Shown here: piece after piece, positions 1-64,000 of the stretch
Layout: each line of letters opens with the position of its first letter
Numbering within the stretch: the first letter of the stretch is position 1
Assembly: GCA_013151235.1 (NCBI GenBank)
Contig: JAADIO010000032.1
Location: forward strand, 2,166-66,165
Direction of reading: 5' to 3'
From: Deltaproteobacteria bacterium
Lineage (GTDB): Bacteria; CG2-30-53-67
Length of the DNA: 64,000 nucleotides
The notes under the pieces: model-generated
The model's input: the letters and a program-made list of their open reading frames with translations, nothing else
What the model was told of the DNA's origin: nothing
The model's database searches: none
Program-made: the position numbers and the translations under genes

Positions 1-13
1 AGGCCGGAAACAT

Positions 14-1342
14 TCATCTTGTGCGTGCATGTTCCATACGCTTAGTAGTTGATAGTGCTTCTTGCGGTGTATCTTGAATCTCTTTTCTTATGATAGCGGA
101 AACGATAATTTGTATCGGCAGAAAAACGGCCGTAATTGCGTTTATGAAGAAAATACAGACACAAAAACCAGCAATCCCTGCTTCTATTGCTCCTAAAAAT
201 GAAAACAGTTCTTTATTTTTTTCTGTAACCGGGATGATTTTTCTGAGTGTCCTGTTTTTGAGAAACGTACCGAAAACAAGCAGAAAGTAGGGAACAGCCG
301 CAAATAGTCCGGCATCGGAAAGAATTTCAATATAGGTATTATGAGTAACCTTGGGATTATAATTCCTGAAGACCCATGCCTTGAAATCAGGTTCCAGATA
401 GTCGAAGTTGTTTTCATATTCCATTTTTGCCAATGGGTAGGAAAGAAACCCGGTACCGAATAAAGGGTGGTCCCGGAATACCATCAGACCAGCCTTCCAG
501 AGGATTATACGGGACTTTGCGGACCATCCCAGGGTTTCTTCGTTTTCCATTGATGAGACCCTTCGCACGTAACTCTGGCTTATGAATGGTAAAACGATGA
601 CCGTGATCAGAAGGGCGGCTATCAGGGCTTTGGTTCTGTTATTTATTCTAAGAATCATCACGGCGACAACCGTGGCAAATCCCAGAAGTCCTCCCCGCGA
701 CTGAGTAAATATGACCAACAAGATCATAATAGTTGAAGCCGTGAAACCAATAAACTTTGTCTTGTTATTGTCCCCGTCGAAGAGCTTTTGAAAGGCCAGT
801 GGAGAAGTTAGGACAAAAAGTGCCGCTACACCATTCGTATCTGAAGAAGCATGTCCACCCAGACCTTCCAGACGAGCATTTCCTAAAAAGTGTTGCTGTA
901 TCCCCCAGATTCCGAGCAGCACAAAACTGAAGAGTATGAAGTTCTCAAGTGTTCTGATTTCCTGAAAGTTATTAACAAGAACAACAAGCAATACAGCATA
1001 AAGATAGGTTTTGACGATTTCGTTTGCATAATAATAGGATCTTGAAATTTCATAGTGAGACAGAAAGATAGAGAGAATCAATGCGCCATAAAGCCATAGG
1101 ATTAGCAAGGGCTGTGGTTCCAGAAATGACTTGAAGGTAAACCGACCGGAATTCAGGATAGTGGCGATCCATGTGCAAGCAAAGAGAACCACAAAAGTTT
1201 TTGCACCAGTGTTCCCACCCCAAAAAAACATCTCCGGGCGGATGATGTTGAAAAAGGTATACAGGATCAGTCCCCATAGGGGTCTTCTCCAGATGAAGGG
1301 AAGAGAAAGAAAGATGAATGCCCAATAAACGGATGCTCTCAA
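14..1342 (-). CDS. O-antigen ligase / Wzy-like polysaccharide polymerase family membrane protein
   Basis: 442-aa ORF that is almost entirely hydrophobic helices, with a loop region (HFLGNARLEGLGGHASSDTNG ... TQSRGGLLGF) typical of Wzy_C/O-antigen-ligase proteins. Last gene of the co-directional EPS operon. Confidence 0.6.
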   Translation of the reverse strand: MRASVYWAFIFLSLPFIWRRPLWGLILYTFFNIIRPEMFFWGGNTGAKTFVVLFACTWIATILNSGRFTFKSFLEPQPLLILWLYGALILSIFLSHYEISRSYYYANEIVKTYLYAVLLVVLVNNFQEIRTLENFILFSFVLLGIWGIQQHFLGNARLEGLGGHASSDTNGVAALFVLTSPLAFQKLFDGDNNKTKFIGFTASTIMILLVIFTQSRGGLLGFATVVAVMILRINNRTKALIAALLITVIVLPFISQSYVRRVSSMENEETLGWSAKSRIILWKAGLMVFRDHPLFGTGFLSYPLAKMEYENNFDYLEPDFKAWVFRNYNPKVTHNTYIEILSDAGLFAAVPYFLLVFGTFLKNRTLRKIIPVTEKNKELFSFLGAIEAGIAGFCVCIFFINAITAVFLPIQIIVSAIIRKEIQDTPQEALSTTKRMEHARTR

Positions 1343-1420
1343 AATACGCTCGTATATAAGTTGTTGAAAACTTCAGCTCTCAGGTTTTTTGCCAAGGTTC
1401 CTGAAGCTGCTGTTTCCCTA

Positions 1421-3238
1421 TTATTGCCTGACAATAAACGGTCCCATCGCGAGATAAGGAAGGTCCCCCTGATTAAAAGCCTTGATGGCATCTTGGGGAG
1501 TGCAGACAATGGGTTCTTCATGCATATTGAAACTTGTGTTGATAATCGAAGGAATCCCGGTTATGGACGCATATTCTTTGATGATGTTATAGAAACTTTC
1601 ATTTGTCTGCGGGCTTACAAGCTGTGGCCGTGCGGTTTTGTCAACATGCACGGCCGCCGGACACTTTCCCACCATAAAATCTGTACAATCAAATGTGATC
1701 GTCATAAACTGAGCCGTATATTCTGCCCCATGAATATTCTTGTAGCACTTGTTCCTTTCTTCATATAATGTTGCCGGTGCGAAGGGCATGAATTCCGTTC
1801 GTTTTAATTGCTGGTTGAGCCAGAGATTGACCGAGGGATCGGTTGCGTGGTAGAGGATGGACCTGTTGCCGAGGGCCCTGGGGCCGTATTCCATCCTGCC
1901 GTTGAATCGTGCTACGATGTTGCCGTCCGCAAGAAGTTCCGCAATCCGTCTTTCAATATTTTGAGGTCTTTCCGGTTTAAGCCCGGCCTGATGTATGGCG
2001 GAAAGCATTTCTTCCTCAGGATATTCCGGTCCCCAATAGACATCATCAATACGTTCGGTCTGAAGAGAGCTCGTCTCCTGGGTATAAAGTGCCATGGCTG
2101 CACCCACGCAACATCCACCATCCCCCATGTTCGGGTGGATGAAGATATTTTCCACCCCGTCGATCTCGAAAATACGCTGGTTTGCCTTAACGTTTGCGAC
2201 GACACCGCCGGATAGTGCGACATTCTTTATCCCGGTTTGTTTTACATAATACGCGATATATTCGCATGCGATGTCCTCCAGAACCTTCTGATAGGCTGCT
2301 GCAACTGCCGGTTTTGAAAAACGGGATGCCAGATAGCGTGAGAAAACGAAATTATGCGGCAGATGATAATAAATATCGCCGTCGGATGTTTCGAAGAAAG
2401 AGCGTACCGTATCATAGAGGATGTCGGCTTTTTCGTATGCGGCTAATCCGACGATTTTGCCTTCGTGCCGGCCGGGCTTGAAACCAAGCGATGATGTTAC
2501 CTTTTCATAAAATTCTCCAAGACTGACAGGATGCTTCAGGGCATGTATCCGTTCTATCCCGCCATTGCGGCCGATGGAGACACTTCCGGCAAGCCCGCTT
2601 CCATAACCGTCGAGTGTAATAAGCAGTGCCTCGTCAAAGCCTGAGGTAAAGTAGGTATTTGCGGCATGACAAAGGTGATGGTCGAAACGTTGCAGTTTAT
2701 GGTCAATGCCGAATTTCTGCAATCCCTTGATCAGCTCTTCCTGCCAATGTCTGTGGTCCCGGCTTGCTCCTTCCACCCATTGTTTTCTTTTACGTCTTCC
2801 CATTATGGTGCCTATCCATGAATAGGTACTCAGCATTCTATATGCGATGTTCATATATCCCGGCTTCTTCATGTACAATTTTTTTTCCGTAAGAGCCGGT
2901 ATGTTGTATTTTTTTTCCGGTTGTTCCGGCAAGTTCCGCATGTGATGGAAAAGGTTTTGAGGAGGATATACTTTTTCTTTGTCGGCATGCCAACGTGCTG
3001 AGCTTCTCATCAGCTCCGATTCCCTTTGCCAGTCATAAAATGAGTATGCGACGTGATCGACCGATTGAGCGGTAAGCCCGTATCGCTGGAAAAGCTCTTG
3101 CAAAGCCAGATAGGGGAACCCGGCATGTATCTTGATCCGGCTCAGTCTTTCTTCAGCAATTGCAGCGATCACTTTCCCGTCTTCCAGCAGGCAAACGGTA
3201 GCGTCTTTGTCTAAGGGGGATATACCGATAATTTTCAT
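1421..3238 (-). CDS. Carbamoyltransferase (NodU/CmcH family)
   Basis: 605 aa. The N-terminus MKIIGISPLDKDATVCLLEDGKVIAAIAEERLSRIKIHAGFPY, the internal GGVVANVKANQ and the C-terminal TSFNMHEEPIV are characteristic of NodU/CmcH carbamoyltransferases. Confidence 0.85.
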   Translation of the reverse strand: MKIIGISPLDKDATVCLLEDGKVIAAIAEERLSRIKIHAGFPYLALQELFQRYGLTAQSVDHVAYSFYDWQRESELMRSSARWHADKEKVYPPQNLFHHMRNLPEQPEKKYNIPALTEKKLYMKKPGYMNIAYRMLSTYSWIGTIMGRRKRKQWVEGASRDHRHWQEELIKGLQKFGIDHKLQRFDHHLCHAANTYFTSGFDEALLITLDGYGSGLAGSVSIGRNGGIERIHALKHPVSLGEFYEKVTSSLGFKPGRHEGKIVGLAAYEKADILYDTVRSFFETSDGDIYYHLPHNFVFSRYLASRFSKPAVAAAYQKVLEDIACEYIAYYVKQTGIKNVALSGGVVANVKANQRIFEIDGVENIFIHPNMGDGGCCVGAAMALYTQETSSLQTERIDDVYWGPEYPEEEMLSAIHQAGLKPERPQNIERRIAELLADGNIVARFNGRMEYGPRALGNRSILYHATDPSVNLWLNQQLKRTEFMPFAPATLYEERNKCYKNIHGAEYTAQFMTITFDCTDFMVGKCPAAVHVDKTARPQLVSPQTNESFYNIIKEYASITGIPSIINTSFNMHEEPIVCTPQDAIKAFNQGDLPYLAMGPFIVRQ

Positions 3239-4221
3239 GAAAGATTTTCCTCCAGCATCTTTGTATATGCCTCTCTTATGGTAAGGAAATCCGCGTGATA
3301 GGTTTTCTGAATGTAAGTTACAACATTTTCAATGGTTCTGAAAAAGTTCTGTTTATCCTGCGGCGTGGTTACGTAGGCCGTACTGCCCGGTCGTAGATCC
3401 GAGCTGTGAAAAAAAAGGTTAATAACGCTGTTGCCGTTATGGATGTTCATGTCAATACAGCGACAAATATCTTCGGTAGTGTAACCTTCCGGGGTAATGG
3501 CTACTTTTCGCAATAATTTCAGGCGCCACAAGATTCCGATCACATGCAGCCTGGCAACCTTGGGGGTGGAGAGAATGCGATACAACTTATTTGAGAACTG
3601 AAACCAGGGGAGAGTAAATCCTGCTGTGGCCGGTATCTCCAATAGCGAACGCTGCTTTCCTTGTGCAAGGCAGTTCTCGAAATCGGGATAATAAGGATAA
3701 AGAAGGGCGTTGTCGTACGAAAAATCCTTTTCGCTATAAAAAGGTCTGATGCTGGAGTCGACTTGATAGCCATAATGCGCTAATAAACGCATGATTTTCC
3801 CGTCCATACCCCATCTTCCTGAACGGAAAGAAAAAGGATGTATGCCGAAGCGTTCCTTGATAATATCGGTAAGCTTTTTCAATTTCCTTTCTACCAGGAG
3901 GATGGGCAGATTGATTATAAATGAGTTATGATCGTTGATTTCTTCCGTGACAGGAGGGTTGCACCATGGATGCAGATGAGCACCGATGTCGCACTCCTTT
4001 TTTTTGAAATAGCTCTTTAAAGTCGCGCAGTTTTCTTCTTTTTCCACGACGGCATGGTCAACAAAGTAGGTTGGAATAATGGAAAGAGACCGGCAAAGAT
4101 CCTGGAATTCATGAATGTACGAGATATTCTCCGTCGAGTACGGTGGAACAGGGAGCGGCCCGGACCAATCCCATTCCTCTTCCGTGTCTATGGTGATTAA
4201 AAAGATAACTCGTTTTTTCAT
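3235..4221 (-). CDS. Divergent polysaccharide deacetylase-like protein (WalW-type)
   Basis: 328 aa. N-terminal FLITIDTEEEWDWSGP and GAHLHPWCNPP motifs resemble WalW/NodB-fold deacetylase-like proteins. 4-nt ATGA overlap with the downstream carbamoyltransferase. Confidence 0.45.
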   Translation of the reverse strand: MKKRVIFLITIDTEEEWDWSGPLPVPPYSTENISYIHEFQDLCRSLSIIPTYFVDHAVVEKEENCATLKSYFKKKECDIGAHLHPWCNPPVTEEINDHNSFIINLPILLVERKLKKLTDIIKERFGIHPFSFRSGRWGMDGKIMRLLAHYGYQVDSSIRPFYSEKDFSYDNALLYPYYPDFENCLAQGKQRSLLEIPATAGFTLPWFQFSNKLYRILSTPKVARLHVIGILWRLKLLRKVAITPEGYTTEDICRCIDMNIHNGNSVINLFFHSSDLRPGSTAYVTTPQDKQNFFRTIENVVTYIQKTYHADFLTIREAYTKMLEENLS

Positions 4222-4289
4222 TCCTGAATTGCTTCGACGTAATTTCTAAGAGTTGGAAATCTTTATCCGTGAAAGAAGTACCTGTGATC

Positions 4290-5330
4290 CTACCACGAAA
4301 GAAACGATTTTCGATACTCAAAGAAGCCTGACATGCTCAATCGATAAAAGCTTTTACGTGCTGATATGTCATTGCCCACACCGACGCGAGGGATAGAAAG
4401 TGGATGGTCCTTGCCCGGATTGTACAGTCCGTAATCCGTGGCAAACGCGCATTTGTAGCCGTAATGAGCCAGTAATTTCCTATGTTCTGGTGAGTAATCC
4501 TTTCCAAACTGGCCATTCGGGTAACAGAACGCCCTGATCTCATGCCCTAACTTTTTTTCAAGCCTTATTTTCGACCCGGCCAATTCTCCTTCAAGCAGTT
4601 CCTCCGGTGTGTTTGTGAGAATTCTGTGGGTAGCGGTATGGGAGCCGAATTCAATCAGTCCTTCTTTGTCCATCTTGAATACTTCAGGCCAGGTCAACAT
4701 CCCGAAATCATCTATGTAAGTGGATCGGTCGAAGCCAACCTGGGAGACAACCTGCTGCAAAAGAGCGGATCTTTCATTGCCGTGCTTTCTCTTCAGGTAT
4801 TCCACCTCCATGTGGTAAGCTTCATAATATTGTTTTTTCGAGAAAAGAAAGTTTGCCTGTGGGTTGGTAAGCCGGAGGTTTGCTTGCTGTTTTCCGGCTT
4901 CGAGAATGGTCAGCAATAGTTCGTCAACCCAGAAAAACCGGTCCGAGTTTATGTAATCAACAGTAAGGAAAATAACGGTTGGAATCCTGTATCTTTTCAG
5001 GATCGGGTAGGCGACAGTCATGTTATTCCTGAAACCGTCATCCAGGGTGATTAAAACGGAATGATCAGGGAGGGGGTTGTCTGTTGCCGCCGCCGACAAG
5101 ACTTCATTTAATGAAACGGGGTTATAGTATTTCGCGAGCCAGGAGATCTGTTGCTCGAAGATGCGCGCAGGTAACAATGTCCATGCAGAAGGAGGATTTT
5201 TGCTTTGTGTAACTCCATGATACGTCACTACCAGAAGGCGTTTCCGGTATCTGTGCCGCAGAAATCGGCTGACGCCTGCAAAAAGCAGGATGTTACAGAA
5301 GGCAATCTTTGTGAACTCCTTAAATGTCAT
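4290..5330 (-). CDS. Polysaccharide deacetylase (NodB homology domain), PEP-CTERM-locus type
   Basis: N-terminal TM segment, then LVVTYHGV and LITLDDGFRNN (NodB motif 1) and HTATHRIL. I moved the start to MTFKEF (5330), which gives an ATGA overlap with the stop of the upstream 862-aa ORF. The track ORF extends to 5393. Confidence 0.75.
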   Translation of the reverse strand: MTFKEFTKIAFCNILLFAGVSRFLRHRYRKRLLVVTYHGVTQSKNPPSAWTLLPARIFEQQISWLAKYYNPVSLNEVLSAAATDNPLPDHSVLITLDDGFRNNMTVAYPILKRYRIPTVIFLTVDYINSDRFFWVDELLLTILEAGKQQANLRLTNPQANFLFSKKQYYEAYHMEVEYLKRKHGNERSALLQQVVSQVGFDRSTYIDDFGMLTWPEVFKMDKEGLIEFGSHTATHRILTNTPEELLEGELAGSKIRLEKKLGHEIRAFCYPNGQFGKDYSPEHRKLLAHYGYKCAFATDYGLYNPGKDHPLSIPRVGVGNDISARKSFYRLSMSGFFEYRKSFLSW

Positions 5331-7915
5331 TTGTTTTTTATACGGGCTTTCAGCCAGTTCCACTCTCTTTTTAGATTTGTCTTTGCACAACATCCGGCAA
5401 CATCAGACAGGATTCTACGAAAAAGTCCGGGCATTGTGTAACGGAATGGCGATGAACTGTATTGTCCGCTGCCGGGGCTTTTCCTTTCGTGAACGGGATG
5501 GACGGATTCGCCGGGGTCCGGGATCCATCCGTTCTGCAGGGCCAGGACCATGGGGCGTGTCAGGAATCGTGTTTCACGGCTCTGTAATTCTTTGAAACTT
5601 TCCGTCAGGAAGAACCGGCAACGTTCAATGAATCGCTTGCGATTCTCGGATGGGGCGTATCGAGCTGCAAGATAAAAGACGACGCTTTTCCGAAGGTCCT
5701 GGGCGGCCCACGTTTCGTTAGGGTATTCAAGGACTCCGGGCCTTGTCAAAGTCGGGTATTCATTCTCTGCCATCCAGCCTGCATAGTGCAGCAGGGTGTC
5801 TTTTGCATAAACGTAATCATTGTCGAACTCGTTTAATTCACTCTTTTTCTCAAGATACTTCCCGGTTGCAACCAGAAAAACCGTATAGGACCACCAGCGT
5901 TCGACATTATTCAAGTCGCGGGAGGCGATGTTGTCATTCGGGTGCACCGTGCCCTGGATCAGGCGGGTTGCGATATCGAGATATTTCCTGTCCGACGAAA
6001 GCTCAAAGGCATCTAGAGCCGCGGAAAGGCAATTTCCGGTGCCTCGGTCAAGAGGAAAACACGGCCATATTCCCGCTTCTCGTTTCCCGCGCCACCAGGA
6101 ATGCAGATATTTCTTTGCTCTCAGAAAAGATGCGAGAATGGTTTGCGGCCCTTTCAAGGAGAGGTAACACCAGTCGGCGAGCCTGAGTACCTCCTCCCGG
6201 AAACGAGGATTCCCGGTCAGAAGATGATGAACCATAAGTCCTGTTGTATAACAGTGTTGCGCGGCAGGCCCGCCTCCAACGAATGCGGGGTTTTTGTGTT
6301 TCAAGTGTTCCCTGGATGAACTTCGATGAGTACTGAGTCCGGCATCCAGGTAATGGTCGGTGTGCCAGAAAAGGCCGTGACAGTATTCCTCACGGTCTTC
6401 ATCCGTATGGTTGATATCAATGTCAATGACATGACGGGCCAGATCCGAGGCCAGCCCCGCCCATCGGAAGTCGCCGGTGCGGAAATACTCGCGATAAAAA
6501 GAGGCGACGGCATCGTATTGGTTATTGTAATGTGAGACAAAAGGCCTCTTCCCCCTGTGGTAGACCGCCTCGTGGTCGGCGTACAGTTCCCCGAAATTAC
6601 GCCATCCGTATTCGTCGACCATTTCCCGCTTGGCCATAAAATTGTTCGGTCCTTCAAGAGCTGCGGCCGTAAATTCCAGGTATTGGGGGTCGGCTGGCTC
6701 GCCGCCGGTAATGTCGTTGGACAGCCCGGACTGCCCGATCGTTTCCTGTGAAAATGTTATCTCCGGTGGCCCAAGTCCCCAACCCGCCTGATCCAGAGTA
6801 GTTGCAAAATCAAGATGAAGAAGATGTGTTTTTTGCTCCCCCCCCTGTAATTCATGCAAGTCTGGAAACTTTTCCGGGAAGAATGATATATTTATCATAT
6901 CGTCATGGAATCCCATTGCTTTGGGGAATTCCTGCCAGAATTGCGAAAGGACGACAGAAAGTCCGTTGGTGCTTGGTCCCGCCCAGAGAATCGGCCCGGC
7001 CCTCTTCCCGGTCATTATGACATGATCATCCTGCAATACCTGATATCCTCGTATCGTCATAGGGACATTGCCGTTTCGGTTCCTATGATTGGGGCTGCAC
7101 CAGTTTTCACCGCCGCTCGACTCCTGGTAAATGATTAGTGGCCCGCCTTTCTCGAAAGTCCGCCATGGTTCCCCGATAGAGGTTTTGTAATAATAATCGG
7201 CGCCGAAGTCTTTATTCAGGGACAGAGACACAACGAGTTCCTTGAACAAGAATGAAGAAGGATCACCAAGATCCCAGATTCCGTCCGGATGTTTTGCCGC
7301 TCGGGAATTGTGGAGTGTAAACTCGATGCATGTTTTTGCAGTCCCTGTATAAAAATGCAGTCTTGCCTGGAATAAGAGTTTTTTGTCCCGGCCGAAATGG
7401 CCCTTGATATTGAGCGTTAAGCGGACCGGACCACGGGCTTCAATGGCTGTTTTTTCAATGACGGCAGGCAACTTCAGGTTATCCTGATCTTTTAGCCAGA
7501 GGTCACTGCCGGTATCACCGAGGATATCCTGTCCCTCTACCCGTACCCTCCGGAAAGGGAGCAGCCTGGAAGAATCCAGGACAAAAAAAGCGGCGCCGGT
7601 ATCGATCTCGATCATATTGCCGGCTGAATTGCAGTATATTACCTCCTGCGCATGTTTCAAGGTCTTCACGGGTTCAAGACGCAGATGGACCTGTTCCTCG
7701 GGTGCCATGTCGACGAGGAAATCACAGCGCAGCCATTTAACGCTTCTGTCCGGCCAGTGGGCCAATGGTGTTGTCTGAACCGGGATTGACCGGCCCTTCC
7801 CGTTGAGAACAAAATCGCTGTCCTGCTTCACGATGCCTTGCGGGCAGGGAATGCCGATCGTGGCCGGGTATCTTGTTCGTTGGAGATGGGATGGATTTGT
7901 GATTTTTATTTGCAT
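5327..7915 (-). CDS. Large hypothetical protein, possibly a glycan-active enzyme (PcRGLX/YetA-like three-domain architecture)
   Basis: 862-aa ORF with no signal peptide or TM segment. The N-terminus (IGIPCPQG...FVLNGKGRSIPVQTTPLAHWPDRSVKWLRCDFLV) recalls the RIFT-barrel N-domain of exo-rhamnogalacturonan-lyase-like proteins. The C-terminal half looks helical and toroid-like. The CDS is solid; the function is uncertain. Confidence 0.5.
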   Translation of the reverse strand: MQIKITNPSHLQRTRYPATIGIPCPQGIVKQDSDFVLNGKGRSIPVQTTPLAHWPDRSVKWLRCDFLVDMAPEEQVHLRLEPVKTLKHAQEVIYCNSAGNMIEIDTGAAFFVLDSSRLLPFRRVRVEGQDILGDTGSDLWLKDQDNLKLPAVIEKTAIEARGPVRLTLNIKGHFGRDKKLLFQARLHFYTGTAKTCIEFTLHNSRAAKHPDGIWDLGDPSSFLFKELVVSLSLNKDFGADYYYKTSIGEPWRTFEKGGPLIIYQESSGGENWCSPNHRNRNGNVPMTIRGYQVLQDDHVIMTGKRAGPILWAGPSTNGLSVVLSQFWQEFPKAMGFHDDMINISFFPEKFPDLHELQGGEQKTHLLHLDFATTLDQAGWGLGPPEITFSQETIGQSGLSNDITGGEPADPQYLEFTAAALEGPNNFMAKREMVDEYGWRNFGELYADHEAVYHRGKRPFVSHYNNQYDAVASFYREYFRTGDFRWAGLASDLARHVIDIDINHTDEDREEYCHGLFWHTDHYLDAGLSTHRSSSREHLKHKNPAFVGGGPAAQHCYTTGLMVHHLLTGNPRFREEVLRLADWCYLSLKGPQTILASFLRAKKYLHSWWRGKREAGIWPCFPLDRGTGNCLSAALDAFELSSDRKYLDIATRLIQGTVHPNDNIASRDLNNVERWWSYTVFLVATGKYLEKKSELNEFDNDYVYAKDTLLHYAGWMAENEYPTLTRPGVLEYPNETWAAQDLRKSVVFYLAARYAPSENRKRFIERCRFFLTESFKELQSRETRFLTRPMVLALQNGWIPDPGESVHPVHERKSPGSGQYSSSPFRYTMPGLFRRILSDVAGCCAKTNLKREWNWLKARIKNK

Positions 7916-7977
7916 CTATCGACGATGGGAAAAATATTTTTCCTGCCGGACTTTTTTAAGCTTTCGGCAGGAGTGAA

Positions 7978-9165
7978 TCAGAAGCTGGGCCATTCGCCCC
8001 TGCCCGCAAAATAGAGGTAGATCGCTTCCAACTGTTGCACCCTTTTACGGAAATTGAACCTGTTCTGGATACGTTGCCGGGCCATCCGCCCCATCCGGGA
8101 TCGGAGTTGCGGCCGTTGCAGGAGTTCTGTGACCGCATCGGCAAGAGAGGCGGTATCCCCCGCCGGGCACAGGAGTCCGGTTTCATGTCCCAGAACAACT
8201 TCCGGTATGCCGCCGACGTCCGTCGAGACGACGGGAACCTCCAAGGCCATGGCTTCAAGTATCGTGTTCGGCAGTCCTTCCGTCCGCGAAGTCATCAGGA
8301 AAAGATCGAAGGATGCATAAATATCGGAAAGGTCGGTCCGGTGACCGGTAAAATGAACGACATGACCCAGGCCCATTCCGGCAGCATCTGATTTGGCCTT
8401 TTCCAGTTCATTGCCGAGACCGTCGCCGACCACAACGAATTTTACATTAGGCATCCGCGCCGTCACTTGTCGTACCACCTCAAAAAAGGTCGGCAAATCC
8501 TTGTCGTAGGTGATCCTTGCCACGGTCCCCACCAGGAGATCACCCTTTGCCAAGTTGAGTTCTTTTCTCAGTACGGGTTCCGCCAGGGAGCGCGACCAGG
8601 AAGCAATGTCGATTCCATTGTACAGCACCTGGACATCGTTCTCCTTCAGACCGCCGCGGATCAAGCGCTGCCGTGTATCTTCCGATATTGTGAGAATCGG
8701 GAGCGCATGACGCTTCATCAGCCACAGAATGAATCTCTTGCGAAACAGGAACCTCAGGTACGCCACGGTCTTTGCAAATGATTCCCTGTCGTACTCGGCA
8801 TGAGAGTGGCAGGTGTGCATGATACGCAGTCCGGGCACGAGATATTTCAGGAGGGCTCCGTAGAGGAGTGTTTTGTCATCGTGTGTATGGACTAACGTAA
8901 TCCTTCTCTGCCGGACGACCCGTCTCAAAGAACCGATGCATTTCCGATCCAGAAGATTTCTGTCGACAAAATCCACGTAATCAATCCCGAGTTGCCGTGC
9001 CATGTCGGCAATCCGGAATTCCCGGTCCTCCGGTTGACGGATGTATGTAACCAGTACCTCAACTTTTGAGCTGTTGTGCATGGCTGCGGAGTGCAGAATG
9101 GTTTTGTCCGGCCCTCCACCTCCTTTGTAGGTCCCGCGTACATCCATGATCCGGATCGATTCCAC
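7978..9165 (-). CDS. Glycosyltransferase family 4 (GT-B)
   Basis: 395 aa. The C-terminal EGLPNTILEAMALEVPVVSTDVGGIPEVV (E-x7-E region) is typical of GT4. Confidence 0.85.
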   Translation of the reverse strand: MESIRIMDVRGTYKGGGGPDKTILHSAAMHNSSKVEVLVTYIRQPEDREFRIADMARQLGIDYVDFVDRNLLDRKCIGSLRRVVRQRRITLVHTHDDKTLLYGALLKYLVPGLRIMHTCHSHAEYDRESFAKTVAYLRFLFRKRFILWLMKRHALPILTISEDTRQRLIRGGLKENDVQVLYNGIDIASWSRSLAEPVLRKELNLAKGDLLVGTVARITYDKDLPTFFEVVRQVTARMPNVKFVVVGDGLGNELEKAKSDAAGMGLGHVVHFTGHRTDLSDIYASFDLFLMTSRTEGLPNTILEAMALEVPVVSTDVGGIPEVVLGHETGLLCPAGDTASLADAVTELLQRPQLRSRMGRMARQRIQNRFNFRKRVQQLEAIYLYFAGRGEWPSF

Positions 9166-9179
9166 CGGTAGATACCCTT

Positions 9180-9692
9180 TCAGGTTTGTTTTCGGATCAC
9201 GCAGGGGTTTCCAAAGACAACCGAGTTTTCCGGGACATCTTGATTGACCATGGCATTGGCACCGATCCGGCAGTTATCACCGATCGAAATTTCTCCGATG
9301 ATCTTGGCGCCGGCGCCGAACAATACATTATTCCCGATCCTGGCTGCGTTTCCGCTTCCACCCCTGTCTCCGATGGTGACATGATGGTAGATCGTACAAT
9401 TCTCTCCGATGACGACCGACGGATGCAGGATGATCCCTCCAAAATGATGAATGCGAAGCCCTGGGCCGATGGTGCATTCCGCCGGGATGGAGATCCCCGT
9501 GGTGATTTCCGTCAACCGTTCAACCAGGAAACGAAATGGCTGGGCGGGTACGTGATGCCTGTGAAACCAGTTGAAGAAACGATACACGATGATTGCCTGG
9601 AATCCCTGGGACAAGAGTCCCCGGATCATCGGTCGCAGGGTGGATTGCCCGGAACCCAATCTTTTGAGATCGTGTTTTATGTTTCGGAACAT
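9180..9692 (-). CDS. Hexapeptide-repeat O-acetyltransferase (serine acetyltransferase-like)
   Basis: Left-handed beta-helix repeats (IHPSVVIGENCTIYHHVTIGD...IGNNVLFGAGAKIIGEISIGDNCRIGANAMV). I moved the start to MFRNIKHD (9692) so that it no longer overlaps the upstream AsnB-like gene, which ends at 9700. Confidence 0.75.
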   Translation of the reverse strand: MFRNIKHDLKRLGSGQSTLRPMIRGLLSQGFQAIIVYRFFNWFHRHHVPAQPFRFLVERLTEITTGISIPAECTIGPGLRIHHFGGIILHPSVVIGENCTIYHHVTIGDRGGSGNAARIGNNVLFGAGAKIIGEISIGDNCRIGANAMVNQDVPENSVVFGNPCVIRKQT

Positions 9693-9699
9693 GACGGAA

Positions 9700-11565
9700 T
9701 CACTGAGGTTTGAAGCACTCCAGCCATAAAGAAAAGATGAACAGGCTCCAGAGTACGGTTCCGTGGTCTTCTTTTCCCGACAGGTGCCTGTCCCATAGAG
9801 TACGAATCTCCGGGAGATGAAAATAGGGGGCCATCTGCTCATTCGCAAAGAGGGCGTCTTCGGCCATGGGTCTCAGTTCATGGCGGAGCCAGTCCGCCAG
9901 CGGGACGACAAAACCATGTTTTTCCCTGTGGATGATGTCCTTCCCGACGATTTCCCCAAACGCTCTTTTCAATAGATATTTTTGCGTGGTCCCATGCAGT
10001 TTCAAAGAGGAGGGGATCCTCGCCGCATATTCTATGATCTTATGATCCAGGAGGGGAGAGCGAACCTCCAGGGAGTTGGCCATGCTCATGCGGTCTACCT
10101 TGGCCAGGATATCGCCCGGAAGATAGAGCTTCAGATCGGTATATAAGATCCTGGACAGATGATCCGGGCCATTTGCCTTGTCGTAAAATTTTTTTACATG
10201 CCCCGAAGGATCATAAGCCTCAACTTCTTTTCGGAAGCTGTCGGATGCCACCCGGCGTAATTGCCGGTCTGTGATAAAGGTGTTTGTAACATAGAAGGCT
10301 TCCGCCGGCGAGAGGAGGGAGGATCTACAGAGCGAATGCAGCCTCTTGAGCGGTCCCCTTTCCGCTTCTTGGGTGAATCGCATGACACCGCTGAGCAGGG
10401 ATCCGGGAACCCATTGCCGGGCAAGGTTTTCATACCGGTCCACGGTATATTTGTCATAGCCGGCAAAGTTTTCGTCCCCGCCGTCACCCGACAACGCGAC
10501 GGTGACGTTCTTTCTGGCAATTTCCGAAACATAATAGGTCGGCACCATGGAGGAGTCGGCAAATGGTTCGTCACAGTGCCAGACCAGTTTTTTGATGATC
10601 CTGGCCGGTTCGTCATGGATATAATATTCGTGATGGTCGGTCCCGAGTCTTGCAGCGAACGCCTTCGCGTACACGGCTTCATCGTGTTTTTTGTCGTCAA
10701 AACCGATGGTGCAGGTCTTGACAGTCCGGTCTTTCGTCCGTGCCATCAAGGCGACGATGCCGGACGAATCCACCCCGCCGCTCAGGAAGGCCCCGAGAGG
10801 CACATCGGATATAAGTCTGCACCGTACGGCCTCTTCTATTTTATGGAGAAGTTCTTCTTCAAGTTCCGTGATGTCCGCCCGAACAGGCCTTGAGAAATCT
10901 ACATCCCAATATTCCGTGATCTTCAAGGCTCCATTTCGGTAGGTCAGATAATGCCCCGGTTCCAGTTTCCGTATTTGGCGATAGATACTTTTGGGATGAG
11001 GGACATAGAGGTATTTCAGGTAATCGATCAGTGCGGTCGGATCGATCTCCCTTCCGACGCCGATTTCGAGGAGGGACTTGATTTCAGAGGAAAAAGCAAA
11101 CCGGTCTTCGGCAAAATAATAATAGAAAGGTTTCTTGCCGATCCGGTCTCTCGCGGCGAACAGCCCGCCCTCCAGCCTGTCCCATATTGCGAAGGCGAAC
11201 ATCCCTCTAATTTGTTCCAGACAGGCCGGTCCGTATGCCGCGTAGCTGGCAAGAAGGACCTCCGTGTCGGTCCGGGTGTGGAACCGGAATCCCCGGTCTG
11301 ATAATGCGCGACGCAATTCCTGAAAATTATATATTTCCCCGTTAAAAACAATCGTAAATCTCCCGTCGGCGCTTGTCATCGGCTGTCTGCCGTCCCCGGA
11401 AAGGTCGATGATCGAAAGTCTTCTGTGGCAAAGTCCCATACTTGCATCCAGAAAGATGTCGCCCATGTCAGGGCCCCTATGGGTCATGACAGCGTTCATC
11501 CGTTCCAGCGACTTTTCCGGAAAGTCTCCCAGCATATTCCGGGTAGCTCCTGCAATACCGCACAT
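9700..11565 (-). CDS. Asparagine synthase (glutamine-hydrolysing)-type amidotransferase, exosortase-locus associated
   Basis: 621 aa. MCGIAG N-terminal nucleophile Cys, SGGVDSS PP-loop, and a C-terminal AsnB domain. Confidence 0.9.
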   Translation of the reverse strand: MCGIAGATRNMLGDFPEKSLERMNAVMTHRGPDMGDIFLDASMGLCHRRLSIIDLSGDGRQPMTSADGRFTIVFNGEIYNFQELRRALSDRGFRFHTRTDTEVLLASYAAYGPACLEQIRGMFAFAIWDRLEGGLFAARDRIGKKPFYYYFAEDRFAFSSEIKSLLEIGVGREIDPTALIDYLKYLYVPHPKSIYRQIRKLEPGHYLTYRNGALKITEYWDVDFSRPVRADITELEEELLHKIEEAVRCRLISDVPLGAFLSGGVDSSGIVALMARTKDRTVKTCTIGFDDKKHDEAVYAKAFAARLGTDHHEYYIHDEPARIIKKLVWHCDEPFADSSMVPTYYVSEIARKNVTVALSGDGGDENFAGYDKYTVDRYENLARQWVPGSLLSGVMRFTQEAERGPLKRLHSLCRSSLLSPAEAFYVTNTFITDRQLRRVASDSFRKEVEAYDPSGHVKKFYDKANGPDHLSRILYTDLKLYLPGDILAKVDRMSMANSLEVRSPLLDHKIIEYAARIPSSLKLHGTTQKYLLKRAFGEIVGKDIIHREKHGFVVPLADWLRHELRPMAEDALFANEQMAPYFHLPEIRTLWDRHLSGKEDHGTVLWSLFIFSLWLECFKPQ

Positions 11566-11615
11566 CGATCTGGACCTCCGTTGAAGCTTTGCTTGTGGTG
11601 TCGGGGGCGGAACCG

Positions 11616-12533
11616 TCAGAAAATGGCGCAGAATCTTGCAAGATAATACACATTATAGAGGAGAAGCAGATGGGGATATTGTCTCATACCCGAGTTATGT
11701 CGAATCTTCAGTCCGGCTGAGATCATCAGGGGGGTTTGCCACAGGATAATCATTGCATAAAGCCATGTGGTTTCCGCTCGTATGACGAGCAATATAAAAA
11801 TGAGCAGCACAAAGATCCCAAAATAAAAGGGAAGGACAAGACTCGGCACTTCTTTGAATCGAAAACCATGTCTGAGGGCTCCCCGGTAATTACTTTTCCC
11901 GCGCCAGAGTTCCTTGCGGAAGAACTCCCGGATTGTTCGCGCCTCTCCATGATGGATCGCTTTGATGTCCGGATCCGAGATGATTTTTCCCTGTGCCGAG
12001 AGGCGATAGGAAATGTCCACATCTTCACAGGTGGTCAAGGTTTCGTCAAAGCCTCCAACTTGTTCAAAAGCATCTTTCCGCACGAATAGATTCATCGATT
12101 CCAGCCAGTCCGTTTCCCGGAGTTTTTCCTCCGGATTCCGTACCAGGAGCCAGGTTTGTTGTACCCAGGTCGGGTTTGCGGGAATATACGGTGGCGATCC
12201 GAAACAGGCGACATCTTCCCGTTGAAAGTACCGGGAGGCACTTTCAAGCCAGTCTCGTTCCACCGTACAGTCTGCGTCAAGAAAAGCGAGCACCTTGCCC
12301 CTCGATTTTTTTGCTCCGTAATTTCTCAGCGCTGAGACCGTAACCCCGGGTCTTCGGTAGACGATTCCTCCGCAGGACTTTGCAAGGTCTGCCGTTCTGT
12401 CCGTCGAGCCATTGTCCACCACGATCACCTCGTATTCCTTTGAAGAGAACGTATTTGCATGGATCGATTTCATGCAGCGAACAATATTCATTTCTTCGTT
12501 TCTTGCGGGTATGATGATGGAGATCAGGATCAT
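11616..12533 (-). CDS. Glycosyltransferase family 2
   Basis: 305 aa. ISIIIPARNEE...VVDNGSTDRT...FLDADC (DxD-type motif), followed by C-terminal TM helices. Confidence 0.8.
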   Translation of the reverse strand: MILISIIIPARNEEMNIVRCMKSIHANTFSSKEYEVIVVDNGSTDRTADLAKSCGGIVYRRPGVTVSALRNYGAKKSRGKVLAFLDADCTVERDWLESASRYFQREDVACFGSPPYIPANPTWVQQTWLLVRNPEEKLRETDWLESMNLFVRKDAFEQVGGFDETLTTCEDVDISYRLSAQGKIISDPDIKAIHHGEARTIREFFRKELWRGKSNYRGALRHGFRFKEVPSLVLPFYFGIFVLLIFILLVIRAETTWLYAMIILWQTPLMISAGLKIRHNSGMRQYPHLLLLYNVYYLARFCAIF

Positions 12534-12540
12534 GAATCAT

Positions 12541-14985
12541 TCAGTCCGACTGCAACCTGTGGAACTTGGTCCATGTGACCGGCTGTTTGTTCAATATTCC
12601 CTTATAGATTCCGTATAATGCCGCTCCATTCATCAGGCAGAAATAATAAGGAAACAGGAATGTTTGTAATGGGTGGTCTCTCCGCTTTACCACGAAACCG
12701 GTGAAGGCGAATCCGTAGAAGAGAAACTGGACGGCCAAGATCATGCGGTAACCCGGCTGTCCGTAGGACAGGGCGAGGTGAATATTTGCAAGAAACAATG
12801 AAATCAGGAAAAAAGGCGCAAACCAGCGCAGCAGTTTATGTGACAGATAACAAAACATCTCCCGTGTGACGAGGGATGAGGGGATCCCCTGCCTCTGCTT
12901 GAGCGACTGGATGGCTCCCGCGATGACCCTTGCTTGCCGGAAGAATTCCTCCCGGGGAGAAAGAAAATTCCGTTCTTCTGCGATCGCTTCTTCTTCGTAT
13001 ATCAGGCGGTGACCGCTCGAGACGATCGTCATAGAAATTACAAAGTCGTCCAGAATGGTATCCGGCGGTGGTGGTACGAAAAGTTCTTTCCGGATGGCGT
13101 ACAGGCCGCCGTCGGCCCCGATCATGGATCCAAGATCCGTCTCTTTCCGCTGGATCCAGCGTTCATAGATGTAATAGATTGATCCGGATTTCCCCAAAGT
13201 TGTTTCCTCGCCGCGGAGGATTACGTCCGCGCTGACGGCCCCTACGGAAGGGTCGGCGAAGTTTTGTACCAGTTTACGTACGGCATCCCGTCGGCACATG
13301 GTGTTGGCATCGGAAAAAATGATGATCTCACTGTCAATCTCCGGGACCGTCTTGTTGATCACCGCTGTTTTCCCTTCTCGGGTCTGATATTGCATTAGGG
13401 TTACGCGATCCTCATCCTCCCGGAACTTTTGTATCCTTTCTCGGGTGCGGTCCGTAGACCCGTCGGAAGCAATGATAAACTTGATTTTGTCTGTTGGATA
13501 GTCCAGTTCAAGGCAGTTCCTGATTTTCTCTTCGATGACTTCCTCTTCGTTATATGCACAAATCAACAAAGAGACCGTTGGAGTGATCTCCTGTTTCTTG
13601 ATCTTCCTTCGATAAAAGAGAGTGACGATTCCCAAGATAAGCGGATAACCGACATACACGTATCCGAGCAGGAGAAGTGAGAACCGGAAAACAAGGTGTG
13701 TGAAAAACCGGAGCGGAATCCGGCCTAAGTGGAGAGCGAGACAGATTGCATAGATCGACAGCACTGCCATGAACAGGTGGATGATACAGCGGTTCCGGGT
13801 GAGGAGGTTTTCGGATACTTTGTCTTCTTGCCCTCTCGCGTGGTTCCATGTCGAGATGATATTTCCCTGCAAGCTTTTTGCGATACCCAGCAGGGAGGCA
13901 ATGTTCATCAGAATGAAGTAGTAGGCATAGGGAACAAGAGGCGCCCGGATATGTTTTTCGGAAAGGAGCATTCCCAGATAAGCCATACCGGTGAATGCTA
14001 CAATAAAGAGAAATGTGAATTGATAGACGGATCGTCCGGAAGCGGAGAGCAGGAAGCAGGAAACAAAGAATAAAAACAGAAATAGAGGTGAAAACCATCG
14101 CAGCAGTTTGTGAGAAATAACCTCAAGCGCGAATATTCCCGTTTTGAAAGGGTTCATAACGCCTTTCAGTCTCATCAGGCCGCTGAAGCTCCTGTTGACG
14201 ATCCGGATTTTACGTCTGAACTCTTTTTCATAGGTCCCGGCCGCCTCTTCATAGGAAATTGCGGCGGGTTCATAGATGCCGCGGTATCCTTTCAAAATGA
14301 TCTGGAGGGGGTTCACGAAATCATTGATGTCTGTTTCTAATAACGGTTCGTAAAGATCTTTCCGGATTGCATAGATGGCGCCATCGCCGCCGACGATGGA
14401 ATGCAGGTCGGACTCCATTTTTTTAATGAGGGTTTCATGATTCCAGTAGAGGTTTTCGCTTTTCCCGGCCATGGTTCTTCCCGGATCGGTGTAACGGGCT
14501 TGTCCCACGACGTATCCCACGGTGGGATCATGAAAATTTCGGACTAATTTTTTAATTGCATTCTTCCGGTAGATTGCATTGGCATCGGAAAAGATGATCA
14601 GTTCACCCTTTGCGAGCGGTATCGCCAGGTTGAGGCCGGATGTTTTGCCCATACGTTTTTCTTGGCGAACCAGCCTCACCCCTCGGTCCTCATATTCGCG
14701 AACGATCGAGTCTGTCTGATCCGTAGATGCATCGGAGACGACCAGTATATCCAGCTTGCCTTTTGGATAGTCCAGCGACAAACAGTTTTCAAGCTTCGAT
14801 CGGATAACATCCTCTTCATTGTAGCAGGAGATCAGCAAACTGACGGACGCTCCGGTCTTCTCCCGGAGGATTTCTTTTTTCGGAATTACAAATCGCAGTA
14901 CCACGAGGAGAAGCGGGTATCCGATGTAAGTATAGAGAAGTATCAGAAGTGACAGGAATGCAGTGACCTCAAGAAAAGGGATCAT
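12541..14985 (-). CDS. Tandem-duplicated membrane glycosyltransferase family 2 (two complete GT2 modules in one polypeptide)
   Basis: 814 aa. Module 1 reads VSLLISCYNEEDVI..LDYP..VSDASTD..IIFSDANAIY..SHKLLRWFSP. Module 2 reads VSLLICAYNEEEVI..LDYP..ASDGSTD..IIFSDANTMC..SHKLLRWFAP. Each module is flanked by TM helices. Confidence 0.8.
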   Translation of the reverse strand: MIPFLEVTAFLSLLILLYTYIGYPLLLVVLRFVIPKKEILREKTGASVSLLISCYNEEDVIRSKLENCLSLDYPKGKLDILVVSDASTDQTDSIVREYEDRGVRLVRQEKRMGKTSGLNLAIPLAKGELIIFSDANAIYRKNAIKKLVRNFHDPTVGYVVGQARYTDPGRTMAGKSENLYWNHETLIKKMESDLHSIVGGDGAIYAIRKDLYEPLLETDINDFVNPLQIILKGYRGIYEPAAISYEEAAGTYEKEFRRKIRIVNRSFSGLMRLKGVMNPFKTGIFALEVISHKLLRWFSPLFLFLFFVSCFLLSASGRSVYQFTFLFIVAFTGMAYLGMLLSEKHIRAPLVPYAYYFILMNIASLLGIAKSLQGNIISTWNHARGQEDKVSENLLTRNRCIIHLFMAVLSIYAICLALHLGRIPLRFFTHLVFRFSLLLLGYVYVGYPLILGIVTLFYRRKIKKQEITPTVSLLICAYNEEEVIEEKIRNCLELDYPTDKIKFIIASDGSTDRTRERIQKFREDEDRVTLMQYQTREGKTAVINKTVPEIDSEIIIFSDANTMCRRDAVRKLVQNFADPSVGAVSADVILRGEETTLGKSGSIYYIYERWIQRKETDLGSMIGADGGLYAIRKELFVPPPPDTILDDFVISMTIVSSGHRLIYEEEAIAEERNFLSPREEFFRQARVIAGAIQSLKQRQGIPSSLVTREMFCYLSHKLLRWFAPFFLISLFLANIHLALSYGQPGYRMILAVQFLFYGFAFTGFVVKRRDHPLQTFLFPYYFCLMNGAALYGIYKGILNKQPVTWTKFHRLQSD

Positions 14986-16133
14986 AGGCTTCCCTGATAA
15001 AGTTGCAAATAACGTGACAGCATTTTCTGGAAGGAAAAGTCTTTGGACGCCCTTTCGGCGGCATTGGCCCCCATGGTTTTTTGTTTCTCTGGGGAACGAA
15101 GCAGTTCCAGGACCTTGGTTGCCATGGTCTGTTCCTCTCCGGTGGGTACAAGGTATCCGGTTTTCCCATCGATTACAACCTCGGGGTTTCCTCCTACTGC
15201 TGTTACAACAGAAGGGACTCCGGCGGCCATGGATTCCAGGAGTGTGATCGAAATTCCTTCCGTAAAGGATGTGAGAAGAAACACGTCAAACAAGGGATAG
15301 ATTTCCGGCAGGTCGTATCTCAGTCCCAAGAAAACCACCCGGTCTTCGACGCCGAGATGTTTCGAAAGATCTTTCAGCTCTTTCTCCTTAGGGCCTTTCC
15401 CCGCGATCAGCAGATAGGTTTGCGGCATTTGAGCCAGAACACGCTTGAAAACGTGAAGCAACATGGGGATATTTTTGATCTCGTCGAGACGGGCGGCCGT
15501 GCCCATAACCCGGCTTGTGTTATCCAACTGCAGCAACCGGCGTTTTGTGGATGGAACGATATTTGTCTTGGAGTCGTCAAAGTGCACGCCGTTAAAGATA
15601 ACTTCTATCTTTTGTGCGGGGAAGTTATCATACATCACCATGGCTTTTTTCGTGCTTTCAGAGATGGAAACGATATGGTCTGTCATGCCGGCAAGCAGCG
15701 GATTAAAGAGGTATCTCTTTATTCTTCGCCGATCAGGATATAATCGACCATGCTCTGTAAATATGAGTCTGATTTTCTTTCCCATTAATGAGGAGAGAAC
15801 CGCATAGAAATAGGGGGTATATTGATGGGCATGTACCACATCGATTTTTTCTCGGACAATGATCCTGTTTAAGCGTTTAACGAGGCCCCAGTCGATGCCC
15901 CTTTTTCTTTTAAGGTAATAGACCCGGATACCCTGTGTGACCAATTTGTCACCCAGGGGGCCGATCATGTCGAGGCAGCAGACAGTGGGGGTAATGTTTT
16001 TTTGCGGAAGCCCCTGAATTATGTCATAGACCAGTTTTTCTGCTCCTCCCACACCCATAGAGAGCACCACAAACAAAACGCGAAGGAGCCTTCTGTTGTG
16101 ACTGTCTATACTTATTTTTTTGGAATATGGCAT
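14982..16133 (-). CDS. Glycosyltransferase family 4
   Basis: 383 aa. GVGGAEK N-terminal motif and EGISITLLESMAAGVPSVVTAVGGNPEVV. 4-nt overlap with the downstream tandem GT2. Confidence 0.85.
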   Translation of the reverse strand: MPYSKKISIDSHNRRLLRVLFVVLSMGVGGAEKLVYDIIQGLPQKNITPTVCCLDMIGPLGDKLVTQGIRVYYLKRKRGIDWGLVKRLNRIIVREKIDVVHAHQYTPYFYAVLSSLMGKKIRLIFTEHGRLYPDRRRIKRYLFNPLLAGMTDHIVSISESTKKAMVMYDNFPAQKIEVIFNGVHFDDSKTNIVPSTKRRLLQLDNTSRVMGTAARLDEIKNIPMLLHVFKRVLAQMPQTYLLIAGKGPKEKELKDLSKHLGVEDRVVFLGLRYDLPEIYPLFDVFLLTSFTEGISITLLESMAAGVPSVVTAVGGNPEVVIDGKTGYLVPTGEEQTMATKVLELLRSPEKQKTMGANAAERASKDFSFQKMLSRYLQLYQGSL

Positions 16134-16135
16134 TT

Positions 16136-17272
16136 TTAGAAGATGGATTCTTTGGCTCGCCGGTAATAATATTTCAGGGTTTCCAGCATGGAGGGATAAT
16201 AGACCCGCATGTTGCAGTTGTTGCAGATCGCGATCTTTTTCTTTTGCTGCAGCGACACGAATTGCCTGTGTCTTTCATTTCCCCATATTTTGTCCAGGTC
16301 TGTTTTTAGAAGATTTCCAATGACGTAGGAGCGGTAAAACGGACAGGGAACGACATCTCCGTTCGGATTGAGAGTGACAAAGGTGGTTGCAATATGACAG
16401 TGTTTATAATCATACAGGCCCGACAGAAATGTCTGTTCGCTGGTGACGTCGAGCGCTCTGAAATTTACATAGATTTTCTGATGATGTTTCTTTGTCTGCT
16501 TGATGAGTTCTTTGAACTCGACCAGTTGCTCACGGTTCAGCAGGTGTGATGCATCCTCGGAAGATACGAAGTAGGGCTCGGGCTGAACTCCGTTGATCTT
16601 GGATAAATTGATGTTCTCCTGGCTAAATTCCCCTAAAAACCGGGGGTAAACTGCATCGATATGGTATTGTTCAAGAAACCGGATAATTTGGGGAAAATCC
16701 CGGTAATTCATGTTGGAAAGCGTGTTGCATATAATGATCTTGGGGTAGGTGCGGGAGCCTCGGATATCAATGAAGTTCTCGAGTGCATCCGTTATTTTCT
16801 GAAAGGTTCCGTCGATGCCCCGGATCCCGTCATGCTTTGTGCCGACATCGTCTATAGAGAGATAGACGGTATGTAACCCGTACTCTATCAAGGTGCGGAT
16901 CGTTTCTTTGTCGCACAGATTCCCGTTTGTCGGGAAATAGGTCCGGATCCCGTTTTTTGCACAATATTGAATCATATCAAAAACGGCATCCTTTCTTAAA
17001 AGGGCATCGCCGCCGAAGATTTCAAATGACCGGATGCCGTGATCTTTCAGTCTTGCAAGAATCGTCAGCCACTCGTCTCGACCTAATTCTTGCGGTTGTT
17101 CGCTGTTCCTCTTCCATATATTGCAGGTCTTGCACCGGCTTGTGCACCGATAGGTTAAAAACCCCATAGAGTCCGCTGCGCTTAAGGATAAATGGCGATA
17201 TTCATAGCGGATCAATTCCGGGATCTCCCGGAGGCCGGGAACGATATTTCGGATGATTTTAGAGGCATTCAT
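16136..17272 (-). CDS. Radical SAM protein with C-terminal SPASM/twitch-like Cys cluster
   Basis: CTSRCKTCNIW (CxxxCxxC) near the N-terminus. C-terminal HC..x..GDVVPC...CNNC cysteines. I chose the start at MNASKII (17272) to avoid overlap with the upstream DUF362 gene. Confidence 0.75.
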   Translation of the reverse strand: MNASKIIRNIVPGLREIPELIRYEYRHLSLSAADSMGFLTYRCTSRCKTCNIWKRNSEQPQELGRDEWLTILARLKDHGIRSFEIFGGDALLRKDAVFDMIQYCAKNGIRTYFPTNGNLCDKETIRTLIEYGLHTVYLSIDDVGTKHDGIRGIDGTFQKITDALENFIDIRGSRTYPKIIICNTLSNMNYRDFPQIIRFLEQYHIDAVYPRFLGEFSQENINLSKINGVQPEPYFVSSEDASHLLNREQLVEFKELIKQTKKHHQKIYVNFRALDVTSEQTFLSGLYDYKHCHIATTFVTLNPNGDVVPCPFYRSYVIGNLLKTDLDKIWGNERHRQFVSLQQKKKIAICNNCNMRVYYPSMLETLKYYYRRAKESIF

Positions 17273-17282
17273 TGATTTGCCC

Positions 17283-18296
17283 TTACAGGGAAAGATGGAT
17301 GCTGCGCGGGTTGGTTGTCCCCAATCCACGATCGGCGGCGGTCTGGATGAAGACCGGGGCAGGAGACACCGGTTCCAGGCCGTGTTCTTTGCGTTTCTTA
17401 TCGATGATTTTCCATCCGGTATAATCTATCGCTACCGGATCGTCTGAAATGATCAGTTGATTCAAGGGATCTACATATTTCTGGTCTCTTCCGTTGATCC
17501 ACTTGTATTCGACGAAGATGGCGTCCAGCACGATCAGGCGGGTCTTGTCCCGGATTTGCGGTTGGGCGTTCAGGTGGGGCAAAAACTCCATGATATCCTT
17601 GTGGTGATGCGACGGGTTCCCGATGGAGCCGTAATGATTCTTCATGCTGAGAGATACGCCGGAGTAACCTTCCAGGGCCTTCAGGACAGGCACATTGATC
17701 AGATAATCACACCGGTATTTGTTCTCACTGAGAGGAATGCCGCCGGTTAACAATTTCGCCATACGGTTAAAAAGGAAACGGTGATAACCACCGAGATCGT
17801 CGACCGTCCCGACCTTGATCCCCGGCCCGAGATTTTTCTCGAAGCCGGCATAACGGAATGCGTGATCGGTCTTGTCATAGATGACGATATTGTCCGGTCG
17901 GACCCCACGCTGGATCAGTCCGTCCGTGACAGCCTTGACAACCTTCGATTTGGTATAGATGCCTTGGATCTGGCAGTTAATCTTGATCGCAACCCTCTTG
18001 GCCGGATCCGGAATGATTTTTGACCAAGCTTTTAACAAGTTTCTTTCACCGGTAAAAGACTTGATCCCTTCATCCAGCATCTGTTTGATCACTTGTTCAT
18101 CCAGATTCTTGTTATCGCGTTCGTCCGTAAGGTCTGATGCCCTGTCGTGATGGACGGAGACGAGCATACTCTTTCTTCCACTGTGCGCATGACTGTTTTT
18201 CAGAGAGGGCAACCACTTCAGGAAAAAACCGGCACCCAGAACAGATAAAACTTTTACCAGGAAGTGTCGCCGGTTTATATTACGTAAAAACGACAT
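17283..18296 (-). CDS. DUF362-like protein with twin-arginine (Tat) signal
   Basis: 337 aa. N-terminal NRRHFLVKVLSVLGAGFF looks like a Tat signal. The body (VAIKINCQ..., DPVAIDYTGWKII) resembles DUF362 proteins, a family call made from memory. Confidence 0.5.
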   Translation of the reverse strand: MSFLRNINRRHFLVKVLSVLGAGFFLKWLPSLKNSHAHSGRKSMLVSVHHDRASDLTDERDNKNLDEQVIKQMLDEGIKSFTGERNLLKAWSKIIPDPAKRVAIKINCQIQGIYTKSKVVKAVTDGLIQRGVRPDNIVIYDKTDHAFRYAGFEKNLGPGIKVGTVDDLGGYHRFLFNRMAKLLTGGIPLSENKYRCDYLINVPVLKALEGYSGVSLSMKNHYGSIGNPSHHHKDIMEFLPHLNAQPQIRDKTRLIVLDAIFVEYKWINGRDQKYVDPLNQLIISDDPVAIDYTGWKIIDKKRKEHGLEPVSPAPVFIQTAADRGLGTTNPRSIHLSL

Positions 18297-18314
18297 GCGT
18301 TACCCCGTGCTCGA

Positions 18315-19187
18315 TTACGTGTGGAAAACATTCTGCATGATGGAATATACCTTTTTATCCCTTCCGGTTTTGTCTTTCAGATAGTCATCGAGAATGCCTG
18401 CATCGATGTTTTGCCAGACCCGTTGAAGTACTTCCGGAGTGATCATTCGATTCAGGTACAGTGCTCCTTTCTCCGTTAATGCGCAACTCCGGGCTCGATC
18501 GTTTTCGATATCTTCTATGGCCCGGATCATCATTTCGATGCCGAGTTTTACGACCTTTACATAAAGTGTTTCCGGGTTGTCAATTCCGGATATCTCCGGC
18601 CTTCCCTGGTACAGTATGTCCCCGTCATCGATTCCCTTGTCCACGTAATGTACGGTGGCGCCGATATATTCCGGTTCTCCGTTAAAGAGTGCCCAAAGAG
18701 TCGTACACGTACCCCTGTATTTTTGTGCGAGTCCGCCATGTAGATTCAGCACTCCCTTGGGGGGGATGGAGAGGACCTTCTCCTGCAGCACGGACGTACC
18801 ACAGACGGCAATTACGTCGGGCTTGATCTCCTGGATCGCATGGATATAACCCGGTTCATTAATTGTTTTTCCCCCTTCCGTATATACCACCGTTTGGCCT
18901 GCATGAGGCAGGATATGGCGTCCTTCTTCACCGAAATATGTTTTATCAACGATTGTGGTCTTTCGGAAGTGTTCTTTGACAATCCGGTTATCCGATATTT
19001 TTTTGAAGAGAAGCAGTGGGTGTGCCATAAACCGGAGTGCCTTGAGTAACCGGAGAGGCAGATTGCTGCCGCCGTGCTGTTCTTCGACAAAAACGGCTGC
19101 GACATTCAGCCTTCGGGTCAACCGGTTTGCAAAGTAAATATCGGATGGATCCGAGCTGACAAGAATTACGACCTTTGGTTTGTTCAT
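18315..19187 (-). CDS. Formyltransferase-family protein (Fmt/ArnA N-domain-like)
   Basis: 290 aa. VLNLHGGLAQKYRG (the N-x-H...R-G formyltransferase catalytic motif) and HYVDKGIDDGDIL. Confidence 0.7.
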   Translation of the reverse strand: MNKPKVVILVSSDPSDIYFANRLTRRLNVAAVFVEEQHGGSNLPLRLLKALRFMAHPLLLFKKISDNRIVKEHFRKTTIVDKTYFGEEGRHILPHAGQTVVYTEGGKTINEPGYIHAIQEIKPDVIAVCGTSVLQEKVLSIPPKGVLNLHGGLAQKYRGTCTTLWALFNGEPEYIGATVHYVDKGIDDGDILYQGRPEISGIDNPETLYVKVVKLGIEMMIRAIEDIENDRARSCALTEKGALYLNRMITPEVLQRVWQNIDAGILDDYLKDKTGRDKKVYSIMQNVFHT

Positions 19188-19202
19188 ACGCGCTTTGAAA
19201 AT

Positions 19203-20354
19203 CTATGCTGATTTACGGAGAATACGTTTGATTGCGGGAATAAACCTGTATTCAACGCCATACAACAATTTTGAATATAATGTGACATTAAAAAGATGAA
19301 CGTTGATATGCCTTCTGCAGTTCCGTGTCCACTTTTCCTTGTAGTGGTCAGAACTTCCCCCCAGGTCATATTCGGTTATCTCCCCCTTTTCGAAGAGTTG
19401 TTGAACGATATGCGCGTCCAGAAAAACACCCGGTGACATCCGGCCGTAATCTTTTTTGTGCGATGCCCGCATGCCGTAAATTTTATCATTATATTTCAGG
19501 TGATATTCAAACGCAACCGGATCGCCTTTGACCTTTAGTAACCAGACCGAGAGCCATCCCTTTTCGGCGGCTACGCGCGAAAGTTGATCGAAGAAACGGC
19601 GGTTCGCCGGGGAGCTTAGCGAGTCTCCAATTTCTTCCGTCCAGCTGTTTCTTGCAATCTCATACAATTCCGGTGCGATGCTTTGAAATGTTGCATAATC
19701 ATTAATTTCTTGTACGGAAAAATCCCTTTCCCGCTTGAAGCGGTTGCGAATATTCCGGAGGGTTTTACGTGCTTTGGATGATCGGCTTTTGTAATAACTC
19801 TCCCAGTCTGAGTTGATTGTGATGTAGGGCGATATCAAGGCGGGTTGTGTGCCGTAAAGAAAATTCTTGTCTTTCAGGATTTTTCGGAGAAAGTCACAGT
19901 TTCGGGAATTTTCGGGGATATTCTTGAATTCGACAAGATCCCAGCAGTCCTTCTCGGCCATCAGGTGATCGAGAATCGCACGTAACGCCTTCTCTCTCTT
20001 TTCCGGATGTAAGAGAAAGTCATTGTGCAGGGAGTTTCCATTCTCGACAAAGGTGAACATCCTGATCGGGAATCCTCGATTACGTTGTCGCCGGATCATC
20101 ATCGGTGCGATCCCGATCAGCTCTTCATTCTCACGGATCAGGAAAATGCGCAGGAGATTCTGCTGCCCGAAGGTTTGCCACCAGCAGCGATACCATTCGG
20201 GCGTGTAAAATACAGTGCTTTCCTTTTTCTGCAGGATCAGCAGGTTGTTCCATTCGGCCTCCAGCGGATGGATCCGATCGAGGTTGTCGATTGAGTGAAC
20301 GGTAATCACCTTTCCCGCCCGTGAGATCTCCGGCGAACCGGAAGGGTTGTCCAA
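19203..20354 (-). CDS. CelD/BcsL-like GNAT acyltransferase (FemAB-related fold)
   Basis: RIHPLEAEWNNLL...VFYTPEWYRCWWQTFG...IGIAPMMI resembles the CelD-type acetyltransferase family. The track ORF reaches 20534 and would overlap the upstream gene by 178 nt. A TTG at 20354, 2 nt after the upstream stop, is a plausible start, but the start remains uncertain. Confidence 0.6.
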   Translation of the reverse strand: MDNPSGSPEISRAGKVITVHSIDNLDRIHPLEAEWNNLLILQKKESTVFYTPEWYRCWWQTFGQQNLLRIFLIRENEELIGIAPMMIRRQRNRGFPIRMFTFVENGNSLHNDFLLHPEKREKALRAILDHLMAEKDCWDLVEFKNIPENSRNCDFLRKILKDKNFLYGTQPALISPYITINSDWESYYKSRSSKARKTLRNIRNRFKRERDFSVQEINDYATFQSIAPELYEIARNSWTEEIGDSLSSPANRRFFDQLSRVAAEKGWLSVWLLKVKGDPVAFEYHLKYNDKIYGMRASHKKDYGRMSPGVFLDAHIVQQLFEKGEITEYDLGGSSDHYKEKWTRNCRRHINVHLFNVTLYSKLLYGVEYRFIPAIKRILRKSA

Positions 20355-20356
20355 AC

Positions 20357-21397
20357 TTATGCGATAATGTTCTTCCGTACCATCGGCCCCATAATCTTGC
20401 TCAGTCCGACCGGAAGTCTTTTCCAGACTGCGACCATCCGTGCCATGGCGGGACTGATCCGGTTTCCGGCTTCCGTCATGCCCTGGTTTTTTGCCCAGCA
20501 GTCCCAATAGAGTTGTTTCGGTTCCGCCCCCCACTGTGCCTTGAACCGGTATGTCCCCCCGTTCGGGGTGGATCTGCCGAAGTCGAATTTTCGGAATCCA
20601 TGTTCACAGGCATACTCGAGGGTCTTCCAGTACAGGAGCATGTTCGGGGCGAAACGGTTGTAGCTTCTGAGGGATGAGGCCCACGGGATTTCAAGGCGAC
20701 CGCGAAATCCGATGAGAAAACCCGAGGCGACCGGGACCTCCCGTGCGTATACAACACAGATCACGGCCCGGTTCGGGAAGAGGTCCAGGATATTACGGAA
20801 CAGCTTCTTGCCGTGTACCGGAGAGCCGAGATCCCGCATGTTTACGGCAAAGACATGGTAGAAATCATCCAGCAGTTCCTTGCTTCCGAAGTGTGCTTCG
20901 AACCCCTCCTTCATTGGTTTTTTGATCTGGCTTCTGAGCTTGGATCTGAAGGAAGTCCAGAGTTCATCGGGGGATTCGGGAAGATCGAGGATCATGGAGA
21001 CCTTGCACTGATTCCGGGTGAGGCCGAGTTCATAAGATTCCGCATGGCGTAGCTCCAGCGCCATCCGATGCTTCCCGGCAAGTTCGATCGCCGCATCGAG
21101 CAGTTTTGTCCGGACATCGTTATTCTCTGCAACGATGCCTCCGTAGTTCACGAAGGGCATGGAAACCAGGAAACGACCGAAGATCAGGCTCTTGACGTAC
21201 ACCAAGGGAAGAACCCCGACGATCTGATCTTCTTTTTCGGCACATAGGTAACAGGTTTGATGAGGAAAGGTCCTTTCCATCAGTTTCTTCCAGGAGAAAA
21301 GATGATAGAGCGATGCCGAAGGAGTCTGAAGAACGAAATCGTCCCAGGCTGTTTTTTGCTCCGGGACTAGGTAGGATATTTGAATGCTTTGTTTCAC
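20357..21397 (-). CDS. FemAB-family protein, PEP-CTERM/exosortase-system associated
   Basis: 346 aa. AWDDFVLQTPSASLYHLFSWKKLMERTF...LPLVYVKSLIFGRFLVSMPFVNYGG is typical of the FemAB-like proteins found next to exosortases. Confidence 0.7.
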   Translation of the reverse strand: MKQSIQISYLVPEQKTAWDDFVLQTPSASLYHLFSWKKLMERTFPHQTCYLCAEKEDQIVGVLPLVYVKSLIFGRFLVSMPFVNYGGIVAENNDVRTKLLDAAIELAGKHRMALELRHAESYELGLTRNQCKVSMILDLPESPDELWTSFRSKLRSQIKKPMKEGFEAHFGSKELLDDFYHVFAVNMRDLGSPVHGKKLFRNILDLFPNRAVICVVYAREVPVASGFLIGFRGRLEIPWASSLRSYNRFAPNMLLYWKTLEYACEHGFRKFDFGRSTPNGGTYRFKAQWGAEPKQLYWDCWAKNQGMTEAGNRISPAMARMVAVWKRLPVGLSKIMGPMVRKNIIA

Positions 21398-21401
21398 TGT
21401 C

Positions 21402-22046
21402 TCAGGAGGAGGTCTTTGTGGACCATTCTAATAGATAAGGATAGAATTTCAGAAGGAAATTTTGCAGGGTCCTCCATTGTTGTTCCGGTCTTTTCTCTAT
21501 CGGCATGGAAATCCGTACAAGCGCACCGTTGGTTCGGTTGTTCTGCAACGCGCGGCGGATCAGGTCAAACCGCTGGAGATACTCGTTTGCAATCACCCGG
21601 TTGTCCGCCTGGTACCAGTAGGCGACCAGCCGTTTGTCGGTGCCGTTTTCGATTATCATCCGGTTGATGTGAATCTTCCGGTCTCCAACCGGAACGGCAA
21701 CGACCTCCCTGCGAACCGGGGTCCAACCGCTGCCGGGATAACAGTGTAGGGGGGAGTGGATCTGTGTGCCGTTCTGCTGGGTTCGGTAGTAGCCGATGTA
21801 GAGCCAGATCGTTTGACCGTCGAGGGTATGGTAGGCCCGGTTCAGAATTGCATCGGCGCCGAGTTTTTTTAGGACGGCCGGTTTTAGGGGGATCTCTTCG
21901 CTCTGCCATTTACCGATCCGGTCCGGGAAGGTTGAAAAATTCCGGACGAGCGGAACCGGGATGGGGTGAGAAAGGGACCGACTGTAGAAAAAGACCCCGA
22001 TCAGCAGGATGAAAATCACCGAGAAATAGAGGTTGGATTTTTTCAT
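21402..22046 (-). CDS. EpsI-family exosortase-associated protein
   Basis: 214 aa. N-terminal TM anchor, then the IHSPLHCYPGSGW motif typical of EpsI. ATGA overlap with the exosortase stop. Confidence 0.8.
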   Translation of the reverse strand: MKKSNLYFSVIFILLIGVFFYSRSLSHPIPVPLVRNFSTFPDRIGKWQSEEIPLKPAVLKKLGADAILNRAYHTLDGQTIWLYIGYYRTQQNGTQIHSPLHCYPGSGWTPVRREVVAVPVGDRKIHINRMIIENGTDKRLVAYWYQADNRVIANEYLQRFDLIRRALQNNRTNGALVRISMPIEKRPEQQWRTLQNFLLKFYPYLLEWSTKTSS

Positions 22047-22963
22047 GATGGTTTCACCTGCTCCGGGTGTGCCGGCCGCCGATGAAACGCCTGCAGGAGT
22101 TCATTCACCCCGAATATGAGAAGCGTAGCGGTCGTATAGACCACGATCCCGGAGGTTTCGTGGAGGAATCCCTGAGCCGTGTCGGGTCCTTTGTAAACGG
22201 CGAGAAGGGCCGTGACGACAAGGCGGAGAATGTTGCTGATCACGGCTATGGGGAAGATAGCGACAACCAGGAGAGCCCGGGGAAGGAAGCGTTGCTGGGC
22301 GATGTAGGTGAAGGCGATCCCGAAGGTGAGAAGTGAGGTCAGGGAGCGCAGTCCGCTGCAGGCATCGGCGACCTCCAGGGTGGTGTTCGGAAGATAAATG
22401 ATGTTTCCTTCATGGTGGACGGTAATGTGAAGAAGGTCAATAGTGAACACCGCCCATTTCGTAGCGAAGAGTTTCATGGGGGATGCGATGGCGTAATAGA
22501 GAATGTACGGCAAGGGGATCATCAGCAGGAGATAGAGGATCGGGAATACAATCGTCTTGCTCCCTTTCTTCCCCCACATGGTCAGGAGGATTCCAAGCAG
22601 AACAATGATGAAAGAAATCCGTGTGGTAAAAAGTTCATTCCCTGCGATGCCGATCAGGTAGGTTGTAAATCCGAACAGAACGACGAACAGCCCCGGGCCG
22701 TAAGGTTCCGGCTGAATTCGTGAGATTTTTTTTCTTTTACGCCAGACGAGAAATGCCGAGATGAGAGGAACAAAGATTCCGTAACCGTAGTTCGGGTCCT
22801 GATTCCAGTCCCGCCAGAGTTCCGGAAATACGGGCGCATATAGAACAAGCAAACCGAAGCCCAGAAGGCTGAGTTGCAACGGAAAGATTTTCCGGGAGGG
22901 CGATATCTTGTCTGTCTGTACGTGCTCTGTGGCCTTCATACAGCTCCGCCCTCTCGGTTCCAT
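22043..22963 (-). CDS. Exosortase (EpsH/Xrt family transpeptidase)
   Basis: Polytopic membrane protein with the catalytic-Cys motif DACSGLRSLTSLL. It is followed by EpsI, and a PEP-CTERM substrate lies in the window. The start could instead be the internal MKATEH. Confidence 0.85.
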   Translation of the reverse strand: MEPRGRSCMKATEHVQTDKISPSRKIFPLQLSLLGFGLLVLYAPVFPELWRDWNQDPNYGYGIFVPLISAFLVWRKRKKISRIQPEPYGPGLFVVLFGFTTYLIGIAGNELFTTRISFIIVLLGILLTMWGKKGSKTIVFPILYLLLMIPLPYILYYAIASPMKLFATKWAVFTIDLLHITVHHEGNIIYLPNTTLEVADACSGLRSLTSLLTFGIAFTYIAQQRFLPRALLVVAIFPIAVISNILRLVVTALLAVYKGPDTAQGFLHETSGIVVYTTATLLIFGVNELLQAFHRRPAHPEQVKPS

Positions 22964-23115
22964 CCGGAAGAGCTTGAGGTTCTTCCTCCATATGGAACTT
23001 CACCTTCCCTCATGGAAGGGCCGGCAGGACCGGCCGGTATTTGTTGGTCTGAACAGGGCTCACCTCATTGAAGTCTTTACTGCGGCTTCATGGTGAGACC
23101 ATCCCGGGATGCCTT

Positions 23116-24069
23116 TCAGGGTTCTACCAGAACACTTTGATACCAGCGAATTGTTTCGGTCAGCCCCTTTTCCAGATCAAATTGAGGGTGATAAGCGAGA
23201 TACTTCTCGGCGTAGGAGATGTCGGCCAGGGAGTGCCGGATATCTCCTTGTCGTTTCTCCCTGTAGCTGATCTCGGAACGGGAGCCTGTGATCTCGATGA
23301 TCTTCTCCGCCAGTTCCAGGATACTGATCCGCTCGCCGTACGCGATGTTGAAGGACCGGCCGGCTGCTTGATCCTGCACAAATCCGGCGAGGTTGGCCGC
23401 AACCACGTCGTCGATGTAGGTGAAGTCCCTGGTCTGTCCACCGTCCCCTTCAATGGTAATCGGCTCTCCCTTGAGCGCAGCGGTGACAAACTTGGGAATG
23501 ACGGCGGCATAATCCGATTTCGGGTCTTGTTTTCGTCCGTAGACATTGAAATAGCGGAGTCCCACGGTGTCGAGGCCGTAGATGTCGTGGAAGACCTTGA
23601 GATAGAGTTCCTTGGTGACCTTGGAGACGGCGTAAGGGGACTGAGGGTTGTAGGGCATCGTTTCGCGCTTGGGCAGTTCCGGGGTGTCGCCGTAGACGGA
23701 GGAGGAGATGGCCGTGACGACTTTTTTTACCCCGGAGTCGAGAGCGGCCTTCAACATGTTCAGCGTTCCCGTGACATTGATCTCGTTTGTAGCGAGGGGA
23801 TCCTCCACGCTCCGCGCGACGCTGGGGCGCGCCGCCTGATGTGAAACCGCCTCAATGCTGAAGGTTTGCATCACGTCGGTTAGATGGCTCCGGTCGAGAA
23901 TGCTCCCTTCAATGAGGGTGAAATCGGGATGATCGATGATTCCCTCCAGGTTTTCCCTGCGTCCCGTGCTGAAATCGTCGAAGACGACCACCGTATGTCC
24001 CGCCTGGATGGATTGTTCGGCAAGGTTGCTTCCGATAAATCCTGCGCCGCCGGTAATGAGAATTTTCAC
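23116..24069 (-). CDS. NAD-dependent sugar-nucleotide epimerase/dehydratase (UDP-hexose/GlcNAc 4-epimerase-like SDR)
   Basis: ILITGGAGFIGSNL Rossmann motif and a YAVSK catalytic YxxxK. I prefer a GTG start at 24069, preceded by GAGGAG 7 nt upstream. The track ORF extends to the ATG at 24129. Confidence 0.85.
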   Translation of the reverse strand: MKILITGGAGFIGSNLAEQSIQAGHTVVVFDDFSTGRRENLEGIIDHPDFTLIEGSILDRSHLTDVMQTFSIEAVSHQAARPSVARSVEDPLATNEINVTGTLNMLKAALDSGVKKVVTAISSSVYGDTPELPKRETMPYNPQSPYAVSKVTKELYLKVFHDIYGLDTVGLRYFNVYGRKQDPKSDYAAVIPKFVTAALKGEPITIEGDGGQTRDFTYIDDVVAANLAGFVQDQAAGRSFNIAYGERISILELAEKIIEITGSRSEISYREKRQGDIRHSLADISYAEKYLAYHPQFDLEKGLTETIRWYQSVLVEP

Positions 24070-24139
24070 GTCTTGCTCCTCTGAATATGAATGGGGGATA
24101 ACCCTGTCAATTTTACTATTATACTTCATTCGTGTTGTC

Positions 24140-24167
24140 GGGGAAAACCTTTTTTCAGGTTTTCCCC
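24140..24167. repeat. Perfect 10-bp inverted repeat in the divergent control region
   Basis: GGGGAAAACC-ttttttca-GGTTTTCCCC. It lies between the minus-strand EPS operon and the plus-strand pilus-like operon, with no flanking T-run on either strand. Confidence 0.5.
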
Positions 24168-24391
24168 GAATTAATATTCCGCCCGGGTAGGGGTTGTGCT
24201 CAAGTTTCCGGGTTGCTGAGCCGATAAGAGAGATACTCAGTCGAAAAATGATGGAAGTCTATAGGAATCTTCACTGGAAATCTACGAAGTCAAGGGATCC
24301 TGCCCTATGGCTTCCGAACTCTTTCGGTTGTGCGGCAGGTCTAATAATCCCGGCTCATGATGGAGCCCGGGAAAATCAACGGAGGTGTACA

Positions 24392-25006
24392 ATGAAAAGA
24401 TTGGGAAGAACATCAGGTTTTACCCTGATCGAGATTATCGTGGTCATTGCCGTCATCGCGATCCTGGCGGCAATCATGACCCCCTCGATCATCAAAAATA
24501 TCGATGATTCCAGAATCGCACGGGCCAAGAACGATGTCCAGGTCCTGGGAGCGTCCGTTGCCGATTTCTACAAGGATACGGGAAAATGGCCGACCGATAA
24601 TGACCCGAGCGCCGGGAACAGTAACTATCTTTATGTGTTGGAGACTGTCGGCGGGACCACCCCCAGTCACAGTGGAACGGATACCAACGGCTGGACCACA
24701 TGGGGGGCCGCACGACGTGACACCTTTGAGAACCAGTTGGTTCTGAACGATCCGAAGGGAGGCGGCAATGCCTATCCGACGACCGGCGAGTTCCGATGGA
24801 AGGGACCCTATATTAACGAGATCAAGAGCGATCCGTGGGGGAACAAATACTACTGTAACGTAATCGGGCTCTGGTACGGCAGGGGCTACGAAGCCGTCTT
24901 TGTCCTTTCCGCCGGTCCCGACGGGGTCATCAATACCGATGTAAAACAGCTTATTTCTTCCAGTCCGACGCTGGGGGGGGACGATATCGGTTTCCGAATA
25001 AAATGA
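24392..25006 (+). CDS. Prepilin-type (GspG-like) pseudopilin/pilin
   Basis: MKRLGRTSG/FTLIEIIVVIAVIAILAAI is a class III signal with a conserved Glu at +5. IARAKNDVQ...GPYINEIKSDPWGNKYY...SAGPDG resembles GspG. Start set at the MKRL ATG (24392). Confidence 0.8.
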   Translation: MKRLGRTSGFTLIEIIVVIAVIAILAAIMTPSIIKNIDDSRIARAKNDVQVLGASVADFYKDTGKWPTDNDPSAGNSNYLYVLETVGGTTPSHSGTDTNGWTTWGAARRDTFENQLVLNDPKGGGNAYPTTGEFRWKGPYINEIKSDPWGNKYYCNVIGLWYGRGYEAVFVLSAGPDGVINTDVKQLISSSPTLGGDDIGFRIK

Positions 25007-25097
25007 TGTGATCGTTTCATGAGGATAAGCTGTTCCTGCTGACCATTGCACCGGGTCCGATTTTTACCATCGGTCACGGGATGAAAGGTTCCTTCTG

Positions 25098-26768
25098 ATG
25101 CCGGTAAGTACACCTCCGAAAACCCGTCCTTTAGGGGAACGTCTGATTGATGCGGGGCTTTTAACCTCCGAGCAGCTTCGCATCGCGCTGAAGGAACAGA
25201 AACGAACGAAAGAGATGCTGGGCCGGATCCTGGTCCGGCTGGGATTTACCACACAGGAGCAGATCGAGGCGGCCCTGGCGCAGGAGTCGGGGACCGTTCA
25301 GAAAAATCTCGAATTTGTCGAGATTGATCTTGATGCCGTCAAACTGATCAATGAGGAGACGGCCCGGAAATACAAACTGATTCCGGTCTCCCGGGAGGGA
25401 GAGGTGCTGACGGTTGCCATGGTCGACACCTTTGACGTGGTGGCCATTGACGAAGTCCAGAACGAGTCAGGTCTTGATGTGAACGTGATTGCCGCCTCGG
25501 AGAAGGATGTCCTGGAGGCGATCAACAAGTATTGCGGATTTTCCGGGTCCATCGATGAAGTGGTCGATCAGGCCCTTGCCGAGGGGCTGGGGCGTGATCG
25601 GGCCGACCAGGAGGCCCAGGAGGCTCCGATCATCCGCCTGGTCAATCAGTTGATCCTTCGCGGGATTAATGAAGCGGCAACGGATATTCACTTCGAACCG
25701 GACGAAAAGGTCCTGCGGATTCGTTACCGTCTGGACGGGGCCTTGCAGCAGGGGTTTCTCCTGCCCAAGCAGTTGCAGCCTTCGGTCATTGCCCGGATCA
25801 AAATCCTGGCCGACCTGAACATTGCTGAATCGCGCATCCCCCAGGACGGCAAGATCCGTTTTCAAATCGGGAAGAAAGATATCGATCTCCGTGTTTCCAC
25901 CCTTCCGACCATTTACGGGGAGAACGTGGTGATGCGGATTCTCGACAAGTCAAAGGTCCTTCTGGGGCTGGAGGACCTCGGTTTTTCCCCGCAGAATCTC
26001 GAGATTTTCACCGAGATGATTCAGCGCCCTCACGGGATCATTCTCGTCACCGGGCCCACCGGATCGGGCAAGACGACGACGCTCTACACGGCTCTTTCCC
26101 ATATCAACTCTCTGGACAAGAAGATCTGCACCCTGGAGGATCCTGTGGAATATCAGCTCTCGGTGATTCGTCAGACCCAGATTAATGAAGAGATCGGTAT
26201 GACCTTTGCCGCCGGTCTGCGCTCCTTGTTACGACAGGACCCCGATGTGATTCTTGTGGGAGAGATGCGGGATACGGAAACCGCGGAGATGGCCATCCGG
26301 GCGGCCCTGACCGGACACCTGGTCTTTTCCACCCTTCATACCAACGATGCCGCCGGCGCTCTGCCGCGGTTGATCGATATGGGGCTGGACCCTTATCTCC
26401 TGGCCTCTTCCATCATCATGGTCCTGGCCCAGCGGCTGGTCCGAAAGATCTGCCCCGACTGCAAGGAGGCCTATACGGTCCCTGCCGAAGAACTGCGGGC
26501 TCTTGGACTGGCCGAGATGGAAGGGTTTTCCTTCTACAGGGGGGCGGGCTGCGATAAGTGTAATCAGTCCGGCTATCGGGGGCGGGCGGCCATTTATGAA
26601 CTTCTTCCGGTGGATCACACCGTTCATGATCTGATTCTGCAAGGGGCTTCCTCCGTCGAGATTCAGAAATCTGCGATGTCACAGGGGATGACGACCATGC
26701 GGAACGACGGATTCAAAAAAGTAGTGGTCGGTTTGACGACCCTCGACGAAGTGATGCGCCTGACGTAA
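25098..26768 (+). CDS. GspE/PilB/MshE-family secretion ATPase with N-terminal MshEN c-di-GMP-binding domain
   Basis: 556 aa. Walker A GPTGSGKTTT, Asp box, Walker B ILVGEMRD and a tetracysteine motif (CPDC...CDKC). The N-terminal tandem 24-residue MshEN motifs are described in the findings. Confidence 0.9.
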   Translation: MPVSTPPKTRPLGERLIDAGLLTSEQLRIALKEQKRTKEMLGRILVRLGFTTQEQIEAALAQESGTVQKNLEFVEIDLDAVKLINEETARKYKLIPVSREGEVLTVAMVDTFDVVAIDEVQNESGLDVNVIAASEKDVLEAINKYCGFSGSIDEVVDQALAEGLGRDRADQEAQEAPIIRLVNQLILRGINEAATDIHFEPDEKVLRIRYRLDGALQQGFLLPKQLQPSVIARIKILADLNIAESRIPQDGKIRFQIGKKDIDLRVSTLPTIYGENVVMRILDKSKVLLGLEDLGFSPQNLEIFTEMIQRPHGIILVTGPTGSGKTTTLYTALSHINSLDKKICTLEDPVEYQLSVIRQTQINEEIGMTFAAGLRSLLRQDPDVILVGEMRDTETAEMAIRAALTGHLVFSTLHTNDAAGALPRLIDMGLDPYLLASSIIMVLAQRLVRKICPDCKEAYTVPAEELRALGLAEMEGFSFYRGAGCDKCNQSGYRGRAAIYELLPVDHTVHDLILQGASSVEIQKSAMSQGMTTMRNDGFKKVVVGLTTLDEVMRLT

Positions 26769-26784
26769 TTCCCGGGGACAGGCA

Positions 26785-27984
26785 ATGCCCGAATATACCT
26801 ATAAAGCGAGAAATACGGAAGGCAAACTGATCAACGGTGTGATGGCTGCGGTCAACCCGGAGGATCTCTATGCAAAGCTGTCCGGGATCGGCTGTTATCC
26901 CACCGGTTTCGAGATCCGGAAGAATGTCTCCCTCGGGGTGAGGAAAAGGGTCTCACGGCGGGATCTGATTACTTTCACGGTTCATCTCGGAACCATCCTT
27001 GCCTCGGGGATCCCGATCCTCACCGGCCTGAAGGACCTGCTGGAGCAGACCGAGGTCGGGTTTTTCCGTCAGGTCATTGAAGACATCCATCGGAATATCG
27101 AGGCCGGTCTTTCCCTCTCGGCCGCGATGGCGGAGTACCCGCAGGTCTTTTCCGAACTGTATGTGGCCATGGTTTCCGCCGGGGAGAGTACCGGGAAAAT
27201 GGAGGAAACCTTCCAGAGTCTGACCTCCTATCTGGAGTGGCAGGAGGACCTGATGGGGCAGATCAAGCAGGCGACCCTTTATCCCATTGTTGTTTTCTGG
27301 GCCATCGTTGGGCTGGTGGCCCTGATCTTTACCGTGGTCCTGCCGAAATTTCTCGTTATCTTTGAAAAGAGCCATGTGGCGCTCCCCCTTCCGACCCGGA
27401 TCATTATTTCGATCAGTCATTTCATGCTCCACTCCTGGCCGATGCTGCTGTGCGGGATCTTTCTCTTTTTCCTGGCGCTGCGCTTCATCAAAGGGATTCC
27501 CGCCACCCGGATCGCCTATGACCGGCTCAAATTGATGATCCCAGTTTTCGGGGCCTTAAGTCACAAGATTATCCTGGCCCGGTTTGCGCATACCTTCAGT
27601 TCCCTGTACCGTTCCGGCGTCAATATTATTCATGTTCTGGAATTGATGGAGAAAACAACGGGCAACCGGGTTTTTGAAAGAGCGGTCGTGGAGATCCGCC
27701 AGAGGGTTCAGGAAGGACGGGGTGTTGCCGAGACGATGCGGGAGACGGGGCTCTTTCCTCCCCTGTTCGTTCGGATGGTTTCCATCGGGGAAGAGACAGG
27801 AAGCCTTGATTTTACCCTGGAGAAACTGAGCGGTTTTTACGACCGTGAGGTTCCGATGACCGTTAAAAAGGTCTTCGGTATCATGGAACCGTTGATCATT
27901 GTGATTTTGGGGGGAATCGTGGGGACGGTGGCCATGTCGGTTTTTCTGCCCCTCTACAAGATGATGAGTGTGGCCGGAGGTTAA
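26785..27984 (+). CDS. GspF/PilC/MshG-family inner-membrane platform protein
   Basis: 399 aa. Two repeated T2SS_F domains and 3 TM segments, positioned immediately after the ATPase. Confidence 0.9.
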   Translation: MPEYTYKARNTEGKLINGVMAAVNPEDLYAKLSGIGCYPTGFEIRKNVSLGVRKRVSRRDLITFTVHLGTILASGIPILTGLKDLLEQTEVGFFRQVIEDIHRNIEAGLSLSAAMAEYPQVFSELYVAMVSAGESTGKMEETFQSLTSYLEWQEDLMGQIKQATLYPIVVFWAIVGLVALIFTVVLPKFLVIFEKSHVALPLPTRIIISISHFMLHSWPMLLCGIFLFFLALRFIKGIPATRIAYDRLKLMIPVFGALSHKIILARFAHTFSSLYRSGVNIIHVLELMEKTTGNRVFERAVVEIRQRVQEGRGVAETMRETGLFPPLFVRMVSIGEETGSLDFTLEKLSGFYDREVPMTVKKVFGIMEPLIIVILGGIVGTVAMSVFLPLYKMMSVAGG

Positions 27985-27987
27985 ACG

Positions 27988-29577
27988 GTGGTTTTTTTTT
28001 CATCCAGATTGGTTGTCGGCATGGAGATCAGCGGGAACGTCATTCGTCTGGCTCTGCTCCGGCGCTTGCGAAAAAAAGATTCTCTGGAGGGGCTGATTCG
28101 ACTGGAAGCACCGTCCGACAATATCGAGGATGTCCGCCGGACGCTCACCGATGGTGTCCGCCGGAACGGTCTGACGGGAACGCCCGCAGCCATGATTCTC
28201 CAGGACCCCCGCATCCTGCACCGGGCTTTCGCCTTGCCGAAGATGTCGCAGAAAGAGATTGATGCTGTCGTTCCCTTTGAAGCACGAAAGGCCTTCGGGG
28301 TCAGGCGGGACTTCCGGATCGTTTACCATGTACATACCCGTTATCGGGAAGAAGGGGTCCCGAAGATTGAGGTCCTTGCCGCTGCGGTCCCGGGGGAGAT
28401 CGTGCAGAATGCCCTCGATCTGATTCGGGCCGCCGATCTGGTCCCGTACTATCTCATGTCCCTTCCATTTGTACAGTCGCAGCTACCTTCAGCCGCTCTG
28501 ATCTCGGAAACGGAGGAGACGGTGGCTCATCTCCATATCACCCGTATGGGGGTCGATCTGACGGTAACCCGGGGGGGGCATTTTCTCTTTTCCCGCTTGA
28601 TCCGAAAGGAGATCGACTTTTCCCGATTTGATATGACGCCGATGTCGGCGGAACCGGCCTCTTTTGAGAACGACGGCATGGAAATTCTCTCTATTGCCGA
28701 GGAGACGACCGGTGAAAAGGACGATCCTTTCGAACGTCTCTGTACGGAAATCAATCGATCCTTCCTCTATGTCAAACAACAGAACAAGGAGTCCGTAAAG
28801 CGGATTCGGCTGACCGGGGAAGGAAAAAGATTCCCGAACCTGGTGGAGCAGTTGCAACATCACTTAAAACTTCCGCTGACCGTCCTTGAAAATTTGCCGG
28901 GGCTGGATCGGCCGGTCATCTGTACGCCGGCAGCGGGAGAGGAGGGGGAATACGATCTTTGCGTGGCGGTGGCCAAAACCCCCTCGATCTTTTCCACGGC
29001 CAATCTCCTGCCGGAAGAGGAGCAGCTTGAATGGAAAAAGCGATCCGCCCAACGGATTGCAAAGGTTGCCTACATGGTGACGTCGGTCCTGGTCCTGTTT
29101 CTTTATGTGCAGCTTTCCTATCATGTGTATCATGATCAAGTGGAGGCACGGAGATTGCGGCAGGGATATGCCCGGGTGGATCACCGGTTTGAAGGGGTGC
29201 GCCGCACACTTCAGGTTCAATCCGACCGCCTGTTGAGGCGGGCGCTCTGCCGGGGACTCACTTCGGCATCCATTCCTCCGGAGGATGTTCTGGCGGCACT
29301 TGCCCTCTATGCGCCGGATACCGTTGTCCTGAAGCAGTTGGTGGTGCAAGGGGGAAGCCGACCCTTTTTCATGAGGCTGTCGGGAAGGATCGTCCTGCCC
29401 GATTATTCCGGTGGGGAGAAAGAACTGGATCACTTTTTGAATCAATGTAAAAAGACGGGTTTATTCAAGACCGTCCGGGGACGAATCGGTGCCGCTGCGG
29501 ATCAGGGGGAATCGGGACGGGTACAAGTTGCCTCCGTCGGCCGGAGGCGGATCCCGATCGAAATCGAAGGAGAATGA
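27988..29577 (+). CDS. PilM-PilN fusion (MshI-like) assembly protein
   Basis: 529 aa. An N-terminal actin-like region of ~330 aa, a single TM segment (AYMVTSVLVLFLYVQLSY), then a PilN-like periplasmic tail. GTG start. Confidence 0.6.
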   Translation: MVFFSSRLVVGMEISGNVIRLALLRRLRKKDSLEGLIRLEAPSDNIEDVRRTLTDGVRRNGLTGTPAAMILQDPRILHRAFALPKMSQKEIDAVVPFEARKAFGVRRDFRIVYHVHTRYREEGVPKIEVLAAAVPGEIVQNALDLIRAADLVPYYLMSLPFVQSQLPSAALISETEETVAHLHITRMGVDLTVTRGGHFLFSRLIRKEIDFSRFDMTPMSAEPASFENDGMEILSIAEETTGEKDDPFERLCTEINRSFLYVKQQNKESVKRIRLTGEGKRFPNLVEQLQHHLKLPLTVLENLPGLDRPVICTPAAGEEGEYDLCVAVAKTPSIFSTANLLPEEEQLEWKKRSAQRIAKVAYMVTSVLVLFLYVQLSYHVYHDQVEARRLRQGYARVDHRFEGVRRTLQVQSDRLLRRALCRGLTSASIPPEDVLAALALYAPDTVVLKQLVVQGGSRPFFMRLSGRIVLPDYSGGEKELDHFLNQCKKTGLFKTVRGRIGAAADQGESGRVQVASVGRRRIPIEIEGE

Positions 29578-29581
29578 CCCC

Positions 29582-30214
29582 ATGGAACGACTCCCCGGGG
29601 TGAAACGATTTTTGAAGACCCACCAGAACTGGGTGCAGATGACCCTTCCAGGGCTGGTGATTGCGGGGCTGGTCCTGGTTCTGATCGTTCCGAAGGTCAG
29701 GCAGTGGTATGCCCTGCAGCAGGAGATTGGAAAGGTGGGCAGGCAAATGGAACGAGTCTCGATGGATTTGGCTTCTCTCCCGCCGGAGCGGCTTCAGCGC
29801 CTTGCCCGGGCCGATGCGGACGATCGGGAACGGCTGCCCGGCCGGGGTCGGTTCTACACCTACCTGGGGCACCTCCGGGAACTGGGCCGCTCCCTGGGGA
29901 TTGATGAGATCACTTATTTTCGGGGTGCAGTGGAACGGGTCGACATGGATGAGATTCTGGCTCGTTCGACCTTCAATGAGTTGCCCATCTCTCTGGATCC
30001 GGACTCGAATGTCTTGTATGGCATTCCCGTGAAGATCCAGTTTCAGGCCCCCTACCGGACCCTCTATCGGTTTCTGAGGTCGCTCCGGGGAGGAAAACGG
30101 TTGACCGATATCCGGGAAGTGCGGGTCAAAAAAAAATCCGGATCTCTTGCGGTGGAGATGAAGATGGAACTCTATTATCTTGTGAAAAATTCGGGAAGAA
30201 AAGATGCTGCGTAA
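29582..30214 (+). CDS. PilO/MshJ-like assembly protein
   Basis: 210 aa. One N-terminal TM segment, a coiled-coil segment (QWYALQQEIGKVGRQMERV) and a periplasmic domain. Called from position and topology only. AAGGAGAA Shine-Dalgarno upstream of the ATG at 29582. Confidence 0.4.
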   Translation: MERLPGVKRFLKTHQNWVQMTLPGLVIAGLVLVLIVPKVRQWYALQQEIGKVGRQMERVSMDLASLPPERLQRLARADADDRERLPGRGRFYTYLGHLRELGRSLGIDEITYFRGAVERVDMDEILARSTFNELPISLDPDSNVLYGIPVKIQFQAPYRTLYRFLRSLRGGKRLTDIREVRVKKKSGSLAVEMKMELYYLVKNSGRKDAA

Positions 30215-30677
30215 CAAGGTCTTCTTCCTGCTCCTGATCGTGTCGGTGTTCTTCGCCGTTTACCGGAATTATACCTTTTTCCGCAAACGGTTCCATGCCA
30301 TGACACCGTCGGCGATGGCCTCTCTGCCGGTTTCGCCGGATCGGGTGCCGGGGGAGAAGAAAGAAGACAAAGTCGATGGACTCTCCACCGCCGACCGGCT
30401 CCGGTTTGCGGCGGGCGCAGGCCGGGACCCTTTTGTCCTTCCTGGAGGAGAGACTTTCGCTGTGCCGCAAGTGTCGTCGAAAACGAACCGGTTGCCCCGC
30501 CTGAACGCTGTTCTGTGGAGCCGGGGACGTCGGGTTGCCTTGTTGGATGGGGAGATCCATCAGGAAGGGGAGAATATCTCCGGACACAGGATCCTCCGGA
30601 TTGAGCCGGATCGGGTGATCCTGGCCGGTGGGGGAGGCGAGGTGATGATCGAGCTGAAAAAGGGGGAAACCCCCTGA
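30204..30677 (+). CDS. PilP/MshK-like small periplasmic protein
   Basis: 157 aa. N-terminal TM/signal anchor. The C-terminal beta-rich segment (VALLDGEIHQEGENISGHRILRIEPDRVIL) is typical of PilP/GspC HR-type domains that contact secretins. Confidence 0.35.
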   Translation: MLRNKVFFLLLIVSVFFAVYRNYTFFRKRFHAMTPSAMASLPVSPDRVPGEKKEDKVDGLSTADRLRFAAGAGRDPFVLPGGETFAVPQVSSKTNRLPRLNAVLWSRGRRVALLDGEIHQEGENISGHRILRIEPDRVILAGGGGEVMIELKKGETP

Positions 30678-30696
30678 ACACAAAGGAGGAAATCTT

Positions 30697-32283
30697 TTGA
30701 AAAATATCCGTATCATCCTGCCGGGGCTTTTGCTCCTCATCCTCTGGGGATGTGCCGCCGGGAGCAAGACGATCGCAAAGCCGGCGCTTCCGGAACAATA
30801 TACGCCGAAACCTTCCGTGCAGTCGGCCCCTCCGGGGGCCGAGTATCTCCTCCCGCAGATGGCCGGAAAGGAGTCGATCAAGGGAATCGACGGAGAGCGG
30901 TTCTCCATCGCCGTGCAGGATACAAAGCTCAAGGATGTTCTCATGGTTCTGGCCCGGGGCAGCCGTTATAATATGATCGTCGATCCCGCCATCAATGAAT
31001 CCGTTACCATTGACCTGAAAAAGATGACCATGGGAGAGGCCCTGCAGGCGATTCTTTCTCCTCTGCACCTGCAGTACACGATTCGTGGGAACACGATTGA
31101 AGTTCTCCGCCCCCGAATGTCGACCCGCGTCTTCACCCTGAATTATATTACCGCCAGCCGGACCGGTGAAACCGGGTTGATTGTCAGCAGCGGTGGGAGA
31201 GGCGGGGAAAAGAGCTCCGCCGGGGACTACGGTACCGTAAAGTCGACGAACAAGGTGGACCTCTGGGCGGAGATCCGCAAAGGCCTGAACAGCATCCTTT
31301 TCGGTGGCGGCGGAGAGAATGGGAGTGGTCATCAGGAAGAGCGGCTGGTGATCAACGAGCATTCCGGGACCATTCTGGTCACGGCCCTGCCGGCGAAACT
31401 GATGGAGATCGCCGATTTTCTGGAGCGCGTCGAAGGATCGATCCAGCGGCAGGTAATGATCCAGGCCAAGATTATCGAAGTGACCCTTTCCGACGGATTC
31501 AAGGCGGGAATCGACTGGGCGGGGATTCCCAATTTGCGGGGCTCCTTCGTGGGGAACCTTACCTCGGGATTGGCTGCTGCACAACCCCTTCCCGCTTCCG
31601 TGGTACAGCATTTGAGTCCGGGTACCGGCAACTTCCAGATCGGCGCCACCAAGGGGGATATCTCCATTCTCCTCGACATGATCGCCACCCAGGGGAAGGT
31701 TCATGTCCTCTCCAGTCCGAGGATCTCGACCCTGAACAACCAGAAGGCGATTATCAAGGCGGGGCGGGAGGACACCTTCTTCACCGTGAACAAGGAAACA
31801 AATACCGAGGGAGGCGTCCTGCAGGAAAATTTCAATGTCGACCGGGAGGACTACACCATCGGCGTGGTCCTTGATGTGACGCCCCAGATCTCATCCGATG
31901 GGACGATCATCATGAATATTCATCCCAGCATCACCGATTTTGTTGAGGAAAAGACCTTCCCTCCGGGGGCTGTAGGGGTTGACATCTTGGCCAATGCGCC
32001 CGTTCTTGATGTCCGGGAAGTCGACACCATGGTCCGAGTCAAGGACGGCGAGACGATTGTGATTGCCGGTCTGATGCAGGAAAAGACCGAGGAATCGACG
32101 ACGTCCGTTCCGGTCCTGGGGGATATCCCGGTGTTCGGAAAACTGTTCCGGCGGGTGGAGAAGAAAAAGGAAAACACGGAACTGGTGATCCTGTTGCAGC
32201 CGGTTGTTGCCGTCGGCAGAAGCCCGGAAGCTGTCTCCTTTTCCTCTGGTGGGACACCTCCTTTGACTCTGAGGCAACCATGA
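30697..32283 (+). CDS. Secretin (MshL/PilQ/GspD family), lipoprotein-type
   Basis: 528 aa. Lipobox LLILWGC, N-domains, and a C-terminal secretin core (VPVLGDIPVFGKLFR...ELVILLQPVV). TTG start 6 nt after AAGGAGGA. Confidence 0.85.
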   Translation: MKNIRIILPGLLLLILWGCAAGSKTIAKPALPEQYTPKPSVQSAPPGAEYLLPQMAGKESIKGIDGERFSIAVQDTKLKDVLMVLARGSRYNMIVDPAINESVTIDLKKMTMGEALQAILSPLHLQYTIRGNTIEVLRPRMSTRVFTLNYITASRTGETGLIVSSGGRGGEKSSAGDYGTVKSTNKVDLWAEIRKGLNSILFGGGGENGSGHQEERLVINEHSGTILVTALPAKLMEIADFLERVEGSIQRQVMIQAKIIEVTLSDGFKAGIDWAGIPNLRGSFVGNLTSGLAAAQPLPASVVQHLSPGTGNFQIGATKGDISILLDMIATQGKVHVLSSPRISTLNNQKAIIKAGREDTFFTVNKETNTEGGVLQENFNVDREDYTIGVVLDVTPQISSDGTIIMNIHPSITDFVEEKTFPPGAVGVDILANAPVLDVREVDTMVRVKDGETIVIAGLMQEKTEESTTSVPVLGDIPVFGKLFRRVEKKKENTELVILLQPVVAVGRSPEAVSFSSGGTPPLTLRQP

Positions 32284-33248
32284 ATACCGGAGAATCAACG
32301 AGGGAACGGCGGGAAGGAGAAGGAGCCGGGTTGCACCTCTTCATGAACCGGAAAAGAATCCGGGGCTATGGCAGTCTCGCGCTGATGTTTCTCTTTGTCA
32401 TTGTCAGCCTGAAACTTCTCTTTCCGCCTGTGCCGGTAGGGGCTCTCGTGACGACAAACGAGCCCCTCATCCCGACGAAACCGCCGGTACAAAAAGGGGG
32501 AAAAAGGATAGACATCCCTGTGGCGGAACACCCGAAAATCGTCCGGAGAAAGCTGCCCGGGGAGTTCGCTCCTCCGGAAAAGGCGGAAGTCGGGCAGATC
32601 ACCATCTTGTCCCCGAAGCAGGCTGAAGTGAATGAGAAGACCTCCCGTAAGCTGATGGAACTTTCCACCTTTAATGAAGGAGTGGACGCGTTGGCGAGCG
32701 GAAACTACCTGGAGGCGGTGCTGAACTTCAACCGGACCCTCTCCGTTAACCCTCTCAATGTCCGGGCCTGTAACAATCTCGGGCTGGCCTTGATGGAAAC
32801 GGGAAAGGGGAAAGCCGCTGAAGAGGCCTTCCGCAAGGGGCTCGTCATCGACCCCGGGGATGTACGGTGCCTGAACAATCTTGCCCTCCTCTATATCCAA
32901 AGAGGAGAACCTGCCCGATCCCTCCCCTTGCTGGAGCGAATTGTTAAAGACCATCCGGGAGATGCCGTTGCCTGGACCAACCTGGGGGTGGCTGAAGGAA
33001 GAACAGGGAAAGCGGCTGCCGCCGAGACCGCCTACCGCCGGGCACTGAAACTGACCCCCGGGGATTACCGGGTCCATTTCAATCTTGCCCGAACCCTTGA
33101 AAAGGAGGGGCGGCTTATCGAAGCGATCTACTATTATCGGGCCTGTTTGCGGTTCCTTCCTTCGGCGGAAACCGGTCGGGCCCGGAAGGTGATCGCTCAT
33201 CTGAAACAACTCCGGTCATCCCTCACCATTCCCGCCGTCCGGAAGTAA
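32280..33248 (+). CDS. TPR-repeat protein (MshN-like position)
   Basis: 322 aa. N-terminal TM anchor, then several TPR units (AVLNFNRTLSVNPLNVRACNNLG..., AEEAFRKGLVIDPGD..., AETAYRRALKLTPGD...). ATGA overlap with the secretin stop. Confidence 0.75.
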   Translation: MNTGESTRERREGEGAGLHLFMNRKRIRGYGSLALMFLFVIVSLKLLFPPVPVGALVTTNEPLIPTKPPVQKGGKRIDIPVAEHPKIVRRKLPGEFAPPEKAEVGQITILSPKQAEVNEKTSRKLMELSTFNEGVDALASGNYLEAVLNFNRTLSVNPLNVRACNNLGLALMETGKGKAAEEAFRKGLVIDPGDVRCLNNLALLYIQRGEPARSLPLLERIVKDHPGDAVAWTNLGVAEGRTGKAAAAETAYRRALKLTPGDYRVHFNLARTLEKEGRLIEAIYYYRACLRFLPSAETGRARKVIAHLKQLRSSLTIPAVRK

Positions 33249-33468
33249 TTCTGCACATAAATGGTTGCAATCATTCACTGTAGGATTTCTTTTCAATCAT
33301 AACCTGCTGATTATAAAGAATTTTACGGTGAGACCCCGATTTTTCTCCCCAATCTGTCGGTTTTTCGTACAGGTTCCCCTTTGGTAGGGATGGGATCTGC
33401 GGCATTTGCCCTTTATCCATGCCGTAAATGTTCTGCAAAATGAATAGGTTACTGTAATATATTAATAT

Positions 33469-33484
33469 TGGCATCGATTATGCA
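33469..33484 (+). promoter_or_regulatory. Sigma-54 (-24/-12) promoter candidate upstream of the PEP-CTERM gene
   Basis: TGGCATcgattaTGCA, with GG and GC separated by the canonical 10 nt. It lies 73 nt upstream of the ATG at 33557. Confidence 0.6.
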
Positions 33485-33556
33485 TTCATGCTATGCAGTT
33501 ATTGATTACTGCATTTTATATGGCTTGTTTGAAAAAATATTAAGGAGGTACGGATC

Positions 33557-34150
33557 ATGATCAAGAAAATGTGGAAAATTACGATGGTTGCCTTCCTCGG
33601 GGTTTTATTCTTGGCGCCGGATCTTTTCGCTTTCCCGGTGCTGGGATATGTCGATCCTGGTTTCGGTTCTGGCTATTCCTTGTCGACGACAAAGGTCGGG
33701 ACGGCCACTTACACATTCAAAAATCTTGTCTCCGGATCAAACCTGAATCTTCAGTCGATTTCTCTGGATTTTGAGAAAGATGTTTTTGACATGGACAACA
33801 CCTCTCCTGTGTCGGGAAGCCTTCCTCCGGGCTGGTACTTTGCTCCTCCTATAGACCTTGGAACATATTCTTTTCAGATTACATTTACGCCCGGATTTGG
33901 AATACCGGAAGGCGGAGAGCTTTCATTCCAGATGGATTATACACTATGGGATGATGCCCTTTCCCTGGATTGGGACGAAGGGGGATACTGGGAACAAGGC
34001 TTCGGAGTGAAATATACAGGTGTGCATTTGCTTGTACCCGGCGGTTCAACTGCTCCCGTCCCGGAACCTGCGACCATGCTCTTGTTCGGGATCAGTCTCA
34101 TCACCGTTGCCGGGTATGGAAGGCATCGTATGAACCGTAACAACAGTTAG
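33557..34150 (+). CDS. PEP-CTERM sorting-domain secreted protein (exosortase substrate)
   Basis: Signal peptide MIKKMWKITMVAFLGVLFLAPDLFA. C-terminal VPEPATMLLFGISLITVAGYGRHRMNR gives the PEP motif, a TM helix and a basic tail. Strong TAAGGAGGT Shine-Dalgarno. Confidence 0.85.
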   Translation: MIKKMWKITMVAFLGVLFLAPDLFAFPVLGYVDPGFGSGYSLSTTKVGTATYTFKNLVSGSNLNLQSISLDFEKDVFDMDNTSPVSGSLPPGWYFAPPIDLGTYSFQITFTPGFGIPEGGELSFQMDYTLWDDALSLDWDEGGYWEQGFGVKYTGVHLLVPGGSTAPVPEPATMLLFGISLITVAGYGRHRMNRNNS

Positions 34151-34185
34151 GGTGCGATTTAAAAGAGAATAAGGGGCTTTTCGGG

Positions 34186-34224
34186 AAGGCGTTTACAGTG
34201 ATTGTAAGCGCCTTTTTCTTGTTT
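34186..34224 (+). terminator. Rho-independent terminator after the PEP-CTERM gene
   Basis: AAGGCGTTTACA-gtgat-TGTAAGCGCCTT (12-bp stem with one mismatch), followed by TTTTCTTGTTT. Confidence 0.7.
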
Positions 34225-34345
34225 GCCCGGCATGGTGGTAAACCCGGTTCCGGTAACCGGGACGTGACCCTGACCAGGGGAAAGACAACCGGAATCGCAA
34301 GGGAATTGCCGGCAACGGCTGGGTCTGGAGGAAGCGATAGGATGT
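34225..34345 (+). other. Candidate structured leader RNA of unknown class
   Basis: GC-rich segment with nested helices (CGGTT-ccggt-AACCG; CCGGAAT-cgcaaggga-ATTgCCGG; GACCC...GGGTC). It sits between a terminator and a GGAGGAAG Shine-Dalgarno. It resembles GEMM-I strings (GGTAAACC...GGACGTGACCC) only partially. Confidence 0.25.
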
Positions 34346-34347
34346 GA

Positions 34348-34860
34348 GTGATACATATGGACTTGATCCGGCGTCCTGGGAGGGCAAGCGTGCAAGAGAT
34401 CACGAAGTCCGATCGCTGCTTGAATTTTTTTTCCGGTTGTGATAGAAAATGCGACATGGGGGGATCTTCAAGACCGCTGACAGGACTGATGAGCTGGGAA
34501 CGGGTGGATGAACTGATTAAGCAGATCAGGTCCATAGGTCCCTGGTATATCTTTTCTCCCGCGGAAGGGGTTGATTCACTCTTTGAAGCAGGGGGGGAGG
34601 AGGCCTCTCGTTTTCTCGTCGCCCGTACGGAGGAGTTGAAAGCTCGTCCCTATGGTCCCGGATGGGTCTACGTTCATTCCCCCGATGCCCCCTCTTGGAT
34701 CAAGATCTACGATCCCTGCAAATGCGGTTCTTCCTGCAGTATCACAACTCCCCCTGCTTGGTGGGAGATGGATTTGATCGATCCTGCGGATCGAATCGCC
34801 CCCGAGAATTCTTCGATGGAAGAAAAGAAGTTCCTTCTGCACTTTTTTAAGGGCAAATGA
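34348..34860 (+). CDS. Hypothetical protein (no family recognised)
   Basis: 170-aa ORF with a GTG start. Its real start could be an internal Met. It has no TM or signal sequence and contains a CKCGSSC segment. Confidence 0.35.
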   Translation: MIHMDLIRRPGRASVQEITKSDRCLNFFSGCDRKCDMGGSSRPLTGLMSWERVDELIKQIRSIGPWYIFSPAEGVDSLFEAGGEEASRFLVARTEELKARPYGPGWVYVHSPDAPSWIKIYDPCKCGSSCSITTPPAWWEMDLIDPADRIAPENSSMEEKKFLLHFFKGK

Positions 34861-34972
34861 CACGCACCCGGGGGAAATCACGCACCTCCTGAGATTCCTC
34901 CTGCCGGTTTTTCCACATTCGACCTTCTTGCAACATCTGTGTTTGCGGCATGGTATGAAAAAAACTTCTCAA

Positions 34973-35014
34973 ATTGGGAATTTTTTTTCCTATATTGGGA
35001 AAAAATTTTCCAAT
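34973..35014. promoter_or_regulatory. Candidate enhancer (UAS) for the downstream sigma-54 promoter
   Basis: ATTGGGAAttttttttcctatATTGGGAAAAAATTTTCCAAT. This is a direct repeat of ATTGGGAA plus a near-palindrome, 105-146 bp upstream of the -24 element at 35120. Confidence 0.35.
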
Positions 35015-35118
35015 TCACAGATCGAAAATATCCAGAATAGAGCATAATCCATCCATATACCAGTAAAAACAGTCCTAATTATCTGTTTTTTGAGGGTATA
35101 TCCAAGTAATTGTGATTA

Positions 35119-35134
35119 TGGCATCGTATTTGCT
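35119..35134 (+). promoter_or_regulatory. Sigma-54 (-24/-12) promoter
   Basis: TGGCATcgtatTTGCT is a near-consensus match to TGGCAC-N5-TTGCW. It lies 54 nt upstream of the ORF starting at 35188. Confidence 0.7.
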
Positions 35135-35187
35135 GTTATCGAGTATGGGAAGGGATGTTTCAGTGAGAAGAAAGGGGTGGTGTCGTC

Positions 35188-35634
35188 TTGAAGGAGCAAA
35201 CCGAGAACCGACAAACGAATCGAGATCGACGCCGGAAACCGACGCCGATTTTCAGTCGGCATACCTTTTTCGGTCGCAGGAAATTGAACCGTCGAAGCTC
35301 CGACAGACATTACAATTACTATGTTGATTTATACAGTGCCCGCCTTTTTCTCATCCTCCTTCTGATTGTCATCATGTCTCTCCTCGATGCCGGTTATACC
35401 TACCGGTATATCTCGATGGGCGGCAAGGAGCTGAACCCGGTCATGGACTATTTTCTGAGCCGGGGAGTTTTCTCCTTTTTTTCTTACAAGTTCGTGATGA
35501 CGGCTATCGGGGTTTTCGTCCTCTGTCTCCATAAGAACTTCCTCTTTGCCCGGAACATGATTTCCGTGATCCTGGTCAGTTATATCCTCCTCATGTTCTA
35601 CCATGTCTCCATTCTCTACGCTACGCTTCAATAA
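35188..35634 (+). CDS. Small membrane protein with Arg-rich N-terminus (DUF5658-like)
   Basis: 148 aa with a TTG start. The N-terminal NRQTNRDRRRKPTPIFSRHTFFGRRKLNRRSSDR is followed by 3-4 TM helices. Confidence 0.5.
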   Translation: MKEQTENRQTNRDRRRKPTPIFSRHTFFGRRKLNRRSSDRHYNYYVDLYSARLFLILLLIVIMSLLDAGYTYRYISMGGKELNPVMDYFLSRGVFSFFSYKFVMTAIGVFVLCLHKNFLFARNMISVILVSYILLMFYHVSILYATLQ

Positions 35635-35785
35635 AGGCAGAGGCACAGAGTTCAAAGGCAAACGTGGTCGCCACCCATCAAGATTGATACTGTGCACTAA
35701 TTATAATCCCCCTTTTCAATATGATTAAGAATTTCCAGTTCCCCGATCCCCAATCTCTGTCAAGGTCTGCTATCCAAAGATCTTC

Positions 35786-35814
35786 TTGACGGGCTCGGGA
35801 AGTTCAACTATAGT
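35786..35814 (+). promoter_or_regulatory. Sigma-70-type promoter candidate for the PilZ gene
   Basis: TTGACG, a 17-nt spacer, then TATAGT. It lies ~20 nt upstream of the TTG start at 35835. Confidence 0.5.
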
Positions 35815-35834
35815 AAAGTTCCCGGAAAGGATTT

Positions 35835-36542
35835 TTGAGCCCTTTTCCTGCCGTTTTTTCCCAATTGCAGGTCGTTTCCATGGAGTCCTTTACAAATATC
35901 GTCAAAAAGATCGATTCGGTCCTTTCGGTGAATCAGAATATTGAGATCACTTTTGACCATCCCGATTTCATGGTGGAATACAAAAGCCGGGTGGAGAGCA
36001 TTCTGACCGACGGCATTGCCGTGGCTCCACCCACACGCAGGTGTATTGACGTCGGTACCTCCTGCTGGGTCTATTTTTTGACCAAGGGACAACGCTACGG
36101 CTTTTCAAGCCGGGTGAGAGGCTATGGAAAGGAGCGGGTCGTCCTGTTGCTCCTAGCCCGCCCCCAGGAGATCCTGCGCCTTCAGCGGAGAAAATATTTC
36201 CGTGTTCCCGTCGAGATCCCTGTCGATTTCCAGGTACGGGAAGAAACAGAGACGTCTCTCCTGTCCGGTGTGATCCGCAACATCAGTTCCGGTGGTGTTC
36301 TCCTGATAGTCTCCCGGGATGTAGTTCCAGTGGGCAAAGAACTGCGGCTGCGTTTTACCCTGAGTTCCGAGATTTCCCTTACGGAGATTCCGGGAAAAAT
36401 CGTCCGTGTGGAAGAGGCGAAGAACGGAAAGAAATATGAATACGGTGTGGAGTTCATTGATGTCCATAATCGTCTCCGGGATATCATCATGCGTTTTGTT
36501 TTTAACCGCGAAATTGAGTTGAACCGTTTGAGGCGGAGATAA
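35835..36542 (+). CDS. PilZ-domain c-di-GMP receptor (YcgR-like two-domain architecture)
   Basis: 235 aa. QRRKYFRVPV (RxxxR) and RNISSGGVLL ([D/N]xSxxG) motifs in the C-terminal half, with a YcgR-N-like domain before them. The start is ambiguous (TTG at 35835 or ATG at 35880). Confidence 0.8.
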   Translation: MSPFPAVFSQLQVVSMESFTNIVKKIDSVLSVNQNIEITFDHPDFMVEYKSRVESILTDGIAVAPPTRRCIDVGTSCWVYFLTKGQRYGFSSRVRGYGKERVVLLLLARPQEILRLQRRKYFRVPVEIPVDFQVREETETSLLSGVIRNISSGGVLLIVSRDVVPVGKELRLRFTLSSEISLTEIPGKIVRVEEAKNGKKYEYGVEFIDVHNRLRDIIMRFVFNREIELNRLRRR

Positions 36543-36647
36543 CCTGCCCTCGTATCCGGGGCTCGGATCGTCTTGCGGAGCCGGCGGAAACTGTGATATA
36601 AATGCACAATCTCCTGTGACCTATCCTGTGACGAAAAGAGGGCTTTT

Positions 36648-38393
36648 ATGGAAGATTCTACGGGTAGTTTTACCTTTGTATTGCATGCACATCTTCCCTA
36701 TGTGGCTTCTCACGGGAAGTGGCCCCACGGTACCGACTGGCTGAATGAAGCGGCTGCCGAAACCTATCTCCCCCTGCTGAACGTATTTCACCGGCTCCTT
36801 CAGGAGGGACTCACCCCCCGGGTGACCCTCGGCATTACGCCCGTTCTGACGGAGCAATTAGCGGATCCGGGTTTTAAGGAAGAATTTAAGACCTACCTTG
36901 TCCAGAAGCGGGAAGCAGCCCGTGCCGATCAGCGGGAGTTTCAGCGGACCGGAGAAAAACATCTCCGTGAAGTTGCTCTTTACTGGGAAGAGGTCTTTGA
37001 CGCACGATTACGGGAATTCACCAAAATCTACGGGGAGGACCTGGTCGGGGCCTTCCGGTCGTTGCAGGATCGGGGGGCGATCGAGATCATCACCTGCGGT
37101 GCCACCCATGGTTATCTCCCGCTGATTGGAAGGGACGAATGTGTTCAGGCACAGATCCGGCAGGCCGTCCGTTCCTATGAACGGCATTACGGTAGGCGGC
37201 CGCGGGGAATCTGGCTGCCGGAATGTGCCTATCGGCCCCGGTATGAATGGAAACGGCCCCTGAAGGAGAATGTCAAGGATCCTGCCGTTCTTCGGAAGGG
37301 GGTGGAGGAATTCCTGGGCGAAGAGGAAATCGACTTCTTTGTGATCGATGCTCACCTCCTGCGGGGCGGGAAGGCGATTGGGGTTTATCTCGACCGGTTC
37401 GAGGGATTGCAGCGGCTCTGGGGACAGTTTGCCGACCGCTACAGCCCGACAAAGGAAAATACGGAACGTTCACCCTATCACTCTTACTATGTCGGCTCCT
37501 TCGGGGAGGAAAAAAAACGTCCTGTTTCGGTCCTCACCCGGGATCCCCGGACAGGGATTCAGGTCTGGAGTGGAGAGCACGGGTACCCCGGCAATCCGGA
37601 TTATCTCGACTTTCACAAGAAACATTTTCCCGGCGGTCACCGCTACTGGCGTGTGACCGATGCGAAAGCGGACCTGGCCGACAAGCAGCCCTACGACCCC
37701 CGGAAGGTGCCGGAGATCGTGAGTCAACAGGCGGAACATTTCGTCGAACTGGTCAGGGAGATTCTTGCCGAGGCCCGGAAGAAAGGAGTGGAACAACCGT
37801 TGTTAACGGCTCCCTACGATGCAGAACTCTTCGGTCATTGGTGGTATGAAGGACCGGAATGGCTCTATGAGGTTCTGAAAAGACTCGACCGTGATCTTGA
37901 GGTCGATTTGACGACCGGTTCCCGTTATCTTTCCCGCTGTCCGAACACTACCGTGATCTCCCTGCCGGAAGGCTCCTGGGGGGAGGGAGGGTTTCACTGG
38001 ATCTGGCTCAATGAATGGACGGAGTGGGCCTGGAAGAAAATCTACGCGGCGGAGGACCGGATGGTGGATCTGGCCGGCCGGTTCCGGGGCCGGACGGAGA
38101 TTCCCCTGGTGCGGGTCTTAAATCAGCTTGCACGGGAACTCCTGCTTCTTGAAAGCTCGGACTGGCCCTTCTTGATCAGTACTCTGAGTGCCGGGGATTA
38201 CGCCGAACTGCGAATCACTGAGCATGTGGAGGCCTTTCGAAGACTCGCCGATCTGGCGGAAAAAGTTGCGGAACGGAAGGGATTCAAAGAGGAGGAAGAA
38301 GAGATGCTGACTCTTTACGAGACACAGGACCACCTTTTTCCCGATATTGATTATCGTTGGTGGGCCGAGGTTGATTATCCGGTTCGGGCGTAG
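36648..38393 (+). CDS. GH57-family 1,4-alpha-glucan branching enzyme
   Basis: 581 aa. FTFVLHAHLPYV...GKWPHGTDWLNEAAAETYLPLL, then GAIEIITCGATHGYLPL, and a C-terminal DUF1957-like helical domain. Confidence 0.85.
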   Translation: MEDSTGSFTFVLHAHLPYVASHGKWPHGTDWLNEAAAETYLPLLNVFHRLLQEGLTPRVTLGITPVLTEQLADPGFKEEFKTYLVQKREAARADQREFQRTGEKHLREVALYWEEVFDARLREFTKIYGEDLVGAFRSLQDRGAIEIITCGATHGYLPLIGRDECVQAQIRQAVRSYERHYGRRPRGIWLPECAYRPRYEWKRPLKENVKDPAVLRKGVEEFLGEEEIDFFVIDAHLLRGGKAIGVYLDRFEGLQRLWGQFADRYSPTKENTERSPYHSYYVGSFGEEKKRPVSVLTRDPRTGIQVWSGEHGYPGNPDYLDFHKKHFPGGHRYWRVTDAKADLADKQPYDPRKVPEIVSQQAEHFVELVREILAEARKKGVEQPLLTAPYDAELFGHWWYEGPEWLYEVLKRLDRDLEVDLTTGSRYLSRCPNTTVISLPEGSWGEGGFHWIWLNEWTEWAWKKIYAAEDRMVDLAGRFRGRTEIPLVRVLNQLARELLLLESSDWPFLISTLSAGDYAELRITEHVEAFRRLADLAEKVAERKGFKEEEEEMLTLYETQDHLFPDIDYRWWAEVDYPVRA

Positions 38394-38431
38394 CATCTTT
38401 TCAGCAACAACAGTAGTCGCAGGGAGGAGAA

Positions 38432-38875
38432 GTGATGCCGGAAGAGAAGAAGGAAAAAAGTTTTGTTTTTGTGGACAAGCGCAAGGTGACGGAACGTGAG
38501 GATTCGGAGCCGAAGGCCGGTACGAAACCGCCGACAGTGAGCGCCGAAGGATCAACGGACCCGCAGGCAGCCCCGGGACCCTCGGCGGAAACGCAAGAGG
38601 AGCGGGGCCGGGAAGAACCGCTCCCCGAGATTGATTTCAACTCCTTTATTCTTTCTCTTAGCAGTTCGGCCATGATGCACTTGGGACTGCTGGCCAACCC
38701 CGTGACGGAGAAGACGGAAGAGAATCTGCCCCTGGCCAAACAGACGATCGATATTATTTCAATGCTCCGAAAAAAAACCGAGGGAAACCTGAGAGATGAA
38801 GAATCAAAATTTCTCGAAGCGATCCTCTATGACCTTCGCATGAACTTTGTGAAAATCAGTCGGCGGAAAGATTAA
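38432..38875 (+). CDS. DUF1844-domain protein
   Basis: 147 aa. Acidic, low-complexity N-terminus, then IDFNSFILSLSSSAMMHLGL...NLPLAKQTIDIISMLRKKTEGNL, typical of DUF1844. Confidence 0.6.
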   Translation: MMPEEKKEKSFVFVDKRKVTEREDSEPKAGTKPPTVSAEGSTDPQAAPGPSAETQEERGREEPLPEIDFNSFILSLSSSAMMHLGLLANPVTEKTEENLPLAKQTIDIISMLRKKTEGNLRDEESKFLEAILYDLRMNFVKISRRKD

Positions 38876-38898
38876 CCGGGATAGAAGGGGAGACGGCT

Positions 38899-41169
38899 AT
38901 GAAGAAGTTCATTATCATTGCAGTCGGTCTGGTTGTTGTTGTCGTTGTCCTTCTGGCCGGACTGGCGGCGGTCTCGCCCCTTTTCCTGAACAAGTACAAA
39001 GAACCGATCCTGGCCCGGGTGGAAAAGACGATCGACCGGAAGGTTGAACTGGGCGATATCCGCCTGACCCTTTTCACGGGGATCGGGGTGCGTCTGTCCG
39101 ATCTGATCGTGGGCAATGTCGAGGGGTTTCGGAGTGAACCGATGCTGACCATGAAGGGACTCGACCTGAAGGTCAAGCTCCTTCCCCTGCTTCGAAAGAA
39201 GGTTGAAGTGGAGCGGGTCGTTCTCCGGGAACCCAGAATCGTGATCGAAAAGAATGAAGACGGGGTGTTCAATTTCTCGGACCTTGTCGGCGGCGACCGG
39301 TCGGCCCCGCAGGAGTCGAAAGCCCCTCCCGCTTCCGGGACCGATTCCCCCTCGGTCCTGGGCGCTCTGCTGGTCTCCCGGATTCGTATCACCGGGGGAC
39401 GCCTGGCATACTATGATGCAAAAATTCCCGTGTTGCAGGAGGGGGTGAAGATCGAAAACCTGAACCTCAACCTGGAGAATGTCTCACTCGATCGTGCCGT
39501 CTCCTTTTCCCTTTCCTTTGGCATCAACCGCAAGAAGACCGATCTTCAGTTGAGCGGGACCGTCGGCCCGGTGGGGCGGAAGATCGATCTGAAGTCGATG
39601 CCCCTCTCCCTGCAGGTGGCCGTCCACGATTTTGACCTGACCCGGCTTATGCCCTATCTGGGAGAGAATCCGACGGTGATGATTCGGAAGGGGACCGTGG
39701 AGATCACGGGGGACTTGGCCGGGGACCCGGAAACGGGGTTGAATATCAAAACTGAAATGCGGCTCAACGCTTTGACTGTACAGGGTCCTGAAAAAGGGGA
39801 GACGCTGGTTCGGGATCTGAACATGCAGGTCCGCAAGGAGGTGTTGCTGGAACTGAGCAGAAATCGCGTGTTGGTGAAAAAGAACGAGATCAACGTCGGG
39901 TCTGCGACCCTCCGCTTTACCGGAGAGATCAACCACCTGAAAAGTAATCCGGAGCTGGCCCTGAAGATGGAGAGTGATGGGATCCCCCTGGCCGGGTGGG
40001 AGAAATTCTTTCCCGCCCTAAAGGGCGTCGGCCTCGACGGATTGCTTCGGACCGATGGGACGGTGTCGGGGCATCCGTCCGGAAAGATGCAGGTCGTGCT
40101 GAATTTTTCTTTTCCGAACCTGGTGGTTCGGCTCCCGAAGAAAGAACCGGCCGCGGTGCGGGAGGAAAAGGTGGGGACGCTTTTCTTGCCGGGGACGGCT
40201 GCGGCGGCGGAGAGGCCGGAGAAGGAGGCTCCGCAGGGACCGTCCTCTCCCTCTCCCCTTCCTGAGAACATCGACATCAAGGGGGTCGTGGAGGTTGCAA
40301 AAGGAAAGATCGACAACCTGACCTTCTCCCGGCTTCATGCCAATTACGGAAAGGTGGGCAATCGGATCTTCCTGAAGAATCTTTCCGTCCGTGGTTTCGG
40401 CGGGGAGGGGGAGATCAAGGGCGCGGCCGGGATCGACTTCGGAAAGAAGCCTCCGGCCTATCGGACGAACCTTCAGTGCAGTCGGGTTGACCTGTCGGTC
40501 CTCCAGGAAGTCTTTCCCGCGCGGAAGGAGAAGGTCGGAGGTCTCCTCAGTGCGGATCTGAAGGTCGAAGGTGCAGGGTTCGGCATGAAGGAGATTGAAA
40601 AAAATCTCAGCGGCGGCGGGAGTTTCAAGATCGACCAGGGTGCCCTGCAGAATGTAAATATCGAGGAACGGGTCATCAAGACGGTCGCAGAAAAACTCAA
40701 TCTTCCCGTTGTTTCCGTGGCTCGGATGACTGGGGTGGAAATCACTCCGGGGAACCGGACACCTTTTGAGAAGTTGCAGGGGCTCTTCCGGATCGGCGGC
40801 GGTAAAATCGACATCCTCAATGCCATTCTCACCTCACGGGATCACGGGTTCTCCACGACCGGGGTTGTGGGGCTCAACGGAAAGATGGATCTGGCGGCTC
40901 GTATGATCCTGCGCAAGGTGGGAAAGGCCTCGGGGCGGAAATTCACCTACTATCTCGTGGATGAACAGAACCGGAAATACATTCCCTTCAAGGTGACGGG
41001 GGATGTGGCGAGTCCGAAGGTTAAAGTCGATCTTGATGCCCTTATCCGGGGGCAGGCGAAGAGGGCGATCAGGAAGGAAGAAAAGAGATTGGAGGATCGC
41101 CTTGAAAAGAAACTCGGCCCCGGAGGAGGGAAGATATTAAAACCCCTGAAGAGGTTATTCAATTTTTAA
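38899..41169 (+). CDS. AsmA-family outer-membrane biogenesis protein
   Basis: 756 aa. N-terminal TM anchor plus KYKEPILARVEKTIDRKVELGDIRLTLFTGIGVRLSDL, then a long beta-rich repetitive body and an AsmA_2-like C-terminus. Confidence 0.8.
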   Translation: MKKFIIIAVGLVVVVVVLLAGLAAVSPLFLNKYKEPILARVEKTIDRKVELGDIRLTLFTGIGVRLSDLIVGNVEGFRSEPMLTMKGLDLKVKLLPLLRKKVEVERVVLREPRIVIEKNEDGVFNFSDLVGGDRSAPQESKAPPASGTDSPSVLGALLVSRIRITGGRLAYYDAKIPVLQEGVKIENLNLNLENVSLDRAVSFSLSFGINRKKTDLQLSGTVGPVGRKIDLKSMPLSLQVAVHDFDLTRLMPYLGENPTVMIRKGTVEITGDLAGDPETGLNIKTEMRLNALTVQGPEKGETLVRDLNMQVRKEVLLELSRNRVLVKKNEINVGSATLRFTGEINHLKSNPELALKMESDGIPLAGWEKFFPALKGVGLDGLLRTDGTVSGHPSGKMQVVLNFSFPNLVVRLPKKEPAAVREEKVGTLFLPGTAAAAERPEKEAPQGPSSPSPLPENIDIKGVVEVAKGKIDNLTFSRLHANYGKVGNRIFLKNLSVRGFGGEGEIKGAAGIDFGKKPPAYRTNLQCSRVDLSVLQEVFPARKEKVGGLLSADLKVEGAGFGMKEIEKNLSGGGSFKIDQGALQNVNIEERVIKTVAEKLNLPVVSVARMTGVEITPGNRTPFEKLQGLFRIGGGKIDILNAILTSRDHGFSTTGVVGLNGKMDLAARMILRKVGKASGRKFTYYLVDEQNRKYIPFKVTGDVASPKVKVDLDALIRGQAKRAIRKEEKRLEDRLEKKLGPGGGKILKPLKRLFNF

Positions 41170-41256
41170 AGCATGTTCTAAAAGATTCTGGGGGAAAAGG
41201 TGTTGCCGTAAGCCGCCGGGCATATCTCGTCATTCAACAATACTCGGAGTGTGAGC

Positions 41257-41652
41257 ATGTCGATCGAACTGAAGGTGGAAGAGGGTTATCGTTTTGCTGT
41301 GACCTGCCGGGAACACACGGTCATCATCGATCAGCCGGTAAAAGAGGGCGGCACGAACCAGGGGATGGATCCGGTGGAGCATTTCATTACATCTCTCTCC
41401 GGTTGTGTCGGTTTTTATGCTGTAAACTTTATGAACCGGAAAAAGATCACAACCGGCGGGTTTCGGGTGACGGCGGACTGGGAGATGGCGAAGAATCCTT
41501 ACCGGATCGGAAAAATCCGAATGACCCTCCATCTTCCTGCGGGCTTTCCCGCGGAGCAGCAGGAGGCGCTGCTGGCCGTCTGCCGAGGTTGTACACTCCA
41601 TCATACATTAGAACAGGGGCCGGTTACGGAATATGCAATCCGTGAGGGGTGA
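41257..41652 (+). CDS. OsmC/Ohr-family peroxiredoxin-like protein
   Basis: ~131 aa. GGTNQGMDPVEHFITSLSGCVG and AVCRGCTLHHTL provide the two conserved Cys. The ATG at 41257 lies 7 nt after a GGAG. Confidence 0.7.
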   Translation: MSIELKVEEGYRFAVTCREHTVIIDQPVKEGGTNQGMDPVEHFITSLSGCVGFYAVNFMNRKKITTGGFRVTADWEMAKNPYRIGKIRMTLHLPAGFPAEQQEALLAVCRGCTLHHTLEQGPVTEYAIREG

Positions 41653-41679
41653 TGATTTCCCGATCATTCAGTTTTCCAT

Positions 41680-44232
41680 GTGTTGCGGAAACTTGAAGTT
41701 TGGCGGGTCGCCCTGTATACTCGGATTATGGGGTTGACAATGCACCATCAGTCGGGCCGGCTTCTGGAGATCCTGGACAGTCTGAATATTCCGCTCCTTC
41801 TTCTGGATTCCTCCGGCAAAGTGAAGTCCCACAACGGTATGGTCGAGGAGATCTTCGGGTATTCCTCCGCCGATCTGATCGGTCTTCCCTCGAATAACCT
41901 GATTGCACGATTCATAGCGTCCGAAAGTCCGGTCGGCGTCTCCTCTTCGTCCCCCGATCCTTTCCATGCAGATCTTTCTTCCCCCCTGCAACGGGAGGTG
42001 ACCTGCCGGAGAAAAAACGGTGGGGAATTCCCCGCACAGGTGACTTTCATCCCCTGGGGGGACGGGACCTTCCGGTTGATGGCGGTTCAGGATGTCTCCG
42101 GTCAACGGCGTCTGGAACAGCGTGCCACCCAGCGGACCAAGGAACTGACTCTCTTTAATACCTTCGCAGAGATCTTAAGCCGCGGTGGAAAACCCCGCGC
42201 GCTCCTGCAGGAGACCGTCGATATGCTTCCCGGGATCTTGGGGATTAAGGCCGCGATGATTCACCTACAGGATCAAGAGACCGGGAATCTTGTCCCCGCG
42301 GCCCGGCAGGGATTTGACGCTTCCTTTCTGGCTTCGGTAGGGGAGGTGGAACCGGGACAGGGGTTGTTCGGGAAGGTCCTGACCTCCGGGCTGCCTCTCC
42401 TCGTGGAGAAGGCCTCCGAGGATCCCCGAACGCTCAATTTTGATCTGCATCAGAGCGGTCTTCAAAGCTTTGCCTCCGTACCGGTTTCTTCAAAAGGCGC
42501 CGTCCGGGGGGTCCTGACCGTGGCGAGCCGGCGGGTCTCCTCTTTTACCGCCATGGACATGCAACTTCTTGATGCCCTCGGGAGCCAGTTGGGGATCGCC
42601 ATTGAGAATGCGGAACTGATTGCCCAGCTCAAAGAGAAGATGAACCAGATCGCCCTGACCAATGAATTGAGCGGGACGATCAATTCCAGCCTGAGTATCG
42701 GCACGATCTTCCGGATGATGGTTTCGGAAATCCGGAAGTTGATTGAATACGACCGTGCCGGCCTCTTGCTCTACGATGAGAAGAAGGGGAACCTGTTGAT
42801 CTTCGCCCTCGATACGGGGCTGAAGACGGAGATGACCCGGGGGGTTAAGGCACCCATCGAGGGGACCTCGGCCGGTTGGGCCTTAAAGCATAACCGGCCA
42901 TGGATCAATCGGGACCTGCTCTCGGAGATGCTCTTCCCGCTAGACGGAAAGCTGCGCGACGAGGGGATTCGCTCGACTATCAGCATTCCTTTGACCCAGG
43001 AGAAGAGGCTCGGCGTATTCAACCTCGATAGTCGGGAGGCGGCAAAGTATTCGGAAACGGATCTGCAGATCCTTCTGCCGGTGGCGAAACAGATCTCCAT
43101 CGCGCTGGAGAATGCCCTCCTCTTCGAGGAGATCTCGAGGGAAAAGAAGGAGTGGGAGAAGACCTTTGATGCATTTACGGACATGGTTTGGATCGACGAT
43201 CATCGTCAGCGGATCCTTCGGGCGAATCAAGCCCTGCTCCAGGGGGCAGAGGTGACCATGGCGGGGCTTTCGGACCTCCATTGCGCGAATCTGCTCGACC
43301 GGCTCGGCGTCGGTCCTTCCTGTCTGTGCTGCGAGACCGTAACCACGCAGCGCCAGACCTTCCGGGAGGTTCATGGGCGAGAGGGAAAGATCTTCCATTT
43401 CTGGGCTTATCCTCTCCTCGACGATGAGGGACAGCTCTATGCCGTCCTTCACTATCTCAAGGATGTGACGGAACGCAAAAGGCTGGAACAGCAGCTTCTC
43501 CGGGCGGACAAGCTTGCTTCCCTGGTGACGCTGGTGGCGGGAATCGCTCATGAGATCAACAACCCGCTCGGGATTATCGCCGGTTATGCCGAGGCCCTCC
43601 TTGATCGTGCCGGAGATCCTGCTCTTCGGGGGATGGAAGCCTTTGAGGATTTTCCCGAGTATCTGGATACCATCCACAAGGAGATCTTTCGCTGCAAGGA
43701 GACCCTGGGAAGTCTCCTGGAGTTTGCCCGGCCCCACGGGAGAAAGTCCCGGGAACTCGATATCAATGAACTGCTCAAAGAAGTGATCCTCCTGGTGAAT
43801 CACAAGGCCAAACGTCTTCACTGCCGGATTGAGCATCAGCTCAACCGGGAACTGCCGAAGATCTGTGCCGAACCGGGGAGTCTGCGACAACTCTTCATGA
43901 ATATCATCATTAATTCCCTCTACCATACGCCGGAAGGGGGAAAGATCGAGATTACGACGGAACTCAACCGGAACGATCCGAAAGAGATGATCCAGGTGGC
44001 GATTCGTGACACCGGTCCGGGGATCCGACACGAGGTGATCGACAAGATTTTTGATCCCTTCTTTACGACCAAACCGGTCGGGGAGGGGACCGGATTGGGG
44101 CTTTCCATCTGTCACAAAATTGCAGAGGAACACAACGGGGTGATCGATGTCGAAAGTGAGGTCGGCCGCGGCACGACCTTCTTTATCAAGCTGCCTGCGA
44201 AAGGGAACCATGGCCCGGATACTTGTCGTTGA
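41680..44232 (+). CDS. Cytoplasmic multi-sensor histidine kinase (PAS-GAF-GAF-PAS-HisKA-HATPase)
   Basis: 850 aa with no TM segments. H-box [12 protein letters not shown]-box [11 protein letters not shown] and G-boxes [15 protein letters not shown]. Two GAF-like regions. One PAS domain carries an H-C-x13-C-x-C-C cluster. Confidence 0.85.
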
Positions 44233-45574
44233 CGACGAAGAACCCTTTCGTCGCCTGCTGAAAAAAGAACTGACCCGGAAAGGGTTTTCCGTTGAGGTGG
44301 CCCCGGAAGGGGAAACGGCGCTGAAACTTTTGAAGGAGAGTGTCTTTGATCTGCTTCTCCTCGATGTTCTGATGCCGGGACTGGACGGAATTTCCGTGAT
44401 GAAACGGCTGCGTAAGGACCCGACGGCGCCGCCGGTGATCGTCTTGACGGGGAAGGCCACGATTGAAACGGCGGTCGAGGCGATGAAGAACGGCGCCTAT
44501 GACTATCTGACGAAACCCTACAAGCTTGATGAGTTGGAAATCGTCATCAACCGAGCCTGTGAATTCGGGAATTTGAAACACAAAAGCCGGGTACTTGAGC
44601 AGGAGCTGGTTCGAAAAGAATCCAAGGTTGAATTTATCGGGGAAAGCCCGCAGTTCCAGGCGATTTTGACGCTGATTCGCAAGATCGCCCCCACCGACTC
44701 CACGGTTCTTATCCAGGGGGAAAGCGGCACCGGCAAGGAGTTGGTGGCGAATGCCATCTGGCATCACAGCCGTCGGAATAATCTGCCTCTTATCGCCCTG
44801 AACTGTGCCACCCTTTCCGAAACCCTCATGGAATCGGAACTTTTCGGACATGAAAAAGGCGCCTTTACCACGGCTTACCGGACCAAGTACGGTATCGTAG
44901 AGGTTGCCGATAAGGGGACCCTCTTCCTGGATGAGGTGGCCGAGATGCCGATGGGACTCCAGGCCAAGCTCCTCCGCTTTCTTGATCGGGGGGAGTTCCG
45001 TCGTGTGGGCGGAAACAAGACCTTGCAGGTCGATGTCCGGATGATTGCTGCGACCAACAAGAATCTGGAGGAACGGGTTCGGCGGAAAACCTTTCGGGAA
45101 GATCTTTTCTATCGCCTCCATGTGATTAATATCAAGATTCCGCCGCTTCGCGAACGTCCGGAGGATATCCGGGACATTGCCCTTCATTTTGCCAAACAAT
45201 ATTCCCGCAAAATAGGAAAGTCGGTCTGGAAGATTGACGCCGATGCCCTGGGGATTCTCCGGCGTTATGCCTGGCCGGGAAATGTTCGGGAGCTGGAAAA
45301 TGAAATCGAGCGGAGTGTGATCCTCTGTGAAGGCGAGGCGATCGGTGTCCACGACCTTTCGATCGCCGATCGGGTTGCAACGCCCACCTCCGGGACGCAG
45401 CCGATGCTGGAGGAGATCGAGAAGGAGTGTATCCTCAGGGTCCTCCGGGAGACCGGCGGCAACCAGACCCGGGCCAGCAAAATCCTCGGCATCAACCGTA
45501 AAACCCTCTACCTAAAACTTCGCAAATACGGTGCACTTACATCGCAGGATAGCGAGATTCCCCCTGAGGTATAG
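44210..45574 (+). CDS. Sigma-54-dependent response regulator (NtrC family enhancer-binding protein)
   Basis: REC domain (ILVVDDEE...LLLDVLMPGLDG...KP). AAA+ domain with GESGTGKE Walker A and a GAFTTA (GAFTGA-type) loop. C-terminal Fis-type HTH (TRASKILGINRKTLYLKLRKYG). Start set at MARILVVDD, overlapping the kinase stop by 23 nt. Confidence 0.9.
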   Translation: MARILVVDDEEPFRRLLKKELTRKGFSVEVAPEGETALKLLKESVFDLLLLDVLMPGLDGISVMKRLRKDPTAPPVIVLTGKATIETAVEAMKNGAYDYLTKPYKLDELEIVINRACEFGNLKHKSRVLEQELVRKESKVEFIGESPQFQAILTLIRKIAPTDSTVLIQGESGTGKELVANAIWHHSRRNNLPLIALNCATLSETLMESELFGHEKGAFTTAYRTKYGIVEVADKGTLFLDEVAEMPMGLQAKLLRFLDRGEFRRVGGNKTLQVDVRMIAATNKNLEERVRRKTFREDLFYRLHVINIKIPPLRERPEDIRDIALHFAKQYSRKIGKSVWKIDADALGILRRYAWPGNVRELENEIERSVILCEGEAIGVHDLSIADRVATPTSGTQPMLEEIEKECILRVLRETGGNQTRASKILGINRKTLYLKLRKYGALTSQDSEIPPEV

Positions 45575-45600
45575 TACCCCGCATGGCGGGGTAATTTTCC
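45575..45600 (+). terminator. Rho-independent terminator candidate after the NtrC-type gene
   Basis: TACCCCGC-atg-GCGGGGTA (8-bp GC-rich stem, 3-nt loop), followed by ATTTTCC. Confidence 0.5.
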
Positions 45601-45678
45601 CCGCCTTAGATCTTCTCCTCTTTGGGAAATTCAACATTAACTTTCTTAAATCAACAGGTTAAATGTTTGATGCTGTTA

Positions 45679-45694
45679 TGGCATGGGATTTGCT
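45679..45694 (+). promoter_or_regulatory. Sigma-54 (-24/-12) promoter of the methyltransferase island
   Basis: TGGCATgggatTTGCT. The extended string TTATGGCATnnnATTTGCTGTT is shared with the promoter at 35119. Confidence 0.65.
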
Positions 45695-45707
45695 GTTCTA
45701 TTACGGT

Positions 45708-46070
45708 ATGAACGATATCCTTTTATGCTCATCGGATCCGATCTTCATAAAGAATCTCTACGGGATTCTCCGGGAGGACGGTTACCGTGTCGATATTGCC
45801 GGCCATGCGTCTATGGCCGTCCGGATGGTTTTTGAAAAGAGTTTTGCAGCGGTGATCCTCGATTCCGATGCTGTCGGTATGTCTTCGGGGGAGGCTGCAC
45901 GTATCATTTTGAGAGTCATCTCGGGGATCCCTGTAATTCTTGCAGGGGAAAGTCTGTTACCCGAGGGGGCGTTTTCGATCAGCAAACCTCTGGATCTGGA
46001 GGAGGTCCTGGAGGTTCTTCGAACCGTTCGTTTAATTCATTTTCCGGAAAGGAGTGTGAGCGGCCTATGA
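45708..46070 (+). CDS. Stand-alone receiver (REC)-like protein
   Basis: ~120 aa. CheY-like pattern ILLCSSD...AVILDSD...PVILAG...ISKP, including a candidate phospho-acceptor Asp and a K-P pair. Start set at MNDILL because the sigma-54 promoter lies inside the longer track ORF. Confidence 0.45.
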   Translation: MNDILLCSSDPIFIKNLYGILREDGYRVDIAGHASMAVRMVFEKSFAAVILDSDAVGMSSGEAARIILRVISGIPVILAGESLLPEGAFSISKPLDLEEVLEVLRTVRLIHFPERSVSGL

Positions 46071-47098
46071 CACCACGAGAGATTATTTTGCAGGCCTTTG
46101 AAGGGGGGAAGCCCGAGCGGGTGCCGGTTTCTCTCTTCGGTGCCGGCATGTGGAGCATCAAGAGTTTTGAAAGCAGTTTCGAGGAGTTGTCGACCGATGC
46201 AGCGAAGATGTCGGATATGTTGGTGACCCTGTCGGACAAACTGTTGTGTGATATTGTCTATGCCGGCTCCGGGTACAACAACTTTCACGCCGCTGCGTTC
46301 GGCGGGGAGATCAAGTTTCGTTCCATGGGAGCGCCGGATCTGAAGGAACATCTCGTTTCCTCCGTGGAGGACATTGAAAAATTTGATCTATCGGCGCTCG
46401 ACAATGAAGCGACCCTCAATATCGTCAAGGATGCCCTGCATCGTACACGGGAACAGATCGGTGACAAATATGTGGTGAGCATGACGGCCTGGGGACCCTT
46501 TACCCTCGGGGCACGTTTCGTCGGGGAAGAGACGATGATGAAGGCGACCTTCAAGAATCCCGACCTGGTCCACCGGGTCACTGATTTTGCAACGGACCTT
46601 CTGATCCATCTTTATGAACCCCTGGTTGATGACGGGACGCTGGAAGTGATCAGTCTGGCCGATCCGACGGCCTCGGGGGACCTGATTTCCCGCAAGCAGT
46701 TTGAAAAGTTTGCCGTTCCCTACCTGAAAAAGTTTACCGACTGGGCCAGATCGAAGAAGGCGTATACCCTCCTGCACATTTGCGGGAATACGACGGACCG
46801 CCTGGATGTGATGCCCGGGACCGGGGCGAGCTGTATCAGCCTGGATCACAAAACCGATATCGGGAAGGCCTATGAGGCACTCCACGGAAGGATCTGTTTT
46901 GCCGGCAATGTGGATCCTGTCGGTGTCATGCTTCAGGGCTCGGTCGACGATGTGGAGAGGGCCTGCCGGGAGGTGATCGAAAGGGCCGGCACGGAGGGGG
47001 GGTTCGTTCTCATGCCGGGATGCGATATTCCGCCGACCGTCCCTTATGAAAATATTCGGAAATTCATCCAGGTCGCGCGGGAGTGGAAATTGACATAA
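46067..47098 (+). CDS. MtaA/CmuA-type (URO-D fold) methylcobamide methyltransferase, paralogue 1
   Basis: 343 aa. URO-D family pattern with LHICGNT (H-x-C) and MPGCDIPP (C) zinc ligands, as in methylcobamide:CoM methyltransferases. ATGA overlap with the REC gene. Confidence 0.8.
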   Translation: MTPREIILQAFEGGKPERVPVSLFGAGMWSIKSFESSFEELSTDAAKMSDMLVTLSDKLLCDIVYAGSGYNNFHAAAFGGEIKFRSMGAPDLKEHLVSSVEDIEKFDLSALDNEATLNIVKDALHRTREQIGDKYVVSMTAWGPFTLGARFVGEETMMKATFKNPDLVHRVTDFATDLLIHLYEPLVDDGTLEVISLADPTASGDLISRKQFEKFAVPYLKKFTDWARSKKAYTLLHICGNTTDRLDVMPGTGASCISLDHKTDIGKAYEALHGRICFAGNVDPVGVMLQGSVDDVERACREVIERAGTEGGFVLMPGCDIPPTVPYENIRKFIQVAREWKLT

Positions 47099-47251
47099 GG
47101 CGAAGAGGGGGTAGTAAGTCCGTGTTGTTCAGGTCCCATTGACCTTGTGAGAGAGGGGGTTGTGATGGGTACATTCTGGGAAAATCTCAAAAATATGTTT
47201 GTGCGGACTGTTCCTCCGGGAGCAGCCGGGCAATCGCAGAAAGGAGCTGCC

Positions 47252-47698
47252 ATGGCTGACGAAAAGAAGATGACGCTGGAAGAAGTAAATCAGTATATGC
47301 AGGAAAAGTGCGGGTTCGTGCCGAGGATGTTCAAGATTATCAATACCGTGACGCCGGAGCCCGGCCGAACCTTTGCCGATTTCTACGCGAGCATTTTCGG
47401 GGAGGGCGCACTTTCCAAGAGCGTCAAGGAATTGATGTTCATGTCCGGTGGTGTCGCCTACTGTTCGCCTCGCTGCATCATTCATGTCGTACCGGCGATC
47501 AATGCCGGTGCAACGTCGGAACAGGTCTTCGAGGCGGCGTCCGTCGGGATGATCCTGGCCGGTTTTGTCCCGAACGGTCCGGGAATTCCCTATGCCTTTG
47601 AATATGCCTTGAAGTGCATTGACATCGACACGAAGTTCCGGAAGGGCGAGGAGTGGGAATACCTGCCGCCCCCGAAATTTGATCACGGGATTTACTGA
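47252..47698 (+). CDS. Carboxymuconolactone decarboxylase / AhpD-like family protein
   Basis: ~148 aa. KELMFMSGGVAYCSPRCIIHV resembles the AhpD-core Cys/His segment, though the Cys spacing is atypical. The ATG at 47252 lies 5 nt after AAGGAG. Confidence 0.5.
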   Translation: MADEKKMTLEEVNQYMQEKCGFVPRMFKIINTVTPEPGRTFADFYASIFGEGALSKSVKELMFMSGGVAYCSPRCIIHVVPAINAGATSEQVFEAASVGMILAGFVPNGPGIPYAFEYALKCIDIDTKFRKGEEWEYLPPPKFDHGIY

Positions 47699-47775
47699 GC
47701 GCTTCAGCCGCGGGAGGGGGGAATCCCCCCTCTTTTGCCCCCCTCCTGCGGATTTTACCCATTTTTAATTTAAGG

Positions 47776-48747
47776 ATGATACATATGTTCACCTTTGAAA
47801 CGGAACAAAAGGTTTGCAAGATCGGCGGATTAAAGGTTGGAGGCCGACCGGCGGAAAATCCCCCTCTCCTGATTGCCTCCATGTTTCATAACAAGGACCG
47901 AATCCTGCAGGATCGTAAAGGGAATTTCGACCGCGTCCGGGCGACAGAACTGATCCGGAAGCAGGAAGAGCTGACCGAAGCCACCGGCATTCCCGGTATG
48001 GTGGCCATGATGGCCAATTCCGCCGGGGAAGCAAAGATCTATATCGATTTCTTTGTGGAAACCACCGACATGCCCTTCGCCATCGATATGTGGGTTGCCG
48101 AGAAACGGATGGCCGCGACGGAATATGTGGCGAAGTTAGGTCTGCAGGACCGGTTTGTCTATAACAGTATTACCCCCTGGGACAAGGACATTCCGGGGCA
48201 GGTGCAGCGGGTCAAAGAGCTCGGCATCAAACACGTATTTGTCCAGGCCTTTGATGATGCCGATCAGTCTCCGAAAGGACGGCTGACCTCATTGGAAAAA
48301 TTGCTTGATCAGGGAGCGGGTGATTTCGAGTCGGTCCTTGTCGATTCCTCGGTGATGAATCTTCCCGCTGCCTCTTTCTCCATGCTGGCAAACCGGATGA
48401 TCAAAGAGAAGTTAGGGCTCCCCTGCGGAAGCGCCTATTCCAATGGCACCCACATGTGGAAAGAGGCCAAGGAGATCTGGGGGCTCGACGGTTTCAAGGC
48501 GATGGATGCTGTGGCCCAGGGGATGTCGACGGCCCTCTGGTCGGATTTTAATTTTTACGGTCCCATCGTGACGGCGCCCCGGATCTTCCCCGGTGTGGCC
48601 ACGGCAAACATCCTGCTTTCGACCCTGGTCTTTGATGAAACCGGGGAGGTCTCGGAAAATGAAGACCTGCCGATCCGGAAGCACTTTTCGGAATTTCTTG
48701 AGAAGATGATCGCCGGTGGTGCAAGAAAAAAGGCGCAGGCCCGATAA
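47776..48747 (+). CDS. MtrH-like pterin-binding methyltransferase (methylcorrinoid:tetrahydrofolate/H4MPT type)
   Basis: 323 aa. CKIGGLKVGGRPAENPPLLIASMFH...AIDMW...YNSITPW resembles the tetrahydromethanopterin S-methyltransferase subunit H family. Confidence 0.75.
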   Translation: MIHMFTFETEQKVCKIGGLKVGGRPAENPPLLIASMFHNKDRILQDRKGNFDRVRATELIRKQEELTEATGIPGMVAMMANSAGEAKIYIDFFVETTDMPFAIDMWVAEKRMAATEYVAKLGLQDRFVYNSITPWDKDIPGQVQRVKELGIKHVFVQAFDDADQSPKGRLTSLEKLLDQGAGDFESVLVDSSVMNLPAASFSMLANRMIKEKLGLPCGSAYSNGTHMWKEAKEIWGLDGFKAMDAVAQGMSTALWSDFNFYGPIVTAPRIFPGVATANILLSTLVFDETGEVSENEDLPIRKHFSEFLEKMIAGGARKKAQAR

Positions 48748-48780
48748 TCGATAACCCTAATATCAGAAGGAGAAAACGTT

Positions 48781-49803
48781 TTGACGGAAACCATGACATC
48801 AAGAGAACGGGTACTGAGACTGTTTCGGGGGGAACCGACGGATCGTCCGGCCTGTTTCAGCGGGATGGGTAATGCGACAACGGAAGGGCTGAACCAGCTC
48901 GGCTACAAGTTTGCCCAGGTTCATCTCGATGCGAAACAGATGGCGGAGACGGCCATGACGACGCCCCGGCTTTTCGGGTTTGACGCCTGCGTCCTTCCGT
49001 TTGACCTCTGTGTCGAAGCGGAAGCGATGGGCGCAAGGATCAATACCTATTCGAACTCGGACGACCTGCTCTATCCCACGATCAAAGAGAAGGTAATCCA
49101 TGGCGAAGAGGAGATGGAGATCAACCTCCCCTCCGACCTGGTCACGCGCGGGCGGATCCCCCTCATGAAGGAGGCGATCGGGATCGCCAGGGAAACCATC
49201 GGAGAGACCGTGGCGATCGGTTCTTACCTGCTCGGACCGTTTACGCTCGCCGGTCAGATCATGGAACTGAACGATCTGCTGAAACTTTCTTTCAAGAAAC
49301 CGGACAAGGTCGGGAAACTTCTGGCCGATCTGACCTGCGTGATCGTGGCGGTTGCGAAGGAGTATGAAGCGGCCGGTGTTGACTACCTGACGGTACGGGA
49401 GATGGGTGCAACCTCCGACGTGTTGAGCCCCAGGGTTTTCAAGAGCCTGATACTGCCCCATCTCAAGAATATTTTCGAACAGATCAGTGTTCCCAGTGTG
49501 CTGCATATCTGCGGCAAGACGAACAACATCGTCGTTCCGATGGTGGAAACGGGTGCGACGGCCATCAGTGTTGACCAGAAGAATGATGTGGTCGACAGCC
49601 GGAAAAAGCTCGGATCCGATGCCCTGATTTTCGGGAACTACGACCCCTATAACGTGCTTGTTTCGGGTACGCCGGAACTGGTCAAAGAGGCGATGCAAAA
49701 GTGTTTGGAAGACGGCGTCAGTGCCGTCTGGCCCGGCTGTGATATCTGGCCCACGGTGCCGGCGGAGAATTTTAAGGCCATGATGGAAACCATGAATGAA
49801 TAG
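48781..49803 (+). CDS. MtaA/CmuA-type (URO-D fold) methylcobamide methyltransferase, paralogue 2
   Basis: 340 aa. RERVLRLFRGEPTDRPA N-terminus, with VLHICGKT (H-x-C) and WPGCDIWP (C) zinc ligands. TTG start after AAGGAGAA, or the ATG at 48793. Confidence 0.8.
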   Translation: MTETMTSRERVLRLFRGEPTDRPACFSGMGNATTEGLNQLGYKFAQVHLDAKQMAETAMTTPRLFGFDACVLPFDLCVEAEAMGARINTYSNSDDLLYPTIKEKVIHGEEEMEINLPSDLVTRGRIPLMKEAIGIARETIGETVAIGSYLLGPFTLAGQIMELNDLLKLSFKKPDKVGKLLADLTCVIVAVAKEYEAAGVDYLTVREMGATSDVLSPRVFKSLILPHLKNIFEQISVPSVLHICGKTNNIVVPMVETGATAISVDQKNDVVDSRKKLGSDALIFGNYDPYNVLVSGTPELVKEAMQKCLEDGVSAVWPGCDIWPTVPAENFKAMMETMNE

Positions 49804-49817
49804 TCAGGAGGCATGGA

Positions 49818-50513
49818 ATGGCAACTGAAGAGAGAACCCGGGAAATCCTGGAGAAAATGGAGAAAGCCGTGATTGAGTATGACGAAGATGCGGCCAAGGA
49901 GGGTGCCCAGGCGGCCCTCGATGAAGGGGTCAATCCCAATGATGCCATCTTCGACGGTCTGGTCAGCGGGATGCAGGAAGTCGGCAAGCTCTTTGAGGCC
50001 GAAGAGTATTTCGTCCCGGAGCTGCTCATGTGCGCCGATGCCCTTTATGCCGGTCTCGATATCTTAAAACCCCATGTGAAACAGCTCGACCTGGGGGTGA
50101 AAGGCTCGGTGGTGATCGGTACCGTGGAGGGAGATGTTCACGATATCGGGAAGAACATCGTGAAGATGATGTTCGATGTCGCCGGGTTTGAGGTCCATGA
50201 CCTGGGACGGGATGTGCCGCTGGATCAGTTTGTTGAGGAACAGATCAAAACCGATTCCGAACTGGTCTGCCTCTCCGCCATGATGACGACGACCATGATG
50301 GGGATGCAGAAGGTCATCGAGGACCTGAAGAAGAAGAATCCCGATATCAAGATCATGATCGGCGGTGCTCCCGTTTCCGGTGATATCGCCGAGAAATGGG
50401 GAGCGGACGGCTATGCCGATGACGCGACCAATGCCCTCGCAGATGCCATCAACATGGTCAGCTCTCTGAAAAAGATGAAGGAAGAAGCGGAAGCCAGGGA
50501 AAAACGGAAGTGA
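49818..50513 (+). CDS. Corrinoid (B12-binding) protein, MtaC/MtbC/MttC-like
   Basis: 231 aa. N-terminal helical cap domain, then a Rossmann B12 domain with GTVEGDVHDIGKN (DxHxxG), SAMMTTT (SxL-type) and IGGAPV (GG). Confidence 0.9.
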   Translation: MATEERTREILEKMEKAVIEYDEDAAKEGAQAALDEGVNPNDAIFDGLVSGMQEVGKLFEAEEYFVPELLMCADALYAGLDILKPHVKQLDLGVKGSVVIGTVEGDVHDIGKNIVKMMFDVAGFEVHDLGRDVPLDQFVEEQIKTDSELVCLSAMMTTTMMGMQKVIEDLKKKNPDIKIMIGGAPVSGDIAEKWGADGYADDATNALADAINMVSSLKKMKEEAEAREKRK

Positions 50514-51175
50514 GCAGTGCATTCTTGAAAAAGATGCTCCTCGGTTCCGGGGCGACCGTGGTGGGTGTGGCGGAACTGGATGCGTATCTTGACGGAGAGA
50601 TCCGTCATCTCAACCGAGGGGTTTCCATCGCGGTGGACCGGACGCTTCGGGAAGATACCCTGAAACATCTGGGCCGGCTGCAGAAAAAAGTGGTCCGCTA
50701 TCTGAAAGGGAAGGGATTCCGTACCCTCAGTATCCCCCCTGATTCGGACCGCATCCGGAATAAGTTTGTTGCCGAACTTTATTCCCTTTTGACCCACAAG
50801 ATGGCAGCCACCTGCGCGGGGATCGGCTGGATCGGGCGGAATGGGTTACTGATCAGTCCCCATTTCGGGCCGCGGCTTTCCCTGGCGACGGTCCTGACCG
50901 ATGCGCCCCTGAAGAGCGATATTCCCTATGAACAGAGCCGTTGCGGCAATTGCCGGCTTTGTGTTGACTACTGCCCGTCGAAGGCGATCACGGGCAAAAC
51001 CTGGTCCCGGCGGGACCCTTACAGCGGCCTGGTCAAGCCCCACCGGTGTCGTGTACACAAAGAGGGGGCCCGGGGAGTGACGGATCGGCCCAATTGCGGT
51101 CTCTGCCTGCAGATCTGCCCCTACGGGCGGGCGAAAGGGAGGACCAAACCGAAAGATGTTATGGAGATTGTATAA
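50510..51175 (+). CDS. QueG/RdhA-like 2x[4Fe-4S] ferredoxin-domain protein
   Basis: 221 aa. GWIGRNGLLISPHFGPRLSLATVLTDAPL is an epoxyqueuosine-reductase-like core. Two cluster motifs are present, CGNCRLCVDYCP and CGLCLQICP. 4-nt overlap with the corrinoid protein gene. Confidence 0.6.
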   Translation: MSSAFLKKMLLGSGATVVGVAELDAYLDGEIRHLNRGVSIAVDRTLREDTLKHLGRLQKKVVRYLKGKGFRTLSIPPDSDRIRNKFVAELYSLLTHKMAATCAGIGWIGRNGLLISPHFGPRLSLATVLTDAPLKSDIPYEQSRCGNCRLCVDYCPSKAITGKTWSRRDPYSGLVKPHRCRVHKEGARGVTDRPNCGLCLQICPYGRAKGRTKPKDVMEIV

Positions 51176-51177
51176 AG

Positions 51178-53154
51178 ATGAGCAGCAAATATAAAGTGAA
51201 TTTTCAGCCCTCGGGAAGTCGGGGGGAAGTGGATGCAGGGAAAACCCTCCTTGATGCGGCCCAGCGTTTAGGGGTTGATCTGGAATCAGTCTGTGGCGGC
51301 AAGGGGACCTGCGGGAAATGCAAGGTCCGTGTTGAGGAAGGATATTTTGAAAAAGATGCCATGGAATCAAGAATGTCCCATCTGTCTCCTCTGACGGACG
51401 TGGAACGCAAATTCATCAAACCGGAAGACGGACCCCGAATGCGTTTGGCCTGTGCCGCCGAGGTGCGGGGGGATGTGAAACTTTTCGTGCCGGAAAAGTC
51501 CCGTGCCGGGAAACAGATCGTTCGCAAGGCCGCAAAAGATATTACGATCGCCCTCGACCCCGCCGTGAAAAAATATTGTATCCGGCTGGATGCCCCGACC
51601 CTGCACGATCTTTCCAAGGGGGATCTTGAACGGATTCTGGGGGCGCTGAAAATGGAGTACAACCTGGAAAACCTTGCCATAGACTATCTGGTCCTCCAGA
51701 AGCTCCAGGATATTCTTCGGGCCGGGAACTGGGAGGTGACGGTTTCGGTCTGGAAAGGCAAAGAGATCATCAAGGTGGAGCCGGATTTTGTGGACGTCTC
51801 CTACGGTCTGGCCGTGGATGTCGGGACGACGACGGTGGCAGCCTATCTGTGTGATCTGAACACGGGCAAGGTGCTTAACACCGAATCGATGATGAATCCC
51901 CAGGTCCCGTACGGCGAAGATGTCATGTCGAGGATTACTTACGCCATGACCCATGACGACGGTCTTGCGATCATGCAGAAGGCAATCATCGAGGGCTTAA
52001 ACGATCTGATTGAGAAGATTACCGCCGACATCCGTTCCAACGGAACGCCCGGCGGTACCTCCATCGTCGATATGACGGTGGTTTTTAATACCGCCATGCA
52101 TCACATCTTCCTGGGATTCAACCCGGTCTACATCGGACGGTCTCCCTTTATTCCTGCCGTGCAGGATTGTGTTGATCTCAAGGCACGGGATCTGGGACTT
52201 CAAATCAATGAAGCTTCCTACATTCATGTCCTTCCCATTGAGGCCGGTTTTGTCGGCGCCGACAATGTGGGGGTTCTCATCGCCGAAGAGCCGTACAATT
52301 CCGAGGACAATGTCCTGATTATCGACATCGGGACGAACGGTGAACTCCTCCTCGGGAACAAGCATGCGGTCTGTTCCACTTCCTGCGCTACGGGACCGGC
52401 CTTTGAAGGGGCCCAGATCAAGTTCGGAATGCGAGCCGCCCCGGGAGCGATTGAAAAGGTCCGGATCGATCCGGAGACGAAAGAGCCACAGTACAAGGTG
52501 ATCGGCAAGGCCGACTGGCATACCCATATCAAGGATGTCAATGCCAAGGGGATCTGCGGTTCCGCCATCATCGACGTGATTGCCGAGATGTTCAAGGCGG
52601 GAGTCATCGACAAGTCCGGGAAATTCGTCAAGGATCTTGACATACCCCGCATCCGGAAGGATGCCGACGGCAAACCGGAGTACGTCCTGGCCTGGGCGGA
52701 TGAAACCTCCATCGGGAGCGACATCACCGTGACGCAGGGGGATGTCCGGGCGTTGCAGCTCGCCAAGGGGGCACTCTACGCCGGGGCGAAACTGATGATG
52801 CAGAAGATGGGGATCGAAAAACTCGACCGGGTGGTTCTGGCGGGGGCCTTCGGGAGTCATATCAATACGGAGGCCTCGATGACCCTCGGGATGTTCCCCG
52901 ATTGTGCCATCGAAAAGGTCTATGCCGTGGGGAATGCCGCCGGCGACGGGGCGATCATGGCCCTGCTGAACCTGGGGAAACGACGTGAGGCCGGCGAAAA
53001 GGCCCGGTGGGTCCGGTTCCTGGAGATTGCCGTGGAGCCGGAATTTGAAAAGGAATTCATGAAGGCGATGCATATTCCGCACATGAAGGATCCTTTTCCC
53101 AATCTCAAGTCGTTGCTGGAGAAGGACCATTTGCCGGTGACGATCAAGGGGTGA
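51178..53154 (+). CDS. Reductive activator of corrinoid proteins (RACo / ASKHA-fold, N-terminal [2Fe-2S] ferredoxin)
   Basis: 658 aa from MSSKYKVNF. Plant-type ferredoxin motif CGGKGTCGKCKV...C, then a large ASKHA ATPase region (GLAVDVGTTTVAAYL, IIDIGTNGE). Start moved from 51046 to the ATG at 51178, 2 nt after the upstream stop. Confidence 0.85.
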   Translation: MSSKYKVNFQPSGSRGEVDAGKTLLDAAQRLGVDLESVCGGKGTCGKCKVRVEEGYFEKDAMESRMSHLSPLTDVERKFIKPEDGPRMRLACAAEVRGDVKLFVPEKSRAGKQIVRKAAKDITIALDPAVKKYCIRLDAPTLHDLSKGDLERILGALKMEYNLENLAIDYLVLQKLQDILRAGNWEVTVSVWKGKEIIKVEPDFVDVSYGLAVDVGTTTVAAYLCDLNTGKVLNTESMMNPQVPYGEDVMSRITYAMTHDDGLAIMQKAIIEGLNDLIEKITADIRSNGTPGGTSIVDMTVVFNTAMHHIFLGFNPVYIGRSPFIPAVQDCVDLKARDLGLQINEASYIHVLPIEAGFVGADNVGVLIAEEPYNSEDNVLIIDIGTNGELLLGNKHAVCSTSCATGPAFEGAQIKFGMRAAPGAIEKVRIDPETKEPQYKVIGKADWHTHIKDVNAKGICGSAIIDVIAEMFKAGVIDKSGKFVKDLDIPRIRKDADGKPEYVLAWADETSIGSDITVTQGDVRALQLAKGALYAGAKLMMQKMGIEKLDRVVLAGAFGSHINTEASMTLGMFPDCAIEKVYAVGNAAGDGAIMALLNLGKRREAGEKARWVRFLEIAVEPEFEKEFMKAMHIPHMKDPFPNLKSLLEKDHLPVTIKG

Positions 53155-53164
53155 GACGTCGAAA

Positions 53165-53482
53165 ATGACCCGTGTGAAAATCGACCCGGGCGTCTGTGGT
53201 TTTCCCGCTCTCGTGACGGTCGAAAAAAAGGACAGGCAGCACTTTCGGGTAACGATCGAGTCCAATTGTGAAATGGTACGGAAATTGGGAGAGGAAATTG
53301 CATCCCTGACGATGCAGGATGCCTTCATCCGGTTTTCCGATAACCGGGTCTATGAGAAGGCCTCAACCTGTCTGAAACACACGGCCTGTCCGGTCCCGTC
53401 GGGCATCCTGAAGGCCCTGGAGGTTGAGGCCGGTCTGGCGGTGCCGCGGAACGTAACGGTGGAATTTCTTGCCGGGGAGTGA
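53165..53482 (+). CDS. Small conserved-Cys hypothetical protein
   Basis: 105 aa with four Cys (C11, C35, C69, C75). Translationally coupled to the next gene by a 4-nt overlap. Confidence 0.4.
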   Translation: MTRVKIDPGVCGFPALVTVEKKDRQHFRVTIESNCEMVRKLGEEIASLTMQDAFIRFSDNRVYEKASTCLKHTACPVPSGILKALEVEAGLAVPRNVTVEFLAGE

Positions 53483-54744
53483 CAGTGATGAGCGACTATC
53501 TTCTGCATTGCCGGAAATGCGGTGCTCTTTTGCAGCCGCAAGAGTCCGCTTCCGGGGTTCATTGTCCCGATGCCTTGATGAAAAGTGAATTTCCCGACCG
53601 GCGGTTCCGCCTTGAGGGGCGTCGGGGGATCTGGCGCTTCAACTGGCTTCCGGTGCATGCACCCCGTGAAGATACCGCCGCACCGGTGGTTTATCACGCG
53701 GAGGGGCTGGGGCGGCGTCTTGGACTTCGGCATCTCTTTGTCGTATTCAACGGTTTCCGGCCGGAAAAGGGGGCGGAGATCGAGACCTGTACCTTCAAAG
53801 AGTTCGAGGCCGAGGTTGTTCTGCAAAACGCACGGGAACTTGGAAAGGGCGGCCTCGTCGTCGCCTCGGCGGGGAATACCGCCCGCGCCTTTGCCCACCT
53901 TTCGATTCGGACCGATTTCCCCGTGTTCATTGTGGTTCCACGCATGTGTCTTCATGAGATGTGGTTTCTGAAGTCGAAGGAGTCCGTTCCGACGGCTGTC
54001 CTGCAGGACGGTGACTATGCCGACGCCATCGATGTGGCCGAGCGGATCGCCCGGATTTCAGGTATTCCCTTCGAAGGAGGGGTACGCAATTCGGCCAAGC
54101 GGGACGGACTCGGTGTCGTACTGATGGAAGCGGTCTCCTTCCTCGGCCGCCTGCCCGATGCCTATTTTCAGGCAGTCGGGAGCGGCGCCGGGGCGGTGGC
54201 CACCTGGGAGATGGCGGAACGGTTTTTGCGGGACGGCCGTTTCGGGAACCGGCTTCCCCGTCTCCACCTGGCACAGAATCTCCCCTTTGCACCCATGTTT
54301 CATGCCTGGAGACGGGGGGAACGGAATCTGAAACCTGAGGACCTTGATCCGGGCCTGATTGAGAAGATTTCCACCCGGGTTCTGTCCAGTCGTTATCCCG
54401 CCTATTCGATTCTGGGGGGGGTCTACGATGCCTTGACGGCATCCGGGGGGAACATGTACGGGATTACCAACGGAGGGATGGCCGAGGCCCGGACGCTCTT
54501 CGAAGAAACGGAAGGGGTCGATATCGTTCCCGCGTCGGCCATTGCCCTGGCGGCACTGAAAGAGGCCGTAGCGGCGGAAGAGGTCTCTCCCGACGAGCTG
54601 ATCCTGCTCAATATCACCGGGGGTGGGGAAAGGGCCATCCGGCGTGCGGGACGTGCCGTCCCGGTGGCGGGAGACGCAATCTCGAAAAATATTACGGATG
54701 ATGAAATCGAAGAACTTTTATGCACAGTCCTGAAAAAGAGCTGA
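53479..54744 (+). CDS. Threonine-synthase-fold PLP enzyme, cysteate synthase-like
   Basis: 421 aa. N-terminal Cys ribbon (HCRKCG...HCPD), TFKEFEA (PLP-Lys region), ASAGNTARAF and LNITGGG. Its size, ribbon and pairing with ComDE mirror archaeal cysteate synthase. I cannot exclude a different beta-replacement specificity. Confidence 0.55.
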   Translation: MTVMSDYLLHCRKCGALLQPQESASGVHCPDALMKSEFPDRRFRLEGRRGIWRFNWLPVHAPREDTAAPVVYHAEGLGRRLGLRHLFVVFNGFRPEKGAEIETCTFKEFEAEVVLQNARELGKGGLVVASAGNTARAFAHLSIRTDFPVFIVVPRMCLHEMWFLKSKESVPTAVLQDGDYADAIDVAERIARISGIPFEGGVRNSAKRDGLGVVLMEAVSFLGRLPDAYFQAVGSGAGAVATWEMAERFLRDGRFGNRLPRLHLAQNLPFAPMFHAWRRGERNLKPEDLDPGLIEKISTRVLSSRYPAYSILGGVYDALTASGGNMYGITNGGMAEARTLFEETEGVDIVPASAIALAALKEAVAAEEVSPDELILLNITGGGERAIRRAGRAVPVAGDAISKNITDDEIEELLCTVLKKS

Positions 54745-55856
54745 TTTCGATTCTGAAAGGGGCGGGCGTCGATCTTCTAGCGACCCTTCCCTGTGACCGG
54801 GTGCGCAACCTGATCGCCCTTGCGGATGCATCGATTGACCGCATCCCTCTGACCCGGGAAGAAGACGGCGTCGGGATTTGTGCCGGAGCGGCCCTGGGCG
54901 GGCGGCGGCCGGCCATGATTGTTCAAAGCTCCGGGATCGGCAATATGATCAACGCCCTTCTCTCCCTGACCGGATTCTATGAACTTCCCTTGGCACTTTT
55001 CGTCAGTCAGCGGGGAGTCTATAAGGAGGGGATCGACGCCCAGGTTCCGATGGGCAAGGTCCTGCCGGGGCTTTTTGAATCCGTGGGGATCGGTTACACT
55101 CTGATCGACCGGTCCGAAGCGATCCCCGCCATCGGGAAGGAACTGGAGTCTCTCTACCGGGAGAAACGGATCCATGCTTTCCTGCTCAGCCCGGCCCTCT
55201 GGGAAGGCTCCCCCCTGGAGATTTCCCAGAGCCTCAAACGCCGCCATTGTGAAGCGATCGATCCTGAACGGGGTCGGGAGAATCCGGCCCCGGTCCTGAC
55301 CCGCTATGGGGTCCTTTCGACCCTCTGTCCCGAACTGGAAGGGCAGGCGGTGATCTGCAATCTGGGGGTCCCGTCGAAGGAACTTCATGCCCTCCTTCCC
55401 CAACCATCGAATTTCTACATGCTGGGCAGCATGGGATTGGCGACGCCCATCGGTCTCGGTGTGGCCTTCTCAACGGACAAACCGGTTTTCGTCATTGACG
55501 GGGACGGCAGTCTGCTTATGAATCCCGGGACCCTGGCGACGGTCGCCATGGCCCGACCGGGGAACCTGACCATTATTGCTGTTGACAATGCCTCCTACGG
55601 TTCCACGGGGGATCAACCGACCCTGACGGCCGGTTGTGTCGATCTGGAACTGGTGGCCCGTGGATTCGGTATCTGTAACTCTGTGAAGGCTGCGTCCCGG
55701 GAGGAGCTGCGGGAGGCGTTGCAGACCCCCTTCGGCGGTGCCCTCTTTGTCCATGCCCTTGCCCTGCCCGGAAATGCCGCCGTCCCCAATATCCCCCTGG
55801 GTGCCCGGGAGATCAAGGAGGGGTTCCAGGCGTTCCTGGAATCCGGGAGGTTATAG
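54720..55856 (+). CDS. comDE: Fused sulfopyruvate decarboxylase alpha+beta (ComD-ComE), ThDP-dependent
   Basis: 378 aa. The N-half DLLATLPCDRV...TREEDGVGICAGAALGGRRPAMIVQSSGIGNMINALLSL closely matches the ComD pattern. The C-half GSMGLATPIGLGVA...VIDGDGSLLMNPG...NASYGSTG carries the ThDP motif and matches ComE. The homologous phosphonopyruvate decarboxylase is the alternative assignment. Confidence 0.7.
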   Translation: MHSPEKELISILKGAGVDLLATLPCDRVRNLIALADASIDRIPLTREEDGVGICAGAALGGRRPAMIVQSSGIGNMINALLSLTGFYELPLALFVSQRGVYKEGIDAQVPMGKVLPGLFESVGIGYTLIDRSEAIPAIGKELESLYREKRIHAFLLSPALWEGSPLEISQSLKRRHCEAIDPERGRENPAPVLTRYGVLSTLCPELEGQAVICNLGVPSKELHALLPQPSNFYMLGSMGLATPIGLGVAFSTDKPVFVIDGDGSLLMNPGTLATVAMARPGNLTIIAVDNASYGSTGDQPTLTAGCVDLELVARGFGICNSVKAASREELREALQTPFGGALFVHALALPGNAAVPNIPLGAREIKEGFQAFLESGRL

Positions 55857-55891
55857 GAATGATCGTCTCTTGTGGGAGTGGATGCAAGGGT

Positions 55892-56731
55892 TCAAGGATC
55901 GGGGAGACGGCCACCGTCCGGAGTTGAAAAGTGATCGGGGTTTTTCCGATACTTTTCCGGGATGGTTGCGATCCTCGGTACCGGGCTCAAGGGGTATTGA
56001 TCGACCAGCAGCGTGCAGCCGTAACTCTTCCGTAATTGTTCCGCCGTCAAGACCTCTCCGGGGCGTCCGGTCTTTTCAATTTCCCCCTCCTTCAGAAGAA
56101 GAAGGCGGTCTCCGTAGAGGGCCGCCAGGTTCAGGTCATGGGAAATCATGATCACCGTGATCCGCCGGGTGCGGCGGAGCCGTTCCATCAGATCCATAAT
56201 GCGGGATTGGTGGGAAGGATCGAGGGAGGCCGTCGGTTCATCGAGAAAGATGATCCGGGGTTGCTGGCAGATGGCCCGGGCGATCATGACTCGCTGCCGT
56301 TCTCCGCTGCTTAACTGATCCAGCCGTCTTTCCGCCAGGTGTGTAATGTCGGTAAAGTGCATCGCCTCTTCGGCAATTCGGTAATCCTCACGTTTTTCCA
56401 TGCTCCAAAGCCCGAGATGAGGAGAGCGGCCCATCAGGACCGTTTCCGTAACGGGAAAGGGGAAATCAAGGGGGACCTGCTGTGGGACCACGGCGAGAAG
56501 ACGGGAGAGGGATCGCCGTGAATAATGATGAAGCGCTTTGCCCAGAATGTTAATCTCCCCCCTTTGCGGCTGGATCATGCCGGCGCAGGCCTTGAGTAGT
56601 GTGGTTTTTCCCGCGCCGTTGGGGCCGATGATGATGAAGAATTCCTCCTCCGGGACGTGGAAGGTGAGCCCGTGAAGAATCCCTTTATGTGCATAGTCGA
56701 GATGGAGGTTTTCGACGGAGAGGGCGGTCAT
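55892..56731 (-). CDS. ABC transporter ATPase, BtuD/FecE-type (cobalamin/iron-chelate uptake)
   Basis: 279 aa. Walker A GPNGAGKTT, signature LSSGERQRV and Walker B IIFLDEPT. Confidence 0.85.
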   Translation of the reverse strand: MTALSVENLHLDYAHKGILHGLTFHVPEEEFFIIIGPNGAGKTTLLKACAGMIQPQRGEINILGKALHHYSRRSLSRLLAVVPQQVPLDFPFPVTETVLMGRSPHLGLWSMEKREDYRIAEEAMHFTDITHLAERRLDQLSSGERQRVMIARAICQQPRIIFLDEPTASLDPSHQSRIMDLMERLRRTRRITVIMISHDLNLAALYGDRLLLLKEGEIEKTGRPGEVLTAEQLRKSYGCTLLVDQYPLSPVPRIATIPEKYRKNPDHFSTPDGGRLPDP

Positions 56732-57735
56732 TGGTTTGCTCTCCAGAGAAGGTAGACAAAGAGGGGCGCTCCGATCATGGCCGTGATGATTCCCACGGGC
56801 ATTTCCCCTCCGACCGACAGGATGCGTGCCAGGAGGTCGCAGAGAATCAGGTAGGTTGCCCCCCCCAGGATGGAAGCGGGGATCAGCAGGCGATGATCCG
56901 GTCCCAGCACCAGCCGCAGGAGGTGCGGAATCACCAGTCCGACGAATCCCACCAGGCCGGACTGACAGACCACCAGGCTGACCATCAACGACGTCAGGAC
57001 CAGGAGAACCAGGGTGACGGTTTTGACATTTACCCCCATGGAGAGAGCGCTTTCCTTTCCCATTACGAGGAGATTCATCGGACGGGCCAGCAGAAAGATG
57101 ACCAGGAAACAGAGCAGGATCGGAAAGAGGACCGGCAGTTGCCGGGTGCTGACCCGGGAGAGATCTCCCATCAGCCAGAAGAGAATCTGTTGGACCTGTT
57201 CGGATCGGGTAATCGAGATCAGGAAGAGAATGACGGCGGCGCAGAAGGCATTCATCATGACGCCTCCGAGGAGCAGTGCATCCCTGCTCTGCCGGGGCCG
57301 CCCCATGACGAGCAGGAGGATCAGGCCCAGGACCGCCATACTGCCGGTGAAGGCCGCCAGGGGGACTCCCGGAAAAGGGGAAAGCCCGGCCAGCAGCCCG
57401 CCGATCGCCCCGATTGCCGAACCGCCCGAAATGCCGAGGATGTAGGGTTCGGCCAGGGGGTTTCGCAGGAGTGCCTGAAAAACCAGCCCGCCGAGGGAGA
57501 GGGTGGAACCGACGGCGGCTGCCAGGATGACCCGGGGAATCCGGATGCGCCGGATGATGGTGGCGGCGATTGAGTTCTGATCTCCGTAGCCGGCCAGGAT
57601 GGCGAGAGTCCCGGACAGGTCGCTGCCGGAAGAGCCCATGGAGACGCCGAGGAAGGCCGCGATCATCAGCAGTGTGCCGAAGAAGAGTGTGATCGTGATG
57701 AGCTTCCGGGGGAGAGGATGGAACCTAACGTTCAT
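56728..57735 (-). CDS. ABC transporter permease, BtuC/FecCD family
   Basis: ~335 aa, ~9-10 TM helices, with the AAAVGSTLSLGGLVFQALLRNPLAEPYILGISGG motif. Start set at MNVRF (57735). 4-nt overlap with the ATPase gene. Confidence 0.85.
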   Translation of the reverse strand: MNVRFHPLPRKLITITLFFGTLLMIAAFLGVSMGSSGSDLSGTLAILAGYGDQNSIAATIIRRIRIPRVILAAAVGSTLSLGGLVFQALLRNPLAEPYILGISGGSAIGAIGGLLAGLSPFPGVPLAAFTGSMAVLGLILLLVMGRPRQSRDALLLGGVMMNAFCAAVILFLISITRSEQVQQILFWLMGDLSRVSTRQLPVLFPILLCFLVIFLLARPMNLLVMGKESALSMGVNVKTVTLVLLVLTSLMVSLVVCQSGLVGFVGLVIPHLLRLVLGPDHRLLIPASILGGATYLILCDLLARILSVGGEMPVGIITAMIGAPLFVYLLWRANQ

Positions 57736-58690
57736 CGGTGCGCTTCCCTTTTTTCGCAACCTCCGGGTGAATAATCGCCAGCAGGGTCTCCAGTCCGTCG
57801 ACCAGGTGGGGAGTCGGACGATCAAAGAGGTCGGAATCGACAAGATAGATCTTTCCCTTCCGGACGGCCGGGATTTGCGGCCACTTCCGCCAGCTCCCTT
57901 TCAGCCATTGCGGGGTATGACCGCCCGCCATGGAACTGATGATGACAATCTCCGGTTGAAGGGTCAGAACCTTCTCCCAGGTCAACCGGGGATAAGGGGC
58001 CTTCCCTGCGGTCACATTGGTTCCCCCTGCCAGGGTGATCAGTTCGTTGATGGAGGTCCGGCTTCCCACGGAGACCATCGGTTCGGCATCAATCTGAAAA
58101 AAGACACGAGGTCGGGTGTGGGTCCGGGCGACACGGGAGCGGACCCGGTCGATCCGCCGTTCCATATTCCGAACGATTTCCTCCGCACGGGTGGAAGCGT
58201 TCAGAAGATCTCCGATCCCTTTGATAGTCGTCATGATCCCCTGAAGGTTTAATGGATTGACGACATAAACCGGGATTCCGAGGGCCTCAATTCGCGCCAC
58301 GATATATTTGGGATTGCCGTCTTTGATGGCCAGGCAGAGATCGGGGTGGAGAGCAACGATCCGTTCCAGGTCGAGGTGGACATAGGAGCCGACCCGGGGC
58401 AGGGCACGGGCCGCTTCCGGGGTTGTACTGAATCGGGTGACCCCTTTGAGGCGGGGGCCTTTGTTCAGAAGAAAAATGATTTCCGTGAGACTCGGTGCCA
58501 AGGCGATCACCCGCCGGGGGGAGGCCGGCACATCGACCCTGCGGCCCACCGGATCCGTGAGCGTACGGGCTGAGGCAATGGGAAGGAAAAGTTGGAGTGC
58601 GAGGAAGATCACCGGCAGGAGTATGCCGGGGGAAACTCTCCGAAAAGAGCCCTGTCGTCGATGGAGAATGTGCAGGAACGCAGGTATCAT
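57725..58690 (-). CDS. Periplasmic substrate-binding protein, BtuF/cluster-A type
   Basis: 321 aa. Signal-anchor N-terminus, then PRRVIALAPSLTEIIF...LHPDLCLA...PEIVIISS, typical of cobalamin/siderophore-binding proteins. Preceded by a cobalamin riboswitch. Confidence 0.8.
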   Translation of the reverse strand: MIPAFLHILHRRQGSFRRVSPGILLPVIFLALQLFLPIASARTLTDPVGRRVDVPASPRRVIALAPSLTEIIFLLNKGPRLKGVTRFSTTPEAARALPRVGSYVHLDLERIVALHPDLCLAIKDGNPKYIVARIEALGIPVYVVNPLNLQGIMTTIKGIGDLLNASTRAEEIVRNMERRIDRVRSRVARTHTRPRVFFQIDAEPMVSVGSRTSINELITLAGGTNVTAGKAPYPRLTWEKVLTLQPEIVIISSMAGGHTPQWLKGSWRKWPQIPAVRKGKIYLVDSDLFDRPTPHLVDGLETLLAIIHPEVAKKGKRTDER

Positions 58691-58727
58691 GCCGGTCTCT
58701 TCGCAATCCCAACGCCCGGGCCTGAAG

Positions 58728-58762
58728 AAAAAAAAACCCAGACCAATAAATATTGATCCGGG
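58728..58762 (-). terminator. Riboswitch expression-platform intrinsic terminator
   Basis: Minus-strand RNA CCCGGAUCAAUAUUUAUUGGUCUGGG forms a stem of ~11 bp including G-U pairs. It is followed by U9, 38 nt upstream of the btuF-like ATG. Confidence 0.7.
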
Positions 58763-58820
58763 GATGTCCCTTTTTATCCACAGAACCGGTCGGTGAATCT
58801 CTGACCTCGAAGATTCGGCC

Positions 58821-58985
58821 GCTCATTTCCAGGCAGGTCTTCTGACTCTCGGTTCGTCCTACTTACCGTGTCTTCCCATCGTATTTCCCGACAGTGACAT
58901 CTTTCGGTTTTCGTCCCCGATCACAGCGGCGGGCCCGTCCCCGTTTTTACGGGATTCCCTTCTCAGCTCCTCATGGAAGCACCTG
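58821..58985 (-). promoter_or_regulatory. Cobalamin (B12) riboswitch aptamer
   Basis: The minus-strand RNA contains AAGGGAAUCCCGUAAAAACGGGGACGGGCCCGCCGCUGUGA, ...CACUGUCGGGAA...GAUGGGAAG..., and a canonical B12 box AGUCAGAAGACCUGCC (58832-58847). Confidence 0.9.
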
Positions 58986-58996
58986 AAAATATCCGA

Positions 58997-59025
58997 ACTT
59001 TACTTGAAAAACCCTGCAGAGTCAA
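58997..59025 (-). promoter_or_regulatory. Sigma-70-type promoter candidate for the riboswitch-btuFCD transcript
   Basis: Minus strand TTGACT, a 17-nt spacer, then TAAAGT. The predicted start lies just upstream of the aptamer 5' end. Confidence 0.5.
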
Positions 59026-59077
59026 GTAGAAAAAGAGGTTCGGAAAGTTCATCTGCGATGAAGGGAATTCGAATTGC

Positions 59078-59106
59078 TTGACAAATCGAAAGGATCTCTC
59101 TATAGT
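59078..59106 (+). promoter_or_regulatory. Sigma-70-type promoter candidate for hsp20 (copy 1)
   Basis: TTGACA, a 17-nt spacer, then TATAGT. It lies ~40 nt upstream of the ATG at 59145. Confidence 0.6.
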
Positions 59107-59144
59107 TTGTACGTCATTGACACGATGCAGGCAAAGGAGCTTTT

Positions 59145-59585
59145 ATGGCAATCCGACGTTGGGATCCCTTCCAGGATTTTTCCTTGACCCAGGAACGGCT
59201 GAACCACTTCTTTGATGATTCGGTCTATTCGGCGTCGGGTCTGGAGACGGAGAAAAGCTGTGTTTTTATGCCGGCCGTCGATATCTTGGAGACGGGCAAG
59301 GATATTATTCTCCGGGTTGAACTTCCCGGCGTGAGAAAAGAGGATATTGATATTCAGATTGATGGAGAGGTTCTCCACTTACGGGGGGAAAGAAAATTCA
59401 TCCGGGAGACGGGCCGGGAGAAATATTACCGTATGGAATGCTCCTACGGTTCCTTCCAGCGGGCGTTTACTCTTCCACAGAGTATCGTCAAGGAGGAAGT
59501 CCAGGCCCAGTTTGATAAAGGGGTCCTGGAGATCACTTTGCCCATAGAAAAAAAAGAAAAGACCATTCAGGTGGAAGTGGAATAG
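59145..59585 (+). CDS. Small heat-shock protein (Hsp20/alpha-crystallin family)
   Basis: 146 aa. WDPFQDF N-terminus and an alpha-crystallin domain (PAVDILETGKDIILRVELPGV...GVLEITLP). Confidence 0.9.
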   Translation: MAIRRWDPFQDFSLTQERLNHFFDDSVYSASGLETEKSCVFMPAVDILETGKDIILRVELPGVRKEDIDIQIDGEVLHLRGERKFIRETGREKYYRMECSYGSFQRAFTLPQSIVKEEVQAQFDKGVLEITLPIEKKEKTIQVEVE

Positions 59586-59710
59586 AATCTTCCTGAATTC
59601 TTGTCCCCGAAATGAGGTTTTGTTAACTTTTCTTCCTTTCATCAAAGCTGTTTTTTCTGAAGTTTCCCCCAATTCCGTCTTTATATTTGATTTTTTATTT
59701 CCCGGCAACA

Positions 59711-59739
59711 TTGACAGAAGGGGACTCAATAATTATATT
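59711..59739 (+). promoter_or_regulatory. Sigma-70-type promoter candidate for dnaK with overlapping HAIR-like half-palindrome
   Basis: TTGACA, a 17-nt spacer, then TATATT. The string aTTGAca-gaagggg-ACTCAAt matches 10 of 14 positions of the HspR operator consensus CTTGAGT-N7-ACTCAAG. Confidence 0.55.
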
Positions 59740-59804
59740 TCAGACAGACTCATATTTTTGAAGAAAAATCTTTTTATTTTCGTTTCATAAGGAGGGACGG
59801 CAAA

Positions 59805-61715
59805 ATGGGTAAGATTATCGGAATTGACCTGGGAACGACCAACTCCGTGGTTGCAGTGATGCAGGGGAATGATCCGGAGGTAATTACGAACGAGGAAGGA
59901 GGTCGGACAACTCCCTCCGTGGTGGCCTACGGCAAAGACGGGACCATTATGGTCGGACAGGTGGCGAAACGGCAGGCGGTCACCAATCCGGAGAATACGA
60001 TCTTCTCCATCAAGCGTTTCATGGGAAGGCGGTACGGGGAAGTCAGTGAGGAGATGCAGCTCGTTCCTTACAAAGTGACCTCCGGGGCGAACAACGAGGC
60101 GAAGGTCGTCGTCAAGGGGAAGGAATATTCACCGCCGGAGATCTCGGCCAAGATTTTGCAGAAGTTGAAAAAGTCGGCTGAGGATTTTCTGGGAGAAAAG
60201 GTGACGGAGGCCGTCATCACGGTTCCCGCCTATTTCAATGACAGTCAGCGACAGGCGACCAAGGATGCTGGAAAGATTGCAGGGCTCGACGTGAAGCGGA
60301 TTATCAATGAACCGACGGCGGCGGCCCTTGCCTACGGCCTGGACAAGAAAAAGGATCAGACGATCGCCGTGTACGATTTCGGCGGCGGCACCTTTGATAT
60401 CTCCATCCTGGAGGTGGGAGACAATGTGGTGGAGGTCAAGGCGACCAACGGTGATACCCATCTCGGCGGGGACAACCTCGACCAGCGGGTCATCGACTGG
60501 CTGATTGCAGAGTTTAAAAAGGACCAGGGAATCGACCTGAGTTCGGATCAGATGGTCCTGCAGCGGCTGAAGGAAGCGGCGGAGAAGGCAAAGATTGAGC
60601 TTTCCACCGTACAGGAGACGGAGATTAACCTTCCCTTCATTACCGCCGACGCTGCCGGTCCGAAGCATATGAATATCAAGTTGACCCGATCGAAATTCGA
60701 GCAACTGATCGAGGACCTGGTGGATCGGAGCAAGGAACCCTGCCGAAAGGCCTTGGCCGATGCGAAGATCTCGGCCGGTGAGGTGGATGAGGTGGTCCTG
60801 GTCGGTGGTTCGACTCGTGTTCCCCTGGTGCAGAAGGTGGTCAAAGAGGTCTTCGGAAAGGAGCCGGGCAAGGGGGTCAATCCGGATGAAGTCGTGGCCA
60901 CGGGTGCGGCCATTCAGGGGGGGGTTCTGGCCGGGGATGTGAAGGATCTTCTGCTTCTTGATGTAACGCCGCTCTCCCTCGGGATCGAGACGCTGGGCGG
61001 TGTGATGACGCGGCTGATCGAACGGAACACGACGATCCCTACCAAGAAGAGCCAGGTCTTCTCCACGGCGGAGGACAATCAGACCAGTGTTGAGATTCAT
61101 GTGCTCCAGGGAGAACGGGAGATGGCCCGGGACAACCGAACGCTGGGACGGTTCCACCTCGTGGGGATTCCCTCGGCACCCCGAGGGCTTCCTCAGATCG
61201 AGGTCTCCTTTGATATCGATGCCAACGGGATTGTGAATGTTTCCGCCAAGGACCTCGGGACCGGGAAGGAGCAACAGATTACGATCACCTCCTCCAGCGG
61301 TCTTGCGGAAGACGAGATTGACCGGATGGTCCATGAAGCCGAGTCCCATGCCGAAGAAGACAAGAAGAGGCGTGAGGCCATTGAGACCAAAAACCAGCTC
61401 GATAGTCTGATCTATAATACGGAAAAGACCTTGAATGAAAACAAGGACAAGCTGACCGAAGAGGACCTTAAAAACGTGGAAGAGGCGCTGGAAGAGGGGA
61501 AGAAGGCGCTCACCTCCGAAGAGACGGAGCCGATGAAGACGGCCATGGAGAAAATTACCCAGGCGTCTCATAAACTGGCGGAAGTTATCTACCAGCAGCA
61601 TGCCCGGCAGCAGGCTGCCGGACCGGAAGGGGGGGGCGGTGAGGCGACGGCCGAACCTGCGTCGGAGGAGGCGGAGGCCGAAGTTGTGGACGCGGAGTTC
61701 GAAGACGAAAAATAG
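59805..61715 (+). CDS. dnaK: Molecular chaperone DnaK (Hsp70)
   Basis: 636 aa. [17 protein letters not shown] and [10 protein letters not shown] signatures, with an acidic EEVD-less C-terminal tail. Confidence 0.98.
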
Positions 61716-61956
61716 GAACGGCACAGCTCACCTCTCTTTTGCCGAATGACTGGTTACGCCTTTGGCGTGACCCGCCTTAGATTTATCTTTGCCGCTTTCA
61801 GCGGCTCTGATGAATAAGGGATCTGGGGGTGTTGCGGTGCTCGAATCCTCAACGTATGACATATACGTTTCCGGTTCTGTGCTCCGCGCGCCTTGTCCTG
61901 CGGTAAAATCGAGGCAACCTGAACGGTTCCACACCATATGAGAAAAGGATACGATT

Positions 61957-62406
61957 ATGTCGATGAAAAAATGGGACCCCTTCCGGGATCTTCTATCGAT
62001 TCAGGACCGGATGAATCAGCTCTTTAATGAAACCCGGGCCCTGCAACCGGAGAGAGGGGAGGACTTCTGCAAGGGAAGTTGGTCGCCGCCGGTCGATATT
62101 TATGAAAACGGTCCCGATATTGTCCTGAAGGCGGAGATCCCGGGGATCTCTCAGGATGAAATCGAAATCAAGATCGAAGACGATACCCTGGTCCTGAAAG
62201 GGGAGAGGAAGTTCCGGAAAAAGACGGATGACGAGAACTATTACCGGATCGAACGTTCCTATGGGACGTTTGTTCGATCCTTTACCCTGCCGAACAGTGT
62301 CGATCAGGAGGGGGTCAAGGCCACCTATGAGGCCGGCGTTCTGAAGATCGTTATGCCGAAAAAAGAAGATAAAAAACCGAAGAGCATCCGGGTGAAAGTC
62401 GATTGA
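61957..62406 (+). CDS. Small heat-shock protein (Hsp20 family), copy 2
   Basis: 149 aa. WDPFRDL, then [21 protein letters not shown]...GVLKIVMP. Confidence 0.9.
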
Positions 62407-62447
62407 TCCGGGGAACATCTTCGAAAAAGGATCCGATCCGATACGTT

Positions 62448-63368
62448 ATGGCAAAGCGCGGTTATTACGAAATTCTTGGTGTATCACGAAATTCCGGGGC
62501 CGATGAGATCAAGAAGGCCTACCGGAAGCTGGCCCGGAAATATCATCCGGACGTCAACGTGAATTCCAAGGAGGCTGAGGCAAAATTCAAAGAGATCTCC
62601 CAGGCCTATGAGGTGTTGAGCGATCCCGAGAAGAAAAAGCAGTATGATCTCTTCGGGGAAGCGGGAACAGGGCCGGGGGGGAACGGAGCGCGGGGAACCT
62701 CCGCCCGGGGTGCGGGGTTCGATGGTTTCGATTTCAAGGCCGGGAATTTCGGGCGGGGAGGATTCGGCGGGTTTGAGGATATTTTCAGTGATCTCTTTGC
62801 CGGCGGTGGGCGGGCACGACCGAGCGGTCCCCGGAAAGGGCAGGATGTTCAGTATTCCATGGAGATCTCTTTCGAGGATGCTGCAAAGGGACTGAAGACA
62901 AGGATCAGCCGGAACGGAAGCCGGATTTCCGTAAAGATCCCGCCGGGTGTTGACACGGGTTCGAAGATTCGGATTGCCGGGAAAGGGGAGCCTGGTGTGC
63001 GAGGGGGGCCTCCGGGCGATCTTTTTATCGTCACCAAGGTCCGTCCCCATCCCCTCTTCCACAGGAAGGGGGATAATCTCTATCTTGATCTACCCGTTAC
63101 CTTCGCGGAAGCGGCGCTGGGAACCAAGATCCGGGTGATGACCATCGACGGTCCGATCCAGATGACGATCCCCCGGGGGACTCAGAGCGGTCAAAAACTG
63201 CGCCTCAGGGGAAAGGGGATGCCTCACCTCCGGGGAGGAGGAAGAGGAGACCAGTTCGTTGTGGTGAAAGTGGCCGTTCCGAAGAAACTGGATAAAAAAT
63301 CTGAAAAGCTGCTCAGAGAATTTGAACAAATGACCCATGAGGAACCGCGGCGTCATCTGAGGTGGTAG
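62448..63368 (+). CDS. cbpA: DnaJ-class co-chaperone lacking the zinc-finger domain (CbpA-like)
   Basis: J-domain YYEILGV...[14 protein letters not shown], a G/F-rich linker and C-terminal substrate-binding domains. No CxxCxGxG repeats. Start set at MAKRGYY. Confidence 0.85.
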
Positions 63369-63369
63369 T

Positions 63370-63732
63370 ATGGTTTCGGAAGAATATTTTACGATCAGTG
63401 CCGTGGCCCGGCAGTTTGACGTGCATCCTCAAACATTGCGTGTCTATGAGCGGGAAGGGCTGATCCATCCGCAACGTTCACCGGGGAATACGAGGCTCTA
63501 TTCCCGGCGGGATATTCAGCGGCTCCGGACGATTCTTAACCTGACCCGGGAGATGGGGGTGAACCTGGCCGGTGTCGAGGTGATCCTCCGGCTCAAGGAA
63601 CAGGTGGAGGCGTTGGAGCAGACGCAGGAAGAGATCCTCCGCTTCGTTATGGAAGAATTGCAGCCGATCAAAGGAAAGAGGGACGCCCTGGTCCGGATTC
63701 GGACGGGGCAACTCTGGAGAAAACAGTCATGA
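63370..63732 (+). CDS. hspR: MerR-family heat-shock repressor HspR
   Basis: 120 aa. HTH motif FTISAVARQFDVHPQTLRVYEREGLIHPQRSPGNTRLYS. The cbpA-hspR-clpB gene order is typical of HspR regulons. Confidence 0.8.
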   Translation: MVSEEYFTISAVARQFDVHPQTLRVYEREGLIHPQRSPGNTRLYSRRDIQRLRTILNLTREMGVNLAGVEVILRLKEQVEALEQTQEEILRFVMEELQPIKGKRDALVRIRTGQLWRKQS

Positions 63733-64000
63733 GACTTGATCGATTTACATTGAAGGCACAGGAGGCCGTGCAGGAAGGACAGACCCTTGCACGGCAGCTC
63801 GGGCACCAACAGGTTGACGGTGAGCATTTTCTGATGGCACTGCTCCATCAGGAAGGAGGAATCATTATCCCGATCCTGAAGCAGTTGGAGGTCGATCCTT
63901 CGCTGTTGGAAGGAACGTTGCGGGAAATGATGGAGAAGAAGCCGAAGGTCTCCGGCCCCTCGGCTCTGGATCAGATCTATGTAACAAAGGAACTGGAGCA
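63729..64000 (+). CDS. clpB: ClpB disaggregase, N-terminal fragment (runs off the window)
   Basis: MRLDRFTLKAQEAVQEGQTLARQLGHQQVDGEHFLMALLHQEGGII is a typical Clp_N repeat. ATGA overlap with the hspR stop. It is absent from the ORF track because no stop codon lies within the window. Confidence 0.85.
   Translation, partial: MRLDRFTLKAQEAVQEGQTLARQLGHQQVDGEHFLMALLHQEGGIIIPILKQLEVDPSLLEGTLREMMEKKPKVSGPSALDQIYVTKELE

Follow-up and report, generated by a model that had tools for sequence, protein, structure and literature searches.

The methyltransferases MtaA, MtbA, and MtsA of methanogens, which methylate the thiol coenzyme M (CoM), have a URO-D fold and an HxC...C zinc site, and methanogen systems, Mtr and CmtA included, also employ MtrH homologs and corrinoid proteins. 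Bacterial three-component systems, such as the methanol Mta system of Desulfofundulus kuznetsovii, O-demethylases, and the chloromethane (Cdm) and dichloromethane (mec) systems, have in common URO-D methyltransferases, an MtrH-like or other MT2, a corrinoid protein, RACo, a DUF protein, and two-component regulators (bioRxiv 10.1101/2021.08.30.458270; PMC9768040; PMC13222342; PMC5770442). Neither CoM biosynthesis nor sulfonate import genes are mentioned in these descriptions, and bacterial MtaA homologs are usually assumed to methylate tetrahydrofolate (PMC5770442). The archaeal type-2 route of CoM biosynthesis consists of cysteate synthase (CS), an aminotransferase, ComDE, and MMP16/ComF. That bacteria are able to make and use CoM is established by the Xcb pathway of Xanthobacter autotrophicus (PMC9457059).

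The window, by which we mean the whole 64,000-nucleotide stretch of DNA analyzed here, comes from an anaerobic bacterium and contains an operon that we consider to join corrinoid methyl transfer to the synthesis of a CoM precursor, a reading to which we assign a probability of roughly 0.6. No publication describing such a cassette together with a CoM system was found in the literature searched; nor did that search turn up any characterized cassette of this composition, although an earlier note on this sequence had named one with a different function as grounds for refutation.

Organization and regulation of the operon

Eleven plus-strand genes (45708-55856) run in one direction (Table 1). The earlier note had described them as an island, and all were found at the positions it gave, with identities supported by Pfam and NCBIfam profile scores, albeit weakly for the REC match. 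Its junction counts also held: four overlaps (REC/URO-D1, corrinoid protein/Fer4, DUF6951/CS, and CS/ComDE), short gaps of 2, 10, 14, and 33 nt, and one gap of 77 nt. The remaining gap, upstream of the AhpD-like gene, measures 153 nt only if ATG 47252 is the start; from position 47165 (MGTFWENLK), a start kept in several orthologs, it is 66 nt, and the true start codon is uncertain. None of the hits of a terminator scan inside the operon looked convincing as an intrinsic terminator. The 4-nt overlaps, including that between the DUF6951 and CS genes, indicate that the genes are coupled, and the array has the structure of a sigma-54/NtrC-controlled operon.

The promoter that the earlier note had proposed was upheld. 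By pattern count, only 0.02 occurrences of TGGCAYN5TTGCW would be expected in the window, yet two are present, and a sigma-54 motif also lies directly 5' of the first gene in four relatives (L001, L004, L010, and L084). The same NtrC-type regulator is found upstream in L001, and the kinase-regulator pair precedes the cassette in L128 and L162; the PAS-GAF-PAS histidine kinase is likely to be the sensor for the operon. The convergent btu genes were likewise confirmed, with a cobalamin riboswitch preceding btuF. BtuD/C genes are also downstream in L004, the closest relative, and it is possible that the importer feeds corrinoid cofactor to the operon. The bacterial character claimed for the remainder of the window held for exosortase/EPS, T2SS/T4P-like, secretin, PAS-GAF histidine kinase, NtrC, DnaK, and DnaJ genes; this confirmation does not extend to HspR.

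Table 1. Features of the operon and its flanks (window coordinates; profile scores are in bits and, where two are given, the second is the cut-off).
Feature	Position	Strand	Evidence
Sensor histidine kinase, PAS-GAF-PAS	41680..44232	+	Pfam PAS/GAF/HisKA/HATPase_c
NtrC-type sigma-54 activator, REC + AAA+ + HTH_8	44147..45574	+	Pfam Sigma54_activat 232
Sigma-54 -24/-12 promoter TGGCATgggatTTGCT	45679..45694	+	motif match
Divergent stand-alone REC-like protein	45708..46070	+	Response_reg 21, weak, below Pfam cut-off
URO-D1, MtaA/CmuA-like zinc methyltransferase	46067..47098	+	URO-D 208; TIGR01463 176, below cut-off
AhpD/CMD-like protein, C-x3-C-x2-H motif	47147, 47165 or 47252 to 47698	+	CMD 24
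MtrH-like pterin methyltransferase	47776..48747	+	PF02007 185; NF002142 334 vs 287
URO-D2, MtaA/CmuA-family zinc methyltransferase	48781..49803	+	NF004889 256 vs 244; TIGR01463 239 vs 235
Corrinoid protein, B12-binding_2 + B12-binding, DxHxxG (DVHDIGKN)	49818..50513	+	TIGR02370 212, slightly below 215
QueG/RDH-like 2x[4Fe-4S] protein	50510..51175	+	Fer4_16; TIGR00276, TIGR02486 partial
RACo-type activator, N-terminal [2Fe-2S] domain	51178..53154	+	Fer2 + RACo_linker + Raco_middle + RACo_C_ter
DUF6951, small Cys3His protein	53165..53482	+	IscU/SufE-like predicted fold
Cysteate synthase (CS)	53479..54744	+	TIGR03844 449 vs NCBIfam equivalog 325
Fused sulfopyruvate decarboxylase ComDE	54720..55856	+	TIGR03845 alpha 179 vs 148; TIGR03846 beta 206 vs 221.5
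btuD-btuC-btuF corrinoid ABC importer	55892..58690	-	convergent, downstream of operon
Cobalamin riboswitch 5' of btuF	58815..59001	-	RF00174 105 vs 31.5

Methyltransferase cassette and sulfonate genes

Both URO-D proteins carry the zinc site typical of methanogen CoM methyltransferases, without exception in 20 orthologs of URO-D1 (H237/C239/C319) and invariant among those of URO-D2 (H242/C244/C320); CdmB, in contrast, is without zinc (PMC13222342). The alignment of URO-D2 with CoM-bound Methanosarcina mazei MtaA (4ay7/4ay8; 157 bits) spans the whole protein, and URO-D2 exceeds the cut-offs for the MtaA/CmuA and "methylcobalamin:CoM methyltransferase" subfamilies, but its equivalog scores fall far short (MtaA_Meth, 242 against 400), and in our own reading of the alignment only one of the six thiol-pocket residues named for MtaA (PMC13618148) is kept. 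Its nearest relatives outside the clade are from Desulfotomaculum, Anaerolineae, Desulfobacterales, and Dehalococcoidales, the first archaeon appearing at 37% identity; that the closest relatives of these MtaA-like enzymes are bacterial rather than methanogen counts against our reading.

The MtrH-like enzyme is likely, judging from sequence alone, to transfer methyl groups between methyl-corrinoid and tetrahydrofolate, presumably the pterin here, unlike in methanogens; the system is also soluble, whereas Mtr is membrane-bound. The MtrH-like and URO-D2 orthologs form one fused protein in L090, indicating that both activities work together. Among the accessory proteins, the REC-like ortholog heads the operon in many relatives, and the AhpD-like protein has three invariant residues (C110, H113, and C157) and a fourth, C106, in 89% of orthologs. 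The QueG/RDH-like protein, whose eight cysteines are invariant and whose gene is absent from some relatives, is probably an electron carrier, and the RACo-type protein is predicted to carry out ATP-dependent reductive activation of the corrinoid protein, both assignments being inferences without experimental support. DUF6951 belongs to the methyltransferase cassette. A closely related core of URO-D2, MtrH, corrinoid protein, RACo, and DUF6951 occurs in Desulfotomaculum metagenome-assembled genomes (MAGs); the comparison with Mec and Cdm rests on published parts lists, not on direct sequence comparison.

The earlier note would have been refuted had the PLP enzyme proved to be an ordinary threonine synthase or had the ComDE-like protein fallen within the phosphonopyruvate decarboxylases. 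Profile scores support neither outcome: the PLP enzyme scores as a cysteate synthase rather than a threonine synthase (Table 1), and ComDE, although slightly below cut-off in its beta domain, scores better as a sulfopyruvate decarboxylase than with the phosphonopyruvate decarboxylase model, where it reaches only 191 bits against a cut-off of 312. We take CS to convert O-phosphoserine and sulfite to L-cysteate, and ComDE to convert sulfopyruvate to sulfoacetaldehyde. Each is 39-52% identical to archaeal counterparts that likewise adjoin the partner gene, and enzymes of Hydrothermarchaeota/Pyrohabitans form the sister group of the CS clade of Nitrospirota. The CS-ComDE order is that of Methanosarcina MA3297-98 (PMC12068725), with fused ComDE straight after CS as in Methanosarcinales, Methanoperedens, and Methanocella.

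In many archaea the MMP16/ComF gene adjoins CS/ComDE, but neither the window nor, within 10 kb, any Nitrospirota locus yielded a homolog, which leaves the last CoM-forming step unsettled and counts against our reading. CoM can form non-enzymatically from sulfoacetaldehyde and sulfide under reducing conditions, and L-ASST can replace MMP16 (PMC12068725). The relatives also differ from the archaeal route in having a cytochrome b/HdrD-like pair directly 5' of CS and, downstream, an SsuA-like protein without a signal peptide; this cytoplasmic protein, whose role is unknown, accompanies CS-ComDE in Nitrospirota, Hydrothermarchaeota, and Methanoregula. The HdrD-like pair is missing from the window and from its relative L005, another point against our reading. 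The window contains no Xcb genes, and neither MCR, a CoB-related gene, nor MMP16 was found in the DNA examined, a further difference from methanogens beyond the bacterial host.

Three alternative modules and their probable role in coenzyme M supply

Synteny of the array extends over about 25 species of Nitrospirota/Thermodesulfovibrionia (CS identity 55-82%), and this conservation, together with translational coupling, argues that the sulfonate genes are no chance neighbor. Cassettes with orthologs of URO-D1 and the AhpD-like protein adjoin one of three modules, namely CS-ComDE, Xcb genes, or an SsuA-family ABC importer. In a census of 44 loci with at least six of eight core cassette families, exactly one module was present in 33 and two were never found together; in the other 11 the DNA ends within 4 kb of the cassette. 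CS-ComDE was counted 20 times, Xcb genes 8 times, and the importer 7 times. Because CS itself served to retrieve the CS-type loci L001-L028, the census is biased in this part; the subset retrieved via methyltransferase genes gave 4 CS-ComDE, 6 Xcb, 7 importer, and 11 cut. The alternative linkage of the cassette to three modes of supply is evident.

In the Xcb-type loci, which belong to other lineages, precomputed Pfam annotations place DUF7714-ComA-Lyase_1/ASL_C2-Lyase_1/ADSL_C-PALP directly 5' of the same cassette, in agreement with the Xcb pathway (PMC9457059); ComA matches PDB 1qwg (173 bits), the two lyases are ASL-like and ADL-like, and the PLP enzyme resembles D-cysteine desulfhydrase. 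DUF7714 is equated with XcbA by position only. In the Thermodesulfovibrionales relatives L130 and L146 (58-83% identity for the cassette proteins), the importer occupies the very position that CS-ComDE has elsewhere. Its binding proteins match SsuA_fam, all below cut-off, and delivery of CoM or a sulfonate is inferred from these matches alone.

URO-D1 is likely to be the part of the cassette whose presence tracks CoM supply. Its orthologs in L090 and L091 are 44-48% identical (64-65% for the AhpD-like protein) and their cassettes have a supply module; the first URO-D of L088 and L092 is not a URO-D1 ortholog, no module being shown there, and none lies near L088, L089, or L092, which have other first URO-D enzymes. 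This covariation of the URO-D1/AhpD-like pair with CoM supply distinguishes the cassette from the described bacterial systems.

One alternative is that the linkage is genomic rather than functional, with CS-ComDE making a sulfonate for an unrelated purpose (a taurine- or isethionate-like compatible solute, a sulfonolipid head group, or sulfite trapping) beside ordinary tetrahydrofolate-dependent methylotrophy on methanol, methoxy, methylthio, or halomethane compounds. In its favor, CS without ComDE is widespread in bacteria (e.g., Bacteroidota, Spirochaetota, and Aminicenantes); in L017 and L023, CS-ComDE occurs with no cassette in the upstream DNA available, about 4.5 kb and 10 kb, respectively; MtaB adjoins the L155 cluster; and sulfonate genes are not near the similar cassettes of the Desulfotomaculum MAGs and L092 (URO-D cluster labeled Dehalococcoidales). 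The L017 and L023 loci, like the module-free surroundings of L088, L089, and L092, weigh against our own reading as well. Against it, the sulfonate and cassette genes are translationally coupled, three mutually exclusive modules share only CoM or sulfonate delivery in 33 of 33 informative loci, none lacking a module, and the Xcb route bypasses sulfoacetaldehyde, taurine, and isethionate (PMC9457059). We regard this alternative as very improbable.

No more credible is the view that the needed sulfonate is not CoM but a CoM analog or a methylated sulfonate substrate, the Xcb-like and CS-ComDE products being related without being identical. The missing ComF/MMP16 gene, the enigmatic SsuA-like protein, and the sub-threshold importer matches would fit this. 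However, a consumer would not synthesize its own growth substrate, the Xcb-type loci hold the complete characterized set if DUF7714 is XcbA, a thiol suits Zn-MtaA chemistry, and CoM can form by the published alternatives to MMP16 given above. Among characterized routes, CoM is inferred to be the sole compound common to CS-ComDE and Xcb (PMC9457059; PMC12068725), so the cassette very probably requires CoM, although there are no biochemical data.

A proposed exchange between methyl-tetrahydrofolate and coenzyme M

Comparative genomics therefore favors the first reading offered by the earlier note, bacterial methyl transfer to CoM. In this reading CS, a housekeeping aminotransferase, and ComDE would supply sulfoacetaldehyde, the immediate CoM precursor, by the archaeal type-2 route. 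CoM, made by the cell, is likely to be the thiol substrate of the MtaA-type enzymes, an inference in which URO-D1 and/or URO-D2 would hold it as a zinc thiolate and exchange a methyl group with the methyl-Co(III) form of a single corrinoid protein that also serves the MtrH-like methyl-tetrahydrofolate methyltransferase, with RACo and the ferredoxin-like, AhpD-like thiol, and small IscU-like Cys3His proteins in support. The net reaction would be a soluble methyl-H4folate/methyl-CoM exchange, like a split methionine synthase or a cytoplasmic Mtr. MetH follows a similar logic, with zinc-thiolate and pterin barrels, a B12 domain, and a means of reactivation, and the L090 fusion resembles its two N-terminal barrels; here, in contrast, the polypeptides are separate, a URO-D barrel takes the place of the Hcy-binding one, and reactivation depends on ATP and RACo instead of SAM and flavodoxin. 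On thermodynamic grounds such exchange would probably proceed toward methyl-CoM. Which way methyl groups flow, how CoM biosynthesis ends, and what serves as physiological methyl donor or sink are all matters of inference, and without MCR methyl-CoM has no obvious fate, which counts against the proposal.

In most syntenic relatives a DsrM/HdrE-like cytochrome b and an HdrD-like protein are inserted directly 5' of CS, where the membrane pair may reduce CoM disulfides or complete the reductive thiolation of sulfoacetaldehyde. A rival explanation, unlikely but the strongest of the three, holds that CoM is needed not as methyl acceptor but as a low-potential thiol keeping zinc or corrinoid enzymes reduced, or as substrate of the HdrD-like/cytochrome b module in a redox loop between thiol and disulfide, with methyl groups passing from an unknown donor through the URO-D enzymes (MT1) and the MtrH-like enzyme (MT2) to tetrahydrofolate only. 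Bacterial URO-D proteins are indeed often substrate-specific MT1 enzymes paired with an MtrH-like or other MT2, as in mec (bioRxiv 10.1101/2021.08.30.458270; PMC9768040) and Cdm (PMC13222342), thiol-redox proteins (AhpD-like, DsrE, and HdrD-like) are plentiful around the cassette, and the MtaA pocket is not conserved in URO-D2. Yet the HdrD-like pair is absent from the window, all eight Xcb-type loci, and four of seven importer-type loci, and so cannot explain the need for CoM; the thiol-methylating zinc site is invariant in both URO-D proteins; and no dedicated cofactor is, to our knowledge, known to serve only as a reductant.

The use proposed here, methyl transfer, differs from the epoxide carboxylation of Xanthobacter, and the analysis revealed no genes for an alkene monooxygenase or an epoxyalkane:CoM transferase. 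If the proposal is correct, CoM, the "methanogen cofactor," would be used by bacteria in a way of which we found no report.

Composition and surroundings of the operon

The operon consists of eleven genes in the same direction (ORF listing and translation), and Pfam and NCBIfam scans upheld all of the gene identities assigned in an earlier note made without database searches. The close spacing described there also held, with overlaps at four junctions and short gaps at the remainder, and none of the terminator-like scan hits inside the operon was a convincing intrinsic terminator. The sigma-54 element before the first gene is conserved in four relatives, and the operon is immediately preceded by genes for a PAS-GAF histidine kinase and an NtrC-type activator. 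Because a full-length cobalamin riboswitch precedes the btuF-btuC-btuD genes that converge on the operon end, regulated corrinoid uptake is inferred, from sequence alone, to adjoin a corrinoid-dependent system. The claim that everything else in the window is bacterial was likewise confirmed (EPS/exosortase, T2SS/T4P-like, PilZ, GH57, AsmA, DnaK, and DnaJ genes). The exopolysaccharide/exosortase block is followed by a T2SS/T4P-like set with a secretin; both are apparently unrelated to the present finding.

Positions of features in the window and in homologous loci (L numbers) compared with it
Feature	Locus	Position	Strand	Remarks
Eleven-gene operon	window	45708-55856	+	
Receiver-like protein	window			first operon gene; weak match
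CMD/AhpD-like protein	window			operon gene; Pfam/NCBIfam scans
MtrH-like protein	window			NF002142 333.7 vs 287; PF02007 185 bits
Corrinoid protein	window			operon gene; DVHDIGKN motif
QueG/RDH-like protein	window			operon gene; 2x[4Fe-4S]
Sigma-54 -24/-12 element TGGCATgggatTTGCT	window	45679-45694	+	one of two window matches vs 0.02 expected
Second perfect sigma-54 -24/-12 match TGGCATCGTATTTGCT	window	35119-35134	+	54 nt 5' of DUF5658 gene (35188-35634)
btuDCF	window	3' of operon	-	convergent; corrinoid uptake
Cobalamin riboswitch	window	58815-59001	-	RF00174, 105 bits
Exopolysaccharide/exosortase block	window	1-33250		Wzy-like protein, carbamoyltransferase, asparagine synthase, glycosyltransferases, radical SAM/SPASM protein, EpsH exosortase
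Cytochrome b/HdrD-like pair	L001	8138-10004		
Cytochrome b/HdrD-like pair	L084	15350-17240		
MtrH-like/URO-D2-like fusion	L090	9900-11888	+	662 aa; natural fusion
Signal-less SsuA/NMT1-family protein	L020	13250-14230	-	
Signal-less SsuA/NMT1-family protein	L005	9351-10310	-	
Signal-less SsuA/NMT1-family protein	L030	12299-13210	+	
Signal-less SsuA/NMT1-family protein	L032	8507-9418	+	
Low-complexity protein, ~200 aa	L020	12457-13056	-	conserved C-terminal tail WLILRAIKLYVQEYKKTGRL
Low-complexity protein, ~200 aa	L005	8748-9335	-	
MMP16 adjoining CS	L080	8110-11751		'Faecalibacterium sp. CAG:74' bin; ComDE also present
MMP16 adjoining CS	L051	8670-11167		'Desulfobacteria' bin
MtaB, corrinoid protein, further URO-D gene	L155	5' of cassette	-	divergent
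MtaB, corrinoid protein, extra URO-D gene	L089	207-4947		Desulfotomaculum MAG; upstream of cassette
CobW/COG0523 GTPase	L005	7865-8782	-	
CobW/COG0523 GTPase	L084	5335-6210	-	
CobW/COG0523 GTPase	L126	10158-11048	+	
CobW/COG0523 GTPase	L092	2962-3993	+	
DsrE-family protein	L086	6369-6779		5' of AhpD-like/URO-D1 pair
DsrE-family protein	L091	2641-3036		5' of AhpD-like/URO-D1 pair
DsrE-family protein	L112	27-581		start of Xcb-type locus
DNA methyltransferase (N6/N4) gene and unknown 446-aa gene	L173/L121	2785-5724		between ASL-like and ADL-like lyase genes

A bacterial methyltransferase core and archaeal-type sulfonate genes

By score, membership of the MtaA/CmuA family is limited to URO-D2, which exceeds both family cut-offs (TIGR01463, 238.6 vs 235.4; NF004889, 256.4 vs 244), while URO-D1 falls below the same cut-offs (176.5 and 171.1). 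The zinc ligands are invariant in both enzymes, as H237/C239/C319 in 20 orthologs of URO-D1 and as H242/C244/C320 in 26 orthologs of URO-D2, where they match the HICG and PGC segments of MtaA (4ay7) in an alignment. The CoM-methyltransferase equivalog models were missed (MtaA_Meth 242 vs 400; MtbA 171 vs 600), and of six residues that, according to PMC13618148, form the wall of the MtaA thiol pocket, URO-D2 keeps only one in our reading of one alignment; the MtaA contacts to the sulfonate are not known to us, and no CoM specificity was read from pocket residues. The MtrH-like protein reaches neither the MtrH nor the MtgA equivalog cut-off, and the RACo-type activase has all four expected Pfam domains in order (Fer2, linker, middle, and ASKHA C-terminal).

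Relatives of URO-D2 were sought in a representative library at 50% identity. Beyond its own clade, the nearest are from MAGs of Desulfotomaculum, Anaerolineae, Desulfobacterales, and Dehalococcoidales (53-40% identity), and the first archaeal sequence is reached at 37%; the methyltransferase core is bacterial. A recent origin of the MtaA-like genes from a methanogen, together with CS-ComDE, is ruled out by the bacterial identity of these closest relatives. Desulfotomaculum MAGs carry the order URO-D, corrinoid protein, RACo, MtrH, URO-D2, DUF6951 without sulfonate genes. Since DUF6951 is present there, it belongs to the methyltransferase core and is excluded as a part of CoM synthesis; the search for its homologs returned members of the same clade only.

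Several other genes were observed near the cassette. The methanol-type MtaB gene adjoining it in L155 and L089 is a hint that methanol could be one methyl source. Genes for CobW/COG0523 metallochaperone GTPases recur, compatible with possible delivery of zinc (or cobalt) to the URO-D enzymes, and a DsrE-family sulfur-relay protein is often encoded 5' of the AhpD-like/URO-D1 pair and also at the start of many Xcb-type loci.

The PLP enzyme scores 448.7 against the cysteate synthase model (TIGR03844, cut-off 324.9) and 68.9 against the best threonine synthase model (cut-off 303), which rules out a threonine synthase. In the fused ComDE, a probable sulfopyruvate decarboxylase, the alpha domain is above its cut-off (TIGR03845, 179.2 vs 147.95) and the beta domain just below (TIGR03846, 206.2 vs 221.5); the protein is far under the cut-off of the phosphonopyruvate decarboxylase model (191.1 vs 312.5), excluding that identity, and is 39-52% identical to archaeal ComDE encoded next to CS. 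The earlier note had held that its reading would fail if these proteins proved to be a phosphonopyruvate decarboxylase and an ordinary threonine synthase, and neither was the case. The two genes overlap by 25 nt in the window, and the pair is kept in Nitrospirota and archaea. In a neighbor-joining tree, the Nitrospirota CS sequences form one clade, sister to the Hydrothermarchaeota/Pyrohabitans enzymes.

The same note had proposed a search for further CoM-synthesis genes. A search confined to the 64-kb window and, in the Nitrospirota loci, to the DNA up to 10 kb from CS returned no homolog of MMP16/ComF (TIGR03287), the archaeal CoM synthase (PMC12068725). MMP16/ComF adjoins CS/ComDE in 12 other loci, an arrangement found in many archaeal loci. 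Sulfoacetaldehyde and sulfide react non-enzymatically, and L-ASST has a back-up role (PMC12068725). On two contigs in bacterial bins where MMP16 adjoins CS, the CS sequences group with Methanomethylophilaceae (L080) and ANME-1 (L051), and these contigs are likely to be mis-binned archaeal DNA or a recent transfer.

CS-ComDE is also accompanied in other loci by a protein of the SsuA/NMT1 family that lacks a signal peptide (start M..RIGHLSTFYHT) and is absent from the window. In Hydrothermarchaeota and Pyrohabitans its gene follows ComDE with translational coupling; Methanoregula has it close to CS, and at least 10 Nitrospirota loci have it downstream in convergent orientation. As no ABC permease or ATPase gene lies beside it, the product could be a cytoplasmic sulfonate-binding protein or a pathway enzyme. 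Between ComDE and this gene, 15 loci including L020 and L005 encode a conserved low-complexity protein without a family match, possibly a regulator, although this functional inference is a guess.

Three alternative supply modules

A CS profile scan of one genome per species recovered approximately 25 Nitrospirota loci (55-82% identity), archaeal loci at 39-52% identity, and CS-only bacteria. Searches by tblastn with the window proteins and contig look-ups found the entire array in identical order wherever the contig was long enough. The named relatives are mostly labeled Nitrospirota/Thermodesulfovibrionia, with a few under other MAG labels (Betaproteobacteria, Sulfotelmatobacter, Thermoleophilia, and Armatimonadetes).

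Two loci outside this clade, L090 and L091, hold true orthologs of URO-D1 (45-48% identical), the AhpD-like protein (64-65%), and URO-D2 (53%), as well as of the MtrH-like protein, RACo, and DUF6951. Amid their cassette genes lies an ABC importer whose lipoprotein binding protein scores best against the SsuA family, followed by the SaoX and taurine-binding families, below curated cut-offs. L090 additionally carries Rieske, cytochrome b, and cytochrome c genes and a pair of NarI-like and HdrD-like genes beside its SsuA-type importer.

A metagenome scan seeded with the URO-D1 orthologs of L090 and L091 provided 80 further loci, which were annotated, and the cassette was found in three settings. 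In the window type, the array ends with CS-ComDE, preceded in many loci by cytochrome b and HdrD-like genes. In the second, DUF6951 is followed by genes for a binding protein, permease, and ATPase that replace CS-ComDE, and the cassette proteins are 58-83% identical (e.g., L146 and the Thermodesulfovibrionales MAG locus L130). The third has the order DsrE, AhpD-like, URO-D1 (one or two copies), DUF6951, RACo, URO-D2, corrinoid protein, MtrH, flanked by DUF7714, phosphosulfolactate synthase (ComA/XcbB; 173 bits to PDB 1qwg), argininosuccinate-lyase-like, adenylosuccinate-lyase-like, and D-cysteine-desulfhydrase-like PLP enzyme genes, whose order on one strand was confirmed by precomputed Pfam calls. 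This flank is predicted, on sequence evidence only, to be the characterized Xanthobacter Xcb pathway of CoM synthesis (PMC9457059), with DUF7714 the likely XcbA, an inference from position alone. In L173/L121 the Xcb-like cluster is split by two inserted genes.

A URO-D1 ortholog was present in 100 loci, 44 of which had six or more of the eight core families. Exactly one supply module accompanied the cassette in 33 of these 44 and two modules in none; module counts in the census were 20 for CS/ComDE, 8 for Xcb, and 7 for the importer. In each of the other 11 loci the sequence breaks off within 4 kb of the cassette, and none therefore counts as an informative exception. Among the loci retrieved through methyltransferase genes, a subset without bias toward CS, the counts were 4 CS/ComDE, 6 Xcb, 7 importer, and 11 without a module. 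Two loci, L017 and L023, contain CS-ComDE without the cassette beside it.

Most Nitrospirota relatives have two extra genes between DUF6951 and CS. The first encodes a cytochrome b of approximately 225 aa with four invariant histidines and a weak match to DsrM, and the second an HdrD-like protein of 400 aa (Fer4_8 and two CCG domains, with complete CCG cysteine motifs) that best matches TfrB, DsrK, and GlpC and whose gene overlaps the CS start. Together they are a putative HdrED/DsrMK-like membrane module, and a counterpart of the HdrED-type quinol:heterodisulfide reductase (di-heme cytochrome b plus a 2x[4Fe-4S]/two-CCG subunit) is thus present in relatives but not in the window; tblastn found the pair in neither the window nor L005. 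The HdrD-like gene occurs in 18 of 20 CS-type, 3 of 7 importer-type, and none of 8 Xcb-type loci. That the pair is what creates the CoM requirement is ruled out by its absence from the window and all Xcb-type loci. Its ties to CS-type and never Xcb-type loci make it a candidate for the last step of CoM synthesis, where, speculatively, it might replace MMP16/XcbA in reductive thiolation in an MMP16-independent reaction; it is equally a matter of speculation whether it reduces CoM disulfides.

A proposed role for coenzyme M in corrinoid methyl transfer

Because biosynthesis genes and an uptake system are exchanged at one position, the operon, on a classical reading, is likely to need a metabolite rather than to consume a growth substrate. 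The alternative that methanesulfonate or another methylated sulfonate serves as growth substrate was set aside, as biosynthesis genes stand in for the importer at the same position; a second ground is chemical, sulfite bound to carbon being a very poor leaving group. As to which metabolite is needed, the CS-ComDE route proceeds through cysteate, sulfopyruvate, and sulfoacetaldehyde and the Xcb route through phosphosulfolactate, sulfoacrylate, sulfopropionyl-cysteine, and sulfoethanethioaldehyde (PMC9457059; PMC12068725), and CoM is inferred from these published descriptions to be their sole point of convergence. The CoM reading of the earlier note is therefore supported and considerably strengthened by the three-way linkage, although there is no biochemical evidence.

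Under the most economical mechanism, CoM would be the thiol substrate of URO-D1 and URO-D2, because both have retained the His/Cys/Cys zinc site found in MtaA-type enzymes that methylate thiols, and the MtrH-like enzyme would connect the shared corrinoid protein with methyl-tetrahydrofolate. Transfer of a methyl group from a pterin to a thiol is strongly exergonic (approximately -30 kJ/mol in the Mtr reaction), and for this reason net flow would probably be toward methyl-CoM.

Bacterial methanol, O-demethylase, chloromethane, and dichloromethane systems have similar parts lists (PMC5770442; PMC13222342; PMC9768040; bioRxiv 10.1101/2021.08.30.458270). The mec cassette for dichloromethane, compared in composition alone and not in sequence, is similar but includes a transporter, MecJ, whereas this operon has no cation transporter gene (bioRxiv 10.1101/2021.08.30.458270). 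We regard the system as a variant combining MtaA-type CoM methyl transfer with bacterial corrinoid methyltransferase cassettes. No description of it was found in the full-text literature searched, the coverage of which is incomplete, and within that limit the earlier statement that no operon of this composition has been characterized stands.

A bolder reading, taken as one joint claim, is in our view as likely to fail as to hold. It proposes that strict anaerobes among the bacteria that are not methanogens (Thermodesulfovibrionia and Anaerolineae MAGs, along with metagenome lineages lacking an assignment) use CoM as a working cofactor of a widespread system for corrinoid methyl transfer; that CoM is supplied in three convergent ways, by transferred archaeal CS-ComDE, the bacterial Xcb pathway, or uptake; that in CS-ComDE lineages the membrane cytochrome b/HdrD-like complex is a new MMP16-independent means of finishing or recycling CoM; and that methyl-CoM is formed outside methane and alkane metabolism.

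CoM is conventionally a hallmark of archaeal methane and alkane metabolism; in bacteria, alkene/epoxide oxidation is its only known setting, as was still maintained in 2026 (PMC13315622). If Nitrospirota of the sulfur cycle and other anaerobes do possess a CoM-requiring methyltransferase system, CoM would gain a third biological role, and there would be candidates for the final step of its synthesis, which is still debated. CoM-biosynthesis genes and 'MtaA' annotations in metagenomes, often taken as signs of methanogens, would need to be reread, and CoM might be exchanged or scavenged in anoxic sediments.

Follow-up and report, generated by a model that had tools for sequence, protein, structure and literature searches.

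A candidate sigma-54-controlled operon for corrinoid-dependent, coenzyme M-linked methyl transfer in a non-methanogenic bacterium

Organization of the locus

The 64,000-nt window, that is, the whole stretch of DNA analysed, contains an operon extending from position 45663 to 55856, in which neighbouring genes either overlap or are separated by 2-150 nt (features are on the plus strand unless stated otherwise). It is preceded by genes for a sensor histidine kinase (41680..44232; PAS-GAF-GAF-PAS-HisKA-HATPase by Pfam; start codon uncertain), which adjoins the cluster in many related loci, and for an NtrC-type sigma-54-dependent response regulator (44147..45574, likely start near 44210), recognized by its Pfam domains (Response_reg, Sigma54_activat, HTH_8) and by synteny. 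The first operon gene (45663..46070) specifies a small receiver-like protein with a weak Response_reg match (20.8 bits, under cut-off) and 31-81% identity across related loci. Its stop overlaps the start of uroD1; its true start is probably near 45709, on the 3' side of a sigma-54 -24/-12 promoter-like site, TGGCATGGGATTTGCT (45679..45694, plus strand). This putative promoter has one mismatch to TGGCAC-N5-TTGCW, and 48 of 77 related loci have a TGGCA[CT]-N5-T[TC]GC[AT] sequence upstream of the UroD1 gene, usually by about 390 nt.

Two proteins with the URO-D fold (Pfam URO-D, 207.8 and 229.5 bits), UroD1 (46067..47098; 343 aa) and UroD2 (48781..49803; 340 aa), flank an MtrH-family methylcorrinoid:pterin methyltransferase (47776..48747; 323 aa). 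A previous sequence-only reading of positions 46067-49803 had reported this arrangement of paralogues, each with an H-x-C motif and a downstream Cys, and we confirm its ORFs and motif strings. The genes of its three-methyltransferase layout are all present; what it overlooked is an ORF between UroD1 and MtrH for a CMD/AhpD-like protein (47252..47698; Pfam CMD 24.2 bits, cut-off 23). This ORF opens at 47147, with a likely start at 47252; it is 64-94% identical in related loci, where C110, H113 and C157 (ORF numbering) are invariant. The MtrH-like ORF matches PF02007 (185.3 bits) and passes NF002142 (333.7, cut-off 287), while its TIGR01114 score (168.9) falls under the cut-off of 271.4. Among solved structures it matches 8Z9U_B at 181 bits and Desulfitobacterium hafniense MtgA (6SJ8) at 127 bits. 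By homology, it is an MtgA/MtoA-like enzyme and not a subunit of the Mtr complex.

A single corrinoid protein (49818..50513; B12-binding_2 and B12-binding domains, DxHxxG at 50133-50150) begins just beyond the range covered by the previous reading, whose proposal of a pterin-type methyltransferase and one corrinoid protein serving both paralogues is supported. The corrinoid protein matches the B12 region of MetH at 125 bits. It is followed by a two-[4Fe-4S]-type protein similar to the Fe-S portion of QueG and reductive dehalogenases (50510..51175), a possible electron donor that has seven of eight conserved Cys in two CxxCxxCxxxC-like groups. Present in Nitrospirota-type clusters and with a 36% identical homologue in the mlp-like locus L088, it was not found in Chloroflexota-type modules. 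Next come a RACE/RACo-type reductive activase of corrinoid enzymes with 2Fe-2S and ASKHA parts (51178..53154; Pfam RACo_C_ter 321 bits, Raco_middle, RACo_linker, Fer2) and a DUF6951 protein (53165..53482) with invariant C11, C35, H72 and C75 and a weakly IscU/SufE-like fold. Convergent with the operon, on the minus strand, lies a BtuD/BtuC/BtuF-type ABC importer (55892..58690; Pfam ABC_tran, FecCD, Peripla_BP_2); upstream of it, on the same strand, is a cobalamin riboswitch (58815..59001), which matches Rfam RF00174 at 104.7 bits against a gathering score of 31.5; no other riboswitch was detected in the window.

Both URO-D proteins carry the zinc-ligand residues of MtaA

TLLHICGNT and LMPGCDIPP are read in UroD1, SVLHICGKT and VWPGCDIWP in UroD2. 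When aligned by phmmer to solved Methanosarcina mazei MtaA (4AY7/4AY8), H-I-C-G of both proteins matches VLHICGN and the PGC motif matches APGCGIAP. These columns were named from the MtaA zinc ligands, which we take to be His240, Cys242 and Cys319 after tag offset. The corresponding codons are at 46775-46777 (H237), 46781-46783 (C239) and 47021-47023 (C319) in UroD1, and at 49504-49506 (H242), 49510-49512 (C244) and 49738-49740 (C320) in UroD2. His/Cys/Cys is invariant in 82/82 UroD1 orthologues and 63/63 UroD2 orthologues, at overall identities of 59-92%; hence the site does not reflect chance. Equivalence of these residues to the MtaA ligands, as the sequence-only reading had proposed, is thus borne out by the alignment. 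Because both sites are of the thiol type, the pterin would be the only encoded non-thiol methyl partner. The earlier scheme of donor, thiol and pterin branches presumed that one URO-D protein was a non-thiol donor enzyme, and is not supported in that form.

The alignments also bear on whether the operon could support methylotrophy of the O-demethylase or halomethane type, like that of acetogens or of archaea with the Mto system, with UroD1 as an MT-I for methoxylated aromatics, methanol-like donors or chloromethane and MtrH as the MT-II to the pterin. The combination of methyltransferase, MtrH-like enzyme, corrinoid protein and RACE does resemble MtoABCD and MtgABC, and CmuA comes under TIGR01463, a profile that UroD2 passes. 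However, MT-I enzymes in the MtvB/OdmB/MtoB/CdmB clade have about 430 residues, and the ligand columns read S-F-Q in CdmB (9RUI), which is reported to be zinc-free (PMC13222342); they read Y-A-S in uroporphyrinogen decarboxylase 1J93. That O-demethylases share the motif, as remarked previously, is at odds with the replacement of one or both Cys ligands stated for UroD-family O-methyltransferases in PMC10418091. The paralogues are also much nearer to MtaA, which matches UroD2 at 157 and UroD1 at 100 bits, than to CdmB, a member of the O-demethylase/haloalkane clade with a solved structure, which matches UroD2 at 25 bits and UroD1 not at all at E<=0.001. The likeness to Mto suggested earlier is confined to the MtrH-like enzyme, corrinoid protein and RACE; MtoB-type O-demethylases, 47-48 kDa proteins of the MtvB clade (PMC8630106), are absent. 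As it also fails to account for the linkage to CoM genes described below, we hold this explanation to be very unlikely; the best reading is that the system is neither an O-demethylase nor Mto.

UroD2 resembles MtaA and UroD1 resembles mlp-type proteins

UroD2 classifies as an MtaA/CmuA-family methylcobamide:thiol (probably CoM) methyltransferase. It passes NF004889 (256.4, cut-off 244) and TIGR01463 (238.6, cut-off 235.4), the latter taking in CmuA too, and lies far under the equivalog cut-offs for MtaA (242 against 400) and MtbA (171 against 600). Its match to 4AY7 (156.7 bits) spans the full length, with 31% identity to MtaA; genuine CoM methyltransferases share only about 30% identity among themselves (PMC10418091). 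An MtrH::UroD2-type fusion of 662-672 aa, which shares 52.5% identity with UroD2 over its C-terminal half, was seen in six protein clusters.

UroD1 is assigned to an uncharacterised Mlp-like clade of URO-D-fold Zn-thiolate-type corrinoid methyltransferases and scores under even the subfamily cut-offs. Its closest described relatives are in bacterial 'mlp' clusters (PMC10418091), which the sequence-only reading had left unconsidered: the UroD1 type is 39-42% identical to one of three URO-D proteins of mlp-like clusters L088 and L089. These clusters hold nitrogenase-like, NMT1-ABC, DMSP-lyase-like and Met-gamma-lyase genes, and all of their URO-D proteins compared have the His/Cys/Cys site. The operon might alternatively serve mlp-type salvage or catabolism of methyl-sulfur or methyl-selenium compounds, with a folate methyltransferase added. 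UroD1 and UroD2 would demethylate two small methyl-chalcogenides (e.g. DMS then methanethiol; dimethylselenide/methylselenol) and MtrH would pass the methyl groups to H4folate; CoM would not be the acceptor and the sulfonate genes would serve otherwise. ClMlp2 is reported to methylate selenide/sulfide, with genetic evidence in M. voltae (PMC10418091), and FolD or MTHFR within related clusters suits methyl oxidation. On the other hand, UroD2 scores higher with MtaA (156 bits) than with the Mlp-type proteins it was compared to (101-129 bits), and methyl transfer from thioether to folate would be strongly uphill, judging by the reactions of Mtr and methionine synthase. Two unrelated CoM gene types, embedded or translationally coupled in two phyla, are left unexplained as well. 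On balance we consider this alternative rather unlikely.

Coenzyme M genes accompany the module in two phyla

The last two operon genes encode a ThrC-derived, archaeal-type cysteate synthase (CysS; 53479..54744; TIGR03844 448.7, cut-off 324.9) and a fused sulfopyruvate decarboxylase, ComDE (54720..55856; TIGR03845 179.2, cut-off 147.95). The cysS start overlaps the DUF6951 stop, and cysS and comDE overlap too. CysS matches solved cysteate synthase 9K3C at 301 bits versus 52 bits for threonine synthase. The ComDE beta-domain scores 206.2 with TIGR03846, just short of 221.5. With the phosphonopyruvate decarboxylase profile, ComDE also stays below cut-off (191 against 312.5). Neither a protein for the final CoM step (ComF/MMP16 or other COG1900 protein) nor a cysteate aminotransferase was found in the locus, and in relatives no further plus-strand gene follows ComDE.

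A scan of species genomes yielded 169 stretches with a UroD1 relative, from which 80 loci were fetched. The order UroD1-CMD-MtrH-UroD2-CoP-Fer4-RACE-DUF6951-(0-3.3 kb)-CysS-ComDE recurs among them, in Nitrospirota/Thermodesulfovibrionia genomes, and six further metagenome contigs agree. CysS follows DUF6951 in 42 of the 52 loci holding DUF6951; the remaining 10 end within 3.6 kb. In 44 of 49 Nitrospirota loci with room, a DsrM/HdrE-like membrane protein and an HdrD/TfrB-like CCG protein lie between DUF6951 and CysS. The window lacks the HdrD-like pair found in most relatives. FolD is encoded inside related clusters at 17 loci and MTHFR at L090 and L094.

The Chloroflexota-type modules, with identities of 41-46% for the UroD2 type and 40-47% for the UroD1 type, adjoin genes of the unrelated bacterial XcbA-E CoM pathway, which stand beside the module in nine contigs. 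In L101 they are nested between corrinoid protein and MtrH (RACE-UroD2-CoP-XcbA family-ComA/XcbB-XcbC-XcbD-DUF1326-PpoB2-XcbE-MtrH), with scores above cut-off for the XcbA family (452, cut-off 150), ComA/XcbB (302, 280) and XcbD (680.5, 600) and just below it for XcbC (566.5, 575) and XcbE (388.5, 450); XcbD of L087 scores 659 (cut-off 600). CoM is the sole product common to the archaeal-type and Xcb pathways (PMC9457059, PMC11844431). No CoM gene was found within 10 kb at L085, L091, the L133-type variant or L090/L096/L100/L103; L085 and L091 carry a TauA/NMT1-like ABC importer and also the DsrM/HdrE-like and HdrD/TfrB-like pair.

The thiol chemistry proposed by the sequence-only reading gains support from this context, evidence that it did not include, because CoM precursor genes share the operon here and unrelated Xcb-type genes accompany the Chloroflexota-type modules.

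A proposed CoM-linked methyl-transfer system

Since UroD1, UroD2 and the MtrH-type enzyme share one B12 protein and an operon with CoM precursor genes, folate/CoM methyl exchange is probable. We favour, with a modest degree of confidence, a sigma-54-controlled operon whose core would perform corrinoid-dependent, CoM-linked methyl transfer in a bacterium of a lineage like Nitrospirota/Thermodesulfovibrionia; a "methanogen" cofactor would then probably trade methyl groups with folate in bacteria that are not methanogens. The best reading is of a split system like MetH that passes methyl groups back and forth between H4folate, CoM (through UroD2) and, through the Mlp-like UroD1, another thiol or a selenol. 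The analysis establishes the domains, the conserved ligands, the layout of the operon and its comparative setting; CoM as the thiol, every substrate and the direction of flow are inferred. The corrinoid protein would alternate between Co(I) and CH3-Co(III), with RACE rescuing Co(II), possibly fed by the neighbouring Fe-S protein. The MtrH-like enzyme would exchange methyl groups with H4folate, and MtaA-type UroD2, its His/Cys/Cys zinc activating the thiol, would swap them with CoM, whose precursor sulfoacetaldehyde would be supplied by CysS and ComDE from the same transcript. UroD1 might carry out zinc-thiolate exchange with another small thiol/selenol or with the corresponding methyl (seleno)ethers; sulfide/methanethiol/DMS and their selenium counterparts are examples. 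Together, MtrH, UroD2, corrinoid protein and RACE would function as a 'methyl-H4folate:CoM methyltransferase' made of separate proteins, akin to MetH or to a soluble Mtr. The reaction of CH3-H4MPT with HS-CoM releases about 30 kJ/mol (approximately -30 kJ/mol), and on thermodynamic grounds net flow from folate to thioether would be easier.

We count in favour of CoM the family assignments and MtaA-equivalent ligands, the operon structure, the synteny in Nitrospirota, the apparently convergent linkage of the module to CysS/ComDE and Xcb genes, the MtrH::UroD2-type fusion, the likeness of UroD2 to MtaA, the putative disulfide reductase context (the HdrDE-like pair of relatives), the folate context suggested by FolD/MTHFR, and the likely corrinoid supply next door from the riboswitch-linked Btu-type importer. 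Counted against it are the sub-cut-off scores of UroD1/UroD2, the ComDE beta-domain, XcbC and XcbE, the missing last CoM step, the modules with no CoM gene within 10 kb, and the lack of an HdrD-like pair in the window; moreover, we know of no bacterial enzyme that consumes methyl-CoM.

The four parts MtrH (folate), UroD2 (homocysteine-type zinc), corrinoid protein and RACE would correspond one-to-one to the four MetH modules, and might simply replace MetH as a split cobalamin-dependent methionine synthase. The MetH match of the corrinoid protein fits this, as does the methionine end product suggested for mlp clusters (PMC10418091). Yet control by a sensor kinase and sigma-54 activator is not typical of amino-acid biosynthesis, the one riboswitch found in the window is the cobalamin one at the transporter, and neither the co-transcribed sulfonate genes nor the second URO-D protein would have a role. 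We give this explanation very little credence.

Comparison with known systems

Our literature search found no published description of this system. The system as proposed here shares with MtaA/MtbA/MtsA, the soluble CoM methyltransferases (SCMT) of methylotrophic methanogens, the URO-D TIM-barrel of about 340 aa, the zinc columns, passage of MtaA/CmuA subfamily cut-offs (UroD2) and an MtaC/MtbC-like corrinoid partner. It differs in its bacterial host, sub-equivalog scores, lack of Mcr and of an MtaB/MttB-type donor methyltransferase in the locus, bacterial-type RACE, and pairing (fusion in relatives) with an MtrH-type folate enzyme.

In Methanosarcina, CmtA and the membrane-bound Mtr complex resemble it in the proposed pterin/CoM methyl transfer via a corrinoid and in the use of an MtrH homologue to bind the pterin; CmtA was reportedly described by Vepachedu and Ferry in 2012 as transferring methyl from methyl-H4MPT/H4SPT to CoM. 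Unlike Mtr, the locus has no MtrA-G subunits, and since the proteins here are soluble, no sodium pumping is expected.

Type 1 mlp clusters (Kountz & Balskus, bioRxiv 2023, PMC10418091) likewise combine bacterial SCMT homologues, in which His/Cys/Cys is invariant, with a single corrinoid protein and a RACE; they are, however, mostly from Firmicutes and lack an H4folate methyltransferase, whereas MtrH, a distinct UroD2 type, CMD, DUF6951 and CoM-pathway genes occur here, with the HdrDE-like pair in relatives. That paper makes no mention of Nitrospirota, MtrH or cysteate. D. hafniense MtgA and M. shengliensis MtoA resemble the MtrH-like enzyme by the NF002142 and MtgA matches and by adjoining corrinoid protein and RACE genes, but their donor enzymes are of MttB type (MtgB) or MtvB type (MtoB) in place of two thiol-type URO-D proteins with CoM-pathway genes; the hosts neither make nor use CoM, or the step proceeds without it (PMC8630106). 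Bacterial CoM has so far been known only for alkene/epoxide metabolism, not methyl transfer (PMC9457059, PMC11844431), and the Xanthobacter XcbA-E set is the one carried by the Chloroflexota-type relatives. Compared with the archaeal type 2 route (cysteate synthase-ComDE-MMP16), MMP16/ComF is missing beside ComDE, but cysteate synthase and ComDE are adjacent in the order of M. acetivorans MA3297-MA3298 (PMC11844431).

The two URO-D proteins carry a predicted zinc site of the MtaA type

The two URO-D-fold proteins flanking the MtrH-like gene, UroD1 (46067-47098, + strand; 343 aa, Pfam URO-D 207.8 bits) and UroD2 (48781-49803, + strand; 340 aa, 229.5 bits), were aligned by phmmer with the solved MtaA of Methanosarcina mazei (4AY7/4AY8). 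UroD2 gave a full-length match (156.7 bits) and UroD1 was matched over residues 114-336 (100.3 bits). The motifs quoted in the sequence-only reading were found where it had placed them: the H-I-C-G of both proteins falls on VLHICGN of MtaA and the P-G-C on APGCGIAP, in the columns of the residues that we take to be the MtaA zinc ligands (His240, Cys242 and Cys319 after the tag offset). All three residues are invariant in the orthologues from related loci (82/82 for UroD1, 63/63 for UroD2), and the same columns read S-F-Q in CdmB (9RUI) and Y-A-S in a true uroporphyrinogen decarboxylase; the motif is therefore real and not a chance resemblance. With His-x-Cys and the distal Cys in the MtaA columns, both URO-D proteins are predicted zinc-thiolate S-methyltransferases. 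In the O-methyltransferases of the URO-D superfamily, one or both Cys ligands are replaced (PMC10418091).

UroD2 scores above both MtaA/CmuA subfamily cut-offs (TIGR01463, 238.6 against 235.4; NF004889, 256.4 against 244) and UroD1 scores below them (176.5 and 171.1, respectively). Neither protein passes the MtaA and MtbA equivalog models NF040654 (cut-off 400) and NF041608 (cut-off 600), where a pass would signify the same function as the methanogen enzymes: UroD2 reaches 242 and 171, UroD1 146 and 150. An alignment of 14 proteins resolved four URO-D types, every one with H-I-C-G and the distal Cys. The UroD1 type takes in one of the three URO-D proteins of each of the mlp-like clusters L088 and L089 (39-42% identity), the UroD2 type takes in an MtrH fusion protein and the URO-D protein L087_UroDb (46-52%), and L088 and L089 supply two further Mlp-like types. 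Identity to MtaA is 30-34% for the UroD2 type and one Mlp type and 24-29% for the rest; among MtaA, MtbA and MtsA, too, identity is only about 30% (Kountz and Balskus, PMC10418091).

Membership in an O-demethylase (Mto) system was rejected, as the operon has no MT-I of the MtvB/OdmB/MtoB/CdmB clade (about 430-450 aa) and both URO-D proteins are about 340 aa long. The MtrH-family methylcorrinoid:pterin methyltransferase, corrinoid protein and reductive activase (RACE, with RACo domains) that mark Mto/Mtg systems are nonetheless present. The O-demethylases of the MtoB/MtvB type are 47-48 kDa proteins forming a separate clade (PMC8630106), and CdmB, which belongs to it, is zinc-free (PMC13222342). 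CdmB gave 25 bits against UroD2 and no hit against UroD1, compared with 157 and 100 bits for MtaA. Since the clade is separate, and CdmB is zinc-free and barely matches the pair, the clustering with O-demethylase enzymes that would have undone the sequence-only reading is not seen.

A type 1 mlp cluster is defined as having at least Mlp2 and Mlp3, a corrinoid protein and RACE, with no H4folate methyltransferase (PMC10418091). The operon in the window has a corrinoid protein, RACE and the MtrH-like gene. In comparisons with the proteins of L088 and L089, identity to one mlp-like URO-D type is 39-42% for UroD1, and UroD2 reaches only 24-29% with the two remaining types. From the relative distance to MtaA, we infer that UroD1 might be the counterpart of "Mlp2".

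Organization of the methyltransferase operon

The genes lie on one strand from 45663 to 55856, with ends overlapping or 2-150 nt apart, in the order small receiver-like ORF, UroD1, CMD, MtrH-like, UroD2, corrinoid protein, Fe-S protein, RACE, DUF6951, cysteate synthase and ComDE (a fused sulfopyruvate decarboxylase). The operon was found to have no strong terminator or sigma-70 promoter in its interior. Upstream genes encode a histidine kinase with PAS and GAF domains and a sigma-54 activator of the NtrC type, and a sigma-54 -24/-12-like site, TGGCATGGGATTTGCT (45679-45694, + strand), falls within the annotated start of the small receiver-like ORF. Of 77 related loci, 48 have a site of the form TGGCA[CT]-N5-T[TC]GC[AT] 5' of UroD1, in most cases at a distance of about 390 nt. 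The position of this conserved site within the annotated start suggests that the true start of the small ORF is further downstream.

The MtrH-family ORF (47776-48747, + strand; 323 aa) matches PF02007 with 185.3 bits, NF002142 with 333.7 (cut-off 287) and the solved structure 6SJ8 with 127 bits. Membership in the Mtr complex was rejected (TIGR01114, 168.9 against 271.4), and none of the subunits MtrA-G was found among the Pfam-scanned ORFs of the window. The corrinoid protein (49818-50513, + strand) has the DxHxxG motif, and RACE (51178-53154, + strand) is of the bacterial kind. Between these two lies a 221-aa protein of the two-[4Fe-4S] type (50510-51175, + strand), resembling the Fe-S region of QueG and reductive dehalogenases, which might be the electron donor for RACE. 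It occurs in Nitrospirota-type clusters and not in Chloroflexota-type modules, and has a 36% identical homologue in L088.

Between UroD1 and the MtrH-like gene there is also a CMD/AhpD-like ORF (47147/47252-47698) that the sequence-only reading had overlooked. Its residues C110, H113 and C157 are invariant; Cys106 (window 47462-47464), the first Cys of its C-x3-C-x2-H motif, is Met in 15 of 73 orthologues. The DUF6951 protein (53165-53482, + strand) gave a pLDDT of 47 when modelled with AlphaFold from the single sequence, and the modelling was rerun on a 40-sequence alignment. A protein 100% identical to it (P0331; locus tag GXP58_06155) is labelled "Deltaproteobacteria bacterium" in NCBI.

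Convergent to the operon at its 3' side is an importer gene set (Peripla_BP_2/FecCD/ABC_tran; 55892-58690, - strand) preceded by a cobalamin riboswitch (58815-59001, - strand; RF00174, 104.7 bits). The importer is probably a BtuFCD-type corrinoid uptake system.

Coenzyme M precursor genes close the operon

The last two genes (53479-55856, + strand) encode archaeal-type enzymes for coenzyme M (CoM) precursors and show translational coupling to the end of the methyltransferase operon. Cysteate synthase (53479-54744, + strand) scores 448.7 with TIGR03844 (cut-off 324.9), and 301 bits against the solved 9K3C versus 52 bits against threonine synthase. In ComDE (54720-55856, + strand) the alpha domain is above cut-off (179.2 against 147.95) and the beta domain just under (206.2 against 221.5). 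The alternative that this TPP enzyme is phosphonopyruvate decarboxylase was rejected: that model gave 191 for a cut-off of 312.5, and both ComDE domains do better relative to their cut-offs.

The locus lacks both the aminotransferase and the CoM synthase of the last step. No model for the synthase ComF/MMP16 (COG1900), the enzyme of the final thiolation, matched any of the ten operon proteins, and ComDE is the last operon gene in the relatives inspected, with no MMP16/COG1900 gene after it. Candidates considered for the missing synthase were DUF6951, CMD and the Fe-S protein, and nothing was found in favour of any of them. DUF6951 and CMD also occur in modules linked to the bacterial (Xcb) CoM pathway or having no CoM genes.

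Conservation in Nitrospirota

At E<=1e-10, 1461 homologues of UroD1 were retrieved. The best 120 homologue clusters are 73-91% identical to it, and those that bear a name are from Nitrospirota MAGs. In a scan with one genome per species, 169 stretches encode a UroD1 relative; the best 80 of these are 70-91% identical and nearly all from Nitrospirota/Thermodesulfovibrionia. As the close relatives of the operon are all labelled Nitrospirota/Thermodesulfovibrionia, the source MAG may have been assigned to the wrong taxon.

With the window proteins as tblastn queries, the related loci showed this gene order on every contig of sufficient length. DUF6951 is followed by cysteate synthase in 42 of 52 loci, the remaining ten ending within 3.6 kb. 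A DsrM/HdrE-like membrane protein and an HdrD-like Fer4+CCG protein precede cysteate synthase in 44 of the 49 loci with room for them; examples of such inserts after DUF6951 are L004 17951-19863 and L021 17753-20599. The best NCBIfam match of the HdrD-like protein is TfrB, a subunit of CoM/CoB-dependent fumarate reductase (173 bits, below cut-off). FolD is also present in this interval in 17 loci. Neither the window nor the loci closest to it (L001, L009, L018, L040 and L063) have the HdrE/HdrD-like insert, and no homologue of it was found elsewhere in the 64 kb of the window. Together, CMD and the HdrDE-like pair of the relatives suggest an accompanying thiol-disulfide chemistry.

A second, unrelated CoM pathway adjoins homologous modules

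When cluster representatives were searched exhaustively with HMMER, UroD1 had its next relatives at 38-48% identity; all are unnamed "uroporphyrinogen decarboxylase family" proteins, several from Chloroflexota. Two such loci, L085 and L091, have the order CMD, UroD1 type (44-46% identity), DUF6951, RACE, TauA/NMT1-type ABC importer, MtrH::URO-D fusion, corrinoid protein and NarI-like plus HdrD-like proteins; L091 additionally has genes for Rieske, cytochrome b and cytochrome c proteins. The fusion (662-672 aa; L085 11025-13019, L091 10001-11998) is found in six protein clusters. Its C-terminal half is 52-54% identical to UroD2, and its existence supports a joint action of the MtrH and UroD2 parts. 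The possibility that the importer of L085 and L091 supplies CoM in place of biosynthesis was not adopted, because the mlp-like L088 and L089 also have a TauA/NMT1-type importer.

A metagenome scan with Chloroflexota-type UroD2 queries identified nine contigs with Xcb genes beside the module. XcbA-E clusters, complete or partial, are embedded in or adjacent to the module in L101, L087, L094, L097, L107, L111, L113, L114 and L116, a result that concerns these homologous modules and not the window. In L101 (3432-11433) the methyltransferase operon encloses the whole bacterial CoM pathway, the order being RACE, UroD2, corrinoid protein, XcbA family, ComA/XcbB, XcbC, XcbD, DUF1326, PpoB2, XcbE and MtrH. 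XcbA family (452 against 150), ComA/XcbB (302 against 280) and XcbD (680.5 against 600) are above cut-off; XcbC (566.5, cut-off 575) and XcbE (388.5, cut-off 450) are best hits just under it. In L087 the module lies beside XcbD (659, cut-off 600), XcbE (406, cut-off 450) and the end of XcbC. The DUF1326-PpoB2 pair recurs between XcbD and XcbE in Chloroflexota-type contigs.

The archaeal route proceeds through cysteate, sulfopyruvate and sulfoacetaldehyde, the Xcb route through phosphosulfolactate, sulfoacrylate, 3-sulfopropionylcysteine and sulfoethanethioaldehyde, and their sole common element is the end product, CoM (PMC9457059, PMC11844431). The strongest evidence on the nature of the thiol is that two unrelated CoM pathways attach to homologous modules in two phyla; for this reason we infer that the thiol served by this system would be CoM.

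Some related modules have no CoM genes within 10 kb. A third variant, L133 (1235-14039), with like arrangements in L144, L154, L159, L164 and L171, has a DUF5940 protein, a short URO-D protein, a corrinoid protein, GntR, RACE fused to a pyridine-nucleotide-disulfide oxidoreductase (1150 aa), MtrH, UroD2 type, an FAD oxidase, a CCG protein and a branched-chain-type ABC transporter. This variant showed no CoM genes within reach.

A possible route between methyl-H4folate and methyl-CoM

The four modules of methionine synthase would have their counterparts in the MtrH-like protein (pterin barrel), UroD2 (zinc-thiol barrel), the corrinoid protein (cap and Rossmann B12 module) and RACE (reactivation module). 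By analogy with ClMlp2 and SdmC of M. voltae (PMC10418091), UroD1 would add a third partner, most likely a small thiol or selenol or the corresponding methyl (seleno)ether. Of the branched methyl flow proposed in the sequence-only reading, the thiol and pterin chemistry is retained and the "Mto/Mts-like donor branch" is not supported: as both URO-D proteins are of the thiol type, H4folate is left as the sole encoded methyl partner that is not a thiol. In the reactions of Mtr and of methionine synthase, the direction from folate to thioether is favoured. By analogy, methyl flow in this direction would be favoured here; the FolD or MTHFR of related clusters would fit either direction.

We consider it possible, while leaning slightly against it, that members of at least two bacterial phyla (Nitrospirota/Thermodesulfovibrionia and Chloroflexota) make CoM by two unrelated pathways and employ it to carry methyl groups in a soluble corrinoid system linking methyl-H4folate, methyl-CoM and a second methyl-thiol or -selenol, mostly together with an HdrDE/DsrMK-like quinone-linked disulfide reductase. 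If so, a C1 metabolism dependent on CoM would operate outside the archaea and without methyl-CoM reductase. We know of no bacterial methyl-CoM sink. In the literature found, methyl-CoM chemistry belongs to methanogens and alkane-oxidising archaea, and the sole known role of bacterial CoM is that of a carrier in alkene/epoxide metabolism (PMC9457059, PMC11844431). No published description of this cluster was found; the nearest work is the mlp-cluster preprint (PMC10418091), which mentions neither Nitrospirota nor MtrH nor cysteate, and "MtaA" is noted in passing in a Thermodesulfovibrionia MAG (PMC9326234).

A CoM-dependent methyl metabolism in bacteria is plausible and potentially important. 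Should the coupling of MtaA- and MtrH-like enzymes to CoM hold, common bacteria of the subsurface, groundwater, soil and vents would contain pools of CoM, and possibly of methyl-CoM, a breadth that rests on the 169 stretches with a UroD1 relative and on many metagenome contigs with related modules. Metagenome hits to "mtaA" or "mtrH" would then no longer be markers of methanogenesis or simple methylotrophy, and an unrecognised bacterial route may join folate C1 units to volatile methyl-sulfur and methyl-selenium compounds. The operon would represent a naturally split counterpart of methionine synthase and of the Mtr reaction, whose soluble proteins lend themselves to expression and assay.

Remainder of the window

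The rest of the window showed no metabolic link to the cluster. It contains a large exopolysaccharide/PEP-CTERM exosortase locus (14-24129, - strand, and 25098-33248, + strand) with genes for Wzy_C, carbamoyltransferase, glycosyltransferases, asparagine synthase, radical SAM/SPASM, FemAB-like, DUF3485 and EpsH proteins. This locus is followed by a type II secretion/type IV pilus-like set (T2SSE, T2SSF, PilM, secretin and TPR); GH57, AsmA and chaperones are also encoded.

Follow-up and report, generated by a model that had tools for sequence, protein, structure and literature searches.

In the Methanosarcinales and relatives, the class II (phosphoserine-dependent) route to coenzyme M (CoM) is encoded by a cluster of cs, comDE and MMP16/ComF, in this order (MA3297-MA3299; PMC11844431). 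In Xanthobacter Py2, the genes for CoM synthesis lie beside those of the CoM-dependent pathway and are regulated together with them (PMC9457059). Type 1 mlp clusters of non-methanogens are defined by at least Mlp2 and Mlp3 orthologues, a corrinoid protein and Ram/RACE (PMC10418091). Sulfide, selenide and methionine-related thiols, without CoM, were proposed as substrates of the MtaA-like proteins in these bacterial clusters (PMC10418091). Neither cysteate, sulfopyruvate, comDE, MtrH nor any term beginning with Nitrospir appears in that study, and we found no published description of a bacterial cluster that combines cysteate synthase (CS) and ComDE with corrinoid methyltransferases.

Here, we analysed a bacterial locus of this kind in a 64-kb window (the whole stretch of DNA under study, 64,000 nucleotides). 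The original prediction had drawn attention to a CS-like gene ending at 54744 and a fused comDE gene starting at 54720, a pairing known from Methanosarcina and placed here in a bacterial context. Both open reading frames were found as described, in different frames and overlapping by 25 nt (54720-54744), and the pairing in Methanosarcina is documented as MA3297/MA3298 (PMC11844431). The bacterial context was confirmed by a sigma-54 activator and by AsmA, PilZ, exosortase and BtuFCD in the window. CS-ComDE form the 3′ end of an operon (45708-55856) whose genes all lie on the forward strand with short gaps or overlaps. This place at the end of a corrinoid S-methyltransferase operon had not been part of the earlier reading of the pair. 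The features of the region are as follows:

41680..44232, + strand: PAS/GAF sensor histidine kinase (Pfam PAS_9, GAF twice, PAS_4, HisKA, HATPase_c)
44147..45574, + strand: sigma-54-dependent response regulator, NtrC/AtoC type (Response_reg, Sigma54_activat, HTH_8)
45679..45694, + strand: predicted sigma-54 promoter TGGCAT-N5-TTGCT (GG-N10-GC), read from the sequence
45708..46067, + strand: small protein resembling a receiver domain (Response_reg, weak match with E 3e-4), opening the operon
46067..47098, + strand: UROD1, MtaA/CmuA-family (URO-D fold) corrinoid methyltransferase (PF01208, 208 bits)
47147..47698, + strand: AhpD/CMD-like protein (PF02627, E 3e-5)
47776..48747, + strand: MtrH-family methyl-corrinoid:pterin methyltransferase (NF002142, 333.7 bits vs cutoff 287; PF02007)
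48781..49803, + strand: UROD2, MtaA-like methylcobamide:thiol (CoM-type) methyltransferase (NF004889 and TIGR01463 over cutoff)
49818..50513, + strand: corrinoid (B12-binding) methyl-carrier protein (B12-binding_2 and B12-binding; TIGR02370, 211.6 bits)
50510..51175, + strand: QueG/reductive-dehalogenase-like protein with two [4Fe-4S] motifs (Fer4_16)
51178..53154, + strand: RACo/AcsV-type reductive activase of the corrinoid protein (Fer2, RACo_linker, Raco_middle, RACo_C_ter)
53165..53482, + strand: DUF6951, small Cys/His-rich protein (PF22263, 113 bits)
53479..54744, + strand: CS, GTG start as listed (421 aa), likely ATG at 53488 (418 aa)
54720..55856, + strand: ComDE, fused ThDP-dependent sulfopyruvate decarboxylase (EC 4.1.1.79), ATG start, 378 aa
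55892..58690, - strand: BtuD, BtuC and BtuF, vitamin B12 ABC importer (NCBIfam matches to corrinoid/B12 transporter components)
58815..59001, - strand: cobalamin riboswitch upstream of btuFCD (Rfam RF00174, 104.7 bits vs gathering score 31.5)

The operon is predicted to be under sigma-54 control. The promoter motif lies directly 3′ of the sigma-54 activator gene and recurs at the same relative place, 387-409 nt 5′ of UROD1, in loci L001, L029 and L044, against a background rate of 0.009 per kb for the pattern. The response regulator probably starts near 44231 (homologues have 447 aa), and the PAS/GAF histidine kinase is the presumed sensor for the operon; a histidine kinase-response regulator pair adjoins the cluster, 5′ or 3′, in many loci. 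The small receiver-like gene is likewise kept at the operon start in many loci. On the other side, btuFCD run convergently towards the operon, probably controlled by the RF00174 riboswitch, with a terminator-like hairpin and T-run (58762-58737, - strand) between aptamer and btuF.

The start of CS is likely the ATG at 53488, given a GGGGAG Shine-Dalgarno sequence about 11 nt 5′ and a resulting length of 418 aa that equals that of the closest homologues. According to profile matches, CS has the threonine-synthase fold. All 59 sequences compared share its PLP lysine, K107 of TCTFKE, and homologues also keep the phosphate/PLP loops ASAGNTARA and GSGAG. The N-terminal Cys ribbon of the original prediction held in modified form: it comprises three cysteines and a histidine instead of four cysteines, with C11-x2-C14 invariant in 59 homologues and H28-C29 at least 80% conserved. 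The product of the second gene fits the expected fusion of ComD and ComE. Residues 5-161 match the ComD (alpha) model TIGR03845 with 179.2 bits (cutoff 147.95). The ComE (beta) model TIGR03846 stays 15 bits under its cutoff (206.2 vs 221.5) and is the best model for its region, covering model positions 1-179 of 182 (E 4e-61). The ThDP motif GDGSLLMN...AVDN (GDG-X25-(D/N)N) and the REE motif (catalytic Glu, PYR domain) are kept in 56 ComDE sequences. Both reading frames are intact and full length compared with homologues, with catalytic motifs retained.

The identity of the two enzymes can be weighed by their scores. CS surpasses the cutoff of TIGR03844 (cysteate synthase equivalog, EC 2.5.1.76) by 124 bits (448.7 vs 324.9), matches the solved 'Cysteate synthase' 9k3c with 301 bits (E 1e-88) and is 46% identical to the CS of Methanoperedens, in line with the original identification. 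The threonine synthase fold would also suit a threonine synthase paralogue, or an enzyme for phosphoserine beta-replacement with a sulfur nucleophile other than sulfite, e.g., a protein thiocarboxylate. CysM uses the protein thiocarboxylate of CysO, and ThiF-JAB-ThiS-like systems feed CysM-type enzymes; such genes come after CS-ComDE in the Rokubacteria locus L047. We nevertheless regard a PLP enzyme of this kind as very improbable, since CS falls at least 235 bits under every threonine synthase cutoff (best model 68.9 bits, cutoff 303), scores at most 52 bits against solved threonine synthases, i.e., about sixfold less than against the solved cysteate synthase, and is in all cases accompanied by ComDE, which takes a cysteate-derived substrate. 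By family, CS is best assigned as a genuine cysteate synthase, predicted to form L-cysteate and phosphate from O-phospho-L-serine and sulfite. For ComDE, the end-to-end match to the phosphonopyruvate decarboxylase (Ppd) model TIGR03297 and the label 'putative phosphonopyruvate decarboxylase' on the only solved relatives could point to a Ppd and to a role of the pair in phosphonate biosynthesis. This is hardly credible, considering that the Ppd model reaches 191 bits, far under its cutoff of 312.5, compared with 385 bits for the ComD and ComE models summed. The solved subunits score merely 68 and 57 bits, whereas the fused ComDE adjoining CS in a Methanoperedens MAG scores 337 bits with 46% identity over the full length; a grouping with Ppd, raised as a concern in the original prediction, was thus not seen by scores. 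In addition, no PEP mutase was found in the 64-kb window, the genes conserved in the cluster across ~140 loci include none, and the partner gene encodes a cysteate synthase, not a phosphonate enzyme. ComDE fits ComD plus ComE rather than Ppd and is predicted to be a sulfopyruvate decarboxylase.

The neighbouring methyltransferases belong to the URO-D superfamily, in which a His-Cys-Cys zinc site marks S/Se-methyltransferases and not O-demethylases (PMC10418091). Given that these residues are kept in all UROD1 and UROD2 homologues, both proteins are likely of the S/Se-methyltransferase type. UROD2 lies over the cutoffs of NF004889 'methylcobalamin:coenzyme M methyltransferase' (256.4 vs 244 bits) and TIGR01463 (238.6 vs 235.4 bits), and among solved structures M. 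mazei MtaA comes closest to it (4ay7, 157 bits). Aligned with 4ay7, its zinc ligands comprise H-x-C, Asp for Glu and a distal C; H242, C244 and C320 are invariant in 16 homologues. Equivalog matches were not reached by UROD2 (242 vs 400 bits for MtaA_Meth, 171 vs 600 bits for MtbA) or by UROD1 (146 and 150 bits for MtaA and MtbA, respectively). UROD1, 27% identical to UROD2, stays under the TIGR01463 cutoff (176.5 vs 235.4 bits) and scores 100 bits against 4ay7; its motif LHICG...PGCDI is kept in 22 homologues. UROD2 can be placed in the MtaA/CmuA family, with a CoM-type thiol as predicted substrate.

Among the accessory proteins, the pterin of the MtrH-family enzyme is probably tetrahydrofolate; an MTHFR gene lies nearby in the close relative L065. 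The AhpD-like protein is the most conserved of the cluster, with ~83-85% identity to Nitrospirota versions over its C-terminal 143 aa. Its motif Y-C-S-P-R-C-I-I-H is kept in 95 loci with an in-frame stop in none, and no selenocysteine signal was found in the cluster. The QueG-like protein partially matches TIGR00276 (QueG) and TIGR02486 (RDH), its Cys motifs being kept in 40 homologues. The RACo reading frame, listed from 51046, likely starts at 51178, which gives 658 aa (homologues 657-658 aa). DUF6951 is specific to the CS-ComDE/methyltransferase cluster (219 family members among 5.8 billion proteins) and conserves C11, C35, H72 and C75; a fold comparison with its AF2 model (pLDDT 85.7) returned no significant match.

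The cluster occurs in well over 100 loci, mostly from Nitrospirota MAGs, and the association of its genes is near-obligate. Of the bacterial genome loci anchored on CS, 42 extend at least 8 kb upstream, and UROD2, the corrinoid protein and RACo are present in 40 of them. Conversely, of the metagenome loci anchored on UROD2, 24 reach far enough downstream, and 23 of these close with CS and ComDE. The overlap of the two genes is exactly 25 nt in 35 and 28 nt in 40 of 75 homologous bacterial loci; with only these two lengths, it is not due to chance. CS and ComDE, the last two genes of the operon, would be translationally coupled. Recent transfer from archaea is argued against by an identity of only 41-46% to the archaeal versions of CS/ComDE and by a host-like GC content.

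Genes next to the pair provide further hints at its product. In the archaeal loci L056 and L058, COG1900 and a ferredoxin (ComF/MMP16 type) lie directly 5′ of CS. ThiF, JAB and a GG-ended ThiS/MoaD-like carrier adjoin CS-ComDE in L047, as do DsrM-like and HdrD/TfrB-like genes in most Nitrospirota loci; the latter pair is absent from the window and from the closest relatives L002/L004, L065 and L066. Sulfur-transfer or thiol-redox genes thus adjoin CS-ComDE in three independent lineages, which implies a thiol product. Only one methyltransferase cluster, L136, has no CS-ComDE in view. There, a secreted SsuA/NMT1-type binding protein, a permease and an ATPase are encoded directly 3′ of DUF6951; a sulfonate-type importer in place of CS-ComDE suggests that the cluster needs a sulfonate. 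Cytoplasmic SsuA-family-like genes lie 3′ in L002, L006, L052, L061 and L065. In M. acetivorans, CoM starvation co-induces ssuA/C, cs with comDE, and a heterodisulfide reductase (PMC12068725).

Together, these observations point to a pathway in which L-cysteate produced by CS would be converted to 3-sulfopyruvate by a housekeeping aminotransferase encoded outside the window; in agreement with the original prediction, which missed a dedicated gene for this step, profile searches of the reading frames found no aminotransferase gene in the window. ComDE would decarboxylate 3-sulfopyruvate to sulfoacetaldehyde, and reductive thiolation would yield 2-mercaptoethanesulfonate (CoM) or a very similar sulfonate thiol. 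The original prediction had listed CoM, taurine, isethionate and sulfoacetate as possible outlets of sulfoacetaldehyde. The first is now favoured and the list of four narrowed, since CS-ComDE are conserved as the 3′ terminus of the corrinoid S-methyltransferase operon; the CoM-type chemistry is suggested by the NF004889 score of UROD2 and by its relatedness to MtaA. The CoM-like thiol would act as substrate or methyl carrier of UROD1 and UROD2, which, with the corrinoid protein, the MtrH-like enzyme and RACo, would shuttle methyl groups among a methyl-sulfur compound, CoM and tetrahydrofolate, with both the donor and the direction of flow presumed. We give a somewhat better than even probability (about 0.55) to this reading, i.e., that CS-ComDE make sulfoacetaldehyde for CoM as the thiol methyl carrier of a sigma-54-controlled corrinoid S-methyltransferase operon. 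If so, pair and operon suggest that these bacteria produce and employ a cofactor known mainly from methanogenic archaea.

It is doubtful, while still deserving serious attention, that sulfoacetaldehyde is instead turned into another sulfonate (taurine, isethionate or sulfoacetate) as osmolyte, sulfur store or building block, with the methyltransferases forming a generic mlp-like pathway for a non-CoM thiol such as sulfide, methanethiol or homocysteine. The MtaA homologues of bacterial type 1 mlp clusters are proposed to be CoM-independent, and a bacterial cysteate synthase in a deep-subsurface study was read as possible anaerobic taurine synthesis (PMC12019592). The cluster also lacks a CoM synthase, as COG1900 (PF01837)/MMP16 was found neither in the 64-kb window nor within ~10 kb of any bacterial locus examined. 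Such a gap appears tolerable, considering that an MMP16 deletion mutant of M. acetivorans grows without added CoM if sulfide is present, and that, under reducing conditions, CoM arises abiotically from sulfoacetaldehyde and sulfide (PMC11844431). Moreover, all conserved cluster genes are accounted for, with no taurine aminotransferase, sulfoacetaldehyde reductase/dehydrogenase or Xsc among them. A pathway for an osmolyte, if unrelated to the operon, would hardly remain at its 3′ end in nearly all anchored loci with a fixed overlap, and the sulfur-transfer and thiol-redox neighbours argue for a thiol. Improbable, in our view, is that CoM is made but serves mainly as a protective or reducing low-molecular-weight thiol, e.g., keeping the oxygen- and oxidant-sensitive corrinoid/zinc system reduced. 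Overexpression of comDE is reported to protect methanogens from oxidative stress (PMC12713407), and the cluster encodes an AhpD-like protein with C-x3-C and, in most cases, a disulfide reductase of DsrM/HdrD-like type. However, true methylcobamide:CoM methyltransferases are the nearest relatives of UROD2, which retains their thiol-activating zinc site, and substrate-type sigma-54 control within one catabolic operon would be unexpected for a general redox buffer. No CoM-consuming enzyme (Mcr, epoxyalkane:CoM transferase) was seen at the loci examined.

With CoM as the preferred product, the locus can be set against the described systems. CS and the fused ComDE have homologues in the Methanosarcinales cluster, where they are likewise neighbours with the same gene order (PMC11844431), and neither system has a dedicated aminotransferase (PMC9457059). 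Unlike that stand-alone biosynthetic cluster, the pair lies here within a methyltransferase operon of a bacterial host, with a 25/28-nt gene overlap and no adjacent COG1900/MMP16. In Xanthobacter autotrophicus Py2, the cofactor biosynthesis genes xcbA-E likewise lie beside those of the pathway depending on CoM and are regulated jointly with them (PMC9457059). Their route is entirely different, starting from PEP with ComA-like XcbB and proceeding through aspartase/fumarase-family enzymes and a PLP desulfhydrase-like enzyme, and its role is in the aerobic metabolism of alkenes and epoxides instead of corrinoid methyl transfer. Among the window reading frames scanned, none belongs to the Xcb-type families (ComA-like XcbB, aspartase/fumarase-family XcbC, XcbD).

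The methyltransferase part resembles two further groups of bacterial systems and those of the methanogens. Type 1 mlp clusters (Firmicutes and others; Kountz & Balskus, PMC10418091) also combine MtaA-like His-Cys-Cys URO-D proteins, a corrinoid protein and a RACo-type activase in non-methanogens; the likeness is one of architecture (two MtaA-like proteins, corrinoid protein, RACo), with S-methyl chemistry inferred. In contrast to the operon described here, which conserves an MtrH-family gene, they are without an H4folate methylase, are found chiefly in Firmicutes, show a correlation with selenium traits and have not been reported with CoM biosynthesis genes. CS-ComDE, DUF6951, the AhpD-like protein, usually DsrM/HdrD-like proteins, strict synteny and the lack of a selenocysteine signal set the present cluster apart. 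The mec cassette (MecA-J) of anaerobic dichloromethane catabolism is similar by gene content, with regulator-linked MtaA/CmuA-family and MtrH-family methyltransferases, a corrinoid protein and RACo, but has a PocR histidine kinase regulator and Firmicutes hosts and no CS-ComDE, DUF6951 or HdrD-like genes. Like the soluble CoM methyltransferase systems of methylotrophic methanogens (MtaA/MtbA/MtsA with corrinoid proteins) and the Mtr complex, the operon combines a zinc enzyme of the MtaA family and a corrinoid protein with a pterin methyltransferase of the MtrH family and an ATP-dependent reductive activase. It differs in that UROD2 stays far under the MtaA/MtbA equivalog cutoffs, that MtaB/MtmB/MttB-type substrate methyltransferases and Mcr are absent, and that all components are soluble and encoded in one bacterial operon. 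By analogy, its enzymes could link methyl-CoM to methyl-pterin, as Mtr does.

The cysteate synthase (CS) and fused sulfopyruvate decarboxylase (ComDE) genes are the last two of a sigma-54-driven operon of corrinoid S-methyltransferase genes (45708-55856, plus strand). This bacterial operon is widespread and seemingly undescribed, and the CS-ComDE pair is its conserved final module. All genes from the upstream histidine kinase to ComDE lie on the plus strand, with short gaps or overlaps between them.

Operon, its regulatory elements and the B12 importer locus (window positions)
41680-44232, plus strand: PAS/GAF histidine kinase, upstream of the operon
ending at 45574, plus strand: sigma-54 response regulator
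45679-45694, plus strand: near-consensus sigma-54 promoter, TGGCAT-N5-TTGCT, immediately 3' of the sigma-54 activator gene, ahead of the first ORF of the operon
45708-46067, plus strand: small receiver-like ORF, first of the operon
46067-47098, plus strand: UROD1, MtaA/CmuA-family methyltransferase
47147-47698, plus strand: AhpD/CMD-like protein
47776-48747, plus strand: MtrH-family methyltransferase
48781-49803, plus strand: UROD2, second MtaA-like methyltransferase
49818-50513, plus strand: corrinoid protein
50510-51175, plus strand: QueG/RDH-like 2x[4Fe-4S] protein
51178-53154, plus strand: RACo reductive activase
53165-53482, plus strand: DUF6951, followed by CS and ComDE
53479-54744, plus strand: CS, 421 aa from GTG; likelier start ATG 53488, giving 418 aa
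54720-55856, plus strand: ComDE, 378 aa from ATG
downstream of the operon and convergent, minus strand: btuFCD B12 importer, controlled by a cobalamin riboswitch
58762-58737, minus strand: terminator-like stem-loop with T-run, 3' of the riboswitch and before btuF
58815-59001, minus strand: cobalamin riboswitch (Rfam RF00174, 104.7 bits), directly upstream of btuF

The original prediction of a cysteate-synthase-like PLP enzyme followed by a fused ComDE is sound, as judged by curated model scores, solved structures and archaeal counterparts. CS scored 448.7 bits against TIGR03844, the curated cysteate synthase equivalog (cutoff 324.9), whereas all threonine synthase models gave 69 bits or less. 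Its best solved-structure match, 9k3c (deposited as cysteate synthase), reached 301 bits, compared with at most 52 bits for threonine synthases. Across 59 CS homologues the PLP lysine K107 (in TCTFKE) and the loops ASAGNTARA and GSGAG are kept, together with an N-terminal motif of C11-x2-C14 (invariant) and H28-C29. For ComDE, residues 5-161 exceeded the ComD cutoff (179 versus 148 bits), residues 195-371 fell 15 bits short of the ComE cutoff (206 versus 221.5 bits), and the catalytic REE and thiamine-diphosphate GDG...DN motifs are conserved. In a Methanoperedens MAG, CS and ComDE likewise lie side by side, and each shares 46% full-length identity with its counterpart in the window.

In the ORF calls of the window, CS and ComDE share the claimed 25 nt in different frames. 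The overlap is kept in 75 homologous bacterial loci, at exactly 25 nt in 35 and at 28 nt in 40 of them; because of this conservation, it fits the translational coupling that it had been taken to imply. ATG 53488 is the likelier CS start, since it is preceded by GGGGAG and the resulting 418 aa match the length of the nearest homologues.

The sigma-54 motif occurs at an equal relative position in three homologous loci (L001, L029, L044); the background rate of the pattern is only 0.009 per kb. Searches for internal sigma-70 promoters and terminators in the operon returned only weak, uninformative consensus matches within genes. As btuF is directly preceded by a riboswitch and then a terminator-like stem-loop, expression of the B12 importer appears to be under transcription attenuation. 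The bacterial setting of CS-ComDE was borne out: a misbinned archaeal contig was rejected, as the cluster is flanked by bacterial genes and its homologues lie on bacterial contigs of up to a 2.25-Mb chromosome. There is likewise no sign of recent transfer from archaea, given that GC in the operon (0.55-0.61) is in line with that of its surroundings in the window and that archaeal genes are no more than 41-46% identical.

More than 3,800 relatives of CS were found at E <= 1e-30. In the species-representative genome collection, 61 CS loci were detected, nearly all in Nitrospirota MAGs; the other hosts were Rokubacteria, a Thermoleophilia MAG, a Dissulfurispiraceae MAG and one genome labelled Betaproteobacteria. 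Identity to the CS of the window was 57-78% in these loci, but only 43-46% in archaea and 41% in a Streptomyces locus. Synteny by tblastn revealed a shared order of small REC, UROD1, AhpD-like, MtrH, UROD2, corrinoid protein, Fer4, RACo, DUF6951, [DsrM-like, HdrD-like], CS and ComDE. Where bacterial genome loci extended 8 kb or more upstream of CS (42 loci), UROD2, the corrinoid protein and RACo were present in 40. Conversely, metagenome contigs anchored on UROD2 (the best 80 of 338 relatives were fetched) ended with CS and ComDE in 23 of the 24 loci having enough downstream sequence. Of the bracketed pair, one protein is a DsrM-like membrane cytochrome b; the other bears two CCG motifs and has TfrB, DsrK and HdrD as its closest matches. 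The pair lies between DUF6951 and CS in most loci (e.g., L001 8138-10004 and L006 8114-10004). It is absent from the window and the other loci of its clade (L002/L004, L065, L066) and also from L019 and L029.

With only 219 members among 5.8 billion proteins, DUF6951 is practically cluster-specific; that of the window is 100% identical to GXP58_06155 [Deltaproteobacteria bacterium], which makes a MAG of this label the very probable source of the window. The AhpD-like protein is the most conserved cluster member, its C-terminal 143 aa being ~83-85% identical between the window and Nitrospirota, compared with ~60% for CS. Its motif Y-C-S-P-R-C-I-I-H contains a C-x3-C instead of the usual AhpD C-x2-C. 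A selenium link, raised by weak matches to selenoprotein-associated families, was rejected, as YCSPRCIIH was found in 95 loci and never with an in-frame stop, and no selenocysteine signal was detected across them. Fold searches on DUF6951 were negative.

Other genomic contexts of the two modules were informative about their partners. In two archaeal loci (L056, L058), one gene lies directly upstream of CS and encodes a COG1900 (PF01837) + ferredoxin protein; this is the CoM synthase of the MMP16/ComF type, whose role has been reported (PMC11844431). ComF takes the slot of the DsrM/HdrD-like pair in archaeal loci. In a Rokubacteria locus (L047, 3133-4218 and 8512-12700), CS-ComDE precedes genes for ThiF, a JAB peptidase and a ThiS/MoaD-like protein of 92 aa that ends AIAGG-HG. 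A small sulfite-reductase-like gene lies upstream, and methyltransferase genes are absent. The ThiF, JAB and ThiS/MoaD-like genes make up a complete predicted protein-thiocarboxylate sulfur-donor system, and the locus may represent a separate bacterial way of making a sulfonate thiol, dependent on a sulfur carrier.

L136 is the sole methyltransferase cluster without CS-ComDE in view, on a contig that ends soon after the importer genes. Here (4881-7402), DUF6951 is followed by an SsuA/NMT1-type binding protein with signal peptide, a permease and an ABC ATPase, with an MCP gene thereafter. Because a sulfonate-type importer occupies the usual position of CS-ComDE, this suggests import of the sulfonate instead of its synthesis. 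SsuA-family-like genes (84-93 bits, below cutoff) also occur in five loci, each paired with a gene for a ~200-aa protein without family match.

SsuA-family-like genes convergent downstream of ComDE (positions within each locus)
L065 13944-14903, minus strand
L006 13101-14045, minus strand
L052 3581-4570, minus strand
L061 8748-9842, minus strand
L002 9351-10310, minus strand

The encoded proteins are 51-66% identical among four of the five loci, and those of L065, L006 and L052 have no signal peptide; they may be cytoplasmic sulfonate binders or sensors. Together, the contexts in three unrelated lineages tie CS-ComDE to sulfur insertion or thiol redox, and the methyltransferase cluster to a sulfonate. 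Akin to this, CoM starvation of M. acetivorans co-induces ssuA/C, cs with comDE, and heterodisulfide reductase (PMC12068725), the same three gene classes as around the bacterial cluster.

The Streptomyces locus (Streptomyces sp. NBC_00083, L062) harbors its CS homologue at 10001-11221 without adjacent ComDE and among very large ORFs (1,300-1,800 aa), which suggests a natural-product cluster using a cysteate-synthase-like enzyme. The remainder of the window contains the following features, as well as PilZ, GH57 and AsmA genes.

Other features of the window
14-24129, minus strand: exopolysaccharide locus with exosortase EpsH, DUF3485 (EpsI-like), several glycosyltransferases, asparagine synthase and carbamoyltransferase; also a radical SAM/SPASM protein, FemAB-like acyltransferases and an O-antigen-ligase-like protein
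24194-33248, plus strand: type II secretion/type IV pilus-like set (pseudopilin, GspE-like ATPase, GspF, PilM-like, secretin, TPR protein), adjoining the exosortase locus
33557-34150, plus strand: PEP-CTERM protein
59078-59106, plus strand: near-consensus sigma-70 promoter, TTGACA-17-TATAGT (11/12 matches), ~40 nt upstream of hsp20
59145-59585: hsp20, then dnaK and a dnaJ-like gene

In the pathway that we propose, CS would form cysteate from O-phosphoserine and sulfite, an aminotransferase of the general aspartate type would yield sulfopyruvate as in methanogens, and ComDE would decarboxylate this to sulfoacetaldehyde. No aminotransferase gene was found in the 64-kb window, in agreement with the earlier observation that a dedicated one is missing there; methanogens have no dedicated gene for this step either (PMC9457059). 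Sulfoacetaldehyde could then yield CoM through reductive thiolation. The window contains no COG1900 gene, and candidates for this step would be, in clusters that have it, the DsrM/HdrD-like module, or else the AhpD-like, DUF6951 or QueG-like proteins, COG1900/L-ASST encoded elsewhere, or an uncatalysed reaction with sulfide. Abiotic thiolation is documented, and an MMP16 deletion mutant of M. acetivorans supplied with sulfide grew without CoM (PMC11844431).

On the side of the user enzymes, UROD2 scored above the cutoff of the 'methylcobalamin:coenzyme M methyltransferase' subfamily, and its best solved relative is MtaA, whose zinc ligands are kept. UROD1 has the same His-Cys-Cys site, which separates S/Se-methyltransferases from O-demethylases (PMC10418091). 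With its single corrinoid protein, single activase and MtrH-family enzyme, the operon could let the corrinoid accept a methyl group from a putative methyl-sulfur donor and hand it on to CoM, tetrahydrofolate or both. The neighbours of a close relative's cluster (L065, 15415-20942), namely a large multihaem cytochrome c, MTHFR, a radical SAM protein and a CobA/BtuR adenosyltransferase, are consistent with a connection to corrinoid metabolism and to the metabolism of folate-bound C1 units. We propose tentatively, at a probability of roughly 40%, that Nitrospirota and some neighbours (the source MAG, labelled 'Deltaproteobacteria', and Rokubacteria) make CoM via the archaeal phosphoserine route and use it as methyl carrier in a soluble B12-dependent methyl-S:CoM:tetrahydrofolate pathway, a counterpart of methanogen MtaA/Mtr. 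In most lineages, CoM would be recycled by a membrane DsrM/HdrD-like disulfide reductase, and its sulfur would be inserted without ComF.

The foremost alternative, which we consider unlikely, is that the product is a sulfonate other than CoM and that the methyltransferases use other thiols. A bacterial cysteate synthase in a MAG has been mentioned once, in passing, and read as possible taurine synthesis (PMC12019592). Next in likelihood, and improbable in our judgement, CoM would serve as a redox-protective thiol and not as methyl carrier. It is very improbable that the PLP enzyme uses a non-sulfite nucleophile or is a threonine synthase paralogue, the threonine synthase matches being so far below those to cysteate synthase. 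Least credible is phosphonate biosynthesis: the phosphonopyruvate decarboxylase (Ppd) model gave ComDE 191 bits, far under its cutoff of 312.5, solved 'putative phosphonopyruvate decarboxylase' subunits matched with only 68 and 57 bits, and PEP mutase is absent from the window, so that this reading was rejected.

Among archaea, CoM is considered a cofactor of methanogens and alkane oxidisers; among bacteria, it is assigned to a few aerobic alkene oxidisers, which make it by a route unrelated to the archaeal one. Here, archaeal-type biosynthetic genes are fixed at the end of a corrinoid S-methyltransferase operon in dozens of anaerobic species common in soils, sediments and groundwater. If their product is CoM, its known distribution and roles widen, bacterial homologues of methanogen CoM methyltransferases gain a concrete substrate, and both an uncharacterised route of methyl-sulfur turnover in anoxic settings and ComF-independent CoM synthesis are indicated. 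Should CoM indeed be the methyl carrier as proposed, this would be a third, previously unrecognised role and distribution of the cofactor, in widespread soil and groundwater anaerobes.

Literature searches on CS, ComDE and CoM with Nitrospirae/Nitrospirota, Thermodesulfovibrionia, MtaA and MtrH yielded no account of this cluster. In its methyltransferase genes, it is similar to the type 1 mlp clusters (Kountz & Balskus, PMC10418091). Unlike these, it includes MtrH and CoM-type genes, keeps a strict gene order and occurs in Nitrospirota; cysteate, sulfopyruvate, comDE, MtrH and Nitrospirae are not mentioned in that paper. With the mec cassette it has in common only the generic MtaA/MtrH/corrinoid/RACo architecture. 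The CS-ComDE pair is like that of the class II CoM route of Methanosarcinales, whereas ComF is lacking in the bacterial cluster. The known bacterial CoM pathway, Xcb, employs different enzymes but follows the same logic, with synthesis of the cofactor encoded beside the pathway that uses it (PMC9457059).
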